From positions 2,284,312 through 2,348,311 of the forward strand of contig BFEA01000001.1 of the NCBI GenBank assembly GCA_003427395.1: 64,000 nucleotides of DNA. The letters run 5' to 3'. Shown here piece after piece: positions 1 to 64,000 of this stretch. The notes below the pieces were generated by a model. That model had not been told where the DNA came from. It did not search any database and worked only from the letters and a program-made list of their open reading frames with translations. How positions within the stretch are numbered: the stretch's first letter is position 1; each line of letters begins with the position of its first letter. Source of the DNA: Chara braunii (lineage: Eukaryota > Plantae > Charophyceae). A program made the translations under genes and the position numbers.

Positions 1-406
1 CTTTGGCAGTGAAGCGAGTGTGTAGTTTGAGATGAATGTCGAGAATGCCAATGCTGTTATATTTGTTTGTTTTTGGTAAACGAGTTTTTGGTTTTGTTGG
101 TCGATGCGGAAGGCTGTCCAAGTGTTTTCAGACCTTTGAGGGGGTTGGGTCGGTGCCTTCTTGCTGGAGTAGTCTTCTGTCGTAGGTAAGTTGCCTTCTG
201 CCCTCCATCGCCTTATGGACTTTGAAATATATATATATACATATGTCGCTTTGGCGGCCGACAGGTGTGTGGGCACTCGGCGCTGAACCACACAAACACG
301 GTAATACGTTTTTAAATTGTGCCTCTCTCTAACCGTTTTGTTTTATGGATGGCTTGTGATGAATTGTGAAAGGAATGAGAGAGAGAATCTGGGGTGTTTT
401 TAAAAT

Positions 407-408
<2 letters not shown>

Positions 409-465
<57 letters not shown>
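409..465. repeat. (CT)n microsatellite
   Basis: Uninterrupted CT dinucleotide run. Confidence 0.95.
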
Positions 466-467
<2 letters not shown>

Positions 468-2599
468 GCATAGACACACCCGCACATTAAAAAGGTTCAA
501 GGAAAAAGAAAGAAAAAGTGAGGAGGAAAAGACTTCGAAAAAGAAACAAAATATCGAGTAGGCGAGCACATTCTTGACATGTTTTTTTTTTTTTTTTGGA
601 TCAATGAAATGCCCTGCAATTCTATAGGCATGTACCCTACGTGCTGGAGAAGAAAATCAAATCAAATAAAAAGTTTTAGCCTCTTAGGCCCCGAAATGAT
701 TTTTGGCACAAGGCGAACTTTGGGAAGTTCAGCCCCCTTACATTCGGCCCGACACCTGAACGTTGGGGGAGGGGGTGGAGACCCCCCCCCAATTCTTATT
801 CTTCAATAAATAATAATAATCAGAATGAATGGCTGAACCAAAACCAATGTTTGAATCTCCCTCTAACTGCCAGCAGATAGCCATGACCTTCTTCTTCTAC
901 CTCCTCCAGTAGGTGAAGGCTATGGTGGACTTCTAGGGGCCCTGACCAGTCCACTATAACCAAGGTGGATTGTCAGGTGCTCTTCCTCCCAGCACACCAC
1001 ACCAGTGCTCCTCCATCTAGCACTCCAGCAGCATGATGCCCAAACTTGCACACTGCAGATGAGGAGTATAGCGCTTCTCCTGGAGATATACCGTCCGCGT
1101 TGCCTCCTGGAGATACCGTCCACATTGCCTTTTGGTCGGTGACTCCCAAGCAACCGGTACCTTCTCCCTTTCGGAGGGTAACATCATTGCAGGTTTGATA
1201 TCGGTCGCTACAGGCCCTAGACTCAGACATCTCGACCGGTACCCTAGACCTAGGCCTATCGGACTCCTAAAATTCGTGCAACCTCTAAAGGTCCAACTTT
1301 TTGTCTTCTTCTGGGCAGCCTGCTGCTACTCAAGTACTACCTGTGTCAGTGGGCGCGGTGTCCCGGCCCTCCGCAAACGCAACCTATGTGCGGCTGCAGT
1401 TCACATACCTGATGTACGAGGTTCTCGTTGAGCGCGGTTTACTTTACGGACATATCAGGGGCATTTCCTGGGTGTGGCAAGTACCTGCTTTGTTGTGATA
1501 CGGCAGTAAACTCTGGGACCAGTTGTGACAAGTGTGTGCGCCGCTGGCCGTCCATGGGTTCATTCGAACACGGCACCCTGTTGTACAGCCGAGCACTAAC
1601 GGTCCTTGTTCGCGGTAACCGCCGGACTCGACCAGGGATGTGAAGGGAATAACCCTGGTGATGCCCTTCCTGTTGCGCACCGAGTCTCACAACTACGAGT
1701 TATGGGATGATCATATGTCAAGCGGTCGCTATCAAAAGAAAAAGAAAAGAAAAGAAAGAAAAGAAAGAAAAGAAAGAAAAGGGAAATGAGGGATGAGAAA
1801 ATAGAGAGTCATATTTACAATCTGCGCCAATATCATGACCACTGTTTTAGTATTTGATAATTTGATGGTCGCAGACGATCGTGCGGCATTATGCTTTCTT
1901 TCTTTCTTTTGTTTTATTATTATTAATCTTGTCTTTTCAAATTTAGTTCTCACTTTTGTCACCTTGTGCAGATTCTATGAGTGGGCGGTCTTGATTGGCA
2001 CGACCAATCGGACCTCTGTTGTCATGAAAGCTACCTCCTGGACTTCACAATGTAGGACCTCAAAAGGAGGGCGATCCGCGACCGCTTTGGCATGAGGCCT
2101 ATCACCCCCGCGGAAGGTAATAAGCCCCCTCCTTGCCATCGGGCAAGGGTACCCAAAGGTAGTCAGATGACCTCCTTTGAAGGGTGGAAGACACCAGATG
2201 GTATCCCATTATGGGACCATTACGCGCCCGATCTGCTGTCATTTAGGCTCAAACTTGAAAAGGATAGCAAGCATGAGCCGCAAGATTGCCTTTAGGGGCA
2301 ACCGTTGGGTGCACTATACTTTTTTTATTAAAAATTATTATGCTTATTTTATTCTGATTTTATTTATCTAACATGGACCCTTTAGATCTCGTTTAGAACG
2401 CAAGGTATTTCGCGTTTTTTTAATTTATAAAAGAGTAGTTGTTATGCTTTCCTATTGGTCAGTAGGTGCGTGCTAAAGATCTCGCTATACCTACGCGGTT
2501 GGCAATTCGGGATAGTAGAACAGAACAGTGAGGTACCTAGCCCGTAGCTATCTATGCGTGCGTGCATTCTGGCTATTTCAAAAAGTGTGTGGCGACAAC

Positions 2600-2850
2600 G
2601 TTGGTCGGCCCTTCGGCCCTTTTCTATCCAATGTGGTACTTCATGAGCTTGAGAAATTTGTCATGCGACTGAAGAGCATTGCCGATAGAGGGTTGTCCAT
2701 TGAGAGGGCAACCGTCGCAGGTTGCGGATAAAAAGGCTCACTGCAAAGATCCGGTGACGATTGGAGAGGAGCCTTCAAGATGTGCCTTCTGCTCTCCCGT
2801 TCGTCGGCTCGCCATAGTCGTTTTAGAAGGATTCACTTAATAGGTCAAAG
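2600..2850 (+). pseudogene. Group II intron reverse transcriptase/maturase fragment (organellar type)
   Basis: PFLSNVVLHELEKFVMRLKSIADRG resembles the RT-4 motif SPxLSNIYLHELDKF..RLK..FDxG. Downstream VPSALPF...FRRIHLIG resembles the segment before RT-5, with YADD itself missing. Absent from the homologous L2 arm. Confidence 0.6.
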
Positions 2851-2989
2851 TGTCAGATTGTGAATTTGAAAACATGGGTTCCACTGCCATTACTCGCCTT
2901 TTGCATCTGAACTCTGGCGAGCCTAGATCCAGCCAAAGTTGGCATCAAGACAGTTATTCATTGACTTAAGTGAATGAATCTAAGTTAAT

Positions 2990-4000
2990 GGATTCTATGG
3001 CGCATCACAAGGGTCTACGTGGCTATAGGTCGAACGCCTGGAAGCCACTGGTGCGTTGCGCTTTGGCGTCGAACGAGGAGGGTCCTTGGACTTCGACGGG
3101 AAGGAGGCGAAATTAAAGACTAATGTTGAGGGAGGGAGAAAATAGGAGATAAGAGAGGATTAGAGGTTGCAGGTGGCCATCACAAAGGCCAAAAATCGAG
3201 CCAAGCACCGGTCTATAAGGGATGGAGTCACAATGGAGGTTCACGTGACAGTTTCGTACCACGAGACTAAGACCTCTACCGGAACCACAGAGTGTGAACA
3301 ACAACGGCTAGATCGGAACTTCGAGGTTGAGTTCGAGGCTAGCGACGCCGTCGAGACTAGTGGAGACGAGATCACACGCCGATGGCACTAATGGAGGAGG
3401 GTCCAGAGGCCAGCTTACATCGATGGAGGCAGTGAACCTGCGCACACAGTTACAGAGTCGGCGGGAAAGCATGGGATATGTGCGAGGTACTAGCGACTAC
3501 GTAGGCGAGATAGAACATGGAGTATAAGAGTACTAGACTACTGAGTTGGCGTCATCCCTCCTACTGAAATGACAGGCTGATCCCGCGAGGCGGTTGCTGC
3601 ACGCAAGAGAGAGAGGGGGACTTCTCGCTTTGGGAATTTTGCTTGAGATTCCATAGTTGACGTTAAGTTGTCAACTATTTCGAATCCTTACTTCCATTGA
3701 GCATCGCGTACTACTGATGTTGTAGGCGTCTTTTTCGTCTGCATGCTCTTACTAGCCACAAAGTGTTTTCTCTACTCAGAACTGCCGCTCACGAATTTTC
3801 TTATAGAAGAAGTCGAGGCCGAGAGGCGGTTTGGGTCTGTTATGGTCTATAAGAAGGAGAGAACGAAAGTGCAAAGATGAATACTAACAGCATGATCGAG
3901 CGTCAGAGGTTTGACTCCCTCTCCTTCGTAAGCTCACGCCCAAGAGGGGTCGTTGTGATTGCCGAGTCCCGGGTCGTCCGAGCCCTCTTGCAATAACCCG
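2990..4000 (+). pseudogene. ORF-A (left copy), unknown charged protein
   Basis: QVAITKAKNRAKHRSIRDGVTMEVHVTVSYHETKTSTGTTECEQQRLDR aligns with QAVVTKAKNRANRRCRREGVIAEVQATISYQKTKTSIGTTEREQQDLDR at 14143-14691(-). Stops and frameshifts present. Confidence 0.55.
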
Positions 4001-4164
4001 CCTCTGTTATCAGTAGTACTAGTCGTTTGTACCATGTAAATAAGTTGAAGTGTCGTGAAAAGGTTCGAGGTTGACACCTTTTTAAAAAACTCAAGCGACA
4101 GAGGTCAAAAACTTCATACTTACGAAAGGTGCGTATGCGCTGATAGTTGGCATTTTTCGATGCG

Positions 4165-4535
4165 TACAAGTTACAGAGCAAGATTGCATCGAAACATCGT
4201 TGCTAATGAGAACTGATGCGTAAAGCTGATTGCTAGCAAGTCAATCGTCACAACGAAAGTTAGATTTCTCATTGGGTAGAAAATAATTTTCATAGGAGAA
4301 GCGAGTGCATCCTGTGTTGACGTCACCTGCTCTATTCTTTCCATTTTTCGATGGGTACAAGTTACAGAGCAAGATTGCATCGAAACGTCGTTGCCAATGA
4401 AAACTGATGGGTGAAGCTGAGTGCTTGCAACTCGATCGTCACTACGAAAGTTAGATTTCTCATTGGTTAGAAAATGATCTTCATAGGAGAAGCGTGTGCA
4501 TCATGTGTTGACGTCACCTGCTTCGTTCTTGCCTT
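4165..4535. repeat. Tandem duplication, ~191-bp unit x2
   Basis: TACAAGTTACAGAGCAAGATTGCATCGAAAC...GACGTCACCTGCT occurs at ~4165 and ~4356. Confidence 0.9.
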
Positions 4536-4544
4536 CCTCGAAAA

Positions 4545-7200
4545 TCATGCACACTCATAATTGAGTAGTAGGTAATAGTACGCGCACGAGAGAAGGTTAA
4601 ACTTTTGGATAAAACTTTGTGTTGAGAATGTGGTTGAAGTTATCAACCTGATTTTGATGTCCCCATTGGTCTCATATTTTTCCTATGGCGAGAGTTGGTG
4701 GGGTGTGGGCAGGCGGAGTGTGTTGAGGATGTATGCGAGTTCTTCTAATCGTTTGTTTGGTGATTCATCTGAGAGGTACGCTTACAATATAATGTTGATG
4801 TCATCTGTTTCAAAAAAACTAGGCGGAAGTTTTCCCTCATGGATATGGCTTCTATCATTCATTGTGAAGTTTTTTGTTTTAATTATTCCTATTATAATAA
4901 CACTAGAGTGGATGCGCGGGGCAAAGATTACTATCCCTGAGCGGGTATCGTTATCTGGAATTAAAATTCCTAGACTACTTTATGCAAGTGCACTTAACCG
5001 ATGTCATCATCTTGGTTTCGATATTTGTCTTTATTTGTGCTACTAGCGGTATAAATCTCTTGGTCGTTGGGGAAAGGTTCATTAAGTGTTCACTAATGAC
5101 GAGTTTGGTGGTACCAATTTGGTGAGTTTAGAAGTGTGGTGAATACTCGCAACTCGTCTGCTAGATCTTTGTTCCGCTCGCATGATTCTGTGGAGATGTT
5201 CTTTCTGACACGTGAAGACAAGGCATGGGCTGGAATGAATTGATGTCAGAGTAAACATGCATGCTAGACAGTGTCTATTGTCATTGATGTTTTTTTCTTC
5301 GTCAGTGATCTATGGTGTTTGCTTCAGACAGATCACGAGTGAATTCTTCTCGTTCAAATGGATGCTCCTGTTGCCAACCTTTAATGTCATCTTGTGGGCG
5401 GTTCTTGTGTTACGAGCCTAAGTTTCCCTTGTACGATTGTTAGCCTGAGTAAGAAACGAAAAGAGGAAGAGGGATTTATCTCGCTCGATTATGTTAGATG
5501 GAGAATTTGCAAGATATATCTGATCTAAGATGAAGGTTGTGGGTCACCGAGATAATAATAAGCGAAAAAAATCAGATAAGATCCTCTCTTCTTATTCTAC
5601 CCACTTTTACCCGAATGATTTTATATGAACTGTGAACTTGGGATCAAACTTGCTATCAATGTCATACTCTTAGTCTCTCGTCTTAAGAAGGAGAAAGATT
5701 TAACTTGTTCTTATCGGGATTGGGCGAGCTGGATGGTGTTATCAGATTGGACAAGAAGGACTAGACAAAGCTCTAGCCTATCGACTATGAGCGAAGTTAA
5801 GAAAAAATGTATTGGAAAATAATTTTTTGCCTTAACAGGCGAAAGTCGGACATCGCATCCCACGCTAATTGTTTCAAAAGTATATCTCGTCTTCGTTAAT
5901 TTGTTAGGAAAGAAAATGATAGTGTTAAGGAAAATAACATATGTTTTGGCAAAGGTACTCCTTGATGGAGACTGATAAACAACTGATAGTGTCCTACAAT
6001 ACAAAGATCGTATGCACTATAGATAGTTGTCTGAGTATTCGTGATAATCCTCCATTCGGTTACTTAGCTGTAAGTTTGTGCTTCTTTAATTATTATTGCT
6101 CGTTTATTCTATTTTATAGCCATGACTACGTCCCACTACTACGAGGGGGGATTAATGGTGCCATGTCTGTTACTGGAGTTGGTGTTGTCGTCAGCAATAA
6201 CTCCCCGCTAGTAATACTTTGGGACAACAAGGAACTTGCGTTATGTGCTAACTAGTGTAGTGCTATCTCGAGTGTTGTAACCGCAAAGTTATTAGATAAA
6301 GGATTGTTTTTAGCAGCAATTAACAAATTCACTCAAGGTAAATAATTGAATTATACTTGATTGATTAGTTTATATCATTTTATTTTATGATAAAGTAAAA
6401 CTGCTCTGCTGGTTAGAATTGAGTTTTTTCCTTCGTGATGTTTGTTGCAATATTCGAGTAGTGAATGTCAATAAAGCAAATATTGCAATATGGCATTACA
6501 TAACTCAACATGCAATTTGAAACGTAACCCTACAACTCACTGTACCTTATGAAAGTAGAAAGATAATTTGTTTCTTGGAGCTGATAATAGGCTATCAGCC
6601 CTGGTTGTTCGCAGTTGCTCTCTGCAACCACTTACGGCTAGAGTTTGCAATTAGTACTATTAGTTTATCACGGTGAGATCTTGCTTATGCAACTAATGCA
6701 ATTTTGGTACCCAGCGAATGACTCATGATGTATTATCTCTTGGGAAAATGCTTACATCAAGTGGTTAATAGGGGGAAGTTCCTGAACTGTGAACAAACAA
6801 TGTCAAATGAGTTGCAATTTTGTCGCATCTTGCGTAGATAATAAACAACGATTTATCTTGGTATATGGATGCTCCCTCAAAAAATATTTCCTATTGTCGG
6901 AACCTCAAATGGTAATTGATCACTTCATCATTCTATGGAGGGTTTAAAAATGATTGGTTCTAGGTTGAACCGTGATAGATCGATTGAGTTTTTCGGAAGT
7001 TGGGTTAGTGTGATTTGGGTTGAGGATCGACGAAACTTCACAAAGTTCGCTCGTACCAGTTGGATGAGTTCCAGTCCTCTCAACATTGGTTATTTTTTCA
7101 CTACAAGTGATACCTTGACTAGTCTTTCTGGTTTTCGAGATCAGTACAGTAATTCATTTTCTCATATAAGAAATCAATAGTAATTCATTGAATTGCTGAT
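4545..7200 (-). pseudogene. ORF-B region (left copy), decayed antisense coding sequence, unknown product
   Basis: Long minus-strand frames broken mostly by TAA/TAG, e.g. SLGILIPDNDTRSGIVIFAPRIHSSVIIIGIIKTKNF...AYLSDESPNKRLEELAYILNTLRLP. No recognised domain. Confidence 0.4.
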
Positions 7201-7314
7201 AAGGTTTCATGTGATGCAATAAGTTACCTTTTCATGAGTGATCAAGGATATAGCTTCACAGATTAGTTATTTGTCATTAGTCTTGTCTACTGATTCCTTG
7301 TCAGCGAGCGACCT

Positions 7315-9010
7315 GTGGAGAATGACAACATGAAATTCTCGCTGTGCACTCTTAGCAAATATTTGCTCGTTATGTTTGCAGTGATTTTCTTACAAAGAGT
7401 TCTTGATAACACAAAAGGTTTCATGAAAACGGTCACAACCAATTGGTCACTACTCGATCGTCTTGCCCTCAACATATCAGACGTGGCAACATTCATTATC
7501 TAGTTCTCAATCAACTATTTTGAGAAAATACAACCAAAAAAGAGAGGAGGTGAACATGACAAATAAAAACATTTATGTGATGCATAATTCGTTCCACCGA
7601 GACAAAATGGACGGTTAAGAGAGTAAACTATTTGAGGAAATGGAGCGGTACAAGAAGATGATGAGAGATTCTACAATTGGGCGAGTGAAGTATCAGCACG
7701 AATTAAAAGAGTATATGTTTTACATCTATGGATCAGATGGGAAGCTGCACAACATAGTCTCATCCCTTGAGACTGTTCAAAAGGCAAGAAAAATGATCCA
7801 TGCTCAGTAGTTTTCGATTAAAGGAGTTCCTCTTTGATTTTTTTGCACAAGTCCTTTGGTCACTCACATTCAGTTTACAACGAGTATCAATAAGTATTTA
7901 TACACTCAACAACATTACCAATAGCAGACGCGGCCATTTTTCTTGCATCAAATAGATACAAACTCCTTCATCACGATCAGTTCAGACGGATAACTGTTGA
8001 CAAAGTTCAAGGGGTCTCATGATATTCTCGTAAAAGCTCAGTTTGATTCCTCTTGGCAGGTTCAGAGTGATTTATTTTATACCCAACATCAGAGATCGAT
8101 GATTTGAATTATCCATTATATATTTTTTATCAATCTGTTTCTCATACCAGTACGAATCAATCAGTGTTTTGTCAGGCCGGTCAATGAACTTTCAATTAAC
8201 ATTTTCTTGAGCACCTGCAAAACTTAGGTAGTTTGTTCAGTTTTCAAAATTTTCCTTCTACACAGAGTGTTATCATTTTATTTTATTTTTAGTCTGTCAG
8301 TTCTAGACAGTCTCAACAGGATTGCTTCCAAGGATGTTTTTCCCTATTGATATATTAGTACAGTGGGATTCAAAAGAGGAGATTTTTCAATCTTCGTGGT
8401 CCTCGTAAAGTTTGCAGAGGTGATTATTCATGCAATGAGGATCTATGTGAAGAAAGAAAAAAGACTCATGACCATTTCGATCTAGTCTGGCTTGTAGCGA
8501 AGCAGATGAGATTCAGAAGAACACGAAGTTGATCCATAGCTTTGGATCGAAGTTGTACACTAACGACCCTATGACTTCGATTCCTTACTACCTCACTGAT
8601 AGTCCTTACTGGGGAGATTTGGTTATCTAGCCAAGAGGTATGTCTCTCCTACAAAGATTGACTAAGAGACAGTGGCCGACCCTCAAGGGCTTTACCATCT
8701 CAGGCGAGAGATTTTTTCCACGCCATAAAATGTTTTGTGTTATAGTCGACTTTCAAATATTCAGACTTGGATAAACCTTTTCAACTGACTCTAAATCACA
8801 AAGCCACAATCTCGGGAAATACATAATTGTGGTTCGAGACGCTCGAGGCATATGGTTGAAAGAGAGACAAAGGATAAGACTCCAAAGGGATGAGTGAAGA
8901 CTCTTGACAAGTGTTATCCATGCCTTTTCATCTTTATTCCAAATATTGTTACGAGTTCTCACTTTTTCTCAACCATCTTGTCATTGGTTATGAGTTAGTC
9001 AGTTTTGACT
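7315..9010 (+). pseudogene. ORF-C (left copy), unknown protein
   Basis: MRIYVKKEK/KTHDHFDLV...KLIHSFGSKLYTNDPMTSIPYYLTDSPYWGDLV/KRYVSPTKID aligns with ORF 9806-10165(-). Confidence 0.6.
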
Positions 9011-9509
9011 TATTCTATTTATGTTGTTTGATGTAATGCTCTTTTGCTGATTTTGTCAGAGCTATCATTCCTAAATGACACTTTGATATGCATGCATTTG
9101 AATCGATTTCAATTTTTATTATTGCATGTTTATTTGATGTTTCGAACCTGTCTAATTAAAGGTTTTGAAGACCGGGGTCCGGTGTCGTACTTTCTTCAGT
9201 CAAGCCCCTTCTGCCGACAAGAAAACCAATAAGCTGTCACGCAGGTTTTTTTATGGATTTTGCAATAATTAAATAAATTAATCAATGCAAATCCCTTTCT
9301 GTTCTGTCACTTGTGTGCTTCCGCTTTTGAGTCGGACTTGTCAATTACAGTCTACGCAGGTCCTCGGTCTTAGAAATATTTTATTATGATTCGGAGCAAC
9401 AATAATCATGCAAATAATAAATTAAAAAGAAAAAAGTTAATATGCCATGCACGTATCAAGTTTGTCAATTTAGGAAGTTGAGAATTGTTACAAGATCAAC
9501 AGAGAGCAT

Positions 9510-11150
9510 AATCTCAAGCAATGTCAATGAAAAACGAATAAGGACTGATCGACTCAAGGCAAATACAAGATGAGTGAGGGAAGGTGGGAACTCGTAATAA
9601 TCTCATAAAGTACAGATGAAAAAACATGACCAGCACTCGTTAAAAGTTTTCACTTTCCCTCTCAAGTCTGATCCTCAATTTCTCATTTGACTGTTCGTCT
9701 CGAGTGTTTTTAGCCATGTCTATATACTTCTTGAGATTGTGGCTTAGAGATGTAGAGTCACCTAAAACCCATGAGTTTCAAATACATTCATCCAAGGTCA
9801 AAAACTCAGAAGTCAAGCTTAACACATAACTTTTCCCACATAGTAGAAAGACATGGCATTAAGAAGATCCCTCGTCCGAGATGTCGGTACTCGGATGGTT
9901 TAGTCACTGCCTCATAGTGAATCTCTGCAGGTGAGACATACCTTTTGTCCAGGGCAACCAAATCATCCCAGGAAGAACCATTGATAAGGTAAAAAGGAAC
10001 CGAAGACCTAGGGTAGTCGGAGTATAGCTTAGGACTGAAGTTATGAATCAACTTTGCACCCTTCTTAAACACTTGTGCTCTCTCTTCAATATACTGGGCA
10101 ACTGTAACCGAGACTAAGTCGAAATGCTCATTAGTTTTTTTTCTTTTCTTCACATAAATCCTCAAATCATGGATAATTCCCTTTGCAAATTTTGTAAGAA
10201 TTACAAAGATTGACTTAACTTCTTGTTTAAAACTAACTGCACTGACATATCGATACCGGAAAGCATCCTTGAGAGCAATCTGGTTGAGGATGACAAAGAC
10301 TAATCCACTCCCCGAAAATCATGTGTAGAGATGGATACGGAAACTGATTTGAATGTTTCTGATGAAAACAATGTCTGACTAATGTTGATCCATGTTATGA
10401 CTGGTAATGACTGAGTAACGATAGGTCCTGGCTAAGGATCATAGGTGTTTTACATTATTGAAATTTGTCGAGTAATTGGCCGCTAATTGCCAAAATGAGA
10501 AAAATTCTAGCTTATTAGATAATGTTTGTTGTAAAAGTCACCAATGAGATTTTTTCGAGGAAAGAGTCTGAGATCTCTCGCAATCATCTGAGTTTTACCC
10601 TTTTATTCTAAATAGAAAACATGCTCAATGTTTATTATTTCCCCAATCCTCTGGACACCATATTCTCTCAAAACCAGTTTATGAAATTTCATATATTGGA
10701 AGACCTCAATTTCTCAACCTTTATACTTTTCTTTATTGATACCGCATCTCATGTTATGAATAAACTTTGCACCGTTATGAAACACTCGTGCTCTTCTCTT
10801 ATCTTAAGCTCAAATTTTGACGAGAGATAGGGATGAGTATTTGTTTTGTTGTCTCAGGGCGTTAAAAAGGTTTGTGGTCAAAGTTAAGCTAACATCCGCA
10901 CGCTGTTACTGATGAGGTTTTCATAATAGGGTCCTCTTACCTAGGTCTTTAGCTAACGACCATCTTCTTGCTAGTCCGCAACATTTTACTGCTATGATTG
11001 TCAATAACTGCTTGCTATTAACTTTCAATCAGAGGAGGGTTGAGACCGCACAAAAATTCATTATCATATGGCACAAGCGCTGCTAGGGTTCGTCTACGTT
11101 CGAATACAATATGAGGGTGCTGTTGAGCATTAACTTCGAATGCCGATAAA
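9510..11150 (-). pseudogene. ORF-C (right copy), unknown protein
   Basis: ILNQIALKDAFRYRYVSAVSFKQEVKSIFVILTKFAKGIIHDLRIYVKKRKKTNEHFDLV...KRYVSPAEIHYEAV; C-terminal LLRVPTFPHSSC matches LLRVLTFSQPSC of the left copy. Confidence 0.6.
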
Positions 11151-11199
11151 AACAATTAAGATAATATAAAATAAATTAAATGTTTATTGTAAGTACCTC

Positions 11200-13250
11200 T
11201 ACTGATCAATAAAAATAATCAGTACAGCAACTCATGTACAACCCGTTCAGTCTGTTAAAAATTGCAAGTCCGAATTTGACCTAGTCCTTACTAGAGCGTT
11301 ACTCAACAAACACTCTACAGTGACCTTGAGCATAAAATTTGACCTTATGTCGCATGACAGCAACCAGGTCACTGTGTGCTCGGTACGAGAACCCTAAGTA
11401 TAAGTATTTTGAGTATAATTCATTCATTGGGTGTCAAAGCCCTAAGTAAGAAAATTACTCATACTCAATATGTTGTTTTCAGACGTAGTGTCTGAAATCA
11501 CTCAGCAAGATATTTTTTTACGCAAAACCAGCCCGTATTAAGAAGTGGTGGTTTTCAGCACAAAGGGTGCGTTCATGCTCAACGTAGTGATTTTATCGAG
11601 AGGTTTTTTCACTACTCAGTGAAAAGGAAAAACTCTAGAGTCAATTTCCAGACATTACTCAACATGATAATTCTAAGTACGAAGTCGAATAGTCCTTCAT
11701 GCAAATAAATTAATTTAACATAAAATTTGAATCAGTAAACTCTAAGAATTTGTCATGTCCGGTGGAAATATATATCATACGCGGAGAATCAATAGAAAGT
11801 TTTTTGTATCTGCAAATATGTACTTCAATAAATAGGGTATCCTCGTAATATTAGCAAAGTCAGAGGTACTTCTGCAACTTGCTCTTTAATAAATAGGAAA
11901 CTTCTGCCATATTAGGAAAGATTAGGGGTATGCATATACCTTGCCCTCATTTAATAGGGATACGCTAACAGTAAACCGGAATTATATGCGATTTCAAAAC
12001 TTGCCTTACATGTGAGGCACATCAATCTTTAAACTTGTATTTAAACCAGTTGGCAATTTCTGACGTTAGCCCCCGTTGAGTAAGTGTTTAACAATTAGAT
12101 GAACTATTTTATTTATTTGTCGTTTTTTTTCCCAACAGTCCATTACTCAATCATCATGAAAATAAGGAATGGAGACTCAACATCTTCTGGTGAGACGGGA
12201 ATCAAGACTTACGCTTATTTTCAAGCTTCGGCCAGAGATGAACGAAGTCATTATTTTCCTTCTTAACTGACAATTAAAACTTGAACAACGAATTCTATGG
12301 ATTCAAAATATGTTGTTAAACTCACTTTACTTACTTAAGAAGACTGTTATTTAGTATTTTGTTAACGCGAGTTGAAATAGAACATTGACCATCATTCCAT
12401 AAAGTTCAATCAACCAAACTCAATTTTAAGCAAATTCACGCGATTCGAGAACATCACTTGTCAGTCATAGCACACACAAAAACCATCACATACGAGTAAG
12501 CAAAATAGAGATCTCAAGTGAAAGCAAAATGATGACGTTCTCAAGCAAGGGTAGTCGAAGTTTTATTTTTTTTTTGTCCCAATTAATAATCGTACTTCCC
12601 CAAAAAATTGTCTTTGTCATTCAAGTTTGCCTTTATGTACATCTTTTACCTTTCCTCCTCACTTAAACTTTTCAACATCCCATTTTAATGCTTAACTTCT
12701 TTCTCCCAAACTCAACCAGGAAACACTCTTGTTACGAATGATGAAGATTACTGATTATGTGATCGGTTCAATAATGAATTCGCCTATCACAGAAAAATAA
12801 ACAGTTTATCCCTTAGCGATAGTTTTAAGAATTAACACTAGAGAGACGGAACCACACTGGCATTAACACAGGGAAGTAGCACTAAGGCAGTCAAGTCACA
12901 CTCAAAGATAGTGTCAAGATCAATGGGAAAATAACTTAGATCACACTCGACGATAACAAAAGGAAGAGGAGTACTGACATATGATAATCCACGTAAGGAC
13001 GAAGGGACACTTCAGGTAATACAAGTGATCCCGAACTACATCAAACTGAAGACGGAGAACTTAATCAAGACAAGAGTTTCTGACAGTGGTTACCCATTCA
13101 AAGACCCACAAGCATGGCAATGGGGATTTAGCGTATGACTACGAGCGAGTTTGACAAAGTTATCAGTTTAAAAGTAGTGAGCGAATGAGTATGGCATGCT
13201 CAATGCCTCTACATTAGCACATTGAGTGAAAACGACAGTCGTTGAAAGAG
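11200..13250 (+). pseudogene. Putative ORF-B region (right copy)
   Basis: Positionally equivalent to 4545-7200(-). Only weak similarity (GVLTYDN...KTEN vs GILIPDN...KTKN). Confidence 0.25.
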
Positions 13251-13490
13251 CAAGGATCGGGCTATAACAAACTCAATAAAAAGGTCAGACTCGAAGAACA
13301 ACGTGCACGTCAGGATTGATCCGCAAAAAAAAAAGAAAAAAAAGTTTGACACTTGGACTGCTAAAATATGGCGACTTGTCATGGAGCGAGCCCTGGTAAT
13401 AGAAAATTTCAAATCGCGTTATCAATTTTTAAGCGCATTATGTCATCCTCTTCTCTCGCGCATCTATTGCAATCTCTTCCGACTTTTTTT

Positions 13491-13608
13491 AATTACGCGT
13501 GTGGTGTATGTCTTGCCCTCGCCTCTCTTTGGTTCTTTGTCGAATTTTCATTCAATTACGCGTGTGGTATGTCTTGCCCTCGCCTCTCTTTGGTTCTTTG
13601 TCAAATTC
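13491..13608. repeat. Tandem duplication, ~63-bp unit x2
   Basis: AATTACGCGTGTGGT(GT)ATGTCTTGCCCTCGCCTCTCTTTGGTTCTTTGTC occurs twice. Confidence 0.9.
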
Positions 13609-13619
13609 TCCCTTATGAT

Positions 13620-14691
13620 CCGTAACTGCCTTGAGGGCCCAGAGACTTCGTTATTACGAGCTGGCTTCACTAGGGAGTGGGCGACGTTGACCATAGAACA
13701 CACTTATAGTTCTTGCAAGTTGTCGGACATAGTCTGATCTTCAACAACTCATGCCCCTCTCTCGTAGGTTGCCCAGCTGCCTATATAACGCATGAGTTAA
13801 CCGCGGTTGATTGTGGTCTTAAACCCTTCATCATCCTGAGTTATTCCTCTGGTGCTCACTCGCGCAGTTAGTACTATGTCCCGCACATTCACTCCCACTT
13901 CACCAAGACTGAGATGAAGTATGGGGCTATTGTTGACACGTGAGTGTCCCTCTCGAATCTCATGGGAAATCTGACTTTGGTGGACTTCCTTCCCTCGCTA
14001 GTACTCAGGACAGTGCATTCGCTTTCGACTTCATTATACCAAAAACGGAAAGACACAAAATTGCGCATGACTGTTTGTGACATCAACAGTGAGGTCCGCT
14101 CTTAGAGTGCCCGTGAGAGTTTGCCTTCATCCCTTTGTTTCCCTATGAATGCTCTCCTCTACCGCACATACGCCATGCTCTCGCCCCGCGGTTCGTGACT
14201 GCCTCAGTTTCTCCGTCGACGTGAGATGGCCTCCAGCCCTCCGGGCCTTCCTCTACCAGTGCAGCCGGCGGGAGACCCCGCCTCCACTGATCATGTTCGT
14301 GCCAGGACTGGGTCTTAACAGCATCGCTAGCCTCAGACTCAGCATTGGAGTCCCGGTCCAGGTCTTGTTGTTCACGCTCCGTGGTCCCAATAGACGTCTT
14401 CGTCTTCTGGTACGAAATGGTCGCCTGAACCTCTGCTATCACTCCCTCCCTTCTGCACCTCCGATTGGCTCGGTTCTTCGCCTTCGTGACGACCGCTTGC
14501 AGCTTTGGGCTTGTTCTCATCTCCTCTTCTCTTACCCCCTCCACGTTCATTTTCAGTTTTGCTTCGTCGTTGTCAAAATTTAGGATAGTAGTAATCCAAG
14601 GGCCTTCCCCAGATACTAGGGCCCATTGAGTCAGGAGCCTCCAGTATTCGGGCTTATAGCCTTCCAGCCCCTTCCTGCATGCCACAGTCAC
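13620..14691 (-). pseudogene. ORF-A (right copy), unknown charged protein
   Basis: 182-aa frame 14143-14691 plus 13889-14086 (MRFERDTHVSTIAPYF, matching LRFHS..KLSTISNPYF near 3640-3700). Confidence 0.55.
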
Positions 14692-17129
14692 TCTCTCCTA
14701 TTAGTATGTGCCTCACACCTACAACAATCACTTGCCCTTTGTCATGCACAGAGCAGGATGACCATCGGGCCAACAGGCTCATACGAACGCAATCAGTGCG
14801 CCTCACCTATCTTTATAACTATCTCGTCCTTTAAAACAGGGTAGTAGCAGCACAAGTCTGAGCACGTGCTTTCTGACCAATAGTCGTAGGGTTTTAGTGG
14901 CTACCTCTTATAGAGCCTGCGGGTGCCACAATCTCTATGTTCCTAATGGGATCTAAGGGGTCCACTATAGATAAATAAAATCGGAATAATATTAACATAA
15001 TAGTTTTATCAAAAGAGCAAAGAGTACACCCAGCGATCGTCACTTAAATACAGCCCTATGGTCCATGTCTACTATCTTTTCACGGGGGTCCCATAACGTG
15101 ATACCGACTAATTCTTTCCTTCCTTTAAAGGGGAACATCAGACTATCCTTAATGGGTACCCGTGTGCGATGGCAAGGAGAGGGCTTATGACCTTCCACCG
15201 GGGTGAGAAGCCTCCTATCGAAGCGGTCGCGGGTCGCACTCGTTTTGGGGCCTTACAACGTGGCATCCAGCACATCGTGCCTGCGTAAACGAGTCGCAAA
15301 AAGTTGGGTCAGTCTAGTCCGACCACTTAAATCACGTTTCAAAAATGAATTGTTTGTTTCCCCGCGAAGTGATAGAGGAGGAACTAGCTTTGAGAATATA
15401 CAATAAAATCATAGAAGAAGCTAGAATCCCCATCAAGAAGCGTAACGCCGCTGCAACCTGACACCTTTAGATCATTTAGAACTAAGATGAAGATTTGGAT
15501 CAGAGCAGAGGCTTGACGCGCAAATTTTTCTTATTTTCTATTTTTTATTTTCCTTTTTTTCCTTTAACTTTTACTTGATTATGACTGCAACTCTGTGCAC
15601 ATAATCCATAACTCATACTTTAGGGGTTTGACGTAGAGTTTAACAGACCGCTTAGGTCCCTCTACCTTCGCGTTCCTGGGTGAGCCCGACGGCTACCACA
15701 ACAACATGTCGGTTGTGCTCTGTTGTATAGTAGGGCGTCGAGCCCGTGTGGACCAATGGAAAGCTTAGTGGCGCAACCCCGTCTTTTGCTGGTGGGAACG
15801 CCCAATAGGACTAATCCAGGAATTGGTCGCACATGTAGTCCACCTGCTGTATAGCTCTGGTGCGACCTGCACTTAAAGTAAGCTGTGTTCACAATCGGGC
15901 AAAGTCGCCCGCACGAAGGGTGTGGTTAGTATACGACGGAAGGTTGGAACATCGCGCCCTCCGACATTATACTAAACCCCCGACCAGCGTCCCCGCTGAG
16001 TGGAAATCTGTTCGGTAAATAATATAAGATAACAACAGTCGGTAGTATGGTAATTGATTCTCACAACATTGAAGTAGCGAGGTTCTCATAGTGCAGTTGT
16101 AGCAATTGACTCGTGATTACTGCAACACAAATGTTTTCCTCTTTTCCTCTTTCTCTCGCACTTGCTCTTCTCCGCAAAGCTGCGACTGCACTTCATGACT
16201 GTTTTTCATTCCTCTTCTTAGCAGTGAGACCCTCTTACTCTCACAATATGTTCTCAACCTTCTTTGTTGCACAACCTCTCTCTTTCACTTATCACTAAGT
16301 GGTGACTTCTCTTGGAATATGCCTGAAACACGTCGAGGACATGGAAGAGGAAGGGGCGGCAGGGGCGGTAAAACTCGTGAATAATTGTTATCTCGCACAA
16401 GGCGAGAGATTAGCTCCGAGGAGGACGAAAAAAAAAAGTGAGGTTATGATGCTCATACCATACCATACTCGTGTCACCTCTTTGCAGGCTGGTACGAAAA
16501 AACTTCATCCCTCACGAAGATGAAGTATTATCAGAGAAAGTTTGAGGTGCGTTATGGCACCCCAAGCTCTTCCGCTTCTCCATATTTCCCTAGAGCTCTC
16601 ACTACTCTAATGACAAGAAAGGCGTTAGTGCCAACATCGTCACCCTTTATCCCTTATGTTCTTCCTTCTCAGTCTCATCTTAGTAATTGTACTCTCTTCT
16701 ATATTTTCTTTCTTATCGCTTTACTTTAGGTAGAATTCATGACTATTTTTTATTTCTTGTATAAGGATGGCATCTTTCCTTGAATTTTATGATTTTACTT
16801 TTTTTAAATTCTCAGTCCACTTCATACTTCACAGCATCCCTGCCACTCCTTGGCTTGAGAGTTTGAATACCTTGAGGTCGAGGATGCAGGTTTCTTGTGA
16901 ACTAGGTCGCTCTATCGAGTAATATCGACCACCAAATCAATTCAAAAACGGTTTGATCTTAGTCTTTCACCTGTAACTAACTTTGATCTCACGTTACTTT
17001 GAAAGTTGACTTTTCTCTGAAATTTTCTTGGTAAAGAAGTTACCTCGTTTCTTTTTGACGGTAATGTTGGGGATATTATCACACTATCATTAGTCATGTA
17101 GACACTCATTCTGTCAACTGTGCTGGGAC

Positions 17130-17305
17130 AAGATATACCAAACCCTTTTTTTGTTCTCTGGCCTGAGTGAGACACCTTCTCAACTTCTCAAGCAACCGAA
17201 GGGGATACCAAACCCCGTTCTCTTTCTCTGATCTGAGTGAGGCGTCTCCTCAACTTCTCAGATAAACAAAGGGGATACCAAACCCTTTTTTCTTTCTCTG
17301 GTCTT
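17130..17305. repeat. ~72-bp tandem repeat x2.5 downstream of gypsy pol
   Basis: ATACCAAACCC...TCTCTG..CTGAGTGAG...CTCAACTTCTCA repeated. Confidence 0.85.
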
Positions 17306-18159
17306 GTAATTTTACGTGAACATGCATAAACCTGCAACACAACGAGTTCCACAAACGACCAAACAAGATCCCAACAAGAAAGCCCTCTTACAAACAGTAG
17401 TCAAACAGTAATTACATAAAATTAATTAGAATAAAATCTATAATAAAATAATAAATAATATAAACAGTTCTAAACACCAAGAAGTCATCGATTACCTTGA
17501 TTTTGGTCCACCACTGGCAAGGGCTGACAAACCTCCCTTCAGTCTGAAGTCCCTCATTCGGCCCGCCTCAGGTAAGGACCAATCAGACCATTTGTCTTGA
17601 CAACCCCTTTAACATGCTTCCAGGTTAGGACCACCATATCCACTACACGAGTATGATGATCCTCTGGTGTGCCTCATGCCAGAACACCCAGACTATAATG
17701 GGTCTGGTTGCCATAAGACATTTGACCTCCTGTCAGTCCAATTGCCCTATACCCAGATTTAACCACTATGGTCGGGGTCTGGCTCACCCACCAATTTTCG
17801 GTCTGGGGCACTGCCTGCCCCGCCCAAATTTTGAATGCAGGACCTTGTCTAATTGTGATTCGGACTCTGACTAACTTACTAAATTGCAACCTCTGACTGC
17901 GATAGGGTTCCATCTGACCCCTTTTGACATCCTAGGCCAGACTCTCGGATCCTTAGCCTCAGCCAACTACGAAATTCGACACTCGAGTCGAGGACCTGCT
18001 GACCCCATCAGATTGCAACTTACTTCGGTAAGGCTCTGCCTAACCTCAGCAATCAATAATGACTCGGGCTAAAGAGAAGAAAATATCAGGTGCAGACAAA
18101 CAACAAGCATACAAAGCCCACACGCAGACCGCCCGTGCCCTAAAAAATTGAACAATCAT

Positions 18160-18460
18160 TTCCGAAGAGACGTCCCTTCAGTCTCATGATGCACTGAACA
18201 ACAACAAGACAAAAAAAAAAAAAAATCCAAGAGACTTCCCTTCAGCCTTAAGGAAACACAAAGTTACTGATTTAAGAGAGGTTTCTTCCATCATGTGATA
18301 ATATTTCCAAGAGACCTCTCGTGAGCCTCAAGGAAATATATAATGTTGATCCCAGAGAGGTTTCTTCCTTCATCTGATAATTTTCCAAGAGACCTCCTCG
18401 TCAGCATCAAGGAAAAATTAAGATACTGGTCCCAGAGAGATCTTTTCCCTCATCTGGAAC
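18160..18460. repeat. ~80-bp tandem repeat x3 downstream of gypsy pol
   Basis: TCCAAGAGAC...AAGGAAA...AGAGAGGTTTCTTCC.TCAT repeated. Confidence 0.85.
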
Positions 18461-20102
18461 AAAAGATAGACAAATTACTCAAAAAACACTAATTCCCTTA
18501 ACTAAGAACTCTTTGTCAAGTGAAGCTGAACTTCCTTAGGCCCATCAAGCTTTTTCTTCATTGCTGAAATGATGTTGTTTACAACTTCAATGTGCCGCTT
18601 CTTTAGGTCCATCAAACTTTACCTTCATCACATAAATGATGTTGCTTACATCTTCAATGTACACAACCACGAGTTCTCTGAACTTGACACTGCGTCAATA
18701 CTTAGGAAACTGATATCTTATCACTTCCTACTGCAACTGCTTCTCACAGTTACTTTCCATTTTTAGAGATCTGACGCTTGTAGATCGATTGTAACTCTGT
18801 ATCAGTGATACTTTAATCTTATTAGTTTTGTAACTTGCGAAAATAAAAAAATTAGTGCGCATGCAAAAATGAATATGAATCGTTTGATGACTCTCTCTTA
18901 TTCCTTCATGTCAAAAATTGACATGCTAAAAATTGACATGCTCGAAATTGACATACTGAATTGACAATGCAATAATGATCAAAGTCTACCGAAATTTCAG
19001 TCTTGCAGTCTCGCTATCTTACTGTATTTCTTTCAGTTTTATGAAACTGCTCTCTTACTTGACGATTGACCTCTCTTTACTATATTTGTGGTCATAGTAG
19101 AAAAATCAGATGAGGATCTCTGAAGATAAATTTCGAAGTCTCGACCCTTATATCATGAACTCTTGAGTCACCCATCTCGGATATCTCATATACTTTGTCC
19201 TTTTTTTCACGGGTAAATCTGTAAGGACCACGCCATCATGACTCCAAATGTTCAGTCCATTGAGTCGCTAGTGAATTGTTATAAAGCAAGACGAGATCAT
19301 AAATTTTTAGGGTTTTTTTTTTTATGTATTGTTCCAATTCCACCTCTCTTGATTAGACAACTGACTAATGACCATCCTCTCTGCAACATTTAACACAGCC
19401 TGCTGAACTTCTAATATCTGTCTCATTCTGATCTTAGAAGTTCTATAATGAAATATTTTTTATCTTTTTCTTAACCACTAAGTCTTGGCTATGCTTTCAA
19501 TAGGTAAAATACCATATCGACCATACCACAAAGTGAAAGGTATATAGTCAGTGGTCCTCTCAATCGTGATGTTATCCACATAAACTCTACCTCGTAGCAC
19601 CTCTAACCAATTGCTGAGATTTCCCTTACACCACTTTGTTTGTGAATCCTTCAAAGTCTTATGACCCCTCTCAACAAGTGCATTCACCTGAGGATGATAA
19701 GTAGTTATATATCTGATTTTGACACTCAGTTTCAAAGTGTTTTTTCTTACAATCTTATTTTTAAATTATGATCCTGTGTCTGAAATTAACTCTCTAATGA
19801 AAGGATATTTGAGATAAATTTCCTCTATCCAATCAACCACTTGTTCGACTGTTTTCCTTTTCAGATTTTTCGCTTCAGCATAACCAAAAAAATTATTTTT
19901 TATGTCTAGTATGTATCTCATCCCTTCCCTGACTTGGGGCATAGTAATGAGATACAAATGAACTCGACCACTTGGTTTTATCACCATAGTGAAAATAAAG
20001 GGTCAATCAATCTTGTTGTAGACCTCTTTTGACACAATAAACACGTCTTACAAAATCAGTAAATCATCTCTCTCATGCCAAGCAAAAAATAAAGTTTATT
20101 TC

Positions 20103-20886
20103 CTGTGTAGTGCACCGAACATGTTCGGCACCCCACCAAGAAGCCGAACATGTTCGAACGCTCGACCGAGCGCGAACCGAACATGTTCGGGCGAGCGCAA
20201 ATTAGGGGGCTGTCGAGCGCGTCCTCGTGTGTGTATGGTGCATATAGTGTGTGTGGGTTGTGTGTGGTGTGTGTGTGTATGCATGTGTGTGGTATGTGTG
20301 TGTGTATGTTCAGGAGTGATGAGCAATAACCCCCAGGGCCCCCGAACCCCTATATGTATACAAAATATATTAAAAAAATAAAAAAATAAAAATGTTCGGG
20401 CTCGGTGTATTTTGGGGCACGATTGGGCTGGGTATCGAGCGTTCGGGTTCGGTCACCGAGCACGAAAGAGATGCTACGCAACTTATTTCTAACTGTTTTT
20501 TTTTTTTCTTCTGCATACTACTCTTAATGGAGACCTGCGTAGCACCGTGTTTACGTTCGGAGGCGAACGCAAACATGTTCGCCCGAACGAGAAAAAACCT
20601 CAAAAACTCTCTGAACGTAAATATAAAAAATATTTTTAAAAAAAAAATCAAAAAAATATAAAAAACATATATCGTATGTAAGATATTAATACAATCAATT
20701 TTTGCCTTGGAATCTGTTCAAATTCGTGGTCAATCATGAGTTAAAAATAAAAAACCGAAAAAAAAATTAATTTTAATTTTATTTTTACGAAAAAAAATTA
20801 CGTTCACCCGAAAATATTCGCGAGTTGTTCGTGCGAACACGCGAACACGTTCGCACGAACGTGAAGGGGCGCGAATAGATACGCAG
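20103..20886. mobile_element. MITE-like insertion interrupting gypsy pol
   Basis: Abrupt compositional change with many CGAACATGTTCG/CGAAC/GTTCG motifs at both ends and a (TG)n tract. Exact ends and TSD not resolved. Confidence 0.65.
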
Positions 20887-23800
20887 ATGGAGACAACCCA
20901 CTCTTGTTAATCACAAAGAACCGTCCTCTTTTAAGTCTGAATTTTTTCTTCAAGTTTGTGCAGTTCATTTTTTCTCTTTCTATTGCTTTCTTAATCTCTT
21001 GATAACTCTCTTCGTATTCTTCAAGGATAAACATAATTTCTTACTCTTTCTTTTGAATCTCATCATCATTCTTTGAAGCGGAACTTTCTCTTAGTTCATG
21101 GACAACCACAAATGCCGCATTGATTTCCGTGTACCAGTCATTCTTATCTTCCTTTTTCTCTTTCTCATTTCATGGATATAAGCATAAGAGACTTTACCCT
21201 AGTCGTCTCTTTCTTCAGACCACACACATTTCTTGTATGAGTTTGGTCTCTTGGAATCTTTGTCATCTTCTTTATTTAGAAATTCATCAGCATAAGCTGA
21301 CTTTTCAGTAGTTTCCTCAATATCTTCGTCATTATCTGTTTTCCACTTAATTCGATTGAAGTCATCTGCTCGATTGTTTTCAGTTAATTTTTTTTCCAAC
21401 TTAAAGTTAAAGGTTCAGATAAAGACAATTCATCTTCTTACTACTAGATCTATCTGTCGGTGTTTTTTCATAACATCAATCACTCCAGATGCATCAGTCC
21501 TCAGAATGAACCTTCTTCCAAGCACATAGTGTCCGAAACACCTGAGGCAATATATGATTGTCAGTAGCTCTTTCCTGAATTGGGTGTAGCCTTTTCATGT
21601 GAAATTGAATGTCATGCTTCTAAACCTTACATGTCTTTCTTTATCATTCTTATATTTTTGTACAAGTACACCACCAAGAACAATTGACTCTCCATCTGCC
21701 TCGATGATAAAATATCCTCCCTTCTCACCATCATAGTAAGACACTCCCAATACTAAACCTCCATCTTTCAATTTTTTTCGTAGATCTTTAGCAGCGATTT
21801 GCCTTTTTTGTGTCCATGACAAGTCAGCTCCTTGCCTTACCATATCCCTTAGAGACTTTTCAAGGGTAGTCAAATGAGGAATGAAAATCCTCCAGAACCT
21901 ACAGAAAACACCTAAGAAGCTTCTGACCTCTGACACTCACTTAAGAGACAATGGTCAACTTAGGATCTTATCTATCTTCTTGGGGTCGGGGTTTCTACCT
22001 TTAGAGCACCATCTAAAACGTAGAATGATTACTGTCTGAAATAGAAGAGACTTTGACCCACTTGCAGTCAAATTGTATTTTTGAAGTCTGTCTAGGACCT
22101 ACTTTATACCCGCTGCATGTTCCCTGACAAACTTCCTAACACCATCACCAACCAATGTCTTATCTCTTTTTACGTTTTTACCGAATTATCATCAATATAA
22201 AGATTTAAGATAAATATCTTATATGACTTGGATCATGTCTCTTTGTACCACTGCCACATCATTAGTCCACCTTTGTGATACCACACACATCTGGATAAGA
22301 CCTTTCGCCATGTGCATGCCAGTCATGGGTCGACTAGTGAGATCAATGAGATATTGATGATAGTCAAAATATAAATCAATTAACGAATAAATACATCGAT
22401 AAGAAAATGACTCAGAAATGAGATTAGCATTATAGAGGTTACGTGCATCATGTGTTGCCACTAAGTTTCACTTTTGGAGATTTTGTATCCATCTCAAACC
22501 ACCTTCTGGTTTCTAAAAACAAAAGCAGCAATTAACATACGGTCCGTCAGCAGACTCAACAATATTATAAACAATTTTTCTATGAAGATATTTCACCACC
22601 TTTGATTCTTCTTTTTCATCATATTTAGTTGGTCTATAATTCCAAGCGATATGATCTACTATCAAGATCTTCGTCATTCTAATCATATCCTCATCCAATC
22701 GTCCTCTCTATTCACAAGTAAAGAAAAAAAACACAGAGAATTTATATCACACTTTGAATATATATTCCTTCTCGTTAGGCCAGATAAACTGATCTGAATT
22801 CATCCTCATTGTGTCAAATCTCTCTCTAGTAACCCTATTCCCAAGTTTTGCTAACTCCTTTAATGCTTTAATGATTCTACTTTTCTTTTTTAATGCTTTA
22901 TCATGATTTTTTTTTTAATTAAAACAGTCAACGGGTTCTTTTGCACCCCCTTGGGTTATATTTTTTCTTTGACTTAATGACTTTTTTTTTTTTAAATGAT
23001 GAGTTGATGCAAATCTCAATTCCATTTTAACACTCTTGACAGATTCAATAACCTTCTTGAATTCATCAATTTGGTCATCATCATTTTTGAGTCGCCCAAA
23101 AACTTTTATCATTTTCGAGATCTGATTAATGCCTACCGCAATTTCTTCTTTGGTTCCTCGTTTACCTTTTTCTTTCAGTTTTCTTGTCATCTCAACAAAA
23201 TTTTCCTTTCTTATAGATTTAATTGACATTTTATATTTAGGATGATTTGAATTACAAACCACAAATGTATGTTTCTGATCACTCTCTGGATCGTGCAATC
23301 CAATCCAAGATGACCCTTCATGACTGAGGAACTGGATATCTTTCATTCTATGCAAGAATATGGTACCCAAAATACAATCATTATCCATCTCTGAAACCAC
23401 GAATCCTAACACCTCAACACAAACAATTTCAACCTCAATGACCAAATTATCAATGAAGCATATCAAATAAAGAGTTATAGCAATGTTACTCAATTGGTGC
23501 TTTGAATTTCTATCAATAGTTCAGATCACAAACTTCCATAGTCTTTTGAGAAAGAAAATTCATTTCTGCCCCGGAGTCTATTAAGATTTTGATCTTCATT
23601 TGATTGATGTAGATGGTCATGTACCCACAACCCACGGTTGTAAATATCATATTTCATCCTGGAAATGACTTGTCAGTTTCAGCAGGGAAATCCAAACCCA
23701 AGTAGTTGATTTCCATTTTTCTCCTTTCAATCCATTTTTTAAGTTTTTATCTTAGCTTAGATGCTAAGGTCATTGTCTCCTTAAATGACATAGTTACATA

Positions 23801-24382
23801 ATTTTCTTCCAAGATCTTTTTAGCTTAGATGCTAAGATCATTGTCTCCTTAAATGACATAGGTACATTATTTTCTTCCAAGATTTTTATGATCACATCAC
23901 TGATTTCCACCTCATCTTCTAGCTCACTTTTGAAAATGAATTTTATTTTTTTCCCTCGTTCGTTCTTTCGAGATGAGAGGTTTTGTTCCTAATCATCAAG
24001 AATTTCATTGACCACACTTTTTGTGGAAGACTGTAGGTAGAGACTTGACTATTGCCACCATCTCGTCTCCATCTAAGAGGGTAATGTTCTCCTTGTTCAA
24101 TACCGTTTGTCTCTCACTGTCAGTGAAATTAGTTAAGAAGATGTAATATGTCTGGAACTCGTCCATGTATGAAATTTTTCTGGCTGTTCAAATGAACGTC
24201 TGAAGGAAAACGTTGAATGCATTATATGTAGTTCTTCTGATGTTAAGAAGATTCTTGCTATTAAAATATTTATCAAACTCTCTTCTCATTCTGTCTTTAA
24301 TTTCTTCCCAAGCAGTAATTTCATCCATCAACTCTCGAACTGTAAGTCTTAAGTCAGAATCACAATATGATAGAAGCTTGCG

Positions 24383-24865
24383 TCACTGTCTATCAGTCTA
24401 ACCATAACAAAGTTTAAATAACTCATATTGATCTAAAAAATCATGTATTTGTGGTCCTCTGAAACATGAAACTATTTCATCAGGTCGTTTTGTTCTTACG
24501 ATGTCTGATTCTCCCTTCATAGTATCAACTCTCTCGACCAATTACCATATGATACCCACTACAATCTCTTAACGAGTCCCTGTAGAGGAGCTAAGTCTTT
24601 GAACTGACAATCTTTAGTCATAATTATAATATGACAGAAGATGCTTGAGTCACTGTCTATCAGTCCAACCATAACGAAGTTCAATTAACTCATATTCATC
24701 CAGACAATCATTGACTTGTGGTCCTCTGAAACATGAAATTATTTCATCAGGTCGGTTTGCTCTTACGATGTCTGATCCTTCTTTCATAGTATCAACTCTC
24801 TCGACTAATTCCCATATGACACCCACTAGAGTCTCTTCAAAAGTCCACGTGGAGGAGCTAGGTCT
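24383..24865. repeat. ~267-bp tandem duplication in the gag N-terminus
   Basis: TCACTGTCTATCAGTC...GTGGTCCTCTGAAACATGAAA...TTCATAGTATCAACTCTCTCGAC at ~24383 and ~24650. Confidence 0.9.
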
Positions 24866-27800
24866 TCCTCTTCCAACCATCTCGACCATCAATTTTTCTT
24901 AATACCAATTTTTCTCTCTTCTCTTGTTACCTTTTAACATTTTTCTTCTTATTCTCAATCCCTCACTATCTTTTTAAGAGATACAAATTCGCCTCTTTCC
25001 TCTCTTGTTTGTTCCACCCCTTAAAATTTTTGTAGGTAGAGAGTATAAGCAATAATAGTATGTGTAGAGATTAGAGGCAATGCAACTCTTCTCAACTTTC
25101 CAATATAATCCTCATTTAGTTATTTATCAATGTCTCTGCTCAGTCTTCACAGTCACTCGAATCATAAAATACCTTGTCATATCAATAATTTCGTAATCAA
25201 ATTACATCGTTTACTGACCACTGCTAACTCTTCTACAAATATGAAGAACTCTACTTATAAAAGTAAGATTTTTGGACAGGAGAGGTGGTTTTCTTTTATT
25301 TTTGAAAGCTTAATGAATACCCCCACCTACTCGTATGATGAGTGATACATGTGACAATAAGGACTGAGAGAATCAGATAATGGCTTTAACGGAGCCCAAC
25401 CCATAAGATACATCTGTGGCATGTGTGATGAGGTCAATCAATCTAATCTATTGGTTAGCTGAAAGATTGGAGTGTCTAATTAATCCCCACAATGGGGATG
25501 TTCCTTTGGGAAAGAACTGGAAAAGGAAGTGTATAGATCAATCGAGTTTGAGTAAATTGATGTGTGAAAAGAAAAGAGACTGAATAAAGACTGAGATCCT
25601 GAATTTTGGCCCACCACTGAATTTGAGTTTTAGCTAAAGGTAGGATGATCAGGGTGCCCGACGTGATAAAATATCGTTAAAAGAGACTGGAAGTGGTGTA
25701 ATCTCAAGTTTGGCTTTGGATGACTCCCTGTTCGTGATTGTAGCTAGTGAAAAGTGGTTTTATCCACTTGTGGAACTAAAAGTTGGAACGTGTCAGTGAC
25801 TGACCGATTATTCGGCTATTTTAGATTCCTACACTAGTTAGGAATTAACTGAGACTTTGGACCGTTGACACTAGCTTAGTTGTTATGAGGAATTAAGGCC
25901 TAGCGTTGTTATAACTTATTGACCGTTTTAGTCGAAGTTAAGAACTCGAGGAAGTAATCACATAATTTTTTTTAAAAAAATTATGTTTGAATGGTACTTG
26001 GTTTATGCATTCGTTGCGACGGGGACGTCGCTTAATAGGGTCCGGGCAGACTGTCGTACCAAATACCCTTACAAGGGTATTTAGCCTATTTTCTGCAAGT
26101 CGCACCAATGCGGCCTCATCCGCTTGACGGTGCACGAGCGGGAGGTAGTTTAGGTCCTTGCCCGAATGAGTGGCGTGTGCGGGGTATTGACGGCGAGGTG
26201 CAATCATGTGCAACCTGGGTGTGCACGCCGTCATGGGCTAGCAGGACGTGCGACCCTTCGTCCGCTTACCTTTTTCGTGTTTTTACGTTTTACTTTTATT
26301 TTATTATTTATTTGTCTTATTTCAAAAATTTGCTAAAGTTCCTTTGATTCGGTGGTCGGTTCCGAGGCCGACACCGGGCCCGACTAGTCTGGCACAATTG
26401 CTACGTCACCGGACACAGGGTACCGACGAAAAGTCCACCCTACCCACGTTGAAATATGGATTGGAGAGGTCAAAGTATGTGGGAGTGGTGGAGTCCGTGG
26501 TCGTGGCTTCCTTTATTTCCCGTGTGGAGAGTGTCGGTAGCCTAAGGACGGAAGGGAATTGGAGAGCATCCGAGCGGGCCGGTGGGAGGCCACACTATAA
26601 GTCGCACCTCAATTGGAACCCCTTCTCCACTCCGGTTATCAAAAGTTATGTGTTGAATATTTATTTCTGCCGCCAAGATCTCTGTCGGGGACTTGCCTCA
26701 CTTAATCCACGCTTAGGGTTGCAGCGGGCCCGTGTCTGTGACTCTGCGGGTGACTAGTATGAAAAACCGGAGTGAGACTTGTCCGCAACAGGTCGGAAGA
26801 AGTGTCAGGGCTTGCTTGAAGGAAAGGGGGACGGAGGAGGCGGTGGTGAAGCGGCAGCAATGCTGCTGTGCCATTCTGTTGATCGGACTTGGGTATAGGG
26901 ACGAAAGACTAATCGAACCGCCTACGGCAAATCTCCCCTAAGGTTTCCCGTGGGCCGGCTAAAACGACTGCGGAGACCACTGCACTAAGGAGCATAAGGA
27001 TCGAGGGTGAGAAAACGGGAAGGCAGCCAAAGCAGGGGCGAACCTGGGCGACAGTCTGGGCCAGATGCATTCGATATGAAGAGACAGCAAGGGCGATGGC
27101 GGAGAAAGGAGCCGAGCGCAGTCGAGGAAACACAACTCTCTCGTTCCTGAGTGGAATCGAGAGAGGAAAAACGCGATTCCAAGGTTTTGAAGGTTGGCGA
27201 TGCCGATTTTGACGTTAGTTTGAATAGAGGATTAGTAAAAATGCAGTTGGAGGGAAAACGAGTGTGCAAGGATATGTGGGGAAAAAATGGAGACTGTATA
27301 GTTCGCGAGGTACATTGTGAAATCGGGTGAAGGAAAAGCTGATGTCGGGGTTTTTGCCCCGAGCGAGTCCGAAACTGTTGTCAGATATGGACGAAAGTTA
27401 GTAGAAAAGAGGAGTTAGTGGGATAATAGGTGCGCTAAACTATGGCCGAAGGAGAGTTGGTGGGGGAGGAGAAACAAGAGTTCTACTCAAAACTCGGCGG
27501 GATCGGTTAGGGAGAGGACTAAAGTAGGGGTTTTAATGGTGAGCGAACCTGAATCTATGGTTGGAATAAGGTGAAAGGTAGTTTAGGAGTTGTTAAGAGA
27601 AGGTTGTGCGCAAAAGCATAGAGAAGGTGGGCGTGGTTGTGTGAGAAAGCGAAGCTCTCGCTCGTTCTTTGATGGAGACAAGCTAGGGAGGGGTTGTTTT
27701 AAAGGTTTTCACGGGTGGTGAATCAGGTAGGGGTGTTAGTTTTTGAAGCAGCGTAGTGTGGGGAGAGTTCCGAAATTGAGATATACTTCTCATGTTATAA

Positions 27801-28934
27801 GGGAAGGTTCGTTCTCGTTTTGCCCAGGGGAAGTTTGGAAAGGTAGTGTATATTTCCATGTTCTAACAAAAGATTCATACCTGTTTTACTTATCCTAGCG
27901 ATGGGAGTAGTTCTCTCTGATACCCTGCGCTGTACTTGGCCAGAACGGGCATGACAGTTTATGTAAAGCCAAAAAGGGGAGGAACAAACGCAGGAGAGAG
28001 TCAGAAATCGGTTATTGTCGGAGTACAGTCGTTGAACGTGATCGTGCTATTGACCTTATGGCTGCAAAGATCACGCTATCCACCGTCGTTTGAAATTCGC
28101 ACCCGTGTTGCAGGTGGGTAGCAGCAGGTAAGGGTGTGGTGACTCGGCTCATATCTGTCGGGGAGAGAGAGAAGGAGAGCTCGCTTCGAAGACCGGGCCG
28201 GCAGTGCAGAACAAGCAGAAAGTCGAGCTACGGTTTTGAACAGCAGAAGGCAGAGCGGTGGGTTAACCGCACCTATAATTGTCTGTACTTCAGCACCAGT
28301 TTCATCCTCGTACTACACGTGGCTGAGCAAGGGAGCAAGGCCTGCGGTGGCAGCTTGTCCTTGTGCTGATTGCAAGTCCCACTATAGTGGAACTCGTAGT
28401 TCCAACCGGGATGTTTACCATATCTGTCGTGGCTCTGATAGCAGGACTAGTAACCGTGTTTACTGCTGTAGTTGCGAGACTAAGGGTGTCCTTGTTACCC
28501 TACGGTGGTGATAGAGTATTGTTAAATAGAACGGAGGCGGCTACCTTCTTTCCTTTTGAAGCTACTGCTGATTGAGTCCTACATTAGACTGTCGTTTCCC
28601 ACTGTTCAAGTTGAGATGAGAGTTTGTTATTGTGTTATAGAGGACTCTGCTCCCTTCTGAGCCGAGAGTTGTTGTGCACTCGCAGTGTGTCGGCCACTCG
28701 CTTGTGAAGCTACCTCGAGAAAAGATTGCTCACTTATTGGGACTGTTGTCTGTCAAGAGCCCACCGTTTCCCGCTGAGAGGACCCCAACAATGCAAGCGC
28801 GGCTGTTGTTTTTAGGGGATTACAGCTACATGCAGAGCCCTGCTGCTATATTCTTTTTAAGCAGGGGGAGGGGTTGCTGAGATATGGGAAGTAGCCAGGG
28901 GGCTAACAACTGGCAGTCGGATTTTGGTTGACCA

Positions 28935-29212
28935 AGCTGCTGCCGTTTGACCATCATAGCGGGACCCTCAGGCGCATCGAGGCACCAAGGCCCTCTCCTG
29001 GGAGTTGAGTCAGTCCCTCTCCTGTATCTCGAGAGTATGAAACCCCTCCTTCTTTCGTTCTAACTCTCAGTCTAATCCTGTTCTGAGAGGAAGGCGGCAG
29101 GCAGGATTGCAACTCATAGGACCGCAGCAAGACTCTATGGGGAGTCAGCCCACCGATTGCGGGAGCTCTGCTGGAACTCGGGAGGAGTTCTGAAGGCAGG
29201 GAACTGGGAGGT
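28935..29212 (+). promoter_or_regulatory. Conserved block ending in a putative splice donor (unit A)
   Basis: 27-nt identity CCCACCGATTGCGGGAGCTCTGCTGGA with 36308-36334; ends AG|GTAAAAG. Confidence 0.45.
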
Positions 29213-29464
29213 AAAAGTTTCGTTTTCCTCTATAAACCTAATTATAACCGCTATCTGTATCTCTTGCTATGGTTGACTGAGTGTACTGCGTGTACCCTTA
29301 CTTTGACTTTTACGTTTGACTTTCCGGGCATGATTTAGACTAAGTAAATGAATATATGCGCAATGTCAGTTTGAGTTTCATTGTTTGACTGAAAGCGGAT
29401 TGTGGGGTTGCGTCTGGAGGAAGGATGGGAGGAAGGCAGTTTGGCTCGAGTTTAACTTGGTCAA

Positions 29465-30200
29465 CTAAAGTCAGGGTTAATCTTCATAAGATTGGAGGAC
29501 CCAGTGCTATGTTTATTTTCGATTGCCTGAAGGAGTGGACAGGTTCCCAGAAGTGTGGGTGGTCTGGTTGCTCTGATTTGCGAGGGCTGCTTGTGATTGA
29601 CTTTCAGGGACCAAGCATGTTCCATAAGTTTGGGTGACTTGGTCGCCTTGTTTACTTTGGGTTTCTTTCAATTTCTTTAGTTTCTGAACGAGGAGGTCTG
29701 AGCATGTTCCATAAGTTTAGGTGACTCAGCCTCTTCCTGCTTTGGTTTTAAGAGAAATGAACCAGACTGAGGACCAAGACATGTTCTTTAAGTTTGGGTG
29801 GTCTTGGTCCAACGCCATGCACATGCTGGAACCAAAAGACTATAACTTGGCTATACTTTACTGTTATCCTACTTATGAACAGGCTAGTCAGACAGGGTTC
29901 CATAAGTTGGGTGGTCTGACTACAGCTTATCACTAACTGAAGAGAGTACGAATTAAGAATAAACTTGTGGTACGAAGGGGCAGACTGAATCTTGAGCTAA
30001 AGATGATCGGTTCAGTTATATGCTACCGTAAAAGGCTAAGTGCAGATAATTATATAAAACTCAGATACTTAAACAGTTCAGGACGACTAGGCTGGCTAAC
30101 CTAGCCATGTGCCCAAAGAAGAGAAAAGTTGTAGTACCCTGTGTTTGTGAATATTCAATGGTTGAGCTAGACATGTTCCATAAGTTTGGGTGGTCTAGCT
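29465..30200 (+). repeat. Hairpin array, variable stems around a 20-nt core ATGTTCCATAAGTTTGGGTG
   Basis: Clear units at 29609-29644, 29698-29729, 29771-29810, 29885-29922 and 30165-30200, plus degenerate ones. Confidence 0.85.
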
Positions 30201-30489
30201 TTATGCCCTATGTAAGCTGGGTTTAAAGGGATAAATCATTGAAAGATCATGAACTATTGTTTGATAAGGTTGACTTTGGGGATTGTGAGAGTACTTACCT
30301 TTGTGGTTTGACCTGCATGTGGCCGAGTGAGACTACTACTTAGTTTGAGTTTCAGTTTGATAGGTAGTTGCTTTAGTTGCTCGCCACGTGCTAGAGCTAT
30401 AGGAGTTAGTTTTAATTTCATTTTTTGAGTTAAGTTTAGTTTTACTTAAGTCAATTTCTGCATTTTCAGGGATCATTTCTTATCCTTGG

Positions 30490-31050
30490 TTTTGTATAAA
30501 TTTTGGTAAGCTACTTTCTCTACGGGAAGCACTGCCGAAATTTCTGCAAACCCAAGGAGCTCGTTAAATTTTGGTTTTTCAAAGTATAAATTGTATAAAT
30601 TTTATATATGACTTAGTAAAAATGAGGGAAGTCTCATTTTTTAAAAGGAGTGCTGCCAAAATTTTTGCAAATTGAGGGAGTAAGACAAAAATTGGACCTT
30701 GAGAAGTCAAAGTCACTTTAGATTCTGAACTTAGCTTTGTATAAATATTGGATTAATACTTTTCTGAAGGGAGTGTTGTCAAAATTCTTACAAAACTAAG
30801 GAGTTAGTTAAATTTTGTCTTAGTTAAACTCAGGTTTGCTCTGGCTTCATATATGACTTAGTAAAATTTGGAAAGTCTTCTTTTCTAAAGGGAATGCTGC
30901 CCAAATTTTTGTTAATTCAGGGAGTCGAACAAAAAATTGACTTTGGAAAGTTGAACATTATTTTTGTTTTCATATCCGGGCTGATATAAATTCTGAGAAG
31001 GCATTTTTCCTACGGGAAGCGCTGCCTAAATTTTCTTAGATTAGAGGAGA
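30490..31050 (+). repeat. ~120-bp tandem repeat x5 with core GGGAAGCRCTGCCGAAATTT
   Basis: Cores at ~30524, 30647, 30769, 30890 and 31014; two copies in unit B (~38083, ~38168). Confidence 0.85.
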
Positions 31051-34000
31051 TAGATTATATTTTGATAGGTGTCGATCCTGACAATCCATTCTGTATGCGG
31101 GAAATTTTGCCATAGGTCTACCTTTTTTTGGGTATTGACTTAGAGATAGACCTAGGTTTGGTTATCAGGAGAGTCTTGAATGAGAATGTGTCATGGGGAT
31201 TGANNNNNNNNNNNNNNNNNNNNNNNNNNNNNNNNNNNNNNNNNNNNNNNNNNNNNNNNNNNNNNNNNNNNNNNNNNNNNNNNNNNNNNNNNNNNNNNNN
31301 NNNNNNNNNNNNNNNNNNTGATCGATTATATTTTGACAGGTGACGATCCTGACAATCCATTCTGTATGGGGGAAATTTGGCCATAGGTCTACCTTTTTTT
31401 GGGTATTGACTTAAAGATAGACTTAGGCTTGGTTATCAGGATAGTCTTAAATGAGAATGTGTCATGGGGATTTGTTCTCCATACACAAATGATTTAGCTT
31501 GGGCATTGACCAGTCTTATAATACAGACTTTTTTTGGATATTCGATCCAGGATTTGGACTAGTTTCAGCTTGATCCTACGAGGATTATCTTCGGTTATCA
31601 TTGATAATAGGTCGGTTGGTTGATCGTCGACTCGTCGGCTCATGACACAACTTTGCTCACACCTTACCTCAACTCGATTGCCTTATCCCTAAGATTTGAT
31701 ATGCTTCTTTGAGGGTTTTTAACCAGACTTCTTTTAATGACCATTATGAGGAACTTATGAGATTTGTGGAAAGTTGAGCTATGACTGGGGCTGGAGTGTG
31801 TGAGGCGTGGTGAGAGTTACAAAAAACAGTAAAGTTGACCACATTGGTGTATGACAATGTGACTATTGTGTATGCCTATGTTTTATGCAGGTTAGTACGT
31901 GGAGCTTGATATATGAGCCGTACCTTGGAGACAATGAGAATGACAACCATGTGACGCACGATCTGCATACCTGATGAGTTCATGTTTCCCCTTCTTTTAT
32001 TTTATCCCGAGATCTGATTTGTTGGGATGTTTATTTATTTATTGAGTGACTTTGCTTGTTAATTTTGATAGTTGGACGTTGTAGTCCGTGACAGCCGTCA
32101 AAGTCGAACCTCTTGACTTCTCTCCAGGTCCTGGATGATAGAGCTGGTCTCCGGGGCAATAAGAGACGATTACCATCACAGGTATGAACTTGTGTGCCAC
32201 CCACTCTCCGCAGGGTGCAGAAGAGGGTGTGGTTTTCAACCGCACTTGGCGGTTGTCCAGCGTCGAGAGATCAATCCCTCAATGCGCATGTCAGTCGACA
32301 CTTGAGTGTCGAATGCGACCCTCGAGATTAACGAGGATCCCGTGAGTATGGGTATTACATAGTACGCTGTCGGCCCGAATACTCTTACAAGGGTATTTGG
32401 GCGCGTTTTTGCAGCTTACATGAAGTACGTTCTTTGACGATATCTAGGAGCGTGCCCTGTTTTTGAGCGACCACAACCAATTCTCAGGGGTTGGGAGTGA
32501 CACACGCTTTTGAGTTGATTAGAGATTGTGTGAGTGCGCACTTTGGGGGCACGCGTTAGCTTGACCAAACAATTGACCAATGAAAACTATGAGACGTCGG
32601 TAGAGCAAGTTAGTGCTAGGTTAGAATCTTAGATAAAGTCACAGGCTCGCACGCGCGGGCGAAGTTACAGGGCAGCGCAGAGGTGACCAGGTGAGGCTGC
32701 GATTAGGAGTTTGTCTGACTTGCTGAATCCTGGGATTGAGGCTAGCAGCAAGTAGCAGAGGAGTGAAGGAGTGCAGTTTGGAAGATAACTGAGGGGTTGA
32801 GGGTCTTGTGGGACTATCCCTCTTAGTTTTGCGAGGGGTTTCGACAGCGGGCCCATGGGACAGGACCGAGGATCAAGCGTCAACGGTCCTACCCACTTTT
32901 TCTAAGTTTTTATTCTTAAATTTTACTAATATTAATATTTTCATTTTAGTTTTTTCCCATATGGGAAAATTTTACTAATATTAATATTTTCATTTTAGTT
33001 TTTCCCATATGGGACGTGGTCCGGTACCGGTCTCAGGACCGGTCGTGAAACAGTGGATACACCCATGAACTGTTGAAATACAGACCCAAGTTCGGACCAG
33101 ACGGAGTTGCTCGATCGTCTAGCAAGCTATAAGATGGCACGGGGGCACTGTGGCGGAGGCAGCGATACAGCCGGGGAACGCGTTCGGTGGAGTTGGGTAT
33201 ATGGCCGAAAGACTACTCGAACTTCCCGATGGCTGGTTCCTTCCTAAGTTTCCCTCAAGATAGCCGGAGCTGTTGAAGCAATCCGACTGCACGACTGAGC
33301 GACCCTCGACGGAAGAAGGCGAGGCCGCAGGGGCGTGGAGGAAGCGAGAGCAAGGCAAGGGAGAATCAAATGAATCTGGACGCGGGTCCGCGCCAGATAC
33401 AGTCGACGAAAGAGATGGTGGGAATAGAGGAGGTAAAAAACAGTTAACTCACTCGATTCTTGTCGGAATCGAGTGAACTAAGGATGACGATTGGAGTTTC
33501 CTGGGCTGGCGAATTCAGATCTGTAGTCAGAATTAGTAGTAGGTTAGTAGGTTAGTCGGTGTAAGGGAATGTGACCGCGCGGAGCTATGGCGGAGGGGAG
33601 AGGAAAGAGAGAAGAAAGGGCATAGCTCATTCGTTGGTGTACGGATTTGGACGGGGAAAGAGGCGATCCCGGGGTTTTGACCCTGGGCGAATCAGTTTAT
33701 GAAGTCAGTTTTAGAGGAAAGTCAGCAGAAGAGGAGGTTAATAGAAAAGTGGGTGCGCGGAGAGTGTCGGGGAGTTGGACATGGCCGCACGAAGAAGTGC
33801 ACATCTCACTCGATTTTGGATAGAATCGAGGGAGGAAAAAAGGTAGGTAGGGGTTTTGTGCAGGGGCGAAACTGTTAGTAACGTCAGTTTGGCTGCTAGA
33901 TCAGTAGAAAACGAGAAGGAAGAGAATCGCGGTGCGCTGAGATAGTGAGGAGAAGAAAGGGGGGCAGCGGCGTGAGTGAATCCGGTCGGAATCCGGTCCA

Positions 34001-36094
34001 GATGCGCGGAGCAAGCATAGCGCATGCGGATGAGCGAGCGCGCGAGAGGAATAGGTGGAGTAGAAGTTAAGAGGAACGAGGTAATGGGAAGGAGGAAGCA
34101 AAATGGTTGGTAACAACAGCAGACGAACAAAGAACAGTGAGTGGCAAGCACGGAGAGCACGAGGGAGATGAGAGCTAAAGAATAGATGAGCATAGAAGGA
34201 GACGAAGGGGATGACCACGGGAGGAAGGAGTGAAGAATGAGAAAGACGAAAGTTACGAAGAGGTGAGAAGACTGACAGGAAGGGGGAGGGAAGGGGAGTC
34301 AGGCTACGTACCTGGTCGGGGCGTGCCCGCAACTGCAAGGCGATGTAGCAGGCAACCGCCGTAGGTGTATCTTCCCGTGTTCGAGCGGGAGATTCGTTCG
34401 ATATTGCTCATCGTTCGACGGAGGTAGAGCAAGTCCAGCGTGCGGGGGAAAGAGAGTGGAAGAAAAGTAAGTAGGCTTGCCTGCCTGCTATGGTGAAGAT
34501 CGCTCGTCGTACCAATCAGCATCGAAGTCACCGTAGTGATGCGGGTCGTGGTAGTCGGAAGCGCCAGCTCGTTTTCTTTCCGTAGCTGATCTACGTCGAG
34601 TTTCGTTGGTTTCACTGCACATACGTGTAGTTCATGTGACCATGCCACATGGAGAGAGAGACGGGGAGAGGATAGAAGGGAGAAGCATACACACCTGGCG
34701 GTTATGAGAATTTTGCCTCGAAGTGTCCCCCCCCCGGCAAGCCAAGCTCTGAACTTGGTCGGGTTGACGACTAAGTGCAGTTGCACGCAGGAGGTAAGAA
34801 CGACGAAGGAGGCGAGTAGGATGATAGCAACAGGAAAAGAAGGCGAAGAAGCACTTACCTGACGGCTGGAACTGGTGATGTGGATGAACTGGAAGACGAG
34901 TTATGGTGCCAAACTGTGTGCTGACCAACTTCGAACAGGGCTTTTGCGGTAGGTAGGGAGGCAGAGGGAACTTACCGCATGATGGGAGTGCCCGACCGAC
35001 AGTGCGGGATAAACCGAATGTTGAGCTAAGGGGCCATGTTCACCGGGCATGTATTCGCCCATGTTGAGCTAAGAGACTCATTCTGATTTCGCTCATTCAG
35101 TCGGCGGAGGTAGGGTGAAGTAGATCGCGAGGTGGAGGCTTACCAACTGGCGGGCGTGTTTCTTATCATCTGGTTCGTTACAGTGCTACTCATAGCCCGT
35201 GTGCCTTCCTTTTTCGACGGTCTACGGAGTCGTGTTGGCCTCCGGGACCTCAGTGGGGACAGTGTGACATCGTAGGGGGTTCTGTGTGCACAGGGGAAGA
35301 CTGTGGCTTACCTGAATCCTCGTGAAACGGTAGGGGCTTTACTGTGCTTCTGCTGATATTTCTCAAATTGGGCATGGACTCTCTGTGGCGGTGTTGCCAT
35401 TCTAAACATAAGTGGTAACTTCTCTGCTATATTGAACTGTGGGCTAAAGAGACCCTATAGCTAGACTGTATTTGAGTGTTGTGCTTCGCTGTGCCACCAT
35501 TGTGCGATGCTAGGGTTGCTGTTCATTGACCTTGCTAGTGCTAAGATTGCCAAGCCTTGAGCAAACTGGATTTGCTGTGCTTTCGGGGTACTAAAGCTGA
35601 GTCTTTAGGTAGTTGTTTCGGTTTGTCATAACTACTGTTGGATCTTAGGACTGTGCTGCTACTGTGCCTCTGCACTGTGATGCATCTTTAGTTGAACCGT
35701 CTGCTGGGAACAAATACTGTACGCTCTGCTGACTGTGGATTGTTGTACTTACTGGGCACCTTGCCCCAAACCGCTTGCTGGCTATCATGGTGCGCAACAT
35801 TATGGAGGTTTCTGCGAGCTCTCGGTTGTTACATTGATATCACCACGGCTGCTGACTTCATCTGCGCCACTATGCTGTATTTCGTTGTGTACCGCTGCAT
35901 CCCGAATAGACTACGAAGTTGTATCATAATTGAACACGGTCTTTCTGGGCTGTGAGGCAGCAGTCTGGTCAGAGAGAGGGATAAGGGAAGCTTGGAGGAG
36001 TGAATGGGGTTGGTATGGAGGAGGCTAGTGCTACAGTTTTGAGGTTCGGGGGACTGTTACTCTGCGTTTCGGCTGTGATCTGACCATCTGCACT

Positions 36095-36370
36095 GCGTGT
36101 TATTGGCCATCATTGCGGGGCCCTCAGGCGAATCAAGATTTCGAGGCCCTCTCCCGTAAGTGTGAGCGCACCCCTCCAGTATCTGAGAGTCTTAATGTTT
36201 CTTTCGCTATCCTTCTTACTCTAAGTCTAGTCTGAGGCTAGGAGAGGAAGGCCGTAGGCGGGATTGCAACCCGTAGGACCGCGCCAAGGCCTCTGTGGGA
36301 GCTTCGCCCCACCGATTGCGGGAGCTCTGCTGGAGCCCAGGAGGGGTTTTGGAGGCCGGAAACTTCAGGT
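36095..36370 (+). promoter_or_regulatory. Conserved block ending in a putative splice donor (unit B)
   Basis: Homologue of 28935-29212; ends CAG|GTATAAC. Confidence 0.45.
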
Positions 36371-36687
36371 ATAACTTTCGTCTGACGCGTGTGATCCCTT
36401 CCCCTAACTACATTATTCCTTTGCGTACTTGAACATAACTATGAGAGGTTATTACCGCGTATTTTTGTTATGTATGGCAGGACATGCTTTGTGAAGGGTT
36501 AAATAAACAAATATAAATGAGAGTTCAGATAATCCTTCAATGAATTCAGACAAGGGAATTGGGGGAAGGTGGGAGAAAGGTTTTGCATGTGTTTGACCGG
36601 GTCAACTCAAGGCTGAGCCCCTCCGGGTGGATGTGGGCCCAATGCTATGTTTTATTGGTGTTTGTTGGACTGTATGAATGGCTTTAT

Positions 36688-37675
36688 GGCTTGTCCTACC
36701 CGGGTAGGATGGATCAGTCGCTGTTTTCTTTGAGGGTTTCTGAACAGGAGGACGGACACCCTGGGTAGGGAAGACTCCGAATCCTGGCGTTTATTTGAAT
36801 GAGTTGAGGTGTATGTTTCTTCTGAGGGAACAAAGGCATAAGACTAAGCGTACCCTAGGGTTAGGGAAGCTTAGTCGTGAGCTATGAATCAACTGGTCAA
36901 CCAAAGTATAAAATCTTATACATATATTATAGAACTTATACTTCTGACAGACCGGGCACCCTGGGTAGGGAAGGCCAGTCAATAAGTCAGGTAGGACAAA
37001 AGAAAAAAATAAAATAGATGGAGAATAAAAACAAGGTAAGTGGGCAGACTGAACGTACCCTAGGGTTAGGGCGGTTCAGTTGTATGCTCGTAATAACACT
37101 AAGGAGCAGAGAGTTAGTATAAATCCGTTTTTATTTTCCCTTCTAAACAAAAAGGGCGGATTGGAAGTTCCATTAGTTGGAAAGGTCCGATCGACTGCCT
37201 AACAAGAGAAGGAAAAAGTTTGTGCAAGTATTCGTATCATATTAACTGTTGTATGACTAACTAGGCGTACCCTAGGGTTAGGGCGGCCTAATGATATGCT
37301 TTTGTCGTTGATGTGATGTAAGTTGGACGTACCCTAGGGTTAGGCCGGTCCAACTTTTTGTCGATTGTACTTACGTTCAGGCAAGTTAGGCTTACCCCTG
37401 GGTAGGGATGATCTAATTTTATGCCATATGTAACCTTGTTTAAGGCAAACTGGGCACACCCGAGGGTTAGGGCAGCCCAATCCTATGCTTCATGTCGTTA
37501 AGTTGGCAGAAGTCAGGTGTACCCTAAGGGTTAGGGCGGTCTGGTCATATGCATTACGTATATGGTTCATGTTATGTGGGCACACCCTAGGGTTAGGGCA
37601 GTCCAGTTGTGCGTACCTTTACTTGTTTACTTAGGCAGGTTGTGCATACCCTTAAGTTAGGGCATTGTTTGATCA
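36688..37675 (+). repeat. Hairpin array, variable stems around a 19-nt core GTACCCTAGGGTTAGGGCG
   Basis: About a dozen units; clearest at 36842-36876, 37048-37080, 37262-37290, 37320-37356 and 37451-37479. Confidence 0.88.
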
Positions 37676-38842
37676 TATGCCATAGGCAAGGGTGTTACTG
37701 ATGGAGAAGAACTGAGTGATCTAACGAACTACTTGGGTCAAACTGATGTGGCATTGTGAGAGATGTTTGTTTATGCATGCTTGTGGACTCTCACTCTGGG
37801 GCGTCTTTTTTGATAGGTTAGCTGCTTAGACGCTCGACAAGTGCTGGAGCCATAGGTAGATGAGATGGATGATTGGAGGGGAAACTTGGGACAAAGATAG
37901 GGTTGTCCTTACTTGAAGTCAGAGTTGACGATAGCTCACGATACCATCTTCTAAAAGGGGATTATGTAAACTATCTTCAAGCCTAAGTATCAAGTAAGTG
38001 TCAGAAGTTAGTCCCAAGTATAACTTTGCTTTGTCTTTCTGTTTTCAACTTTGTATAAATTTTGGCAGCCTCCTGTTCCTACGGGAAGCGCTGCCGAAAT
38101 TTTTACAAATCTGAAAGAGTAAGTTAATTTTGGACTCGTAGAAACTATGGAAAGACACTTTTCCTACGGGAAGCGCTGCCGAAATTTTGTAGAATTTAGA
38201 GCGTTAGATTATTTTCAGCTAGGAGAAATCTGGCAATCCATCCTGTTTAGGGGATATGCTACCGGAATTTCTTACATTTTTAGATGAACATCAGAGGTTA
38301 GTTAGAATGGTAGGATTATTTCTTGATCACTCAAGCATGGCTTGGGTACTGGCTTGTGCTGCATTGCAGGTCACCTTTATTCATATTGATTCAAGGCTTG
38401 ACTATCTTCAAGCTGGTCCTACAAGGATCACCTTCTGTTATCCTTTGATAACAGGTCGGTTTCCGACTCAACTCTAATTCACTCTCGCTACTCAACCTAA
38501 AGGCCTTAGCCCCTGTGGATTGAAATGTTTCTTTTGGTTCTTTACCCAGACTTTATTGAATGGCCATTTAAAAAGGACCGAGTACTTTATTTTGGGAGGT
38601 TGGACAGAGGTTGGGGTTTGTATGGTTAAGGCAAAGGGGTGTCAGCGCAGAGAATGATTGAAGTTGACCCCGTGTAGTGCATGGACTTTTGGTTGAATTT
38701 TTGATGTGATTGCAGGTATGTTTGGTGATTCGGACTTTGGATTTGACTACCTACGATCACTAAGGTATATATGGCTGAGAGGAATCCCACTGTGATTGTG
38801 AGAAGTGATCGTCACATATTTATAACCTTCTATAAATATATG

Positions 38843-40302
38843 GAGGGTTGTCGAGCCCCGGCCCCGGGGCCCCGGCGGGGGTCCCGGGGGCCGGGGGTCG
38901 GCACCCCTGGCCCCGGCAAAAAAAGTGGAAAAAAAAAATAAAAAAAAATTAAAAATACAGGGGTTTGCGCAGCCGCAGCCTGCACCCCCTGGGCCAAACT
39001 GCGATATTGCAGTTTTGGCCCGACCTCGCCCCCCCCCCCGGGCTACATCCCCCCCATGTAGTGCGGGCGCGGGGCCGGGGACGAGGCCCAGCGGGTGCGG
39101 GGCCGGGGTTGCCTGGCAGCGGGGGCGGGGGTGCGGGGTCTGGGCAGGGGCGGAGGTACGGGGCTGGGTGTGCGGGGGGTGGNNNNNNNNNNNNNNNNNN
39201 NNNNNNNNNNNNNNNNNNNNNNNNNNNNNNNNNNNNNNNNNNNNNNNNNNNNNNNNNNNNNNNNNNNNNNNNNNNNNNNNNNNNNNNNNNNNNNNNNNNN
39301 NNNNNNNNNNNNNNNNNNNNNNNNNNNNNNNNNNNNNNNNNNNNNNNNNNNNNNNNNNNNNNNNNNNNNNNNNNNNNNNNNNNNNNNNNNNNNNNNNNNN
39401 NNNNNNNNNNNNNNNNNNNNNNNNNNNNNNNNNNNNNNNNNNNNNNNNNNNNNNNNNNNNNNNNNNNNNNNNNNNNNNNNNNNNNNNNNNNNNNNNNNNN
39501 NNNNNNNNNNNNNNNNNNNNNNNNNNNNNNNNNNNNNNNNNNNNNNNNNNNNNNNNNNNNNNNNNNNNNNNNNNNNNNNNNNNNNNNNNNNNNNNNNNNN
39601 NNNNNNNNNNNNNNNNNNNNNNNNNNNNNNNNNNNNNNNNNNNNNNNNNNNNNNNNNNNNNNNNNNNNNNNNNNNNNNNNNNNNNNNNNNNNNNNNNNNN
39701 NNNNNNNNNNNNNNNNNNNNNNNNNNNNNNNNNNNNNNNNNNNNNNNNNNNNNNNNNNNNNNNNNNNNNNNNNNNNNNNNNNNNNNNNNNNNNNNNNNNN
39801 NNNNNNNNNNNNNNNNNNNNNNNNNNNNNNNNNNNNNNNNNNNNNNNNNNNNNNNNNNNNNNNNNNNNNNNNNNNNNNNNNNNNNNNNNNNNNNNNNNNN
39901 NNNNNNNNNNNNNNNNNNNNNNNNNNNNNNNNNNNNNNNNNNNNNNNNNNNNNNNNNNNNNNNNNNNNNNNNNNNNNNNNNNNNNNNNNNNNNNNNNNNN
40001 AAAAACAAAAAAAAAACAGCAGAATGAATCTTCTGCTGAAACATGGAACCATACACCGCCATATGCTATGTCTTTTGTGCATTTGGTGAGTAGTGGAGCA
40101 GGCCCTACTGGACGTATTCGTAAGAAAACAAAAACAAAAAAACGAGAGAGCAGAATGAATCTTCTGCTGAAACATGGAACCATACACCGCCATATGCTAT
40201 GTCTTTCGTGCATTTGGTGAGTAGTGGAGCAAGCCCCACTGGGTGTTCGCACGACCTATTATATATGTACATACATACGCGTTGGGTGTTCGCACGACCT
40301 AT
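38843..40302. mobile_element. Secondary insertion(s) in unit B spanning an N-gap
   Basis: Very GC-rich left end and a 131-bp tandem duplication at 40020-40241. No counterpart in unit A. Confidence 0.5.
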
Positions 40303-40923
40303 TGTGACTGCGTGCAAAGGTTAAACAGGTTATACTTTGAGGGAAAAGGGAGATTCCTCTTTCATCCTTTTAACTTTTAGAATTTTATAGTTGGACGTTA
40401 TAGTCCGTGGCAGCTGTCAAAGTCAAACCCCTTGATTTCTCTCCAGGCCCTGGATGATGGAGCTTGCCTCCTAGGCCACGAGAGCTGACTGCCACCACAG
40501 GCATGAAACTGTGTACCACCCACTCTCTGCAGGGTACAAAAGAGGGTGTGGTTCTCAAATCGCACTTGGCGGTTGTCCAACGTTGAGAGATTAACCCTCA
40601 AGACGCGTGTCAACCGACACTTGAGTGTCGAACGCGACCCTCGAGATTAACGAGGACCGCATGAGTATGGGTACTATATGGTACGCCATCATTGCGACCG
40701 CTTGCATACGCTTGCATTGCGAGTCGATATAAGTTAACCTTACGTCCGCGCGATTTTATACTAAGTCTTACACGCGACGCCTAACCGAATTCTGGCTTAG
40801 AAAGTTATGGGTCAGATACTGAAGGGACTAGGAGTGTTGTTGTGTTGCTGTGTTATTTGTTTTTTGTCTTTTTCATGTGTGTGAATGTTGTGATGTACAG
40901 CGTGGTCTGTGTGATTCGTCCTA

Positions 40924-41028
40924 CCTTCTTCCCTCAAATACAACGTACGGTTATTATAGCTGTATTTGAGCCATCTTTCAGTCTAGATACAACTATAATG
41001 ACCGTACGTTGTATTCGGGGGAAGAAGG
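40924..41028. mobile_element. 105-bp Tc1/mariner-type foldback MITE with TA TSD
   Basis: ~45-bp TIRs CCTTCTTCCC..AATACAACGTACGG; TA at 40922-3 and 41029-30. The empty site GCGTCCTAGTCGACCGGCG is present in unit A (TA at 41677-8). Confidence 0.9.
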
Positions 41029-42096
41029 TAGTCAACCGGCGTTGAGTCGCATTTGGGACCTCAGCCCCCTTGTGCGTCGATTCGTGTACGGGTTCGATTC
41101 TGGGCGTTAACCGCACGTACCCCCTATGCTACAGCGAACGAGAAACGCCCTCGGTTGGGCCACCTCTGCGATTGCATACCAAAAGCCTTCGCATATGGTT
41201 CAGTAGCTTGGCGGGGATACGCCCACCTAAGGGATGGTGACAACTCCCGCAGGTGGAGGTAAGTGGTGCCTCGCGTGACCCTGTCCTGTCGTAGGGGCTC
41301 GCGAGAGGTACGGCTGGCGCACTCGGCCGGAGCGGCAAAACGCTCTCCGCGACAAGTCCTGCCAAATCCTGCGTGACGCGGCCGGGAGGGTCCCCGTGCG
41401 GGACCGATGCGCTCGACAACGCCATCCTTAAGACTGTTTGCGTATGCTTGCTTTGCGAGTCGATATGAGACTAGCCCTGCGTCCATGCGGTTTTATACTA
41501 AGTCTCGCGCGCGACGCCTATCCAATTTCCGCGTCAGAAAGTTATGGGATGACTACTAAGGGACTAGGAGTGTTGTCGCGTTGTTTGTTTTGTGTCGTTT
41601 TGTGTATATGTATGTGTGCATGTTTTAATTGTTATGTTTTTAGAGTGGTGTACGCGTAGGGGTGTGAGATGCGTCCTAGTCGACCGGCGATGAGTTGCGC
41701 TTGGGACCTCATCCCCCCAAGGCGTCGGTTCGTGTGCGGGTCCGATAGAGGCGTAAAACCGCGAGTACCCCCTATGCTATAGCGAACGAGAAACGCCCTC
41801 GGCTGGTCCACCTCTGCGATTGCAGCTGATTAGCTTTCGTACTGTGGACTGGTAGCTCGGCGGGGATACGCCCACCGAAGGGAGGTGACAACTCTCGTAA
41901 GGTGGAGGTAAGTCGTGCCTCGCGTAGGCCCTATCCTTTCGTAGGGGCTCACGAGAGGTATGGCTTGCGCGCTCGGCAGGAGCGGCTTGCGGAAGCTCCA
42001 TTATGTATTCGCGATGAGGATCAGACCAACTCCTGCATGACGCGGCCGGGAGGGTCCTGCCCCGTTTTGTGCGGTGCCAGACCGATGCGCTCGACA

Positions 42097-43870
42097 CCGT
42101 GACCCGATGACACGGGTCGCTGAGATTAGATGGCTTAGTGGCAACAATGCCTTAGAGTCGTACATCACGACATTCCACCGCGCTCGCGCCCAAATTCCCC
42201 CCTCCCTCATACCCGACGACGCTATGGTCCAGTATTTCCGTTCCGGGTTACCCCAACCCTTCCAACTTTAGATGTTGGCATACACAGTCCAGACACTCCC
42301 TGAGGCCTTCAACATTGCGAGGGCCATCCAGCTCACCTATGCACCTCTTGTGGGCTCTACATTTGAGCCTGGTGCTGCACCTCCCGCTGCCACGTCTGCC
42401 CATAACACATCTCGCCCCCGACAGTTTTCCACGTCTCGTCGTGGCCCCCGTCGAGTTCCTGGACGCGCCTTCTTCCGCCGTGTCCAGACTACGCTCCACA
42501 AGTTGTCGAGCACTGAGGAGGGTACTAGTTGGGATGGATCCCATAATGACCCAAACCAAGGACATCACCCCCAGTCTCCTGTGGATGGTGACAATCCCGA
42601 CCAGGAAGAGCACCACGTCCGCGCCTTCTCTGCTTTCCTCAGGCAGCGCCAGTCCTCCTCATCAAGGACCCGCTCATCGGCCACACAACATCCCCTCCCA
42701 TCGGGCTACGTCTTCCCCCGGACCCAATTGACTATCGCAGAAAGTGAGGACTTCCGTACACGAGGTATATGTACCCGTTGTCGCCTACCTGGTCACACTC
42801 CGTTCACCTCTCCCTACGCCGACGCCCTCCAACGTCACTTTGCTCAGCAGTCCCGCCCTCGGCCTGACCCCCCCATTTCGACCTCCAGCGCCGCAACCAC
42901 TTATCGGCTATCTCCCGTCCCCCTGATCCTCCTACAGTGGCAGGCATACCCGCTCGTGATTCTACCTTCGCGCCGCTTGCTACTCTTTCTGAGGACTCGG
43001 GCCTGACCTCACTGTTGGTTGATCCTAGCGATGTTGGTGCACCCTCCCCTTCTTTGGCTAGCGTCTCTCGTGATCCTCCTCCTCGTCCTCCTACTAGGCA
43101 TGATCTAGGCACGGCCCGCTGCGGTGCTTCCCTTGTCGCAACCAAGGATATCATCGATTTCCTGGACCTCAAGTGCGTTAAGGTCCACCAGGAACGTTTC
43201 TGCCTCAGAGAACATACCCTATCTGCGATGTCTCAGCACCTACACAATCCCGATCGCACCTTACTGATTATTCGAGTGCGCTTTGGGACCTCTACTAGAG
43301 TGTATCACGCACTATGGGACTCTGGCTCTACTGGCGACGTCATTCATCCTCACGTAGTTAAGGAGGCATCTCTCTATGCATCTACATAACCTTCTACTGT
43401 CACCGTTACACTTGGTGACAATCAGGCCAAGTCCTTGTCAACGCACGTCACTTCCAGCCCGAGGCCGACACGCTTCGGAAATTCAGACGTCGATATATCG
43501 GTCCATGCACTCTTCTTTCACCCACCGGACCTAATTATGACGGTCCAGTGAGCTTCAAATTGAAGTTCTTGAGTCCATGTATTGCGCTAACCTACATGAT
43601 GTGTCCAGGTATCTCTATTGCACCCCTTCAGACGGTCTCCCCCTGAGTTCCATGGTCGACCTTACCCTCGCCCCTCTCCCATCATCATTTAGGGTCACGA
43701 GGAGTTTATCGTCTCTGACATCGCGTCCCTGTGTATGACTGACGGTGACCCTCCCCACCTCGAGTATCTCGTTCGATGGAAGGGTTACCCTCGCGAGGAG
43801 TCTACTTGGGAGCCTCTCGAGCACCTGAAGCATGCTATGACTTTTGTGCGCGCTTACGATTGTGCTCATC
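42097..43870 (+). mobile_element. Internally deleted chromovirus-type gypsy: gag - PR - IN C-terminus - chromodomain
   Basis: gag (YITTFHRARAQI...YFRSGLP), knuckle-like CTRCRLPGH, protease ALWDSGST, KFRRRYIGP and VSLLHPF, chromodomain EYLVRWKGYPREESTWEPLEHL. Confidence 0.85.
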
Positions 43871-44089
43871 CTTTCCCTTTATCATCCTCCCCTCTTACTT
43901 CTCGTCCTTCTATTGACCCAGCTACTTCTGCGACCACTAACATCCCCCCTCCCCCATCAATGGGTCCTCCAGCTCCACCGGCACCTACCTCAGGTCCTCC
44001 TTCCCCTGTGGATGTGGTTCCGCCTGTTGTTGCAGTTGATTCCTCTCTCCCTCATTGTACCCATCGACTTCATTTTCGCTATCGTGACT

Positions 44090-45276
44090 GATCTACACCC
44101 CCTATACACTCTCTACCCTTTACTATTATTGGACACTTATGCTGCAGCTCCCGGTTTCGGCTTCTACATTCGACCTTCAACCTCAGTGCTTCTCTTCAGT
44201 ACCAAAGTACTTGTCGCAGTGTTCTGGACTTCTACTCGGTTTCTGCGTTACTCCTACTTCATCTTGGCTACTTCGACTCGACTTTAGTCTGGAGACTCAT
44301 CAGTTGGACTACTTCACTTTTTCAGCCACAGAGTTCTCATCTTTCCCGTCTATTGACCATCCTCGAGTTCACCCTCCAGTTGCATGATGACCCCTGTTTT
44401 CTCTGACCATATGGGTGTGTTTGTTTGTCGCCCTTTTGCCTTACCCTATGCTGCGCGCCCTCCTTCGCAGTGTACATTTTTCTTTGCTCGCAGCGCTTGG
44501 CCACATGTCTATGTTGGCATACCCCCCCTATCCTTCCAGGCTCACTTGTGTGCTCCCTTGTGTGAGTGCCCTTTTTCGTTTCAGTTGGCGGTGCTCATTT
44601 GATGGTTTCCATTGAGCCTGGTGTCGTGTTGTTATTCTCCATCAGAGCCTGATGATGTTTCATATGGTTGTGTGGGTACCCCCTTGGAGTTTACTCTGAG
44701 AGTTGTCCTTGCCGCCTCCCACCCATCCTTACCTTTCCCATGCGATTGAGCTCTTTGTCTTCTATTCGGCTGTTGTGTACTTGTACAAGGCACGTGAGAC
44801 TGTGCCACATTCTTTTTCGGTGTGGATATTGATGTTGTTACTTTTAGCCTTTAGGGCTCAGGTGTTAACTTATGCTCAGCCACATTGGCTTAGGAGATAT
44901 TTTTCTCTTTCTTGGCCGACACAGGTTAGACATTTTTTCGCTTTTTGGGTCAATTCAGACCAGACGTTATTGTTTAGACTAGGCTTGAGGCTTAGTCTGC
45001 ATTGCATCTCTTTTTCTGCACGGAGTTTGCTCCGCATTTAGGATTGTTTCTTTACTGTTCCTCTGGGTTTCCGCTATTTCAGCGGATAGCGTGTTGATGT
45101 ATTGCTTGATCCATTTACAGGTCCGAGGATCATGTAGCGGTACCCTTCAGCCCGGAAGTGAGGCCGGACCTGTTTCAGGCCGCTGACTTGACCCCGGTCC
45201 GTTACCGAGTTACTCCGGCCTAGACCAAGGCCGATATATCTCTCCGGCCCCGGTCCGTTACCGAGACCTTCCACCA
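44090..45276 (+). mobile_element. Probable 3' region/LTR of the deleted chromovirus
   Basis: Non-coding, follows the chromodomain, and ends in CA just before LINE sequence. No partner LTR is available to confirm. Confidence 0.35.
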
Positions 45277-45289
45277 CTGCAGTTCTTCA

Positions 45290-48215
45290 TAGTTCTGGCT
45301 CGATCTTCTGAGAATATTTACCCACGAGTCTGGATGGCTTGTATGATTGCTTGTCTATTCTCTTCGATCCTGCGCAGATTTCCTAGCTTTGTTCTGAGCT
45401 CTTCTCTGATCTTCCAGTCTTGTGTTTCATTGACCCATATGTGCCCGATCAACCAGATTCCTCTCTGCATCCATTTCAGGCCGAAACTACCTGGAGTTTT
45501 GGATGTCGAGAGGGTAGTTGCTGGCCGTCTCTGATTGCTGGATTCTCGAATAAGCAGGTGGCCAGTACCTCCTCTTTCGTGTTTGGATGCTCGATTGTCT
45601 GTGGCAGGATCTTGTGCTATGCTTTCATGATCTCCCTCCACGAGGGGGAGACCGTTCTCGCTGTGAAGGATGGCATTAGCATGGCATACGAAACTGCTTC
45701 GGGGTCCCTGAGACCCGAGTCTCTTGCCAGTAACTGTTCGCCATGTTGATCCAAGGCTGATCTTCCGTTGCTGTGAGGGCTCTGACTAGCCATTTGGACA
45801 GCAGGGCTTTGCTCTGTGTCTGAGGATCTAGTATTCCCAGGCATCAATCCTTGCGCTTTTCTGTAACCTTTTCCCAAGTTACCTTGCTCAGAGCAGATTG
45901 GGCTTCAGAATCACCTTTCCACAAGAATTGAGTAAGGAATCTACGGATGTTAGTTGCTGTCCAGACGGGATTCCTCTGACGGATAAAACATACCAGGATT
46001 TTGATAAAATTGTTGTGTTCATGACCATTGCTCATCCGAACAGAGAGAGAAAGTGTGTTTTAGACCATTGGGAACAAGCGTCTCTGATTTTATTCTCCAC
46101 CATGGCGATTTGGACTGGTGTGTTGTCCTCACAAGAGACTTGAATCCCAAGATATCATTCCGATTCTGAAGATGGTTTTACTGGTGTGCCTAGGTCTAGA
46201 GCTAGCGGTGACCCCTGGGGAGTGAGTGCCACTGATTTTTACCATCTCACTCTCATCTCCGAGACCACTTCATAGGTGTTGATACATTGTTGTAAGGCAC
46301 ATAGAGATTCAATGAAGTTTTTAGTAATGGCAGTAAAGTCATCGGCTAGTGCTGAGACTGAAATTGATAAGTTGGGTGTTATGGGGAGACCATTGAAGAA
46401 GGGGTGGTTTCTTACCATATTTAATAGTATTTCTAATTGAATTACGAAGAGTGAGGGTGCCAGAGGGCACCTTTGCCTTAGGGATCTAGTAACCAAGAAT
46501 GACTCTGAAACGAAACCGTTCACTAGTACTCTCCCACTTGCTCTGCAATACAGGGCTCTGACAAGTTTTCTGAAATTTTGCCCAAAACCGACCTTTTCCA
46601 GCACGGCCTGGACAAAATCCCTATTAACTCGATCATAAGCCTTTTGGAAATCGATCAAAATTACTGCTTTGTTAAGATTATTTATGTTGATCCAGTCAAT
46701 TGCCTATGAAACCCTCATCACATTATCCAGAACCTGTCGCCCCGGGACAAAACCAGATTGGTCGGGGTGGACTAGTTTTTGTAGGAAGGGGGATAATCTT
46801 CTGGAGAGAGTCTTAGCCAAGATTTTGCCTGAGACGTTTAGTAGTGAGATAGGGCGATAGTTTCTAACGTCACTCCATCCCCTTTCTTATGAAGTAGTGT
46901 GATTATGCCCTCTGCAGTTCTAGGACCTAAGGGGGCATATGAGAGTATTTGGTTGAATACTCTGAGTAGATCGGGGGCAAGTAGGACCCAAAATCTCAAA
47001 GAGAATTCCATTGGGAGACCGTCTGGGTGCTGGGCATTTACCCTTGGCCATATTGTTGGTCGTTTCAGTTAGTTCCTTCATGGTGATTGGCTTATCCAAA
47101 ATAATATTTTCTGATCCATTTAAGAGTTTCCTAGTGGAGCTCCACAATAGTTGTTCCAAGTCAGGTGGGACCAAAGGTGCTCCCTGTTCCCTTTCAGATG
47201 TTAGTAGTTCCTTGTAGAAGGCCAGCACATAGTTGCAGATGTCCTCGGACCTTCTCGCCGTAGGTCGTGTCTGATCTGATGGGTGTTTCATCTCGACCAT
47301 GAGTGGGTTCCCGCTTCTTGATTTAAATGCTGCAAACGTTTTTTGTTCATTCTGTCTGTCTGTGTGATTTTGTCTATGCTTCTGTATTTCTCCCACAGAT
47401 TATGCTTTTGTATCTATAAGTTCTACCATTCCTGGAGCCAACGGGTCCTTCTGTGCGCCCATACGCACTCCGAGAAGTAGCAGTCCAGGTTCTTTTTTTT
47501 TGCCTTTTCGATTTTCCTTCTTAATTTGATTTCTTCGTATTTCCTGTTTGTGGCTTTGACCCTTGAGATAATGTTGAGTTGTCCTGAGATCAGGGTAAGG
47601 CCTTTGTCTAGCCACTCCCCGTCACTTTCAAAGAGGTATGTGCTACATCGCTATTCTCCCATGTTCTCCAAACCCAATTTACTATTCCTGGGTCCTCTAG
47701 CACGTGAAGGCTTACCCTGAACAGACCTCGCCCTCTCGTGACCTGGGTATTCATGGTGAAGGTTACTGTTACTGGTTTATGATCTGACATTGGGTCCGGT
47801 ATGATATGTGTTTCTGCCACTAATAGCATGGCCTCTTGGTTTGTGAAGATAATGTCCAATCTTCGCCTAGTGTATCGCTTGTCGCTGGATGGGGTGGAAG
47901 AGACCCATCCGAAGTCTCCGACACTGGTTCTTGTTGATGTTTCAAACGAAAGGGGTCAAACAGTGCGTTGTCTGCGATGAAGTCAGAAAGGACGGCTGCC
48001 TCTTGAGGGTGAGATAGAGGGGTTGAGGAATCGAAGTCTGGGATGGGGACAGTATTCCAGTCCCCTCCAATGACTAAGAACTCCGATTGCAGTGAGTGAT
48101 CTTTGAGTGAAAGTAGGAAGGGGATTTTTTGGTTGTGGTATGATGGAGAGTAGACTGACATGAAGCACCAGTCTTGGTTATTGATTTGCATTCGCACCCA
48201 CACCCATTGGCTGAG
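45290..48215 (-). mobile_element. Decayed L1/Tx1-clade LINE ORF2 (APE endonuclease + RT)
   Basis: SVYSP, VIGGDWN, DIIF, SDHKPV (APE); NYRPISLLN, IDFQKAYDRV, LRQRCPLAPSLF, ALADDF (RT). Frameshifted and 5'-truncated at an insertion. Confidence 0.92.
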
Positions 48216-48304
48216 GGGGATGATGGGCCCTCCCGTTTTTGGTTTCTGGCGGGACTTGCTCGGGCAGGTAGTGGTAGCCACCGTTTTCAAAATAATCAGA
48301 AACA

Positions 48305-48885
48305 GGCCTCGCCGCACGGCACACAAAACGAAAAACGAAACGAGCACATCTTCCGGCAGAAAATGGCCAGGTTCGTCAGTTTGCTATACATAGTAACGAG
48401 TGTGTTTTTCCACCTTTCGTGGGCAGATGCACTCGTTTCGTTTTCATTCGAAAATGAAAACGAAACGAGTGCATCTGCCCACGAAAGGTGGAAAAATACA
48501 CTCGTTACTAAAATGAAAACGAAACGAGTGCATCTGCCCACGAAAGGTGGAAAAATACACTCGTTACTATTTATAGCAAACTGACGAACCTGGCCATTTT
48601 CTGCCAGAAGATGTGCTCCTTTCGTTTTTCGTTTCGTGCGCCGTGCGGCGAGGCCCACAGACGACTGAACTGAGAGATGGTGTGCTATCTCTCTCTCTCT
48701 CACGCCACCAGGTAGGTACAGGGCATCACCGCACGGGACACGAAACGAAAAACAAAACGAGTGGATCTTCCTGCAGAAAATGGCCAGGTTCATCGGGTTG
48801 CTATAAATAGTAAGGAGTGTATTTTGCCACCTTTCGTGGGCAGATGCATTCGTTTCGTTTTTGTTTCAAGTGCTGTGCGGCGAGA
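48305..48885. repeat. Foldback-like structure of ~150-bp units (forward, reverse, forward)
   Basis: Near-perfect palindrome 48305-48655 centred at ~48449, with a 60-bp duplication in one arm; third unit at ~48728-48885. Confidence 0.85.
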
Positions 48886-49148
48886 CCCACAACTCCACTC
48901 CCTCTCGTCCACGCTTCTTCTCCTTTCTTTCCCCGTCATCTTTCCCTGTCTCCTCCCCTTCATCTTTCCCTGTCTCCTCCCTCCTTGTCACTTTTCCCCG
49001 TACTCAACTTCCCATAATAAGGCTCCGCGCTCATGTACCTGGCCCTGATTCAGGCCATAGAGGACGCGGCTCAGGTCAGGATAACGTGCTCGCTACCCAA
49101 AAAAAAAAAAAAAACCGAAAACAAAGATGAAAAGAAAGAGTATAAAAA

Positions 49149-49265
49149 GGCGTACTCACACTAGCAGTATCTCAAATGTATCTGATCGCATTCACGCCAT
49201 ACCTGGATGTATCTGGCCACAGTTCCGTCCAAAAATACGCAAAAACGTAGTAGTGTGAGTATGCC
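49149..49265. mobile_element. Possible 117-bp MITE
   Basis: 15-bp inverted repeats GGCGTACTCACACTA / TAGTGTGAGTATGCC; TSD unclear. Confidence 0.4.
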
Positions 49266-49866
49266 CAAAGACGGGAAGAAAGAGGAATAGCCAGCAAGAA
49301 AAACCACAACCCACACATGGGGAAGTGTCAATCACAATCACGACTCACGGCAGGCCAGGTAATCTCCTTCGTCCTCTGCGACTCTCTTTCTCTTTTATCA
49401 TCTCCCCCTCCTTCCTCTTCTTTTTTCTCTCGTCGTCACCCTCTCCTTCTGCAACATCGGTTGTCTTCTCCCTCTTCTCCCTCCGAGTGAAACAGGCCGC
49501 TGTCCCGCCCTGAACGCACCTGTGCGGTGCGCCTCACCTAAGTCAGTGCACACTCCGACCGTAGCTAGATACAACGTCTATCTTGGTAATCAACGCGCCC
49601 CGTAATCAGGGATAGATTCATCTACAGGAGCGGTAGGAAGATCGATGACAACAAAAAATATAATGAGTAAATAAATAATGAAAAAGAAAACAGTAATAAT
49701 AAGTAACAATAATACCATGATATCGAATGTATACAAGCTTCTTTCCTGTCTGATGCAGTCGACAGGGAGGGGGCGTGTGTTTTGGGGGAAAGCCGCTGCA
49801 CGGCTTCGCCGTTCCCAACGGTGGAGGGGGGGGGTGTCGAGGGCGGGGGAAAGGGTTAAGGGGGGG

Positions 49867-50473
49867 GAGAGAGAGAGAGAGAGAGAGNNNNNNNNNNNNN
49901 NNNNNNNNNNNNNNNNNNNNNNNNNNNNNNNNNNNNNNNNNNNNNNNNNNNNNNNNNNNNNNNNNNNNNNNNNNNNNNNNNNNNNNNNNNNNNNNNNNNN
50001 NNNNNNNNNNNNNNNNNNNNNNNNNNNNNNNNNNNNNNNNNNNNNNNNNNNNNNNNNNNNNNNNNNNNNNNNNNNNNNNNNNNNNNNNNNNNNNNNNNNN
50101 NNNNNNNNNNNNNNNNNNNNNNNNNNNNNNNNNNNNNNNNNNNNNNNNNNNNNNNNNNNNNNNNNNNNNNNNNNNNNNNNNNNNNNNNNNNNNNNNNNNN
50201 NNNNNNNNNNNNNNNNNNNNNNNNNNNNNNNNNNNNNNNNNNNNNNNNNNNNNNNNNNNNNNNNNNNNNNNNNNNNNNNNNNNNNNNNNNNNNNNNNNNN
50301 NNNNNNNNNNNNNNNNNNNNNNNNNNNNNNNNNNNNNNNNNNNNNNNNNNNNNNNNNNNNNNNNNNNNNNNNNNNNNNNNNNNNNNNNNNNNNNNNNNNN
50401 NNNNNNNNNNNNNNNNNNNNNNNNNNNNNNNNNNNNNNNNNNNNNNNNNNNNNNNNNNNNNNNNNNNNNNNNN

Positions 50474-50545
<72 letters not shown>
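49867..50545. repeat. (GA)n microsatellite flanking an N-gap
   Basis: GA runs on both sides of the gap. Confidence 0.9.
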
Positions 50546-50547
<2 letters not shown>

Positions 50548-50619
50548 CGACAGAAAGACAACCACAGGGTGTTGCTAACAATGGGAAGTAGCATGCATGC
50601 ACTACACATAGTAATATAT

Positions 50620-50800
50620 AACGTTTGTGAATACAACGACCAGCCACATAATCAAACCCTCTAACTATGAAGTCTACTACAATATACGACTCAATTGAAC
50701 AATATCTTTGTCCATTGGTGATGTTTTGATCAAACAGCAATGGTTGTGGTACCGTTGTACGGAACTTGCAGATAATCAAGCATGATGGCGAAATGAGATC
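50620..50800 (+). pseudogene. Possible pogo-like (DDE_1) transposase relic
   Basis: TTTSHIIKPSNYE...LVMF/DQTAMVVVP resembles TT..QKLP..WE...IINxDQT of pogo-like transposases; short and frameshifted. Confidence 0.3.
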
Positions 50801-51999
50801 TTCAAAAGCCATCCTGTACCAGCAGGCATGTGTTTGCTGAACTTACTCCAGGTAAAAAAAAGCAGAGATGTCGAATATCATTCTCCTCGTTCCCACCTCT
50901 GCCCCTCCGTTCTTCTTTTTTCCTCCAATTTATTAAGCAAAAGAACAAGGCTGATGGAGATTGCGACTCATCTTTGATTGCCCGCGCTTTTGACCCAAAT
51001 TGACCGTTTATCATCTGAAGGGGATATGGCAAAAAAAACAAGCCTTCTTCCTTTCCCTGCAAGTTCTAACTCTCTGTTCCTGCACCACTATCCTAGCTTG
51101 AGGATGTGATCACTGAGTAGATAGTGATGATATCTGTCAGATGAGATGCGTTGCAGTCACCGGCACTTGGTGTGGTGCCTTTAGTGGTTTCACCCCTTCG
51201 CTTAATTCACAGCTTTGCATGTGTGTTTCTGCATTCGGCTAATATGTCTTATGATTAACGATGATCGACTCTGTGCCACAGACTGTATGTGCTTCGGAAA
51301 AGCATCATGGGTGTAGACACTCTCATCTGATCGTTCGCTTCAGATGAAAACGATGAAAAAAGTAAATCAGGCAGCCGGCTGAACATCCAGAATGTCCCCA
51401 CTGTCGTCCAGCGTCATCATGTCAATTAAGTCATCAAGCGCTGCTTGCTGGCACTGGAATTGAGCCAGCTGTCGCTCCAGCTTTTCAATCAACACCAAGT
51501 GGGTTTTGATTGCTTCCTCATCCCTGCATTCAGTCGCAAATCAAAGAAGATAGCGCTGGTTACCGGTGCAGTGTCAGGTGGTAGTAGGTGGGAAAAACAC
51601 CCAACTTGGCCTGTGAATGCACTATAATCTGTCTCTTGCTTCTTCTTTCTCTATTCCTCCCTCCCCTGCTTCCTCCCTCACTTGACACAGAAAGCAGGAG
51701 CTCCTGGTCTAGCCTCCAATCCACTCCTCCCTCACTCTCTTCCTTCCTTCATTCTCTCGTCCTCTGCATCTCTTGTCAGTTTCATTTTGCGCTCTGCCCC
51801 TTTCATAATGCTGCCTGAATTCGCAATCAACATCGCTCTTCGCTCTTTTTTAATATCTACGGCTTTTGACAAAGAAACACGTTCATCAGCCAGAAGACTT
51901 CAACCCAATGGCAAAGCATTCATGGTAGTAGACATGGGTTTTAACTTTTGAACTGAAGCAGGACGAAAATTGAGATAGAACTCACTTAGTCTGTCGTTG

Positions 52000-53216
52000 A
52001 CTCTGCACACACCCCAACGGAGATTATCTAGGGGACCGAAGAATCTAACGGAAAACCACTTTGCTTAACTGCACACAAACCAAGGGAGACTTTGTCTATG
52101 AGACCAAGGAGGATATAGGGCAAATGACTTAACTCAGGTAACTGTGATTTATTTTACCTTCTTTTTTTTTCCGAACTCAGCCCCGGTCTGCTAGAGGGGT
52201 GGATACGAGCATCCCTGTCTGGCAGCCTCACCGCTGGCTGCTCCATTCTATTGGCAGGGAGCCGCATCTGCTGGAAACCGGTTCCAGCGCCCCTTACACA
52301 CAACCCTGGGGCCATTATCTGGTTTCGGCTCAGAACATGACCGTGTTGTTAATCTGTTTTTCATTTTCTCACAACAACCCCCACACGACCACTTCCGTAT
52401 TTTGCTCAACCTCAGTTCTAGCTGTGCCAAGCCAATCTGGCTGCTCATGTACTCATGAGTTGAGAACTGATTTGTGAGGAATCTATGGAGATAAATGACT
52501 TGCCTGTCAGTCAATCCTGCTTCCTGATGGAGCAATTAATGCTGATTGGGGCTGCCTTTGGCCATATAATGGAAGAGGAAGGCTAGAGGTACACATATGA
52601 TTTGTGTCCGGGCCTTGCCGGGTGGACAAGGAACCAGACTGCAATCAGACTTGTCTTCACCTCACGTTCAACATGCATACATGCAGCTGGCGATGACAAC
52701 AGGAACTTCCACAAACGCAGAATCAGCTACAGACTTGAGATGGCGCTGTGCGTCCACACAAAAAACTCAGAGATATGGCCTTCGGCCAGGGACTCAGCTC
52801 AAAACAACTTGTCACATCGCATGGCTATGGCGTCTGAGCACCAGTCTGGAATTCCCATCCGAACACTGTATCCACTGTCAGACACACTCCCACACACGTA
52901 TGCACACAACACTAGGATCTACACTGACTGTCTGCACTCACTCTCACACACGATCTTCTAACTTCGACACATAGCCGGCTATGGCCGCCGTTGTCTTCGT
53001 CTTCCTAGCAGCTATGGCTGCTCTCCCTCTTCCACATTCGGGCTTCTTGCTGACCACCGGCAAACTCAACACAGAAGTCACGCGAGCAGCACTTCCACAT
53101 AGTGGACGTGCAGTCCCACTCTGGTACTTGCTGCAAAAACAGACTGGACTGGGACTTCACTTTCGTTCGCCCCTTCGGTGTTTGACTTGGGACTCTTGAC
53201 CTCTCAGAGATCGACA
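52000..53216 (-). mobile_element. Probable 3' LTR of the chromovirus
   Basis: Minus strand reads GGTTGAAAGGGCAGTC|TGTCGA (PPT-like tract then TG) at 53216. Distal boundary uncertain. Confidence 0.45.
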
Positions 53217-53599
53217 GACTGCCCTTTCAACCTGGGAGAGAGTCAACTTAAAAACAAACTGGACTGGGACTTCCTTTCGTTTGCGCCTTCGGTGTTTGAC
53301 TTGGGACTCTTGACCTTTCAGAGATTGACTTGAGAGATCAAGTTGACTCTTCGAGGACTGTTCCCACCACGACCTAGTGACCTTTCAAAGGACTTACAGA
53401 CGACCCTGAGAACTCCTAAACATCTAGCCTACAGATCAAGTCCAGATGACCCAAGCTGCACACACAAAACATTTTTGTACATGGTTTTTGGGACAGGTCA
53501 TGGGTTCAAAACACACAGGGTCAACAGACAGCTGTACAATGGGCTAGGGGAGGTCTGGGGATCGAGTCATGGTATCTGCAATTGTTGTGCGAACTGGGT

Positions 53600-56500
53600 G
53601 AAACCCTTTCACTCCCACCGTCCTAAATTCGAGGTCCTCCGAGAACTCTTTAATCCAAGGCAGGACCTTTACCTTTTCTTGCTCTCTCGTAAGCATGCAC
53701 CATGTCGGGAGTGGTTTCTAGAAGCTCGGTCCTTGTGAACCATCTGTCGTCCTCAGGTTCCTGGTAAGCAAACCGGAGTTTGTACTGCTTCTGGGGACGA
53801 CCTCTACTTCCAGTCTGGAATACATTTTCTTCTAGTATTCAGTCTATGTCATAGGTGTCATCTATATCTAGTGGAATCATTGATCTCCGCGAAGGAAACT
53901 GTTGATTGGTGACACAAGGTAACAACTTCTATGCATGGAAGACCGGATACGTATGGAGGTGAGGTGGAATCTTTATCGTATATGATGGCCCATCCACTGC
54001 ACTTCTAGGACAGGCCACGACCCTCTATACGCGGGGAAGAGCTTCTGCGAGATGTTTTCTTCTGGTGCAAATTCCTTTTGACTTGACCCAAACTAAGTCG
54101 CCTACCCTGAATTGTGAGGGTCTGCGACACTTATTCACTTGTTCAATCATGCGATGTTGGGCTTTTCTAAGGTTTTCGATCACCCTCTGCACTTCCTTCT
54201 CGTGCTGCAGAGCAAACTCTCTTGTACCGGGCGGTAACCTTTGAATCTTGTCCCGGTTAAGTCCTCCAAGCAGCCGACGTGGTTTAAAGGACTTATGCAC
54301 CTCGTTAGGAGTCTTGCAAGTAGCTAGATGTACGTTGTTGTTGTAGGCACTAGCTACTTTGGGAAGCATCTCGTCCCAATTCATTTGATCTGGTCTAATA
54401 TACATTCTGAGTAATTGCTGCAAGATCTTATTCATCTGTTCTGCCTGGTCATTTGTTTCTGGATGACGGTCGAACGACATCAACAACTTAGAACCGTAAA
54501 CTTTCATGAGATTTTGCCAGTTCTGGCTGGTAAACTACGTGTCTCTATCACTAACTATTGACAGCGGTATGCCATGCTTACTTACCCAGAAATCAAAGAA
54601 CTTCTCTATGACTAATTAAGTTCTTGCCTCTACGGGCAAAGGTACGAAAACGACATACTTACTAAATCGATCTATTACGACCATGACTTGACTTTTCCCA
54701 TGCCTACTCCTAACCCCTATATCCATGAAGTCAATGGAAACAAACTCTCAGGGTCCTGCTGGGATAGGCAAGAGTCTAAGAAGACCTAGAGCCATCTTTC
54801 ATGCCAGGCCATGTATACGACATCAATAGGTTGGCTTATATCTTTTGCCAACCAAAGTGTCCTTCTGTATGATGGCATTCCCCTAGGATCAAACTACGGA
54901 TCTCTTCATTATTGGGAACGCACAGTCTATCAACGACATTGGTCTTCTCAAAGAGTAGCCCGTTTGTGGTCCGATAATCTGGCTCACTGTCAAGGGTTTC
55001 CCTCTCCTTTTTAAGGAGATCACTGTAGATCAGATCCTGAGCATATGCATCTTTTATTTTCTGTTGTAGATCTACCCCTATGTCTAGATAATGCATTGTT
55101 GCCCCAAAGTAATCAGCTCTCCTACTTAAGGCATTGGCTACCATGTTATTCTTACCTTTCACGGGCTTGAGCTCAAAGTCAAATTGGTCTATCTTTGTTG
55201 CTCACCTAGTCAACTTGGGCGCCATCTTGGCTTGCGTCTTTAGCCATCTCAGAGTTTCATGATCTGAGTAGACTTTAAAGTGTCTCTCAAGCAGGTAATG
55301 TCTCCAATGATATAAGGCCTGCCAAGGATCGTAGAGCTTTTTTTCATACATCGAGGCTGCTACTTATTTTGAAGGCAGTCTGGCTGATATGAACTCTATG
55401 TGTCTATAGCCATCATCGTCATTCTGTTGTAACACAGCCCCTATGCCATATTGGCTTGCGTCTGTCGTGACGACGAAGGGTAATGAAGGATCAGCTACCT
55501 TGAGGACAGGATATTCTAATAGGATCTTCTGTGCCTTCTTTCAGGCCAAGGTACAATCTTCGTCCCACTTCCAGATTGCTTCCTTCTTAAGGAGTCTGCG
55601 AACGGGAGCAACGATAGTAGAAAAGTTATCGTAGAAAAGTTTCTCACAATCTTTCTGTAGTAGTTGCTCAATCCTAAAAACGGTCGCAACTCCGTTAGAG
55701 TGTGAGGAACTGGCCAGTCTCTAATTGTTGTTATCTTGTCGTTCTCTGGTTTGATGCCATCTCCATCTCACATGTGTCCCAAGTAGAAGACTTCTGTTTT
55801 GGCCCACTCACACTTTTTTGCATTAATCTCGAAGTTGGCTTTCGTCACTTTTTCCAAAATCTGCCTCAGATGGCCCTCATGTTCCTGCACGGACTTACTA
55901 AAACTAAGATGTGGTCTAAATATACTACAGCGAATTTATCTAGCCATGGTCTAAACAAGTCGTTCATACAACACTAAAAGATGGTTGGTGCATTAGTTAG
56001 TCCAAAAGGCATCACTATGAACTCATAATGCCCATATTGAGCCCGGAATGTTTCTTATGTTGGTCGCCAGGGTGGACCTCTATCTGATGATACCTCTACT
56101 CCAAGTGTATCTCCATGAAGTACTTGCAACCTTGCACCCGATCTAACCGATCGTCTATACGGGACAATGGTTCTGCATTCTTGACGGTTACTGCATTCAA
56201 ACTCCTGTAGTCGATACACACTCTCACTTCTCCCTCTTTCTTGGGGACAAACATAAAGGCGTGCCAAAAAGAGATGATCTGGGTCTAACCCATCCTTTTT
56301 CTAGGAGCCCATCTAACTGTTTACGTAGCTCCTCTAGCTCTTTGGGAGACATTCTGTAAACTTCTCCCTTAAGCGTCTTACTGTCAGACTCTATCTCTAT
56401 GCGGTGTTGAATAGCCTTTCATACCCTCCCTGAGGGTGCTTCAACTATGTCTGCATACTCCTTGAGCAATCTGACAACAATAGGATGAATCTTATCTTCC

Positions 56501-58830
56501 TCTTTTGGCTGATCCGATGCTAGCTTCACATAGGCTACAAAGACATGTTCTTCAAGTTGCTCCTTCCTTATGAGTCTGGTGAAGGCAGAAGCATTAAGGC
56601 AGCAATGTGCTAAGGAGTCGTAAACTCCTGACATTTGGAGCAGGCGGGGTTTCTCAACTATAGATTTAAAGATCTCTATGTTGGCTTAACAGTAGTTGCC
56701 CCTTATGATTCATCTTCATCTTGGCCAAGGCCGACCATCTCTCTTTTAACTCTTTGACCAAGCCTGTGAGGGAAGTGCCTAGAAAAACTATAACACAAGC
56801 AGTCTCTTGGCAGCTAGCTAGGTGCTGGCCAGCAACCTTCATCATGGAGGCAAGTGGAGTGGGAGTTTTTGTTTCGCGCGCGCGCTCATTTCCACGTGCT
56901 CCCAGGGTAGGGGCAGTTGCTACCTCTACCGACGGTTGCCTTTTGCTGCCCCAAATGCAGCGGGATTAGGTTTCGTGTATTTCGGGCAAAATTTGATGAT
57001 GCGCTTGGGATCTCTACAGAACACGCATTGGAATTTGTCCATACGATCCTGTCGGGGTCTGCCTTCCGGCCATCTTGGGTGCCATCCACCCCTTCTGGGA
57101 GGTGATCAACTAGAGCTCGGGCGGTTAGACAGGGGACCTTGACCCCTACCTCCCTCTTGGAGGTCTCTGCTGCCGCCAACCCCCTGGCCACCTGGCCCTC
57201 GACCACCTGAGGCCTGGCAACCTCTGCCACAACCTCGTTCTCCTCCTTGCAGCCTCCCTCCGGCCGCGACAGCAACGTACGAACTCCCTCTCTCTGCACT
57301 ATTGTCCTCCTCCTCAAGTCCCCATTCAATGTCAGCGTAGGGGACTTCCTCGACACCACCTTCTTTCATTGTTAGTATGAGACTGTCGTTGGCCTTAACT
57401 TGGCCAGAGATGGTGTGACCCTTCCACTTTTTCCCTTTAGCTAAGTCCTTATGCCAGAAAATCGTAACTGGCATGGGCTGGGCGACGAAGGCAAGAACTT
57501 CCCTACTGAAGAGATCATAGGTCATCCGAAGTTGCTGCTTCTTGTTAAAGAAGTGCCCTTGTAATTGCTCAGGCAACGCACGATAGAAGAGTTGGGTTAA
57601 CTGTGTTTATGTAACTCCATGGCCAGGCACAACAAGTTCGTTCATAGCGACTTTCAATGCGTGAACACTCTCCCAACGCCGCGTATGGATCATTTGGAGT
57701 TTGTCGGGCGCCTTCAATCCTCTAGTGACGTCCGCAAAACGTTCTCGCAGTGCAGCAAAGAAATCGCTGAGGTTAGCAATAGCAAAAAGCGAGCATGTCA
57801 TTTTCGCAGTAGACGGCCCGTGCGAGAGACCTAGCAAAACTAGTTGCTTCAGCACTCAAGGCTTGAAAGGCTGTCAGGATATGGTCGTCGGGAGGCTCGT
57901 TCTGTAAGTACAGATATGACTTAATACTAGCCTCCCAATTGTTAAAGTCCTCACCTCTTTTCCAACTGTAGGACTCAGGGAAGCGAACTTTGAGTCTCTC
58001 ACGGAGGGGTTGTGATTCTTCCTCCTTGGGGGCTGCCAACTTGACACCCTCGATCGCACCGGTGCAAAACTTCTCTGTTCTCCCGATTGCAGTCTGCATT
58101 TCATTTACAAGCCGAATCATTATCTCCTGGGAAAAGTTGTGGAACCCAGCTCATGTGGATTCAAGTGCTATATCATGCCCATGAAGGGGCCTTCTCTATT
58201 CTCGTTGAGCTGCCAGAACAGAGGTCATACTATGGGAGAGGGTGTCAATCTTTTTCATGAGACGCAACTTCCACTCCAATTGGTTCTTCTACTCTTGTGC
58301 CTGACGACGCAGGGAACTCTTCTCTCTCTCCATCTCTCTTCTTACTGTTTCTCTTTCTGCCTGGGGGACAGCGAACTCTGTTTCCCTATCTTCCCCAGGG
58401 ATAGTCCTACCACCCATTCCTTCACAACCCTTGTCCACCTCTTCCGGTGGAGGTAGACCTGTACTCGACCCTCCTCTCTCCTACTTCCCTTCTTTTGGGC
58501 CCTTCACTGCTTCCTTCTCTCTCCTCCTCTTTAACAGCCCTACTAACGGGGGCCCCTCTTCTTTGCTTTCATTTTCCTCTTCTTCTTCTTCGGCCAATTC
58601 TTTGGCCAACTTCGCCTTCTGTTCCTTCTTCCACGCCTCCATCTTCTCCTCAACCTTTTTCTTTTCGCCCGCTTCTTCTTCCAACAAGGCCAGTTTCTTG
58701 GGCTGTCTCACCGAGGCTTTCTTCTCCTTCGTCTCCTTCTGCTCTAGAAGAATTGTGGCAGCCTTCTCCTCCTGTTCTTTACTATATGGCACGGTCTGGA
58801 TTCGAGACTTAGTAGTCACAGTGCAACAAA
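53600..58830 (-). mobile_element. Decayed chromovirus (Ty3/gypsy) gag-pol
   Basis: Coiled-coil/gag with G-rich tail, RT MPFGLTNAP and VVYLDHI, RNase H FVVTTDASQYGIGAVL, NMVANALSR, integrase VSIDFMD/VSDRD/HPETNDQAEQMN, chromodomain-like end (~53640-53880). Confidence 0.92.
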
Positions 58831-60163
58831 CGGTCCGCCAGAATCCCAACTGAAAGAGGAAACGGAGCAAGGGCCCCCAAAGGGAGAGGCCCGCCATGAA
58901 GGCAAACATAGCGTAGTCGTCTTGGACGAAGTCACAATCACAAACGATTTTGCTCCTCAACACTTAGACCAACCGACCTAGACATTGACCACGTAGAGGA
59001 TTACAGAGGTTCTCTCTTCCACCTTAGCCAGGCTACCACTGCGGTCCGATGCTTTCGCAACCACAGTTCAATCTTTCCACAACCGTCGGATGCCTGTGCT
59101 CCCACGGCCCAATTCCTGCCTCGCTTTGGCTTCCAATTGTCCCTCTGTCAACTACTCGAGACCTACATGACCCCCTAGGCCGCGGATCCAGCGGCCTTGG
59201 CCGCAGCTGAGGAGGCCGGTCGCGGGTCCGCGNNNNNNNNNNNNNNNNNNNNNNNNNNNNNNNNNNNNNNNNNNNNNNNNNNNNNNNNNNNNNNNNNNNN
59301 NNNNNNNNNNNNNNNNNNNNNNNNNNNNNNNNNNNNNNNNNNNNNNNNNNNNNNNNNNNNNNNNNNNNNNNNNNNNNNNNNNNNNNNNNNNNNNNNNNNN
59401 NNNNNNNNNNNNNNNNNNNNNNNNNNNNNNNNNNNNNNNNNNNNNNNNNNNNNNNNNNNNNNNNNNNNNNNNNNNNNNNNNNNNNNNNNNNNNNNNNNNN
59501 NNNNNNNNNNNNNNNNNNNNNNNNNNNNNNNNNNNNNNNNNNNNNNNNNNNNNNNNNNNNNNNNNNNNNNNNNNNNNNNNNNNNNNNNNNNNNNNNNNNN
59601 NNNNNNNNNNNNNNNNNNNNNNNNNNNNNNNNNNNNNNNNNNNNNNNNNNNNNNNNNNNNNNNNNNNNNNNNNNNNNNNNNNNNNNNNNNNNNNNNNNNN
59701 NNNNNNNNNNNNNNNNNNNNNNNNNNNNNNNNNNNNNNNNNNNNNNNNNNNNNNNNNNNNNNNNNNNNNNNNNNNNNNNNNNNNNNNNNNNNNNNNNNNN
59801 NNNNNNNNNNNNNNNNNNNNNNNNNNNNNNNNNNNNNNNNNNNNNNNNNNNNNNNNNNNNNNNNNNNNNNNNNNNNNNNNNNNNNNNNNNNNNNNNNNNN
59901 NNNNNNNNNNNNNNNNNNNNNNNNNNNNNNNNNNNNNNNNNNNNNNNNNNNNNNNNNNNNNNNNNNNNNNNNNNNNNNNNNNNNNNNNNNNNNNNNNNNN
60001 NNNNNNNNNNNNNNNNNNNNNNNNNNNNNNNNNNNNNNNNNNNNNNNNNNNNNNNNNNNNNNNNNNNNNNNNNNNNNNNNNNNNNNNNNNNNNNNNNNNN
60101 NNNNNNNNNNNNNNNNNNNNNNNNNNNNNNNNNNNNNNNNNNNNNNNNNNNNNNNNNNNNNNN

Positions 60164-60251
<88 letters not shown>

Positions 60252-60276
60252 GGAGGACACACACACACACACACAC
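60164..60276. repeat. (CT)n(CA)n compound microsatellite
   Basis: Direct reading. Confidence 0.95.
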
Positions 60277-61907
60277 CAACCCCAGCCTGACCCCTTTATT
60301 TCTTTATTTGTTTTCAATTTGTACATCTCAATTTTTTTTGACACCCGGGCAACATGCAGTGAGGGCGCAGCGCTGCCGGGAGCGCTGCGCCCTGCCTGCA
60401 TCGATACTGCGTGTTCTACGAGGCACTTTCACACCGGGGAGGAGCGGTGCGATGCAACAGCGAAGTGATGGTGTCGGGTGCTTTCTATTGGGCGTGCGTG
60501 CATGGCGCGGAGCTGGCGAGTGGGGCGGCTGCAGCAAGCGACATGTGACGGTCTTTGGCTATGTCGCGGTGTGGTAGGGGAGGCGGTGGCATGTTGAGGG
60601 GTGAGGAGTCCGTGGAGCTTTCTCCTCTGCTCTCCCTGCGTGCTGCCGGTGTTGCGTTTTTTGGAAGGAGGAGCCGCAGCATCTGTTTGGAAATACTGGC
60701 CAAGCCGTGCTGCTGGCGCACGAGTGCTCTACAATCCTCGCGTAGGCAAGCTTTTTGACGATGCGGGGATGTGGGCGTATGGGATTTCAAGGTTTTTCCT
60801 CCATGGCTCTTCGATTGTGGATGGTAGGGGCGGGGGAGCTGCTTGGTGGTGCGATCTACCCACGTTACAAGCTGACAGGGTCGAGATTGGAGAGGGGTTG
60901 TTTTCTCAAGAGTTTTGAACGGCCCTGTTGAGGTTTCTCTGTGCTACGATGTAGATGCCTCGTGTGCCCTAGTGATGCGTGAAGATGCAAAGGGGTGCGA
61001 GGGCGACGGTTCCCGCGAGGTAGGAGCGACGTCACATACAAGTGGAGGGGGAGTGGAAGAAAAGACTCATGGAGGATTTACGGAGGTGACTTTTCTTCGA
61101 TGCTGCTTTTGCGAGAGCTTCAGGATGGTTGCCATGCTCGTGTGTCAAGACTAACTCTGTTTGCCGTGCAGATTACCTAAACATGCATATAATCTCTGAC
61201 ATCGTGTGTATTCATTGGTTGTTCTTTAGTATCCTCTATGATCTACTAACCCTATCTCAGAAAATCTTGATTTGATCCTGTTGCTGGAAGTAGTTTTTCA
61301 TGATTTTTCATGATTTGATTTGATCCTGTTGTTGGAGATAGTATTTTTTGTGATTCCTTGTGATCCTCTTTTGAGATCTCCATCTAAAACTTCGATTCAT
61401 CTCTACTCGTAGGGATGATTTTAGCCACTGTGTTATCTCCAGTAATAACCGTTATTACCAATAGTAACCGCTATTGCCATCAAAACTACGATCCGTTTTT
61501 TTAATTCTCCAGTCCTTGAATCACTATGATCAAAATCACAATCAAAATCACAATCAAAATCACGATCTAAATTTCTGTCTTAGTTTCTCGATAGTCATAA
61601 GTCTGATTTCAGGCATCTCATGTGTTTTTTGTACAATGATTTTCCACAGGATTTCCTAATTTCATCTAAAATCTTATCCGTATCACGATCATTTTGTGGT
61701 GTTCCAAACCAATTGATTTTCTCTTGTCTTCAAGAAGCTTCTGAGGTTGATGTTCATTAGTTTTTTACCGGTAATAAGCTCTTGGTGATTTCGGTTCTTG
61801 TCGGATGAATCCACTGCGAAATCCATAGAGTTGGTCAAGGTCCTAATTAGGGCATCTAAAATTCGCTTTAAAAATCTCGTAGATTCATATGGGGCGGTTC
61901 TGTTGAG

Positions 61908-62600
61908 TTGGGGGATCTGTCCAAGAAGGGGGGCAAAGGGCACGAGATGACTCTTTGTGAGGACGGAGAGAGGGTTGCATCGGGGTTGTCGGAGGGGTAC
62001 CGGCTAGGGAAACTTTCATCAGATGCGATTGGCGTCGGGCAGCTTTGGTTGTCGGATGGGTACAGGCTGATGAGGGTTTACTCTGGTGCGATTGGCCTCA
62101 AGCGGTACTGGTTCACCCTCTCGATGACGGAAACTGGAATTTCCGAGGGGCCAGGAGATTGCAGGGTGAGGATTGTGTCTCGTTCTTGCTGAGGGCATGG
62201 TCTGTCGAACTCTTTACTAGGACGGAGTTGGGGAGGTGAAGGAGGTGAGTGTAGGTTTTGTTGGGTTATGGGGGATCTGTTCAAGGTGGAGGGCAAAGGG
62301 CACGAGATGATTCTTTGTGAGGACGGAGAGAGGGTTGAGTTAGGTTGTCTGAGGGGTACCGGCTGGGGGATCTTTCATTAGATGCGATTGGCATCAGGCA
62401 GCCTAAGCTGCCGGATGGGTACCGGCTGATGAGGGATCATTCTGGTGCAATTGGCTTCAGGCAGTGCTGGCTTGCGCTCTCGAAGACGGAAACTGGAATC
62501 TCCGAAGGGGGCAGGAGATTGCATGATGAGGATTGTGCCTGGCTCGTGCTGAGGATATGGTCCTTCGAACCCTTTGCTAGGATGGAGTTGGGGAGGGCGA
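61908..62600. repeat. 360-bp tandem duplication
   Basis: GGGGATCTGT..AAG...GGGCAAAGGGCACGAGATGA.TCTTTGTGAGGACGGAGAGAGGGTTG at ~61911 and ~62271. Confidence 0.9.
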
Positions 62601-63114
62601 TCCGGGACCTCCCCTTCGATGACAAAGACAAAACTACTGCACTTGTTGACTTTCCGGGACCTCCCTTTCGATGACGAAGACAGAACTGTAACAATTGCAG
62701 TCCTTTGGAAAAAGATGGCGGGGTGTCACGCGTCCTACTAGTNANTGGGCTAGCTGGTAGGATGGGAATAGAGCACAGCAGCAGCAGAGATGGTGGCTCT
62801 GCTGCAGTAAGTCTTGCTGGAGTGGGGACAAGGGGATTGACTGGGGGGTCTGTTCAAATCGTATCTCTGAGTCAAAGCCGGGTAATGGCCCCGGTATCTT
62901 AACTTTCAAAAGAAGCAGCTCTAAACTTTTAGTAGCTTTTTCGCTTTATTTTCATGAAATTTTCGGATGATTTTTCTGATCGTGTCGGTTATGGGACGCT
63001 GGGCCCGGTTCCCAGTTGGTGCCTATTTGTGAGGATAAGGTTGTATTTGTGGGACGCTGGACCCGGTTTCCAGCAGGTGTTGCTCCCCACCAATAGATGG
63101 AGCGTGTGTTTCAA

Positions 63115-63124
63115 AAAAAATAAA

Positions 63125-63193
<69 letters not shown>

Positions 63194-63198
63194 AAATT
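63115..63198. repeat. 18-bp A-rich minisatellite
   Basis: TAAAAATAAAAAAATAAA repeated about 4 times. Confidence 0.9.
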
Positions 63199-64000
63199 TA
63201 ACACCCAATTTCCCGACGCAAACCCGGAAAACATTTCTCAAAAAATACAGGACAAATCGGCGACCATGTCCCTCATGATAAAAAATGACAAAAAGAAATT
63301 CCTGCTTTTTTTTTTTTAAATCGAATTTCGTTTTTTATTTTTAAAAAATCTTAAACGAAGTCGGATTCCAAAATAAAAAATATAGGATTGTAGGGTTTTC
63401 GAAGCCCTACAACCCTATATTTTTTTGTGTTTTTTTTACGTACTTCTAGGGGTATAAAAAAAATATTAGAAAAACAGGCCGCGGACCGGGCCTCATTGGC
63501 TGCGGCCGCGGCCGAATTGCCCGCGGCCTAGGCCGCGGGTGTCACGTAGCTCGAGACCATACTGTTATTAGTTGTCACTACAGGACTATTGGCTGATCAG
63601 GAGGCATTTAAGGAGATGCCCCATAACTCCTCAAGAATTATTTAACGCCGCAATCAGGACGACGTTCACGACCAGAGTTCTCTCAAGACTTAGACAGATT
63701 GGACGTGCGATCCGCAGCTCGGAGTTCAGGTATAGTGTACCACCCAAAGCAGCCTGCCCGTCTGTACCGGTCCTTGGGGCCTTTTCCCCAGGTCGTTGGC
63801 ATCAGATACATGTCACCCCTACTAAGTCCCGTGCAGATATTGGCCCCTCAGCCTCTATAAGAGCATATGCCTGGAACCTATACAACCTGGACAGGAGTGA
63901 CTCAATGCAGAAAGAGATGACAGACTCTATGAAACAAACTATATTGCGGCAAGTACGAGGTGAGTGTACACATCCACGCCGGTCAACGCTGGTCAACGCC

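Follow-up and report, generated by a model that had tools for sequence, protein, structure and literature searches.

Two neighbouring long repeats in the genome of Chara braunii carry rows of short predicted hairpins, each enclosing a central core of about 20 nt, and the locus raises the question of how such rows have evolved and what their cores could be recognized by. The window analysed here, a stretch of 64,000 nucleotides from contig BFEA01000001.1, is eukaryotic DNA in which transposable elements lie nested, interrupted by N gaps. The row in the first of the two repeats is a real, non-random array of cis-elements with an unusual evolutionary pattern.

Two long LTR-like units and their surroundings

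The two repeats, termed units A and B, lie head to tail and are colinear, each being about 6.5 kb in length. Comparison of the units by blastn gave colinear patches of 70-88% identity, extending from the first 30 bases to the last 300. The main features of both units and of the sequence next to them are as follows:

26052..32359, + strand: unit A, LTR-like, with a TG start, a ..TTACA end and an N gap at 31204-31318
28947..29223, + strand: conserved block in A, 74% identical to B 36103-36381 and having the highest DNA depth
29212 (A) and 36369 (B): GT donor-like site near the end of the conserved block
32360-32367: PBS-like stretch of 8 nt after A, with a purine-rich stretch lying before A
32368..40678, + strand: unit B, LTR-like and colinear with A, delimited by blastn against A and by its termini
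33150..33275, + strand: eukaryotic LSU rRNA fragment in B (Rfam RF02543, E=5.4e-6, below the gathering score)
~38850-40270: foreign repeat plus N gap inside B
40679: PBS-like TGG start after B
42100..43900, + strand: broken chromovirus remnant with the C-terminal part of Gag, an integrase tail and a chromodomain, 1.4 kb after B

Units A and B are likely the LTRs of a highly repeated element, as read from their termini and from the PPT-like and PBS-like stretches. Unit A has TG...CA termini with a short inverted repeat (TG at 26052, CA at 32359), a TGG-starting stretch follows both units, and a purine-rich stretch precedes A. The right end of B is degenerate, with an alternative end at 40688 fitting a 10-bp inverted repeat at 9/10 positions. 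No second near-identical LTR copy and no TSD were found for either unit within the window, and no conserved ORF common to A and B was detected by tblastx. No complement to the PBS-like stretch that would allow self-priming was found apart from the LTR start. Unit B starts 8 nt past the end of A, within the PBS-like stretch of the latter (32360-32368), and this junction represents either an insertion into the primer site of a relative or a tandem LTR junction. The LSU rRNA fragment of about 125 nt sits approximately 800 bp inside both units, its homolog in A (26885-26918) being 88% identical over 34 nt and giving no Rfam match of its own. Both units also contain a second degenerate repeat 3' of the hairpin array, located at 30485-31105 in A, where the spacing is about 120 nt, and at 38047-38260 in B.

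The remnant downstream of B was recognized by Pfam matches to Ty3_capsid (E=1.9e-4, below the cut-off) and Chromo (E=2.6e-11), and zinc-knuckle-like and protease-like motifs were seen in it by eye, with the RT, RNase H and integrase core being absent. Its homologs, 55 of 55, all come from Chara braunii and are for the most part RT/integrase/chromodomain polyproteins; two of these proteins are 84-89% identical over the chromodomain part, and the protease-like frame of the remnant has no homologs. A linkage of the remnant to B is only putative because two repeats of about 400 bp with their own CA ends lie between them. These belong to two tandem units of about 700 bp (40683-42096), each ending in the repeat with its CA end, which are possibly a TRIM-like element. 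About 12 nt following the end of B repeat the start of the conserved block of B, as judged by eye. Further afield, a LINE-like remnant occupies 45100-48300 on the minus strand (RVT_1, E=2.3e-12), a long inverted repeat lies at 48305-48861, and two more decayed pol-like regions were noticed by eye at 53400-59200 and 19000-25300, both on the minus strand. An Arg-rich antisense frame of 47 codons in B (34491-34631) has no homolog, which is weak evidence. No partner protein for the array was found by the ORF comparison of A and B or in the protease-like and Arg-rich frames.

The TG..CA termini, the PPT-like stretch and the neighbouring Gag/PR/IN tail/chromodomain remnant are points of likeness to Ty3/gypsy chromoviruses, namely Tcn1-like elements and the RT-IN-chromo polyproteins of Chara braunii. 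Tcn1-like chromoviruses of non-seed plants have short LTRs and no known primer (PMC2864245). The SM-Tcn1 LTR given there measures 440 bp, whereas the LTR described here is about 6.3 kb in length and the adjacent remnant is without RT. Cassandra and related elements likewise carry rRNA-derived sequence inside the LTR, although it is a 5S-derived Pol III promoter and not an LSU fragment of about 125 nt.

The hairpin arrays and their cores

The hairpin units were annotated in A one by one, and in B as a row of candidates:

29469..29508, + strand: A0, deviant unit with flanks orthologous to those of B0
29531..29571, + strand: A1, canonical-type unit absent from the sequence-only reading, core at 29541 with 4 edits, training member of the covariance model
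29607..29646, + strand: A2, exact core at 29617-29636
29694..29733, + strand: A3, core at 29704 with 1 mismatch, flank ortholog of B2
29771..29810, + strand: A4, 10-bp perfect stem, core at 29781 with 2 mismatches, weak flank match to B3
29884..29923, + strand: A5, 9-bp perfect stem, core at 29894 with 3 edits, no supported B ortholog
29980..30020, + strand: A6, deviant unit with arms as in B5 and a core of neither A nor B type
30083..30108, no strand assigned: A7, collapsed unit, a short hairpin with its core lost, placed from its position
30163..30202, + strand: A8, exact core at 30173-30192, flank ortholog of B9
36606..37674, + strand: B array of 14 candidate units (B0-B13) with three core variants, B7-B13 being spaced 62-65 nt apart
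37154..37200, + strand: B6, candidate unit, a hairpin in unit position that folds at -18.1 kcal/mol

A total of nine unit positions were found in A, six of them canonical (A1-A5 and A8), two deviant (A0 and A6) and one collapsed (A7). The six canonical units share a core of 20-21 nt, which is exact in two of them and carries 1-4 edits in the others, and within 3 mismatches the core has four matches in the window compared to a mean of 0.00 in 100 shuffles. The sequence-only reading had named five arm pairs, all of which are present (29609-29644, ~29699-29729, 29771-29810, 29885-29922 and 30165-30200). The 20-nt core that it assigned to these five units occurs in every one of them, although it is exact only at 29617 and 30173, and its inventory of five needs to be extended by a sixth canonical unit (29541), the deviant units at 29480 and 29992 and the collapsed one at ~30090.

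Most units are predicted to fold into a variable lower stem of 7-10 bp, an internal loop of 3-4 x 2 nt, an upper stem of 4-5 bp and a loop of 4-6 nt; in the fold predicted for the whole array, A1 and A2 are not formed. No Rfam family matched 29400-30300 better than E=3.2, and the scan of the whole window gave no Rfam match over either array, with no covariance-model match over the array to known families such as hammerhead/retrozyme, TAR and psi. No tandem array was called over A. A search of the window for other core arrays (10-mers with at least four copies within 1.5 kb) returned none except a repeat at 20118-20572, and the A and B covariance models found no further arrays in the window. 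Cruciform DNA was considered for the units and rejected, hairpins with a 20-nt loop on a stem of 7-10 bp being poor extruders. Units A6 (29979-30025) and B5 (37040-37088) have near-identical arms, and the A6 core forms a different short stem that resembles A0, making a third or older core type possible.

The array in B holds three core variants, with B3 being a mosaic of two of them, and this coexistence looks like turnover in progress. Mean core identity is 85% within A, 73% within B and 51% between A and B. The claim that cores are homogenised within each element therefore holds for A, and the A and B cores do differ, but in B it is weakened by the lower identity, the three variants and the mosaic. 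The two core types are nevertheless related, as the B covariance model matches unit A8 at E=0.046. The main B core, located within 36850-37600, contains a perfect palindrome of 10 nt as well as two telomere-repeat-like or telo-box-like hexamer words; the A core has neither a Watson-Crick palindrome nor such words.

One unit in B (37159-37192) had been described as an A-like survivor. This is B6, whose core is 50-61% identical to A cores and 38-52% to B cores and whose hairpin lies at unit spacing. The identification was rejected as unproven, because six other sites in 60.5 kb match the A core equally well and the A covariance model misses the unit at E<=10.

Flank orthology, arm pairing and turnover of cores

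The homologous position of the two arrays, already proposed from the sequence, is borne out by the colinear alignment of A and B and by matches between unit flanks. Flanks were compared over 35 nt on each side with the cores excluded. Four pairs, A0-B0 (score 20), A3-B2 (19), A6-B5 (29) and A8-B9 (20), are colinear and reciprocally best, compared with scores of at most 13 among 1500 random pairs, a null that was not anchored at cores. Weak scores, equalled by other pairs, were obtained for A2-B1 (10) and A4-B3 (11); A5-B4 (2) lacks support, and A1 is without a partner. Core identity in the four strong pairs is only 0.40-0.48. In only two of these four are the cores canonical in A as well as in B, and the flank scores of these two come mostly from one side (16+3 and 1+19). 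Identical cores were conversely observed in unrelated flanks, namely in A2/A8, B2/B4 and B5/B7 (scores 3-5).

Whole-unit duplication did occur in B7-B13, where B7-B10 score 26, B8-B12 14 and B9-B13 13 at a spacing of 62-65 nt. The sequence-only reading would have been abandoned if duplication of whole units including their arms had accounted for everything; this was examined, and the array is not so explained, since orthologous flanks and arms in A and B carry the core of their own element while identical cores sit in unrelated flanks. Orthologous flanks with discordant cores further indicate that the array predates the split of A and B and that the cores were changed in place in at least one lineage. 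Sequence comparison thus supports an array older than the A/B split whose cores appear to have been replaced in place and in concert. Concerted, element-specific cores are supported for two elements, and the apparent in-place switch is supported by these two elements and by the two strong pairs with canonical cores on both sides.

The arms behave differently from the cores. The left arm of each unit pairs best with its own right arm, and the arms are unit-specific. Cognate arms pair at -13.8 kcal/mol compared to -7.2 kcal/mol for swapped arms in seven A units (p=0.00024, close to the attainable minimum of 1/5040) and at -8.1 compared to -5.6 kcal/mol in nine B units (p=0.0044); with all 22 units taken together, none of 200,000 permutations reached the observed cognate-pairing score. 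Covariation was assessed in alignments of those units that are nearly equal in length, six of the nine in A and eight of the fourteen in B. In these aligned units core identity is 0.87 in A and 0.84 in B, whereas that of the outer arms is 0.40 and 0.44 respectively. Of ten lower-stem pairs, eight vary at both of their positions in A, and likewise in B. The covariation score was reached by none of 500 shuffles, which ignore relatedness, and controls with a slid register gave at most 0.16 versus 0.60 in A and at most 0.13 versus 0.35 in B. The stems are mainly perfect Watson-Crick (76 of 98 cells). Several compensatory changes were seen by eye in orthologous arms, namely T-A to G-C in A3/B2, C-G to T-A in A8/B9, and C-G to T-A together with a paired deletion in A4/B3. 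Upper-stem pairing was also observed by eye to be kept across the A/B switch through a two-sided change from A-T to T-A.

Other copies of the family were surveyed through contig depth in run X1, which is about 9-20 on 28000-28855 and 17,000-103,000 on the array, or some 2,000 times the flank, values that serve as a rough indicator and not as a copy number, with X1 possibly being the source of the window and hence not independent. This depth, against about 9 in the flank, points to an interspersed repeat of high copy number. In unit A, 28000-28855 lies at single-copy depth and everything from 28960 onwards at 10^3-10^5, and B has unrelated sequence in the corresponding part; the 5' part of the LTR seems to be copy- or subfamily-specific. 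Among the 40 of 761 substitution variants listed, those within units move towards the canonical form. In particular, the closing C-G pair of A2 is re-established in other copies (29637 A>G, 29503/30820 of the depth, 96%), and the missing T of A5 is restored in 41% of the depth, which suggests that the A core prevails among many copies. At several joints, an A8-like core is found in the flanks of A1 or A3. Searches with exact patterns gave no matches to the A core in metagenome contigs and in viral contigs, and none to the conserved-block motif in metagenome and prokaryote genome contigs; no holder of the sequence among those listed is recorded as RNA.

Strand preference and transcripts gave a mixed picture. 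A preference for the plus strand had been argued from a single G-U pair, and it was not confirmed, as tests of folding, of composition and of the whole array are all neutral. Although all eight A units examined fold better on the plus strand, by 3.7 kcal/mol, composition-matched shuffles already give 2.75; the B units have no plus advantage (0.0 versus -2.1 in shuffles). G-T and A-C oppositions number 10 and 4 (p=0.40 versus composition), and the whole-array fold has z scores of -1.1 on the plus and -1.9 on the minus strand. In X10, a stranded polyA library, reads of relatives fall on the conserved block (28950-29210) at a strand ratio of 79.6:2.6, likely representing plus-strand RNA under the usual protocol. 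In this library the RNA/DNA ratio is 14-fold lower in the array than in the conserved block, with the drop lying immediately beyond the GT donor-like site. Such a drop fits an array present on unspliced RNA only, but none of 167 reads is at least 99% alike, and the drop may reflect subfamily divergence, with expressed subfamilies failing to align. Run X11 tracks DNA depth (rho 0.89) with no drop in ratio and has an excess of the opposite strand in the array (496:272). No splice joint was present among the joints listed for the RNA runs. A loose-end motif in X10 resembles B 38668-38682 with 2 mismatches, and 41 of 100 shuffles give as many at 3 mismatches; a skip over the array is only a lead here. 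Near-consensus splice donors on the minus strand were noted at 30298 and 26269 in A and at 35311, 34858, 34694 and 34311 in B, and together with the antisense excess in X11 they hint at a spliced antisense transcript.

Possible roles of the array and their biological meaning

In the model that we favour, and to which we would assign an even chance, the array is a structured multivalent protein-binding platform on the unspliced RNA of the element, in which selection on the stems would concern nothing but their pairing, and short-tract conversion or template switching would renew the cores. Some nine predicted two-stem hairpins on this RNA would be bound as a platform, for packaging or export, by Gag/NC or by a host protein. 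An internal-loop and apical-loop geometry is typical of protein sites such as TAR, psi and MS2-type sites. The lower stem would only present the tip, any paired sequence being able to serve, and differences between stems would prevent adjacent units from mis-pairing or recombining. Template switching during reverse transcription, or else gene conversion, would carry new core variants from one unit to another in tracts whose ends fall within the arms or slightly inward of them; single switches would lead to mismatched arms and would then be lost. The distal B units would also have grown by ordinary tandem duplication. The position of the array 3' of the donor-like site, and its depletion in one of the polyA libraries, are what would be expected of a signal kept only on unspliced RNA. 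As for an RNA element that folds on the sense strand, arm covariation (8/10 pairs) was found, with the strand tests being neutral.

A DNA-level alternative, doubtful in our judgement, takes the cores as duplex sites for a host or element factor and lets template switching keep the arms complementary. It is compatible with the neutral strand tests and with stems that are mostly perfect Watson-Crick, an outcome that template-switch mutation also yields, and the telomere-repeat-like or telo-box-like words in the B core would suit it. A duplex site, however, needs neither the upper stem nor the internal-loop geometry, which A and B have both retained, one two-sided change inside the core included, and the A core is without a telomere-like word. 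Family-specific motif arrays bound by TE proteins do exist (PMC5735166), but the VANC motifs are said there to multiply through the formation of tandem repeats, unlike the present array with its orthologous flanks and discordant cores. It appears improbable that the array has no function and arose through tandem duplication of units, with quasi-palindrome correction causing the arms to drift and neutral conversion the cores (molecular drive). The real unit duplications in B (B7-B10, B8-B12 and B9-B13, scoring 26, 14 and 13 at 62-65 nt spacing), the decay of A6, A7 and B13 and the polymorphism of B for three variants are as this would have it, yet colinear A-B orthologs persist while neighbouring sequence has diverged by about 30-35%, the cores are twice as conserved as the arms, and other copies restore the canonical letters.

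Two further proposals were weighed. During reverse transcription the hairpins could serve as pause, strand-transfer or dimer sites, either in single-stranded DNA or in both strands, with the core used for nucleic-acid pairing and not for protein binding; we consider this quite improbable. Both strands fold about equally relative to shuffles, and the main B core holds a perfect palindrome of 10 nt, as retroviral dimer signals do, but the A core has no Watson-Crick palindrome, and a dimer signal present in many copies would be prone to pairing out of register. A role of the array in giving rise to small RNAs, or as their target, is highly improbable, the reads of X11 on both strands notwithstanding, as Dicer-type processing needs stems longer than 7-10 bp. 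The analogy here is with Sirevirus LTR palindromes, whose loci are siRNA hotspots and form hairpins (PMC4728375), but Sireviruses conserve the arms and vary the centre, the reverse of what was found in Chara.

The platform model can be set beside several known systems. The maize Sireviruses Ji and Opie carry LTR palindrome arrays of 7.3 units on average that differ among families, loci and members, and LTR swapping in co-packaged RNA has been proposed for them (PMC4728375). They share with the units described here the presence of several hairpin-forming units per plant LTR. They are, however, Copia elements with the array in the upstream cis-regulatory half of the LTR and a 17-nt palindrome whose arms are more conserved than its centre, whereas the Chara array has a conserved centre and unit-specific, covarying arms and lies 3' of the transcribed conserved block. 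The Sirevirus pattern of conserved arms around a variable centre was not seen, core identity being 0.87/0.84 against 0.40/0.44 for the outer arms.

The closest tested case of a 'subfamily code' is VANDAL/VANC, where short family-specific motifs, many per element, co-evolve with a binder encoded by the element (PMC5735166). The VANC case involves DNA transposons, duplex motifs of 8-9 bp spread by tandem repeats and a known protein, in contrast to a core of 19-20 nt in a predicted hairpin that appears to be replaced in place; spread by tandem repeat formation was not seen over A and holds true only for B7-B13. RNA export and packaging elements such as RRE, the HTLV RxRE in the LTR, MusD MTE and MLV PTE are multi-stem-loop cis-elements on unspliced genomic RNA (PMC4588558). 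They are single folded domains, whereas here 9-14 interchangeable modules with concerted tips were found. In the literature searched, no description of such a hairpin array and no plant Ty3 packaging signal of this form was found, although the genome paper of the species or its supplements may describe the family.

To our knowledge, how LTR retrotransposons of the plant lineage recognise their own RNA, and how non-autonomous elements pick their partner, is poorly mapped. A tentative extension of the platform model, considered rather unlikely, is that giant Chara retrotransposons carry a modular RNA address code. Here 9-14 modules would pass on their fixed scaffolds one by one, whereas core-only conversion would overwrite all tips together, so that a subfamily would change its code in a single step. 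A putative Gag/NC or accessory protein of the element's own would then package cognate RNA alone; sister subfamilies would be shut out, and the code would determine by which non-autonomous elements it can be parasitised. The proposal of the sequence-only reading, a subfamily-specific partner that would tell self from non-self RNA, is likewise a special case of the platform model and is given the same low odds. If the array is instead a duplex motif array or neutral, it would become a curiosity of LTR evolution. The array itself consists of modules of about 40 nt that come in two natural versions on orthologous scaffolds, and it clearly exemplifies concerted evolution confined to some 20-28 nt within repeats that have otherwise diverged.

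Follow-up and report, generated by a model that had tools for sequence, protein, structure and literature searches.

Hairpin arrays with covarying stems and element-specific cores in two giant LTR-like repeat units of Chara braunii

Repeat units A and B and their surroundings

The window, i.e. the whole stretch of 64,000 nucleotides of Chara braunii DNA that was analysed, consists of eukaryotic DNA that is rich in repeats and interrupted by N gaps; among its contents are microsatellites, a piece of a LINE RT and several LTR retrotransposons that are broken. It contains two colinear paralogous repeat units, A and B, which are joined head to tail and each of which carries an array of short hairpins (Table 1). 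Both units open with TGTCG, and B closes with TGGTACGCCA, which matches the reverse complement of the first 10 nt of A at 9 of 10 positions, while the final CA of A is missing at the junction. Unit B also includes a foreign insertion and an N gap at about 38860-40300. Both units have a 22-nt hairpin immediately within their left end, at 26062-26083 in A, where it is perfect, and at 32378-32399 in B.

Table 1. Features of repeat units A and B and of the neighbouring gag-pol, in window coordinates
Feature	Position	Strand	Remarks
Broken LTR retrotransposon gag-pol	19095..24898	-	Protease, RNase H and integrase pieces; starts about 1.1 kb left of A
Repeat unit A, colinear paralogue of B	26052..32367		58-85% identity in aligned blocks
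LSU rRNA pieces in A	26834-26924; 26609-26681		Sense; antisense
Unit A hairpin array	29531..30202	+	7 units, different 20-nt core
Starts of the A units	29531, 29607, 29694, 29771, 29884, 29981, 30163	+	
Repeat unit B, giant LTR-like element	32368..40688		TG...CA ends, imperfect 10-nt terminal inverted repeat
Decayed eukaryotic LSU rRNA fragment in B	33147..33277	+	Also 34869-34937
Most conserved internal block of B	36103..36368	+	74% to A 28947-29223
Probable 5' splice donor GT	36369..36374	+	Just upstream of the B array; in A at 29211
Unit B hairpin array	36686..37674	+	12 B-core units and one A-type unit
B1	36686..36721	+	Decayed
B2	36746..36782	+	Decayed, short core
B3	36842..36876	+	8-bp outer stem; orthologous to A3
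B4	36946..36982	+	Short core; orthologous to A4
B5	37047..37081	+	Exact core; arms and flanks same as A5
13th hairpin of the B array	37159..37192	+	A-type core, 13/14 letters as in A4
B6	37262..37290	+	Exact core; orthologous to A7
B7-B12	37320..37674	+	Tandem expansion, period 62-64 nt
Second repeated 26-nt motif	38078..38188	+	2 copies in B; in A at 30519-31034
Conserved terminal block of B	40381..40686	+	85% to A 32061-32367

Besides the hairpins, the two units share several other features. The LSU rRNA pieces are 73-81% identical to Rfam-confirmed LSU loci, and the first of them is common to A and B and has thus been carried along within the family. The second repeated motif of 26 nt has no covarying arms in either unit. 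It reaches the top DNA depth (200,000-300,000), and its copies differ in unit number. A structured-RNA role was considered for the most conserved internal block and rejected (z = 0.09; of the 53 pairs in a fold of two sequences, 5 show double changes). No protein-coding frame conserved between A and B was found, five A/B frames that were scanned gave no Pfam match, and no VANC-like gene was found. The protein matches of the LINE RT piece and of the integrase piece are just 36-42% identical.

The A/B family is dispersed at high copy number. In the DNA run X1, 15,921 contigs match positions 35900-38700 and 43,132 match 25800-32700. Summed over contigs, the depth is 2,500-14,000 at the B array and 52,000-78,000 at the A array, compared to 13-23 for the single X1 contigs listed; these sums are a rough guide rather than a copy number. 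Together with the TG...CA ends, this high copy number bears out the LTR-like character that the first-pass annotation had ascribed to unit B. The left centre of A (27035-28934) is single-copy in X1, being represented by one 1900-nt contig of depth 15, and both of its flanks are high-copy; this segment is a hypervariable part inside the repeat. The region to the left of A is also common to several copies, with one contig crossing the boundary.

The broken gag-pol to the left of A is possibly the element to which A belongs. On the far side of this gag-pol, an A/B-like copy was not found within the window. Furthermore, target-site duplications of 4-6 bp were found neither around B nor around A and B together, and as the ends of both units abut other elements, the true flanks may be lost. 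The shared left flank, inspected without a host tRNA set, shows no clear TGG-started primer site on the reverse strand and no pure purine tract on the forward strand. A and B are likely the LTRs of a retroelement; the label is not proven, since neither a paired LTR nor a target-site duplication nor a clear primer site could be found. A 10-mer that spans the left end of A (26044-26053) recurs at 29978-29987 and 37042-37051, in each case at the base of hairpin 5 of the array concerned. This 10-mer, for which 0.12 occurrences are expected and which was chosen after the fact, might provide an additional site for a primer or a purine tract.

The remainder of the window is occupied by other repeats. 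Inverted copies of another long repeat, 60-71% identical and with a TG-started inner boundary, lie at 1537-3484 and 14163-15775, and the hairpin array was not found in this family. An old inverted duplication of about 2 kb with 65% identity is located at 8299-10301. Two tandem LTR-like copies of 0.7 kb (77%) adjoin the end of B and precede a short internal region that has a chromodomain; together they span 40683-44090. Finally, nested long inverted repeats at 48305-48866 form a fold-back element inside a LINE, with arms of up to 146 nt that are 87-96% identical; the Rfam miRNA matches obtained there lie below the gathering score and reflect the palindrome only.

The hairpin arrays and their covarying stems

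The first-pass annotation described the B array as about a dozen hairpins with a near-constant core of 19 nt and with complementary arms that differ per unit, placed about 60-110 bp apart in unrelated sequence. Twelve units were indeed recovered, and the complementary arm pairs that had been quoted are present. The core recurs far above chance (expectation 0.00), but is less constant than had been suggested, being exact in two of the 12 units and carrying at most three mismatches in five. At positions 36867, 36868 and 37345, where the B copy deviates from the usual core letters, more than 98% of the X1 depth of related copies has the common letter (among the matches listed, 40 of 759). The start-to-start spacings of 60, 94, 106, 99, 212, 62, 63, 64, 63, 63 and 64 nt mostly agree with the earlier range (60-106 nt), except for the one gap of 212 nt. 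This gap contains a 13th hairpin, which has the core of the A type (0.04 such matches expected in the window) and receives no significant score under either of the covariance models built from B (R1) and from A (R2).

Contrary to the earlier description, the 3' half of the array has related spacers, those of B6-B12 being 54% alike compared to 43% +/- 2 after shuffling (highest shuffle 49%). These units form a decayed 63-nt tandem, which makes the contrast sharper: the arms have diverged like the spacers (51% and 54% alike, respectively), whereas the cores are 76% alike. Part of the array has decayed: the forward-strand folding z of B1, B2, B4, B8 and B12 is weaker than -1.3, and the outer stems of B1, B2, B10, B11 and B12 are not predicted to form on that strand in their local context. 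B12 is a hybrid that combines an inner stem of the B type with a loop of the A type.

That pairing is kept despite changes in the arms, as had been claimed, is confirmed by two kinds of control. In a fixed register, the arms of B form 55 of 96 Watson-Crick pairs with their own partner compared to 40.6 with the arms of other units (p = 0.0007), and this gap shrinks to 67 versus 58.3 (p = 0.03) when G-U is counted as a pair. In the alignment of all 12 units, from which B1, B2 and B4 were not removed despite being out of register, seven of the eight outer-stem pairs show double-sided changes. The resulting covariation score of 0.385 compares to 0.218 +/- 0.033 for shuffled alignments and was reached by none of 500 shuffles, a control that ignores the relatedness of the units; slid registers of the alignment score at most 0.157.

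Within the window, the arrangement is also confined to units A and B. A motif-blind scan for clusters of hairpins with a shared core and different arms found these solely in the B array and in unit A, whereas 20 block-shuffled windows yielded one pair at most, in one of the 20. When the window was scanned with R1 and R2, only the training units of each model scored below E 0.1, with weak cross-matches to A7 (E 0.63) and B5 (E 0.18), and a third array was absent. The covariation evidence as a whole covers 19-20 related units from two copies only.

The paralogous array in unit A, which is absent from the first-pass annotation, is the strongest support for the reading that pairing is kept. Here, own arms form 42 of 56 Watson-Crick pairs compared to 26.7 when swapped (p = 0.0006 over all 5040 arm permutations), and eight of nine outer pairs have been altered on both sides, purine-pyrimidine swaps included. 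The covariation score is 0.667 versus 0.326, with none of 500 shuffles as high. The cores are 86% alike within A and 79% within B, but only 52% between A and B. Both arrays nevertheless have a common fold, in which a variable outer stem is followed by an asymmetric internal loop, a 4-bp stem and a 6-nt loop that ends in GUU. The internal loop measures 3x2 nt in B and 4x2 nt in A, and in nearly all units it has been kept unpaired rather than zipped up. The inner stem of A opens with a U-G pair in five of the seven units.

In the orthologous pairs A3/B3, A5/B5 and A7/B6, the arms and flanks are kept while the cores differ, and between A7 and B6 the stem shows a double change of G-C to A-U. Taken together with the A-type core and the hybrid unit in B, this shows that cores have been replaced across the array with the scaffold left in place. 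Furthermore, the joints seen in X1, which skip or return between cores and lead to other spacers, show that the number and order of units vary among copies.

No Rfam entry matches the array, either in the scan of the whole window (E <= 1) or in that of positions 36600-37750 (E <= 5). No such array is described in the full-text literature that was searched, a scope that lies outside supplements, Dfam/Repbase and most subscription papers, and a repeat-database entry for the LTR itself may exist. Exact-pattern searches gave no match for the conserved 27-mer and the B core in metagenome_contigs, and in viral_contigs none for either of the two cores or for the rRNA-like motif. The B array is a real and statistically strong feature that is apparently undescribed.

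Transcription and orientation of the family

The A/B family is transcribed. Poly(A) reads of related copies in the RNA runs X7 and X9 cover the most conserved internal block of B and its counterpart in A on the forward strand. Almost none of the reads is near-identical to the window, so that transcription of its own A and B copies is not shown. The RNA of the related copies drops at a GT that is common to A and B, after which at least four different continuations follow; in X9 this drop is 103-fold in B and 22-fold in A, or 6- and 9-fold, respectively, after division by DNA depth. At this probable donor, unspliced reads coexist with spliced-looking ones. Since no joined read crosses the donor among the matches listed and both donors lie under the cut-off of the donor scan, splicing is deduced from loose RNA ends rather than observed. 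Coverage of the array itself is low on the forward strand in X7 and X9. In the third run, X8, reads from both strands cover unit A, and reverse RNA exceeds forward RNA 1.8-fold over the A array. The RNA start and poly(A) end of the family could not be placed from these data (X7 and X9 on the forward strand, X8 on both).

The LTR is somewhat more likely to read on the forward than on the reverse strand. The forward orientation is favoured by the stranded RNA in two of the three raw runs, by the donor and by the sense direction of three of the four rRNA pieces. It is likewise favoured by the variable left half and the conserved, G/T-rich right half of the unit, given that U3 is usually variable and R-U5 usually conserved and G/T-rich in the material presented in PMC3601003. 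Reading on the reverse strand is only somewhat less likely and is favoured by the reverse-strand gag-pol to the left of A, the reverse excess in X8 and four donor-like sites on that strand. The four sites are located in the variable half of B, at 34311-35311, where no conserved coding frame is seen.

The hairpins themselves do not clearly favour either orientation. As RNA, the forward strand folds better in seven of seven A units but in only five of 13 B units, and the B array as a whole folds equally well on both strands. In the arms, G-U combinations outnumber A-C by 18 to 8 (p = 0.076). Elsewhere in unit A, each of the three raw RNA runs contains forward-strand RNA of a locus related to 26483-26569, with one uniform set of differences and up to 301 reads (X8); this RNA has no Rfam match.

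A candidate recognition signal in element RNA

What is established for the two arrays is that stem pairing is kept with free sequence, that each element has its own uniform core, distinct from that of the other, and that unit number is flexible. On balance, the array is best explained as a selected single-stranded, likely RNA, site that is multivalent and subfamily-specific and that would mark the full-length element RNA for export or packaging. An RNA signal is preferred because the folding as RNA has about twice the stability of that as DNA and because the array would be part of the full-length RNA in either orientation. Selection would then act on a single-stranded fold that presents the core many times to a protein, with the outer stem of free sequence framing the fixed internal loop, the 4-bp stem and the 6-nt loop. 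The reader of the core may be an element-encoded protein, either Gag/NC or an accessory one, whose specificity would drift with the core. Through recombination between cores, a new core could spread along the array, the arms remaining in place. If the LTR reads on the forward strand, the array would lie directly behind the donor and be present solely in unspliced RNA, in a position like that of retroviral psi; if it reads on the reverse strand, the array would be part of U3 and, like the HTLV-1 RxRE, be located at the 3' end of the genomic RNA.

A more specific version of this proposal is tentative: the core could serve as a barcode on a sequence-free stem scaffold, be read by the RNA-binding protein of the element itself, and turn over together with that protein through array-wide core replacement. 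If so, the arrays would constitute an RNA-level code for self-recognition, as a counterpart of the VANC DNA code, by which subfamilies keep export or packaging to themselves, and units whose cores are read per subfamily would form a natural set of orthogonal RNA tags.

The best surviving alternative, although an unlikely one, is that the core is a site in double-stranded DNA, such as a promoter element or an anti-silencing target, which was multiplied by tandem duplication and whose arms stayed complementary only because template switches corrected the imperfect palindromes. Precedents are available for its parts: arrays of subfamily-specific motifs that evolve jointly are described for VANDAL/VANC (PMC5735166), arrays of palindromes for the LTRs of Sireviruses (PMC4728375), and the extension of identity between inverted arms by template switches in the excerpts of PMC3820800. 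The strand-symmetric folding of B fits a duplex site as well, and the array would fall in U3 if the LTR reads on the reverse strand. However, correction of palindromes should erase the asymmetric internal loop too, whereas this loop persists in nearly all units, and both cores keep a 4-bp inner stem of their own despite being 52% alike, something that a plain DNA site would not require. The persistence of the unpaired loop and inner stem in both cores thus disfavours the duplex-DNA explanation. In addition, the Sirevirus palindromes, with conserved arms and a variable centre, show the reverse of the pattern in A and B.

Two further explanations are quite improbable. According to the first, selection acts on the hairpins in single-stranded DNA, either in the course of reverse transcription or in cruciforms, where they would serve, for example, as sites of pausing, strand transfer or recombination. 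This would accommodate the lack of a clear strand preference in B and the frequent rearrangements between cores in other copies. However, the units are weak as DNA, with a mean of about -5.5 kcal/mol compared to -12 to -14 kcal/mol as RNA, and the preference for the forward strand as RNA in all seven A units, five of which open their inner stem with U-G, argues against it. According to the second, the hairpins bind a host RNA-binding protein that controls splicing or stability of the transcript, instead of an element protein for export or packaging. The location of the array 320 nt behind the probable forward donor and the joint occurrence of spliced-looking and unspliced reads agree with such a role, but a host protein would hardly accept two cores that are 52% alike and each uniform in its own element.

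The remaining explanations are very improbable. Dimerisation of the RNA through ACCCTAGGGT, one of the roles raised in the first-pass annotation, has in its favour that this 10-mer is self-complementary and that palindromes of Ty1 have been proposed as mediators of dimers (PMC4974528, in part). A dimerisation signal has a self-complementary loop, whereas in B the palindrome straddles stem and loop, with half of it buried in the inner stem, and it is absent from the A core, which makes this role unlikely. The units could also be minimal ribozymes, as minimal twister-sister-like ribozymes likewise combine a conserved internal loop with variable stems, with a core of G-C-U-C-A-A / G-C-U-A-G and a C-A cleavage site in the description available (PMC11620745). 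The 3x2 (B) and 4x2 (A) loops have another sequence on either strand, without the listed core residues, and the C-A cleavage site is missing in most units. A role as small-RNA precursors or ribozymes is further disfavoured by the absence of an Rfam match at E <= 5. Stems of 5-10 bp are too short as Dicer substrates. A role of TAGGGTTAGGG as telomere repeat or telo-box was discarded, as the A core does not contain TAGGGTTAGGG. Neutral decay of a tandemly duplicated hairpin without selection, consistent as it is with the related spacers of the B6-B12 tandem and the decay of five of 12 units in the B copy, is equally remote, since the arms have diverged like the spacers yet pair best with their own partner, and since the same pattern occurs in A with another core.

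For the preferred explanation, a recognition signal in full-length element RNA, the closest mechanistic analogues would be the RNA export and packaging signals of retroelements. Retroviral psi and TAR hairpins resemble the A/B units in having a stem, a bulge or internal loop, a short stem and a 6-nt loop, and psi lies behind the major splice donor. However, neither forms a dozen interchangeable copies: psi has one to four hairpins, which are distinct and located outside the LTR, and TAR is a single hairpin at the 5' end. Structured cis-acting RNA in or beside the LTR is likewise described for the MusD MTE, IAP RTE, MPMV CTE, HTLV-1 RxRE, HIV RRE and Cer1/CERV, and such export elements act on full-length RNA, sometimes via an element-encoded multimerising protein (PMC4588558, PMC12786077, PMC10309623). 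As presented in the accessible parts of these sources, each of them is one complex fold that extends over several hundred nt and often has tertiary contacts. The A/B array, unlike these, is a dispersed row of independent units of 30-40 nt in variable number. It shares with them a conserved secondary structure with compensatory changes, as seen here in two copies only.

In its mode of evolution, the A/B array appears most like the target arrays of VANC, which are also arrays of short, subfamily-specific motifs that change together along the array. The VANC motifs co-evolve with an element-encoded protein, and some are intronic (PMC5735166). In contrast to the A/B hairpins, they are DNA motifs in a DNA transposon, for which the portion of that paper at hand reports no covarying stems. 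The LTR palindromes of Sireviruses (maize Ji/Opie) resemble the A/B hairpins as several short, family-specific LTR repeats that are gained and lost among copies and can form hairpins (PMC4728375). They differ in consisting of the conserved arms of a perfect 17-nt palindrome, instead of free covarying arms around a fixed and partly unpaired core, and the conserved symmetrical arms and variable centre by which they are defined are not found in the A/B arrays. The term 'compensatory' does not occur in the excerpted text on these palindromes. Sireviruses are moreover Copia elements with LTRs near 1.3 kb, compared to the 6-8 kb of the A/B units (PMC4728375).

The way in which LTR retrotransposons choose RNA for export or packaging is largely open outside yeast, flies and mammals, and RNA export of plant LTR elements had not been studied directly according to the available part of a 2025 review (PMC12786077). 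The array offers a small, modular and naturally varied candidate signal with built-in controls, namely two cores on one scaffold, orthologous positions and a remnant of the A core within the B array, and its thousands of genomic copies would permit a strong test of covariation. The LSU rRNA pieces of A and B have a parallel of their own in Cassandra, Helenus and Ajax, which are also LTR elements with pieces of structural-RNA genes; these contain 5S rRNA-like or other small-RNA sequence in the sections available (PMC10886601), whereas the pieces in A and B are decayed LSU rRNA and lie apart from the hairpins.
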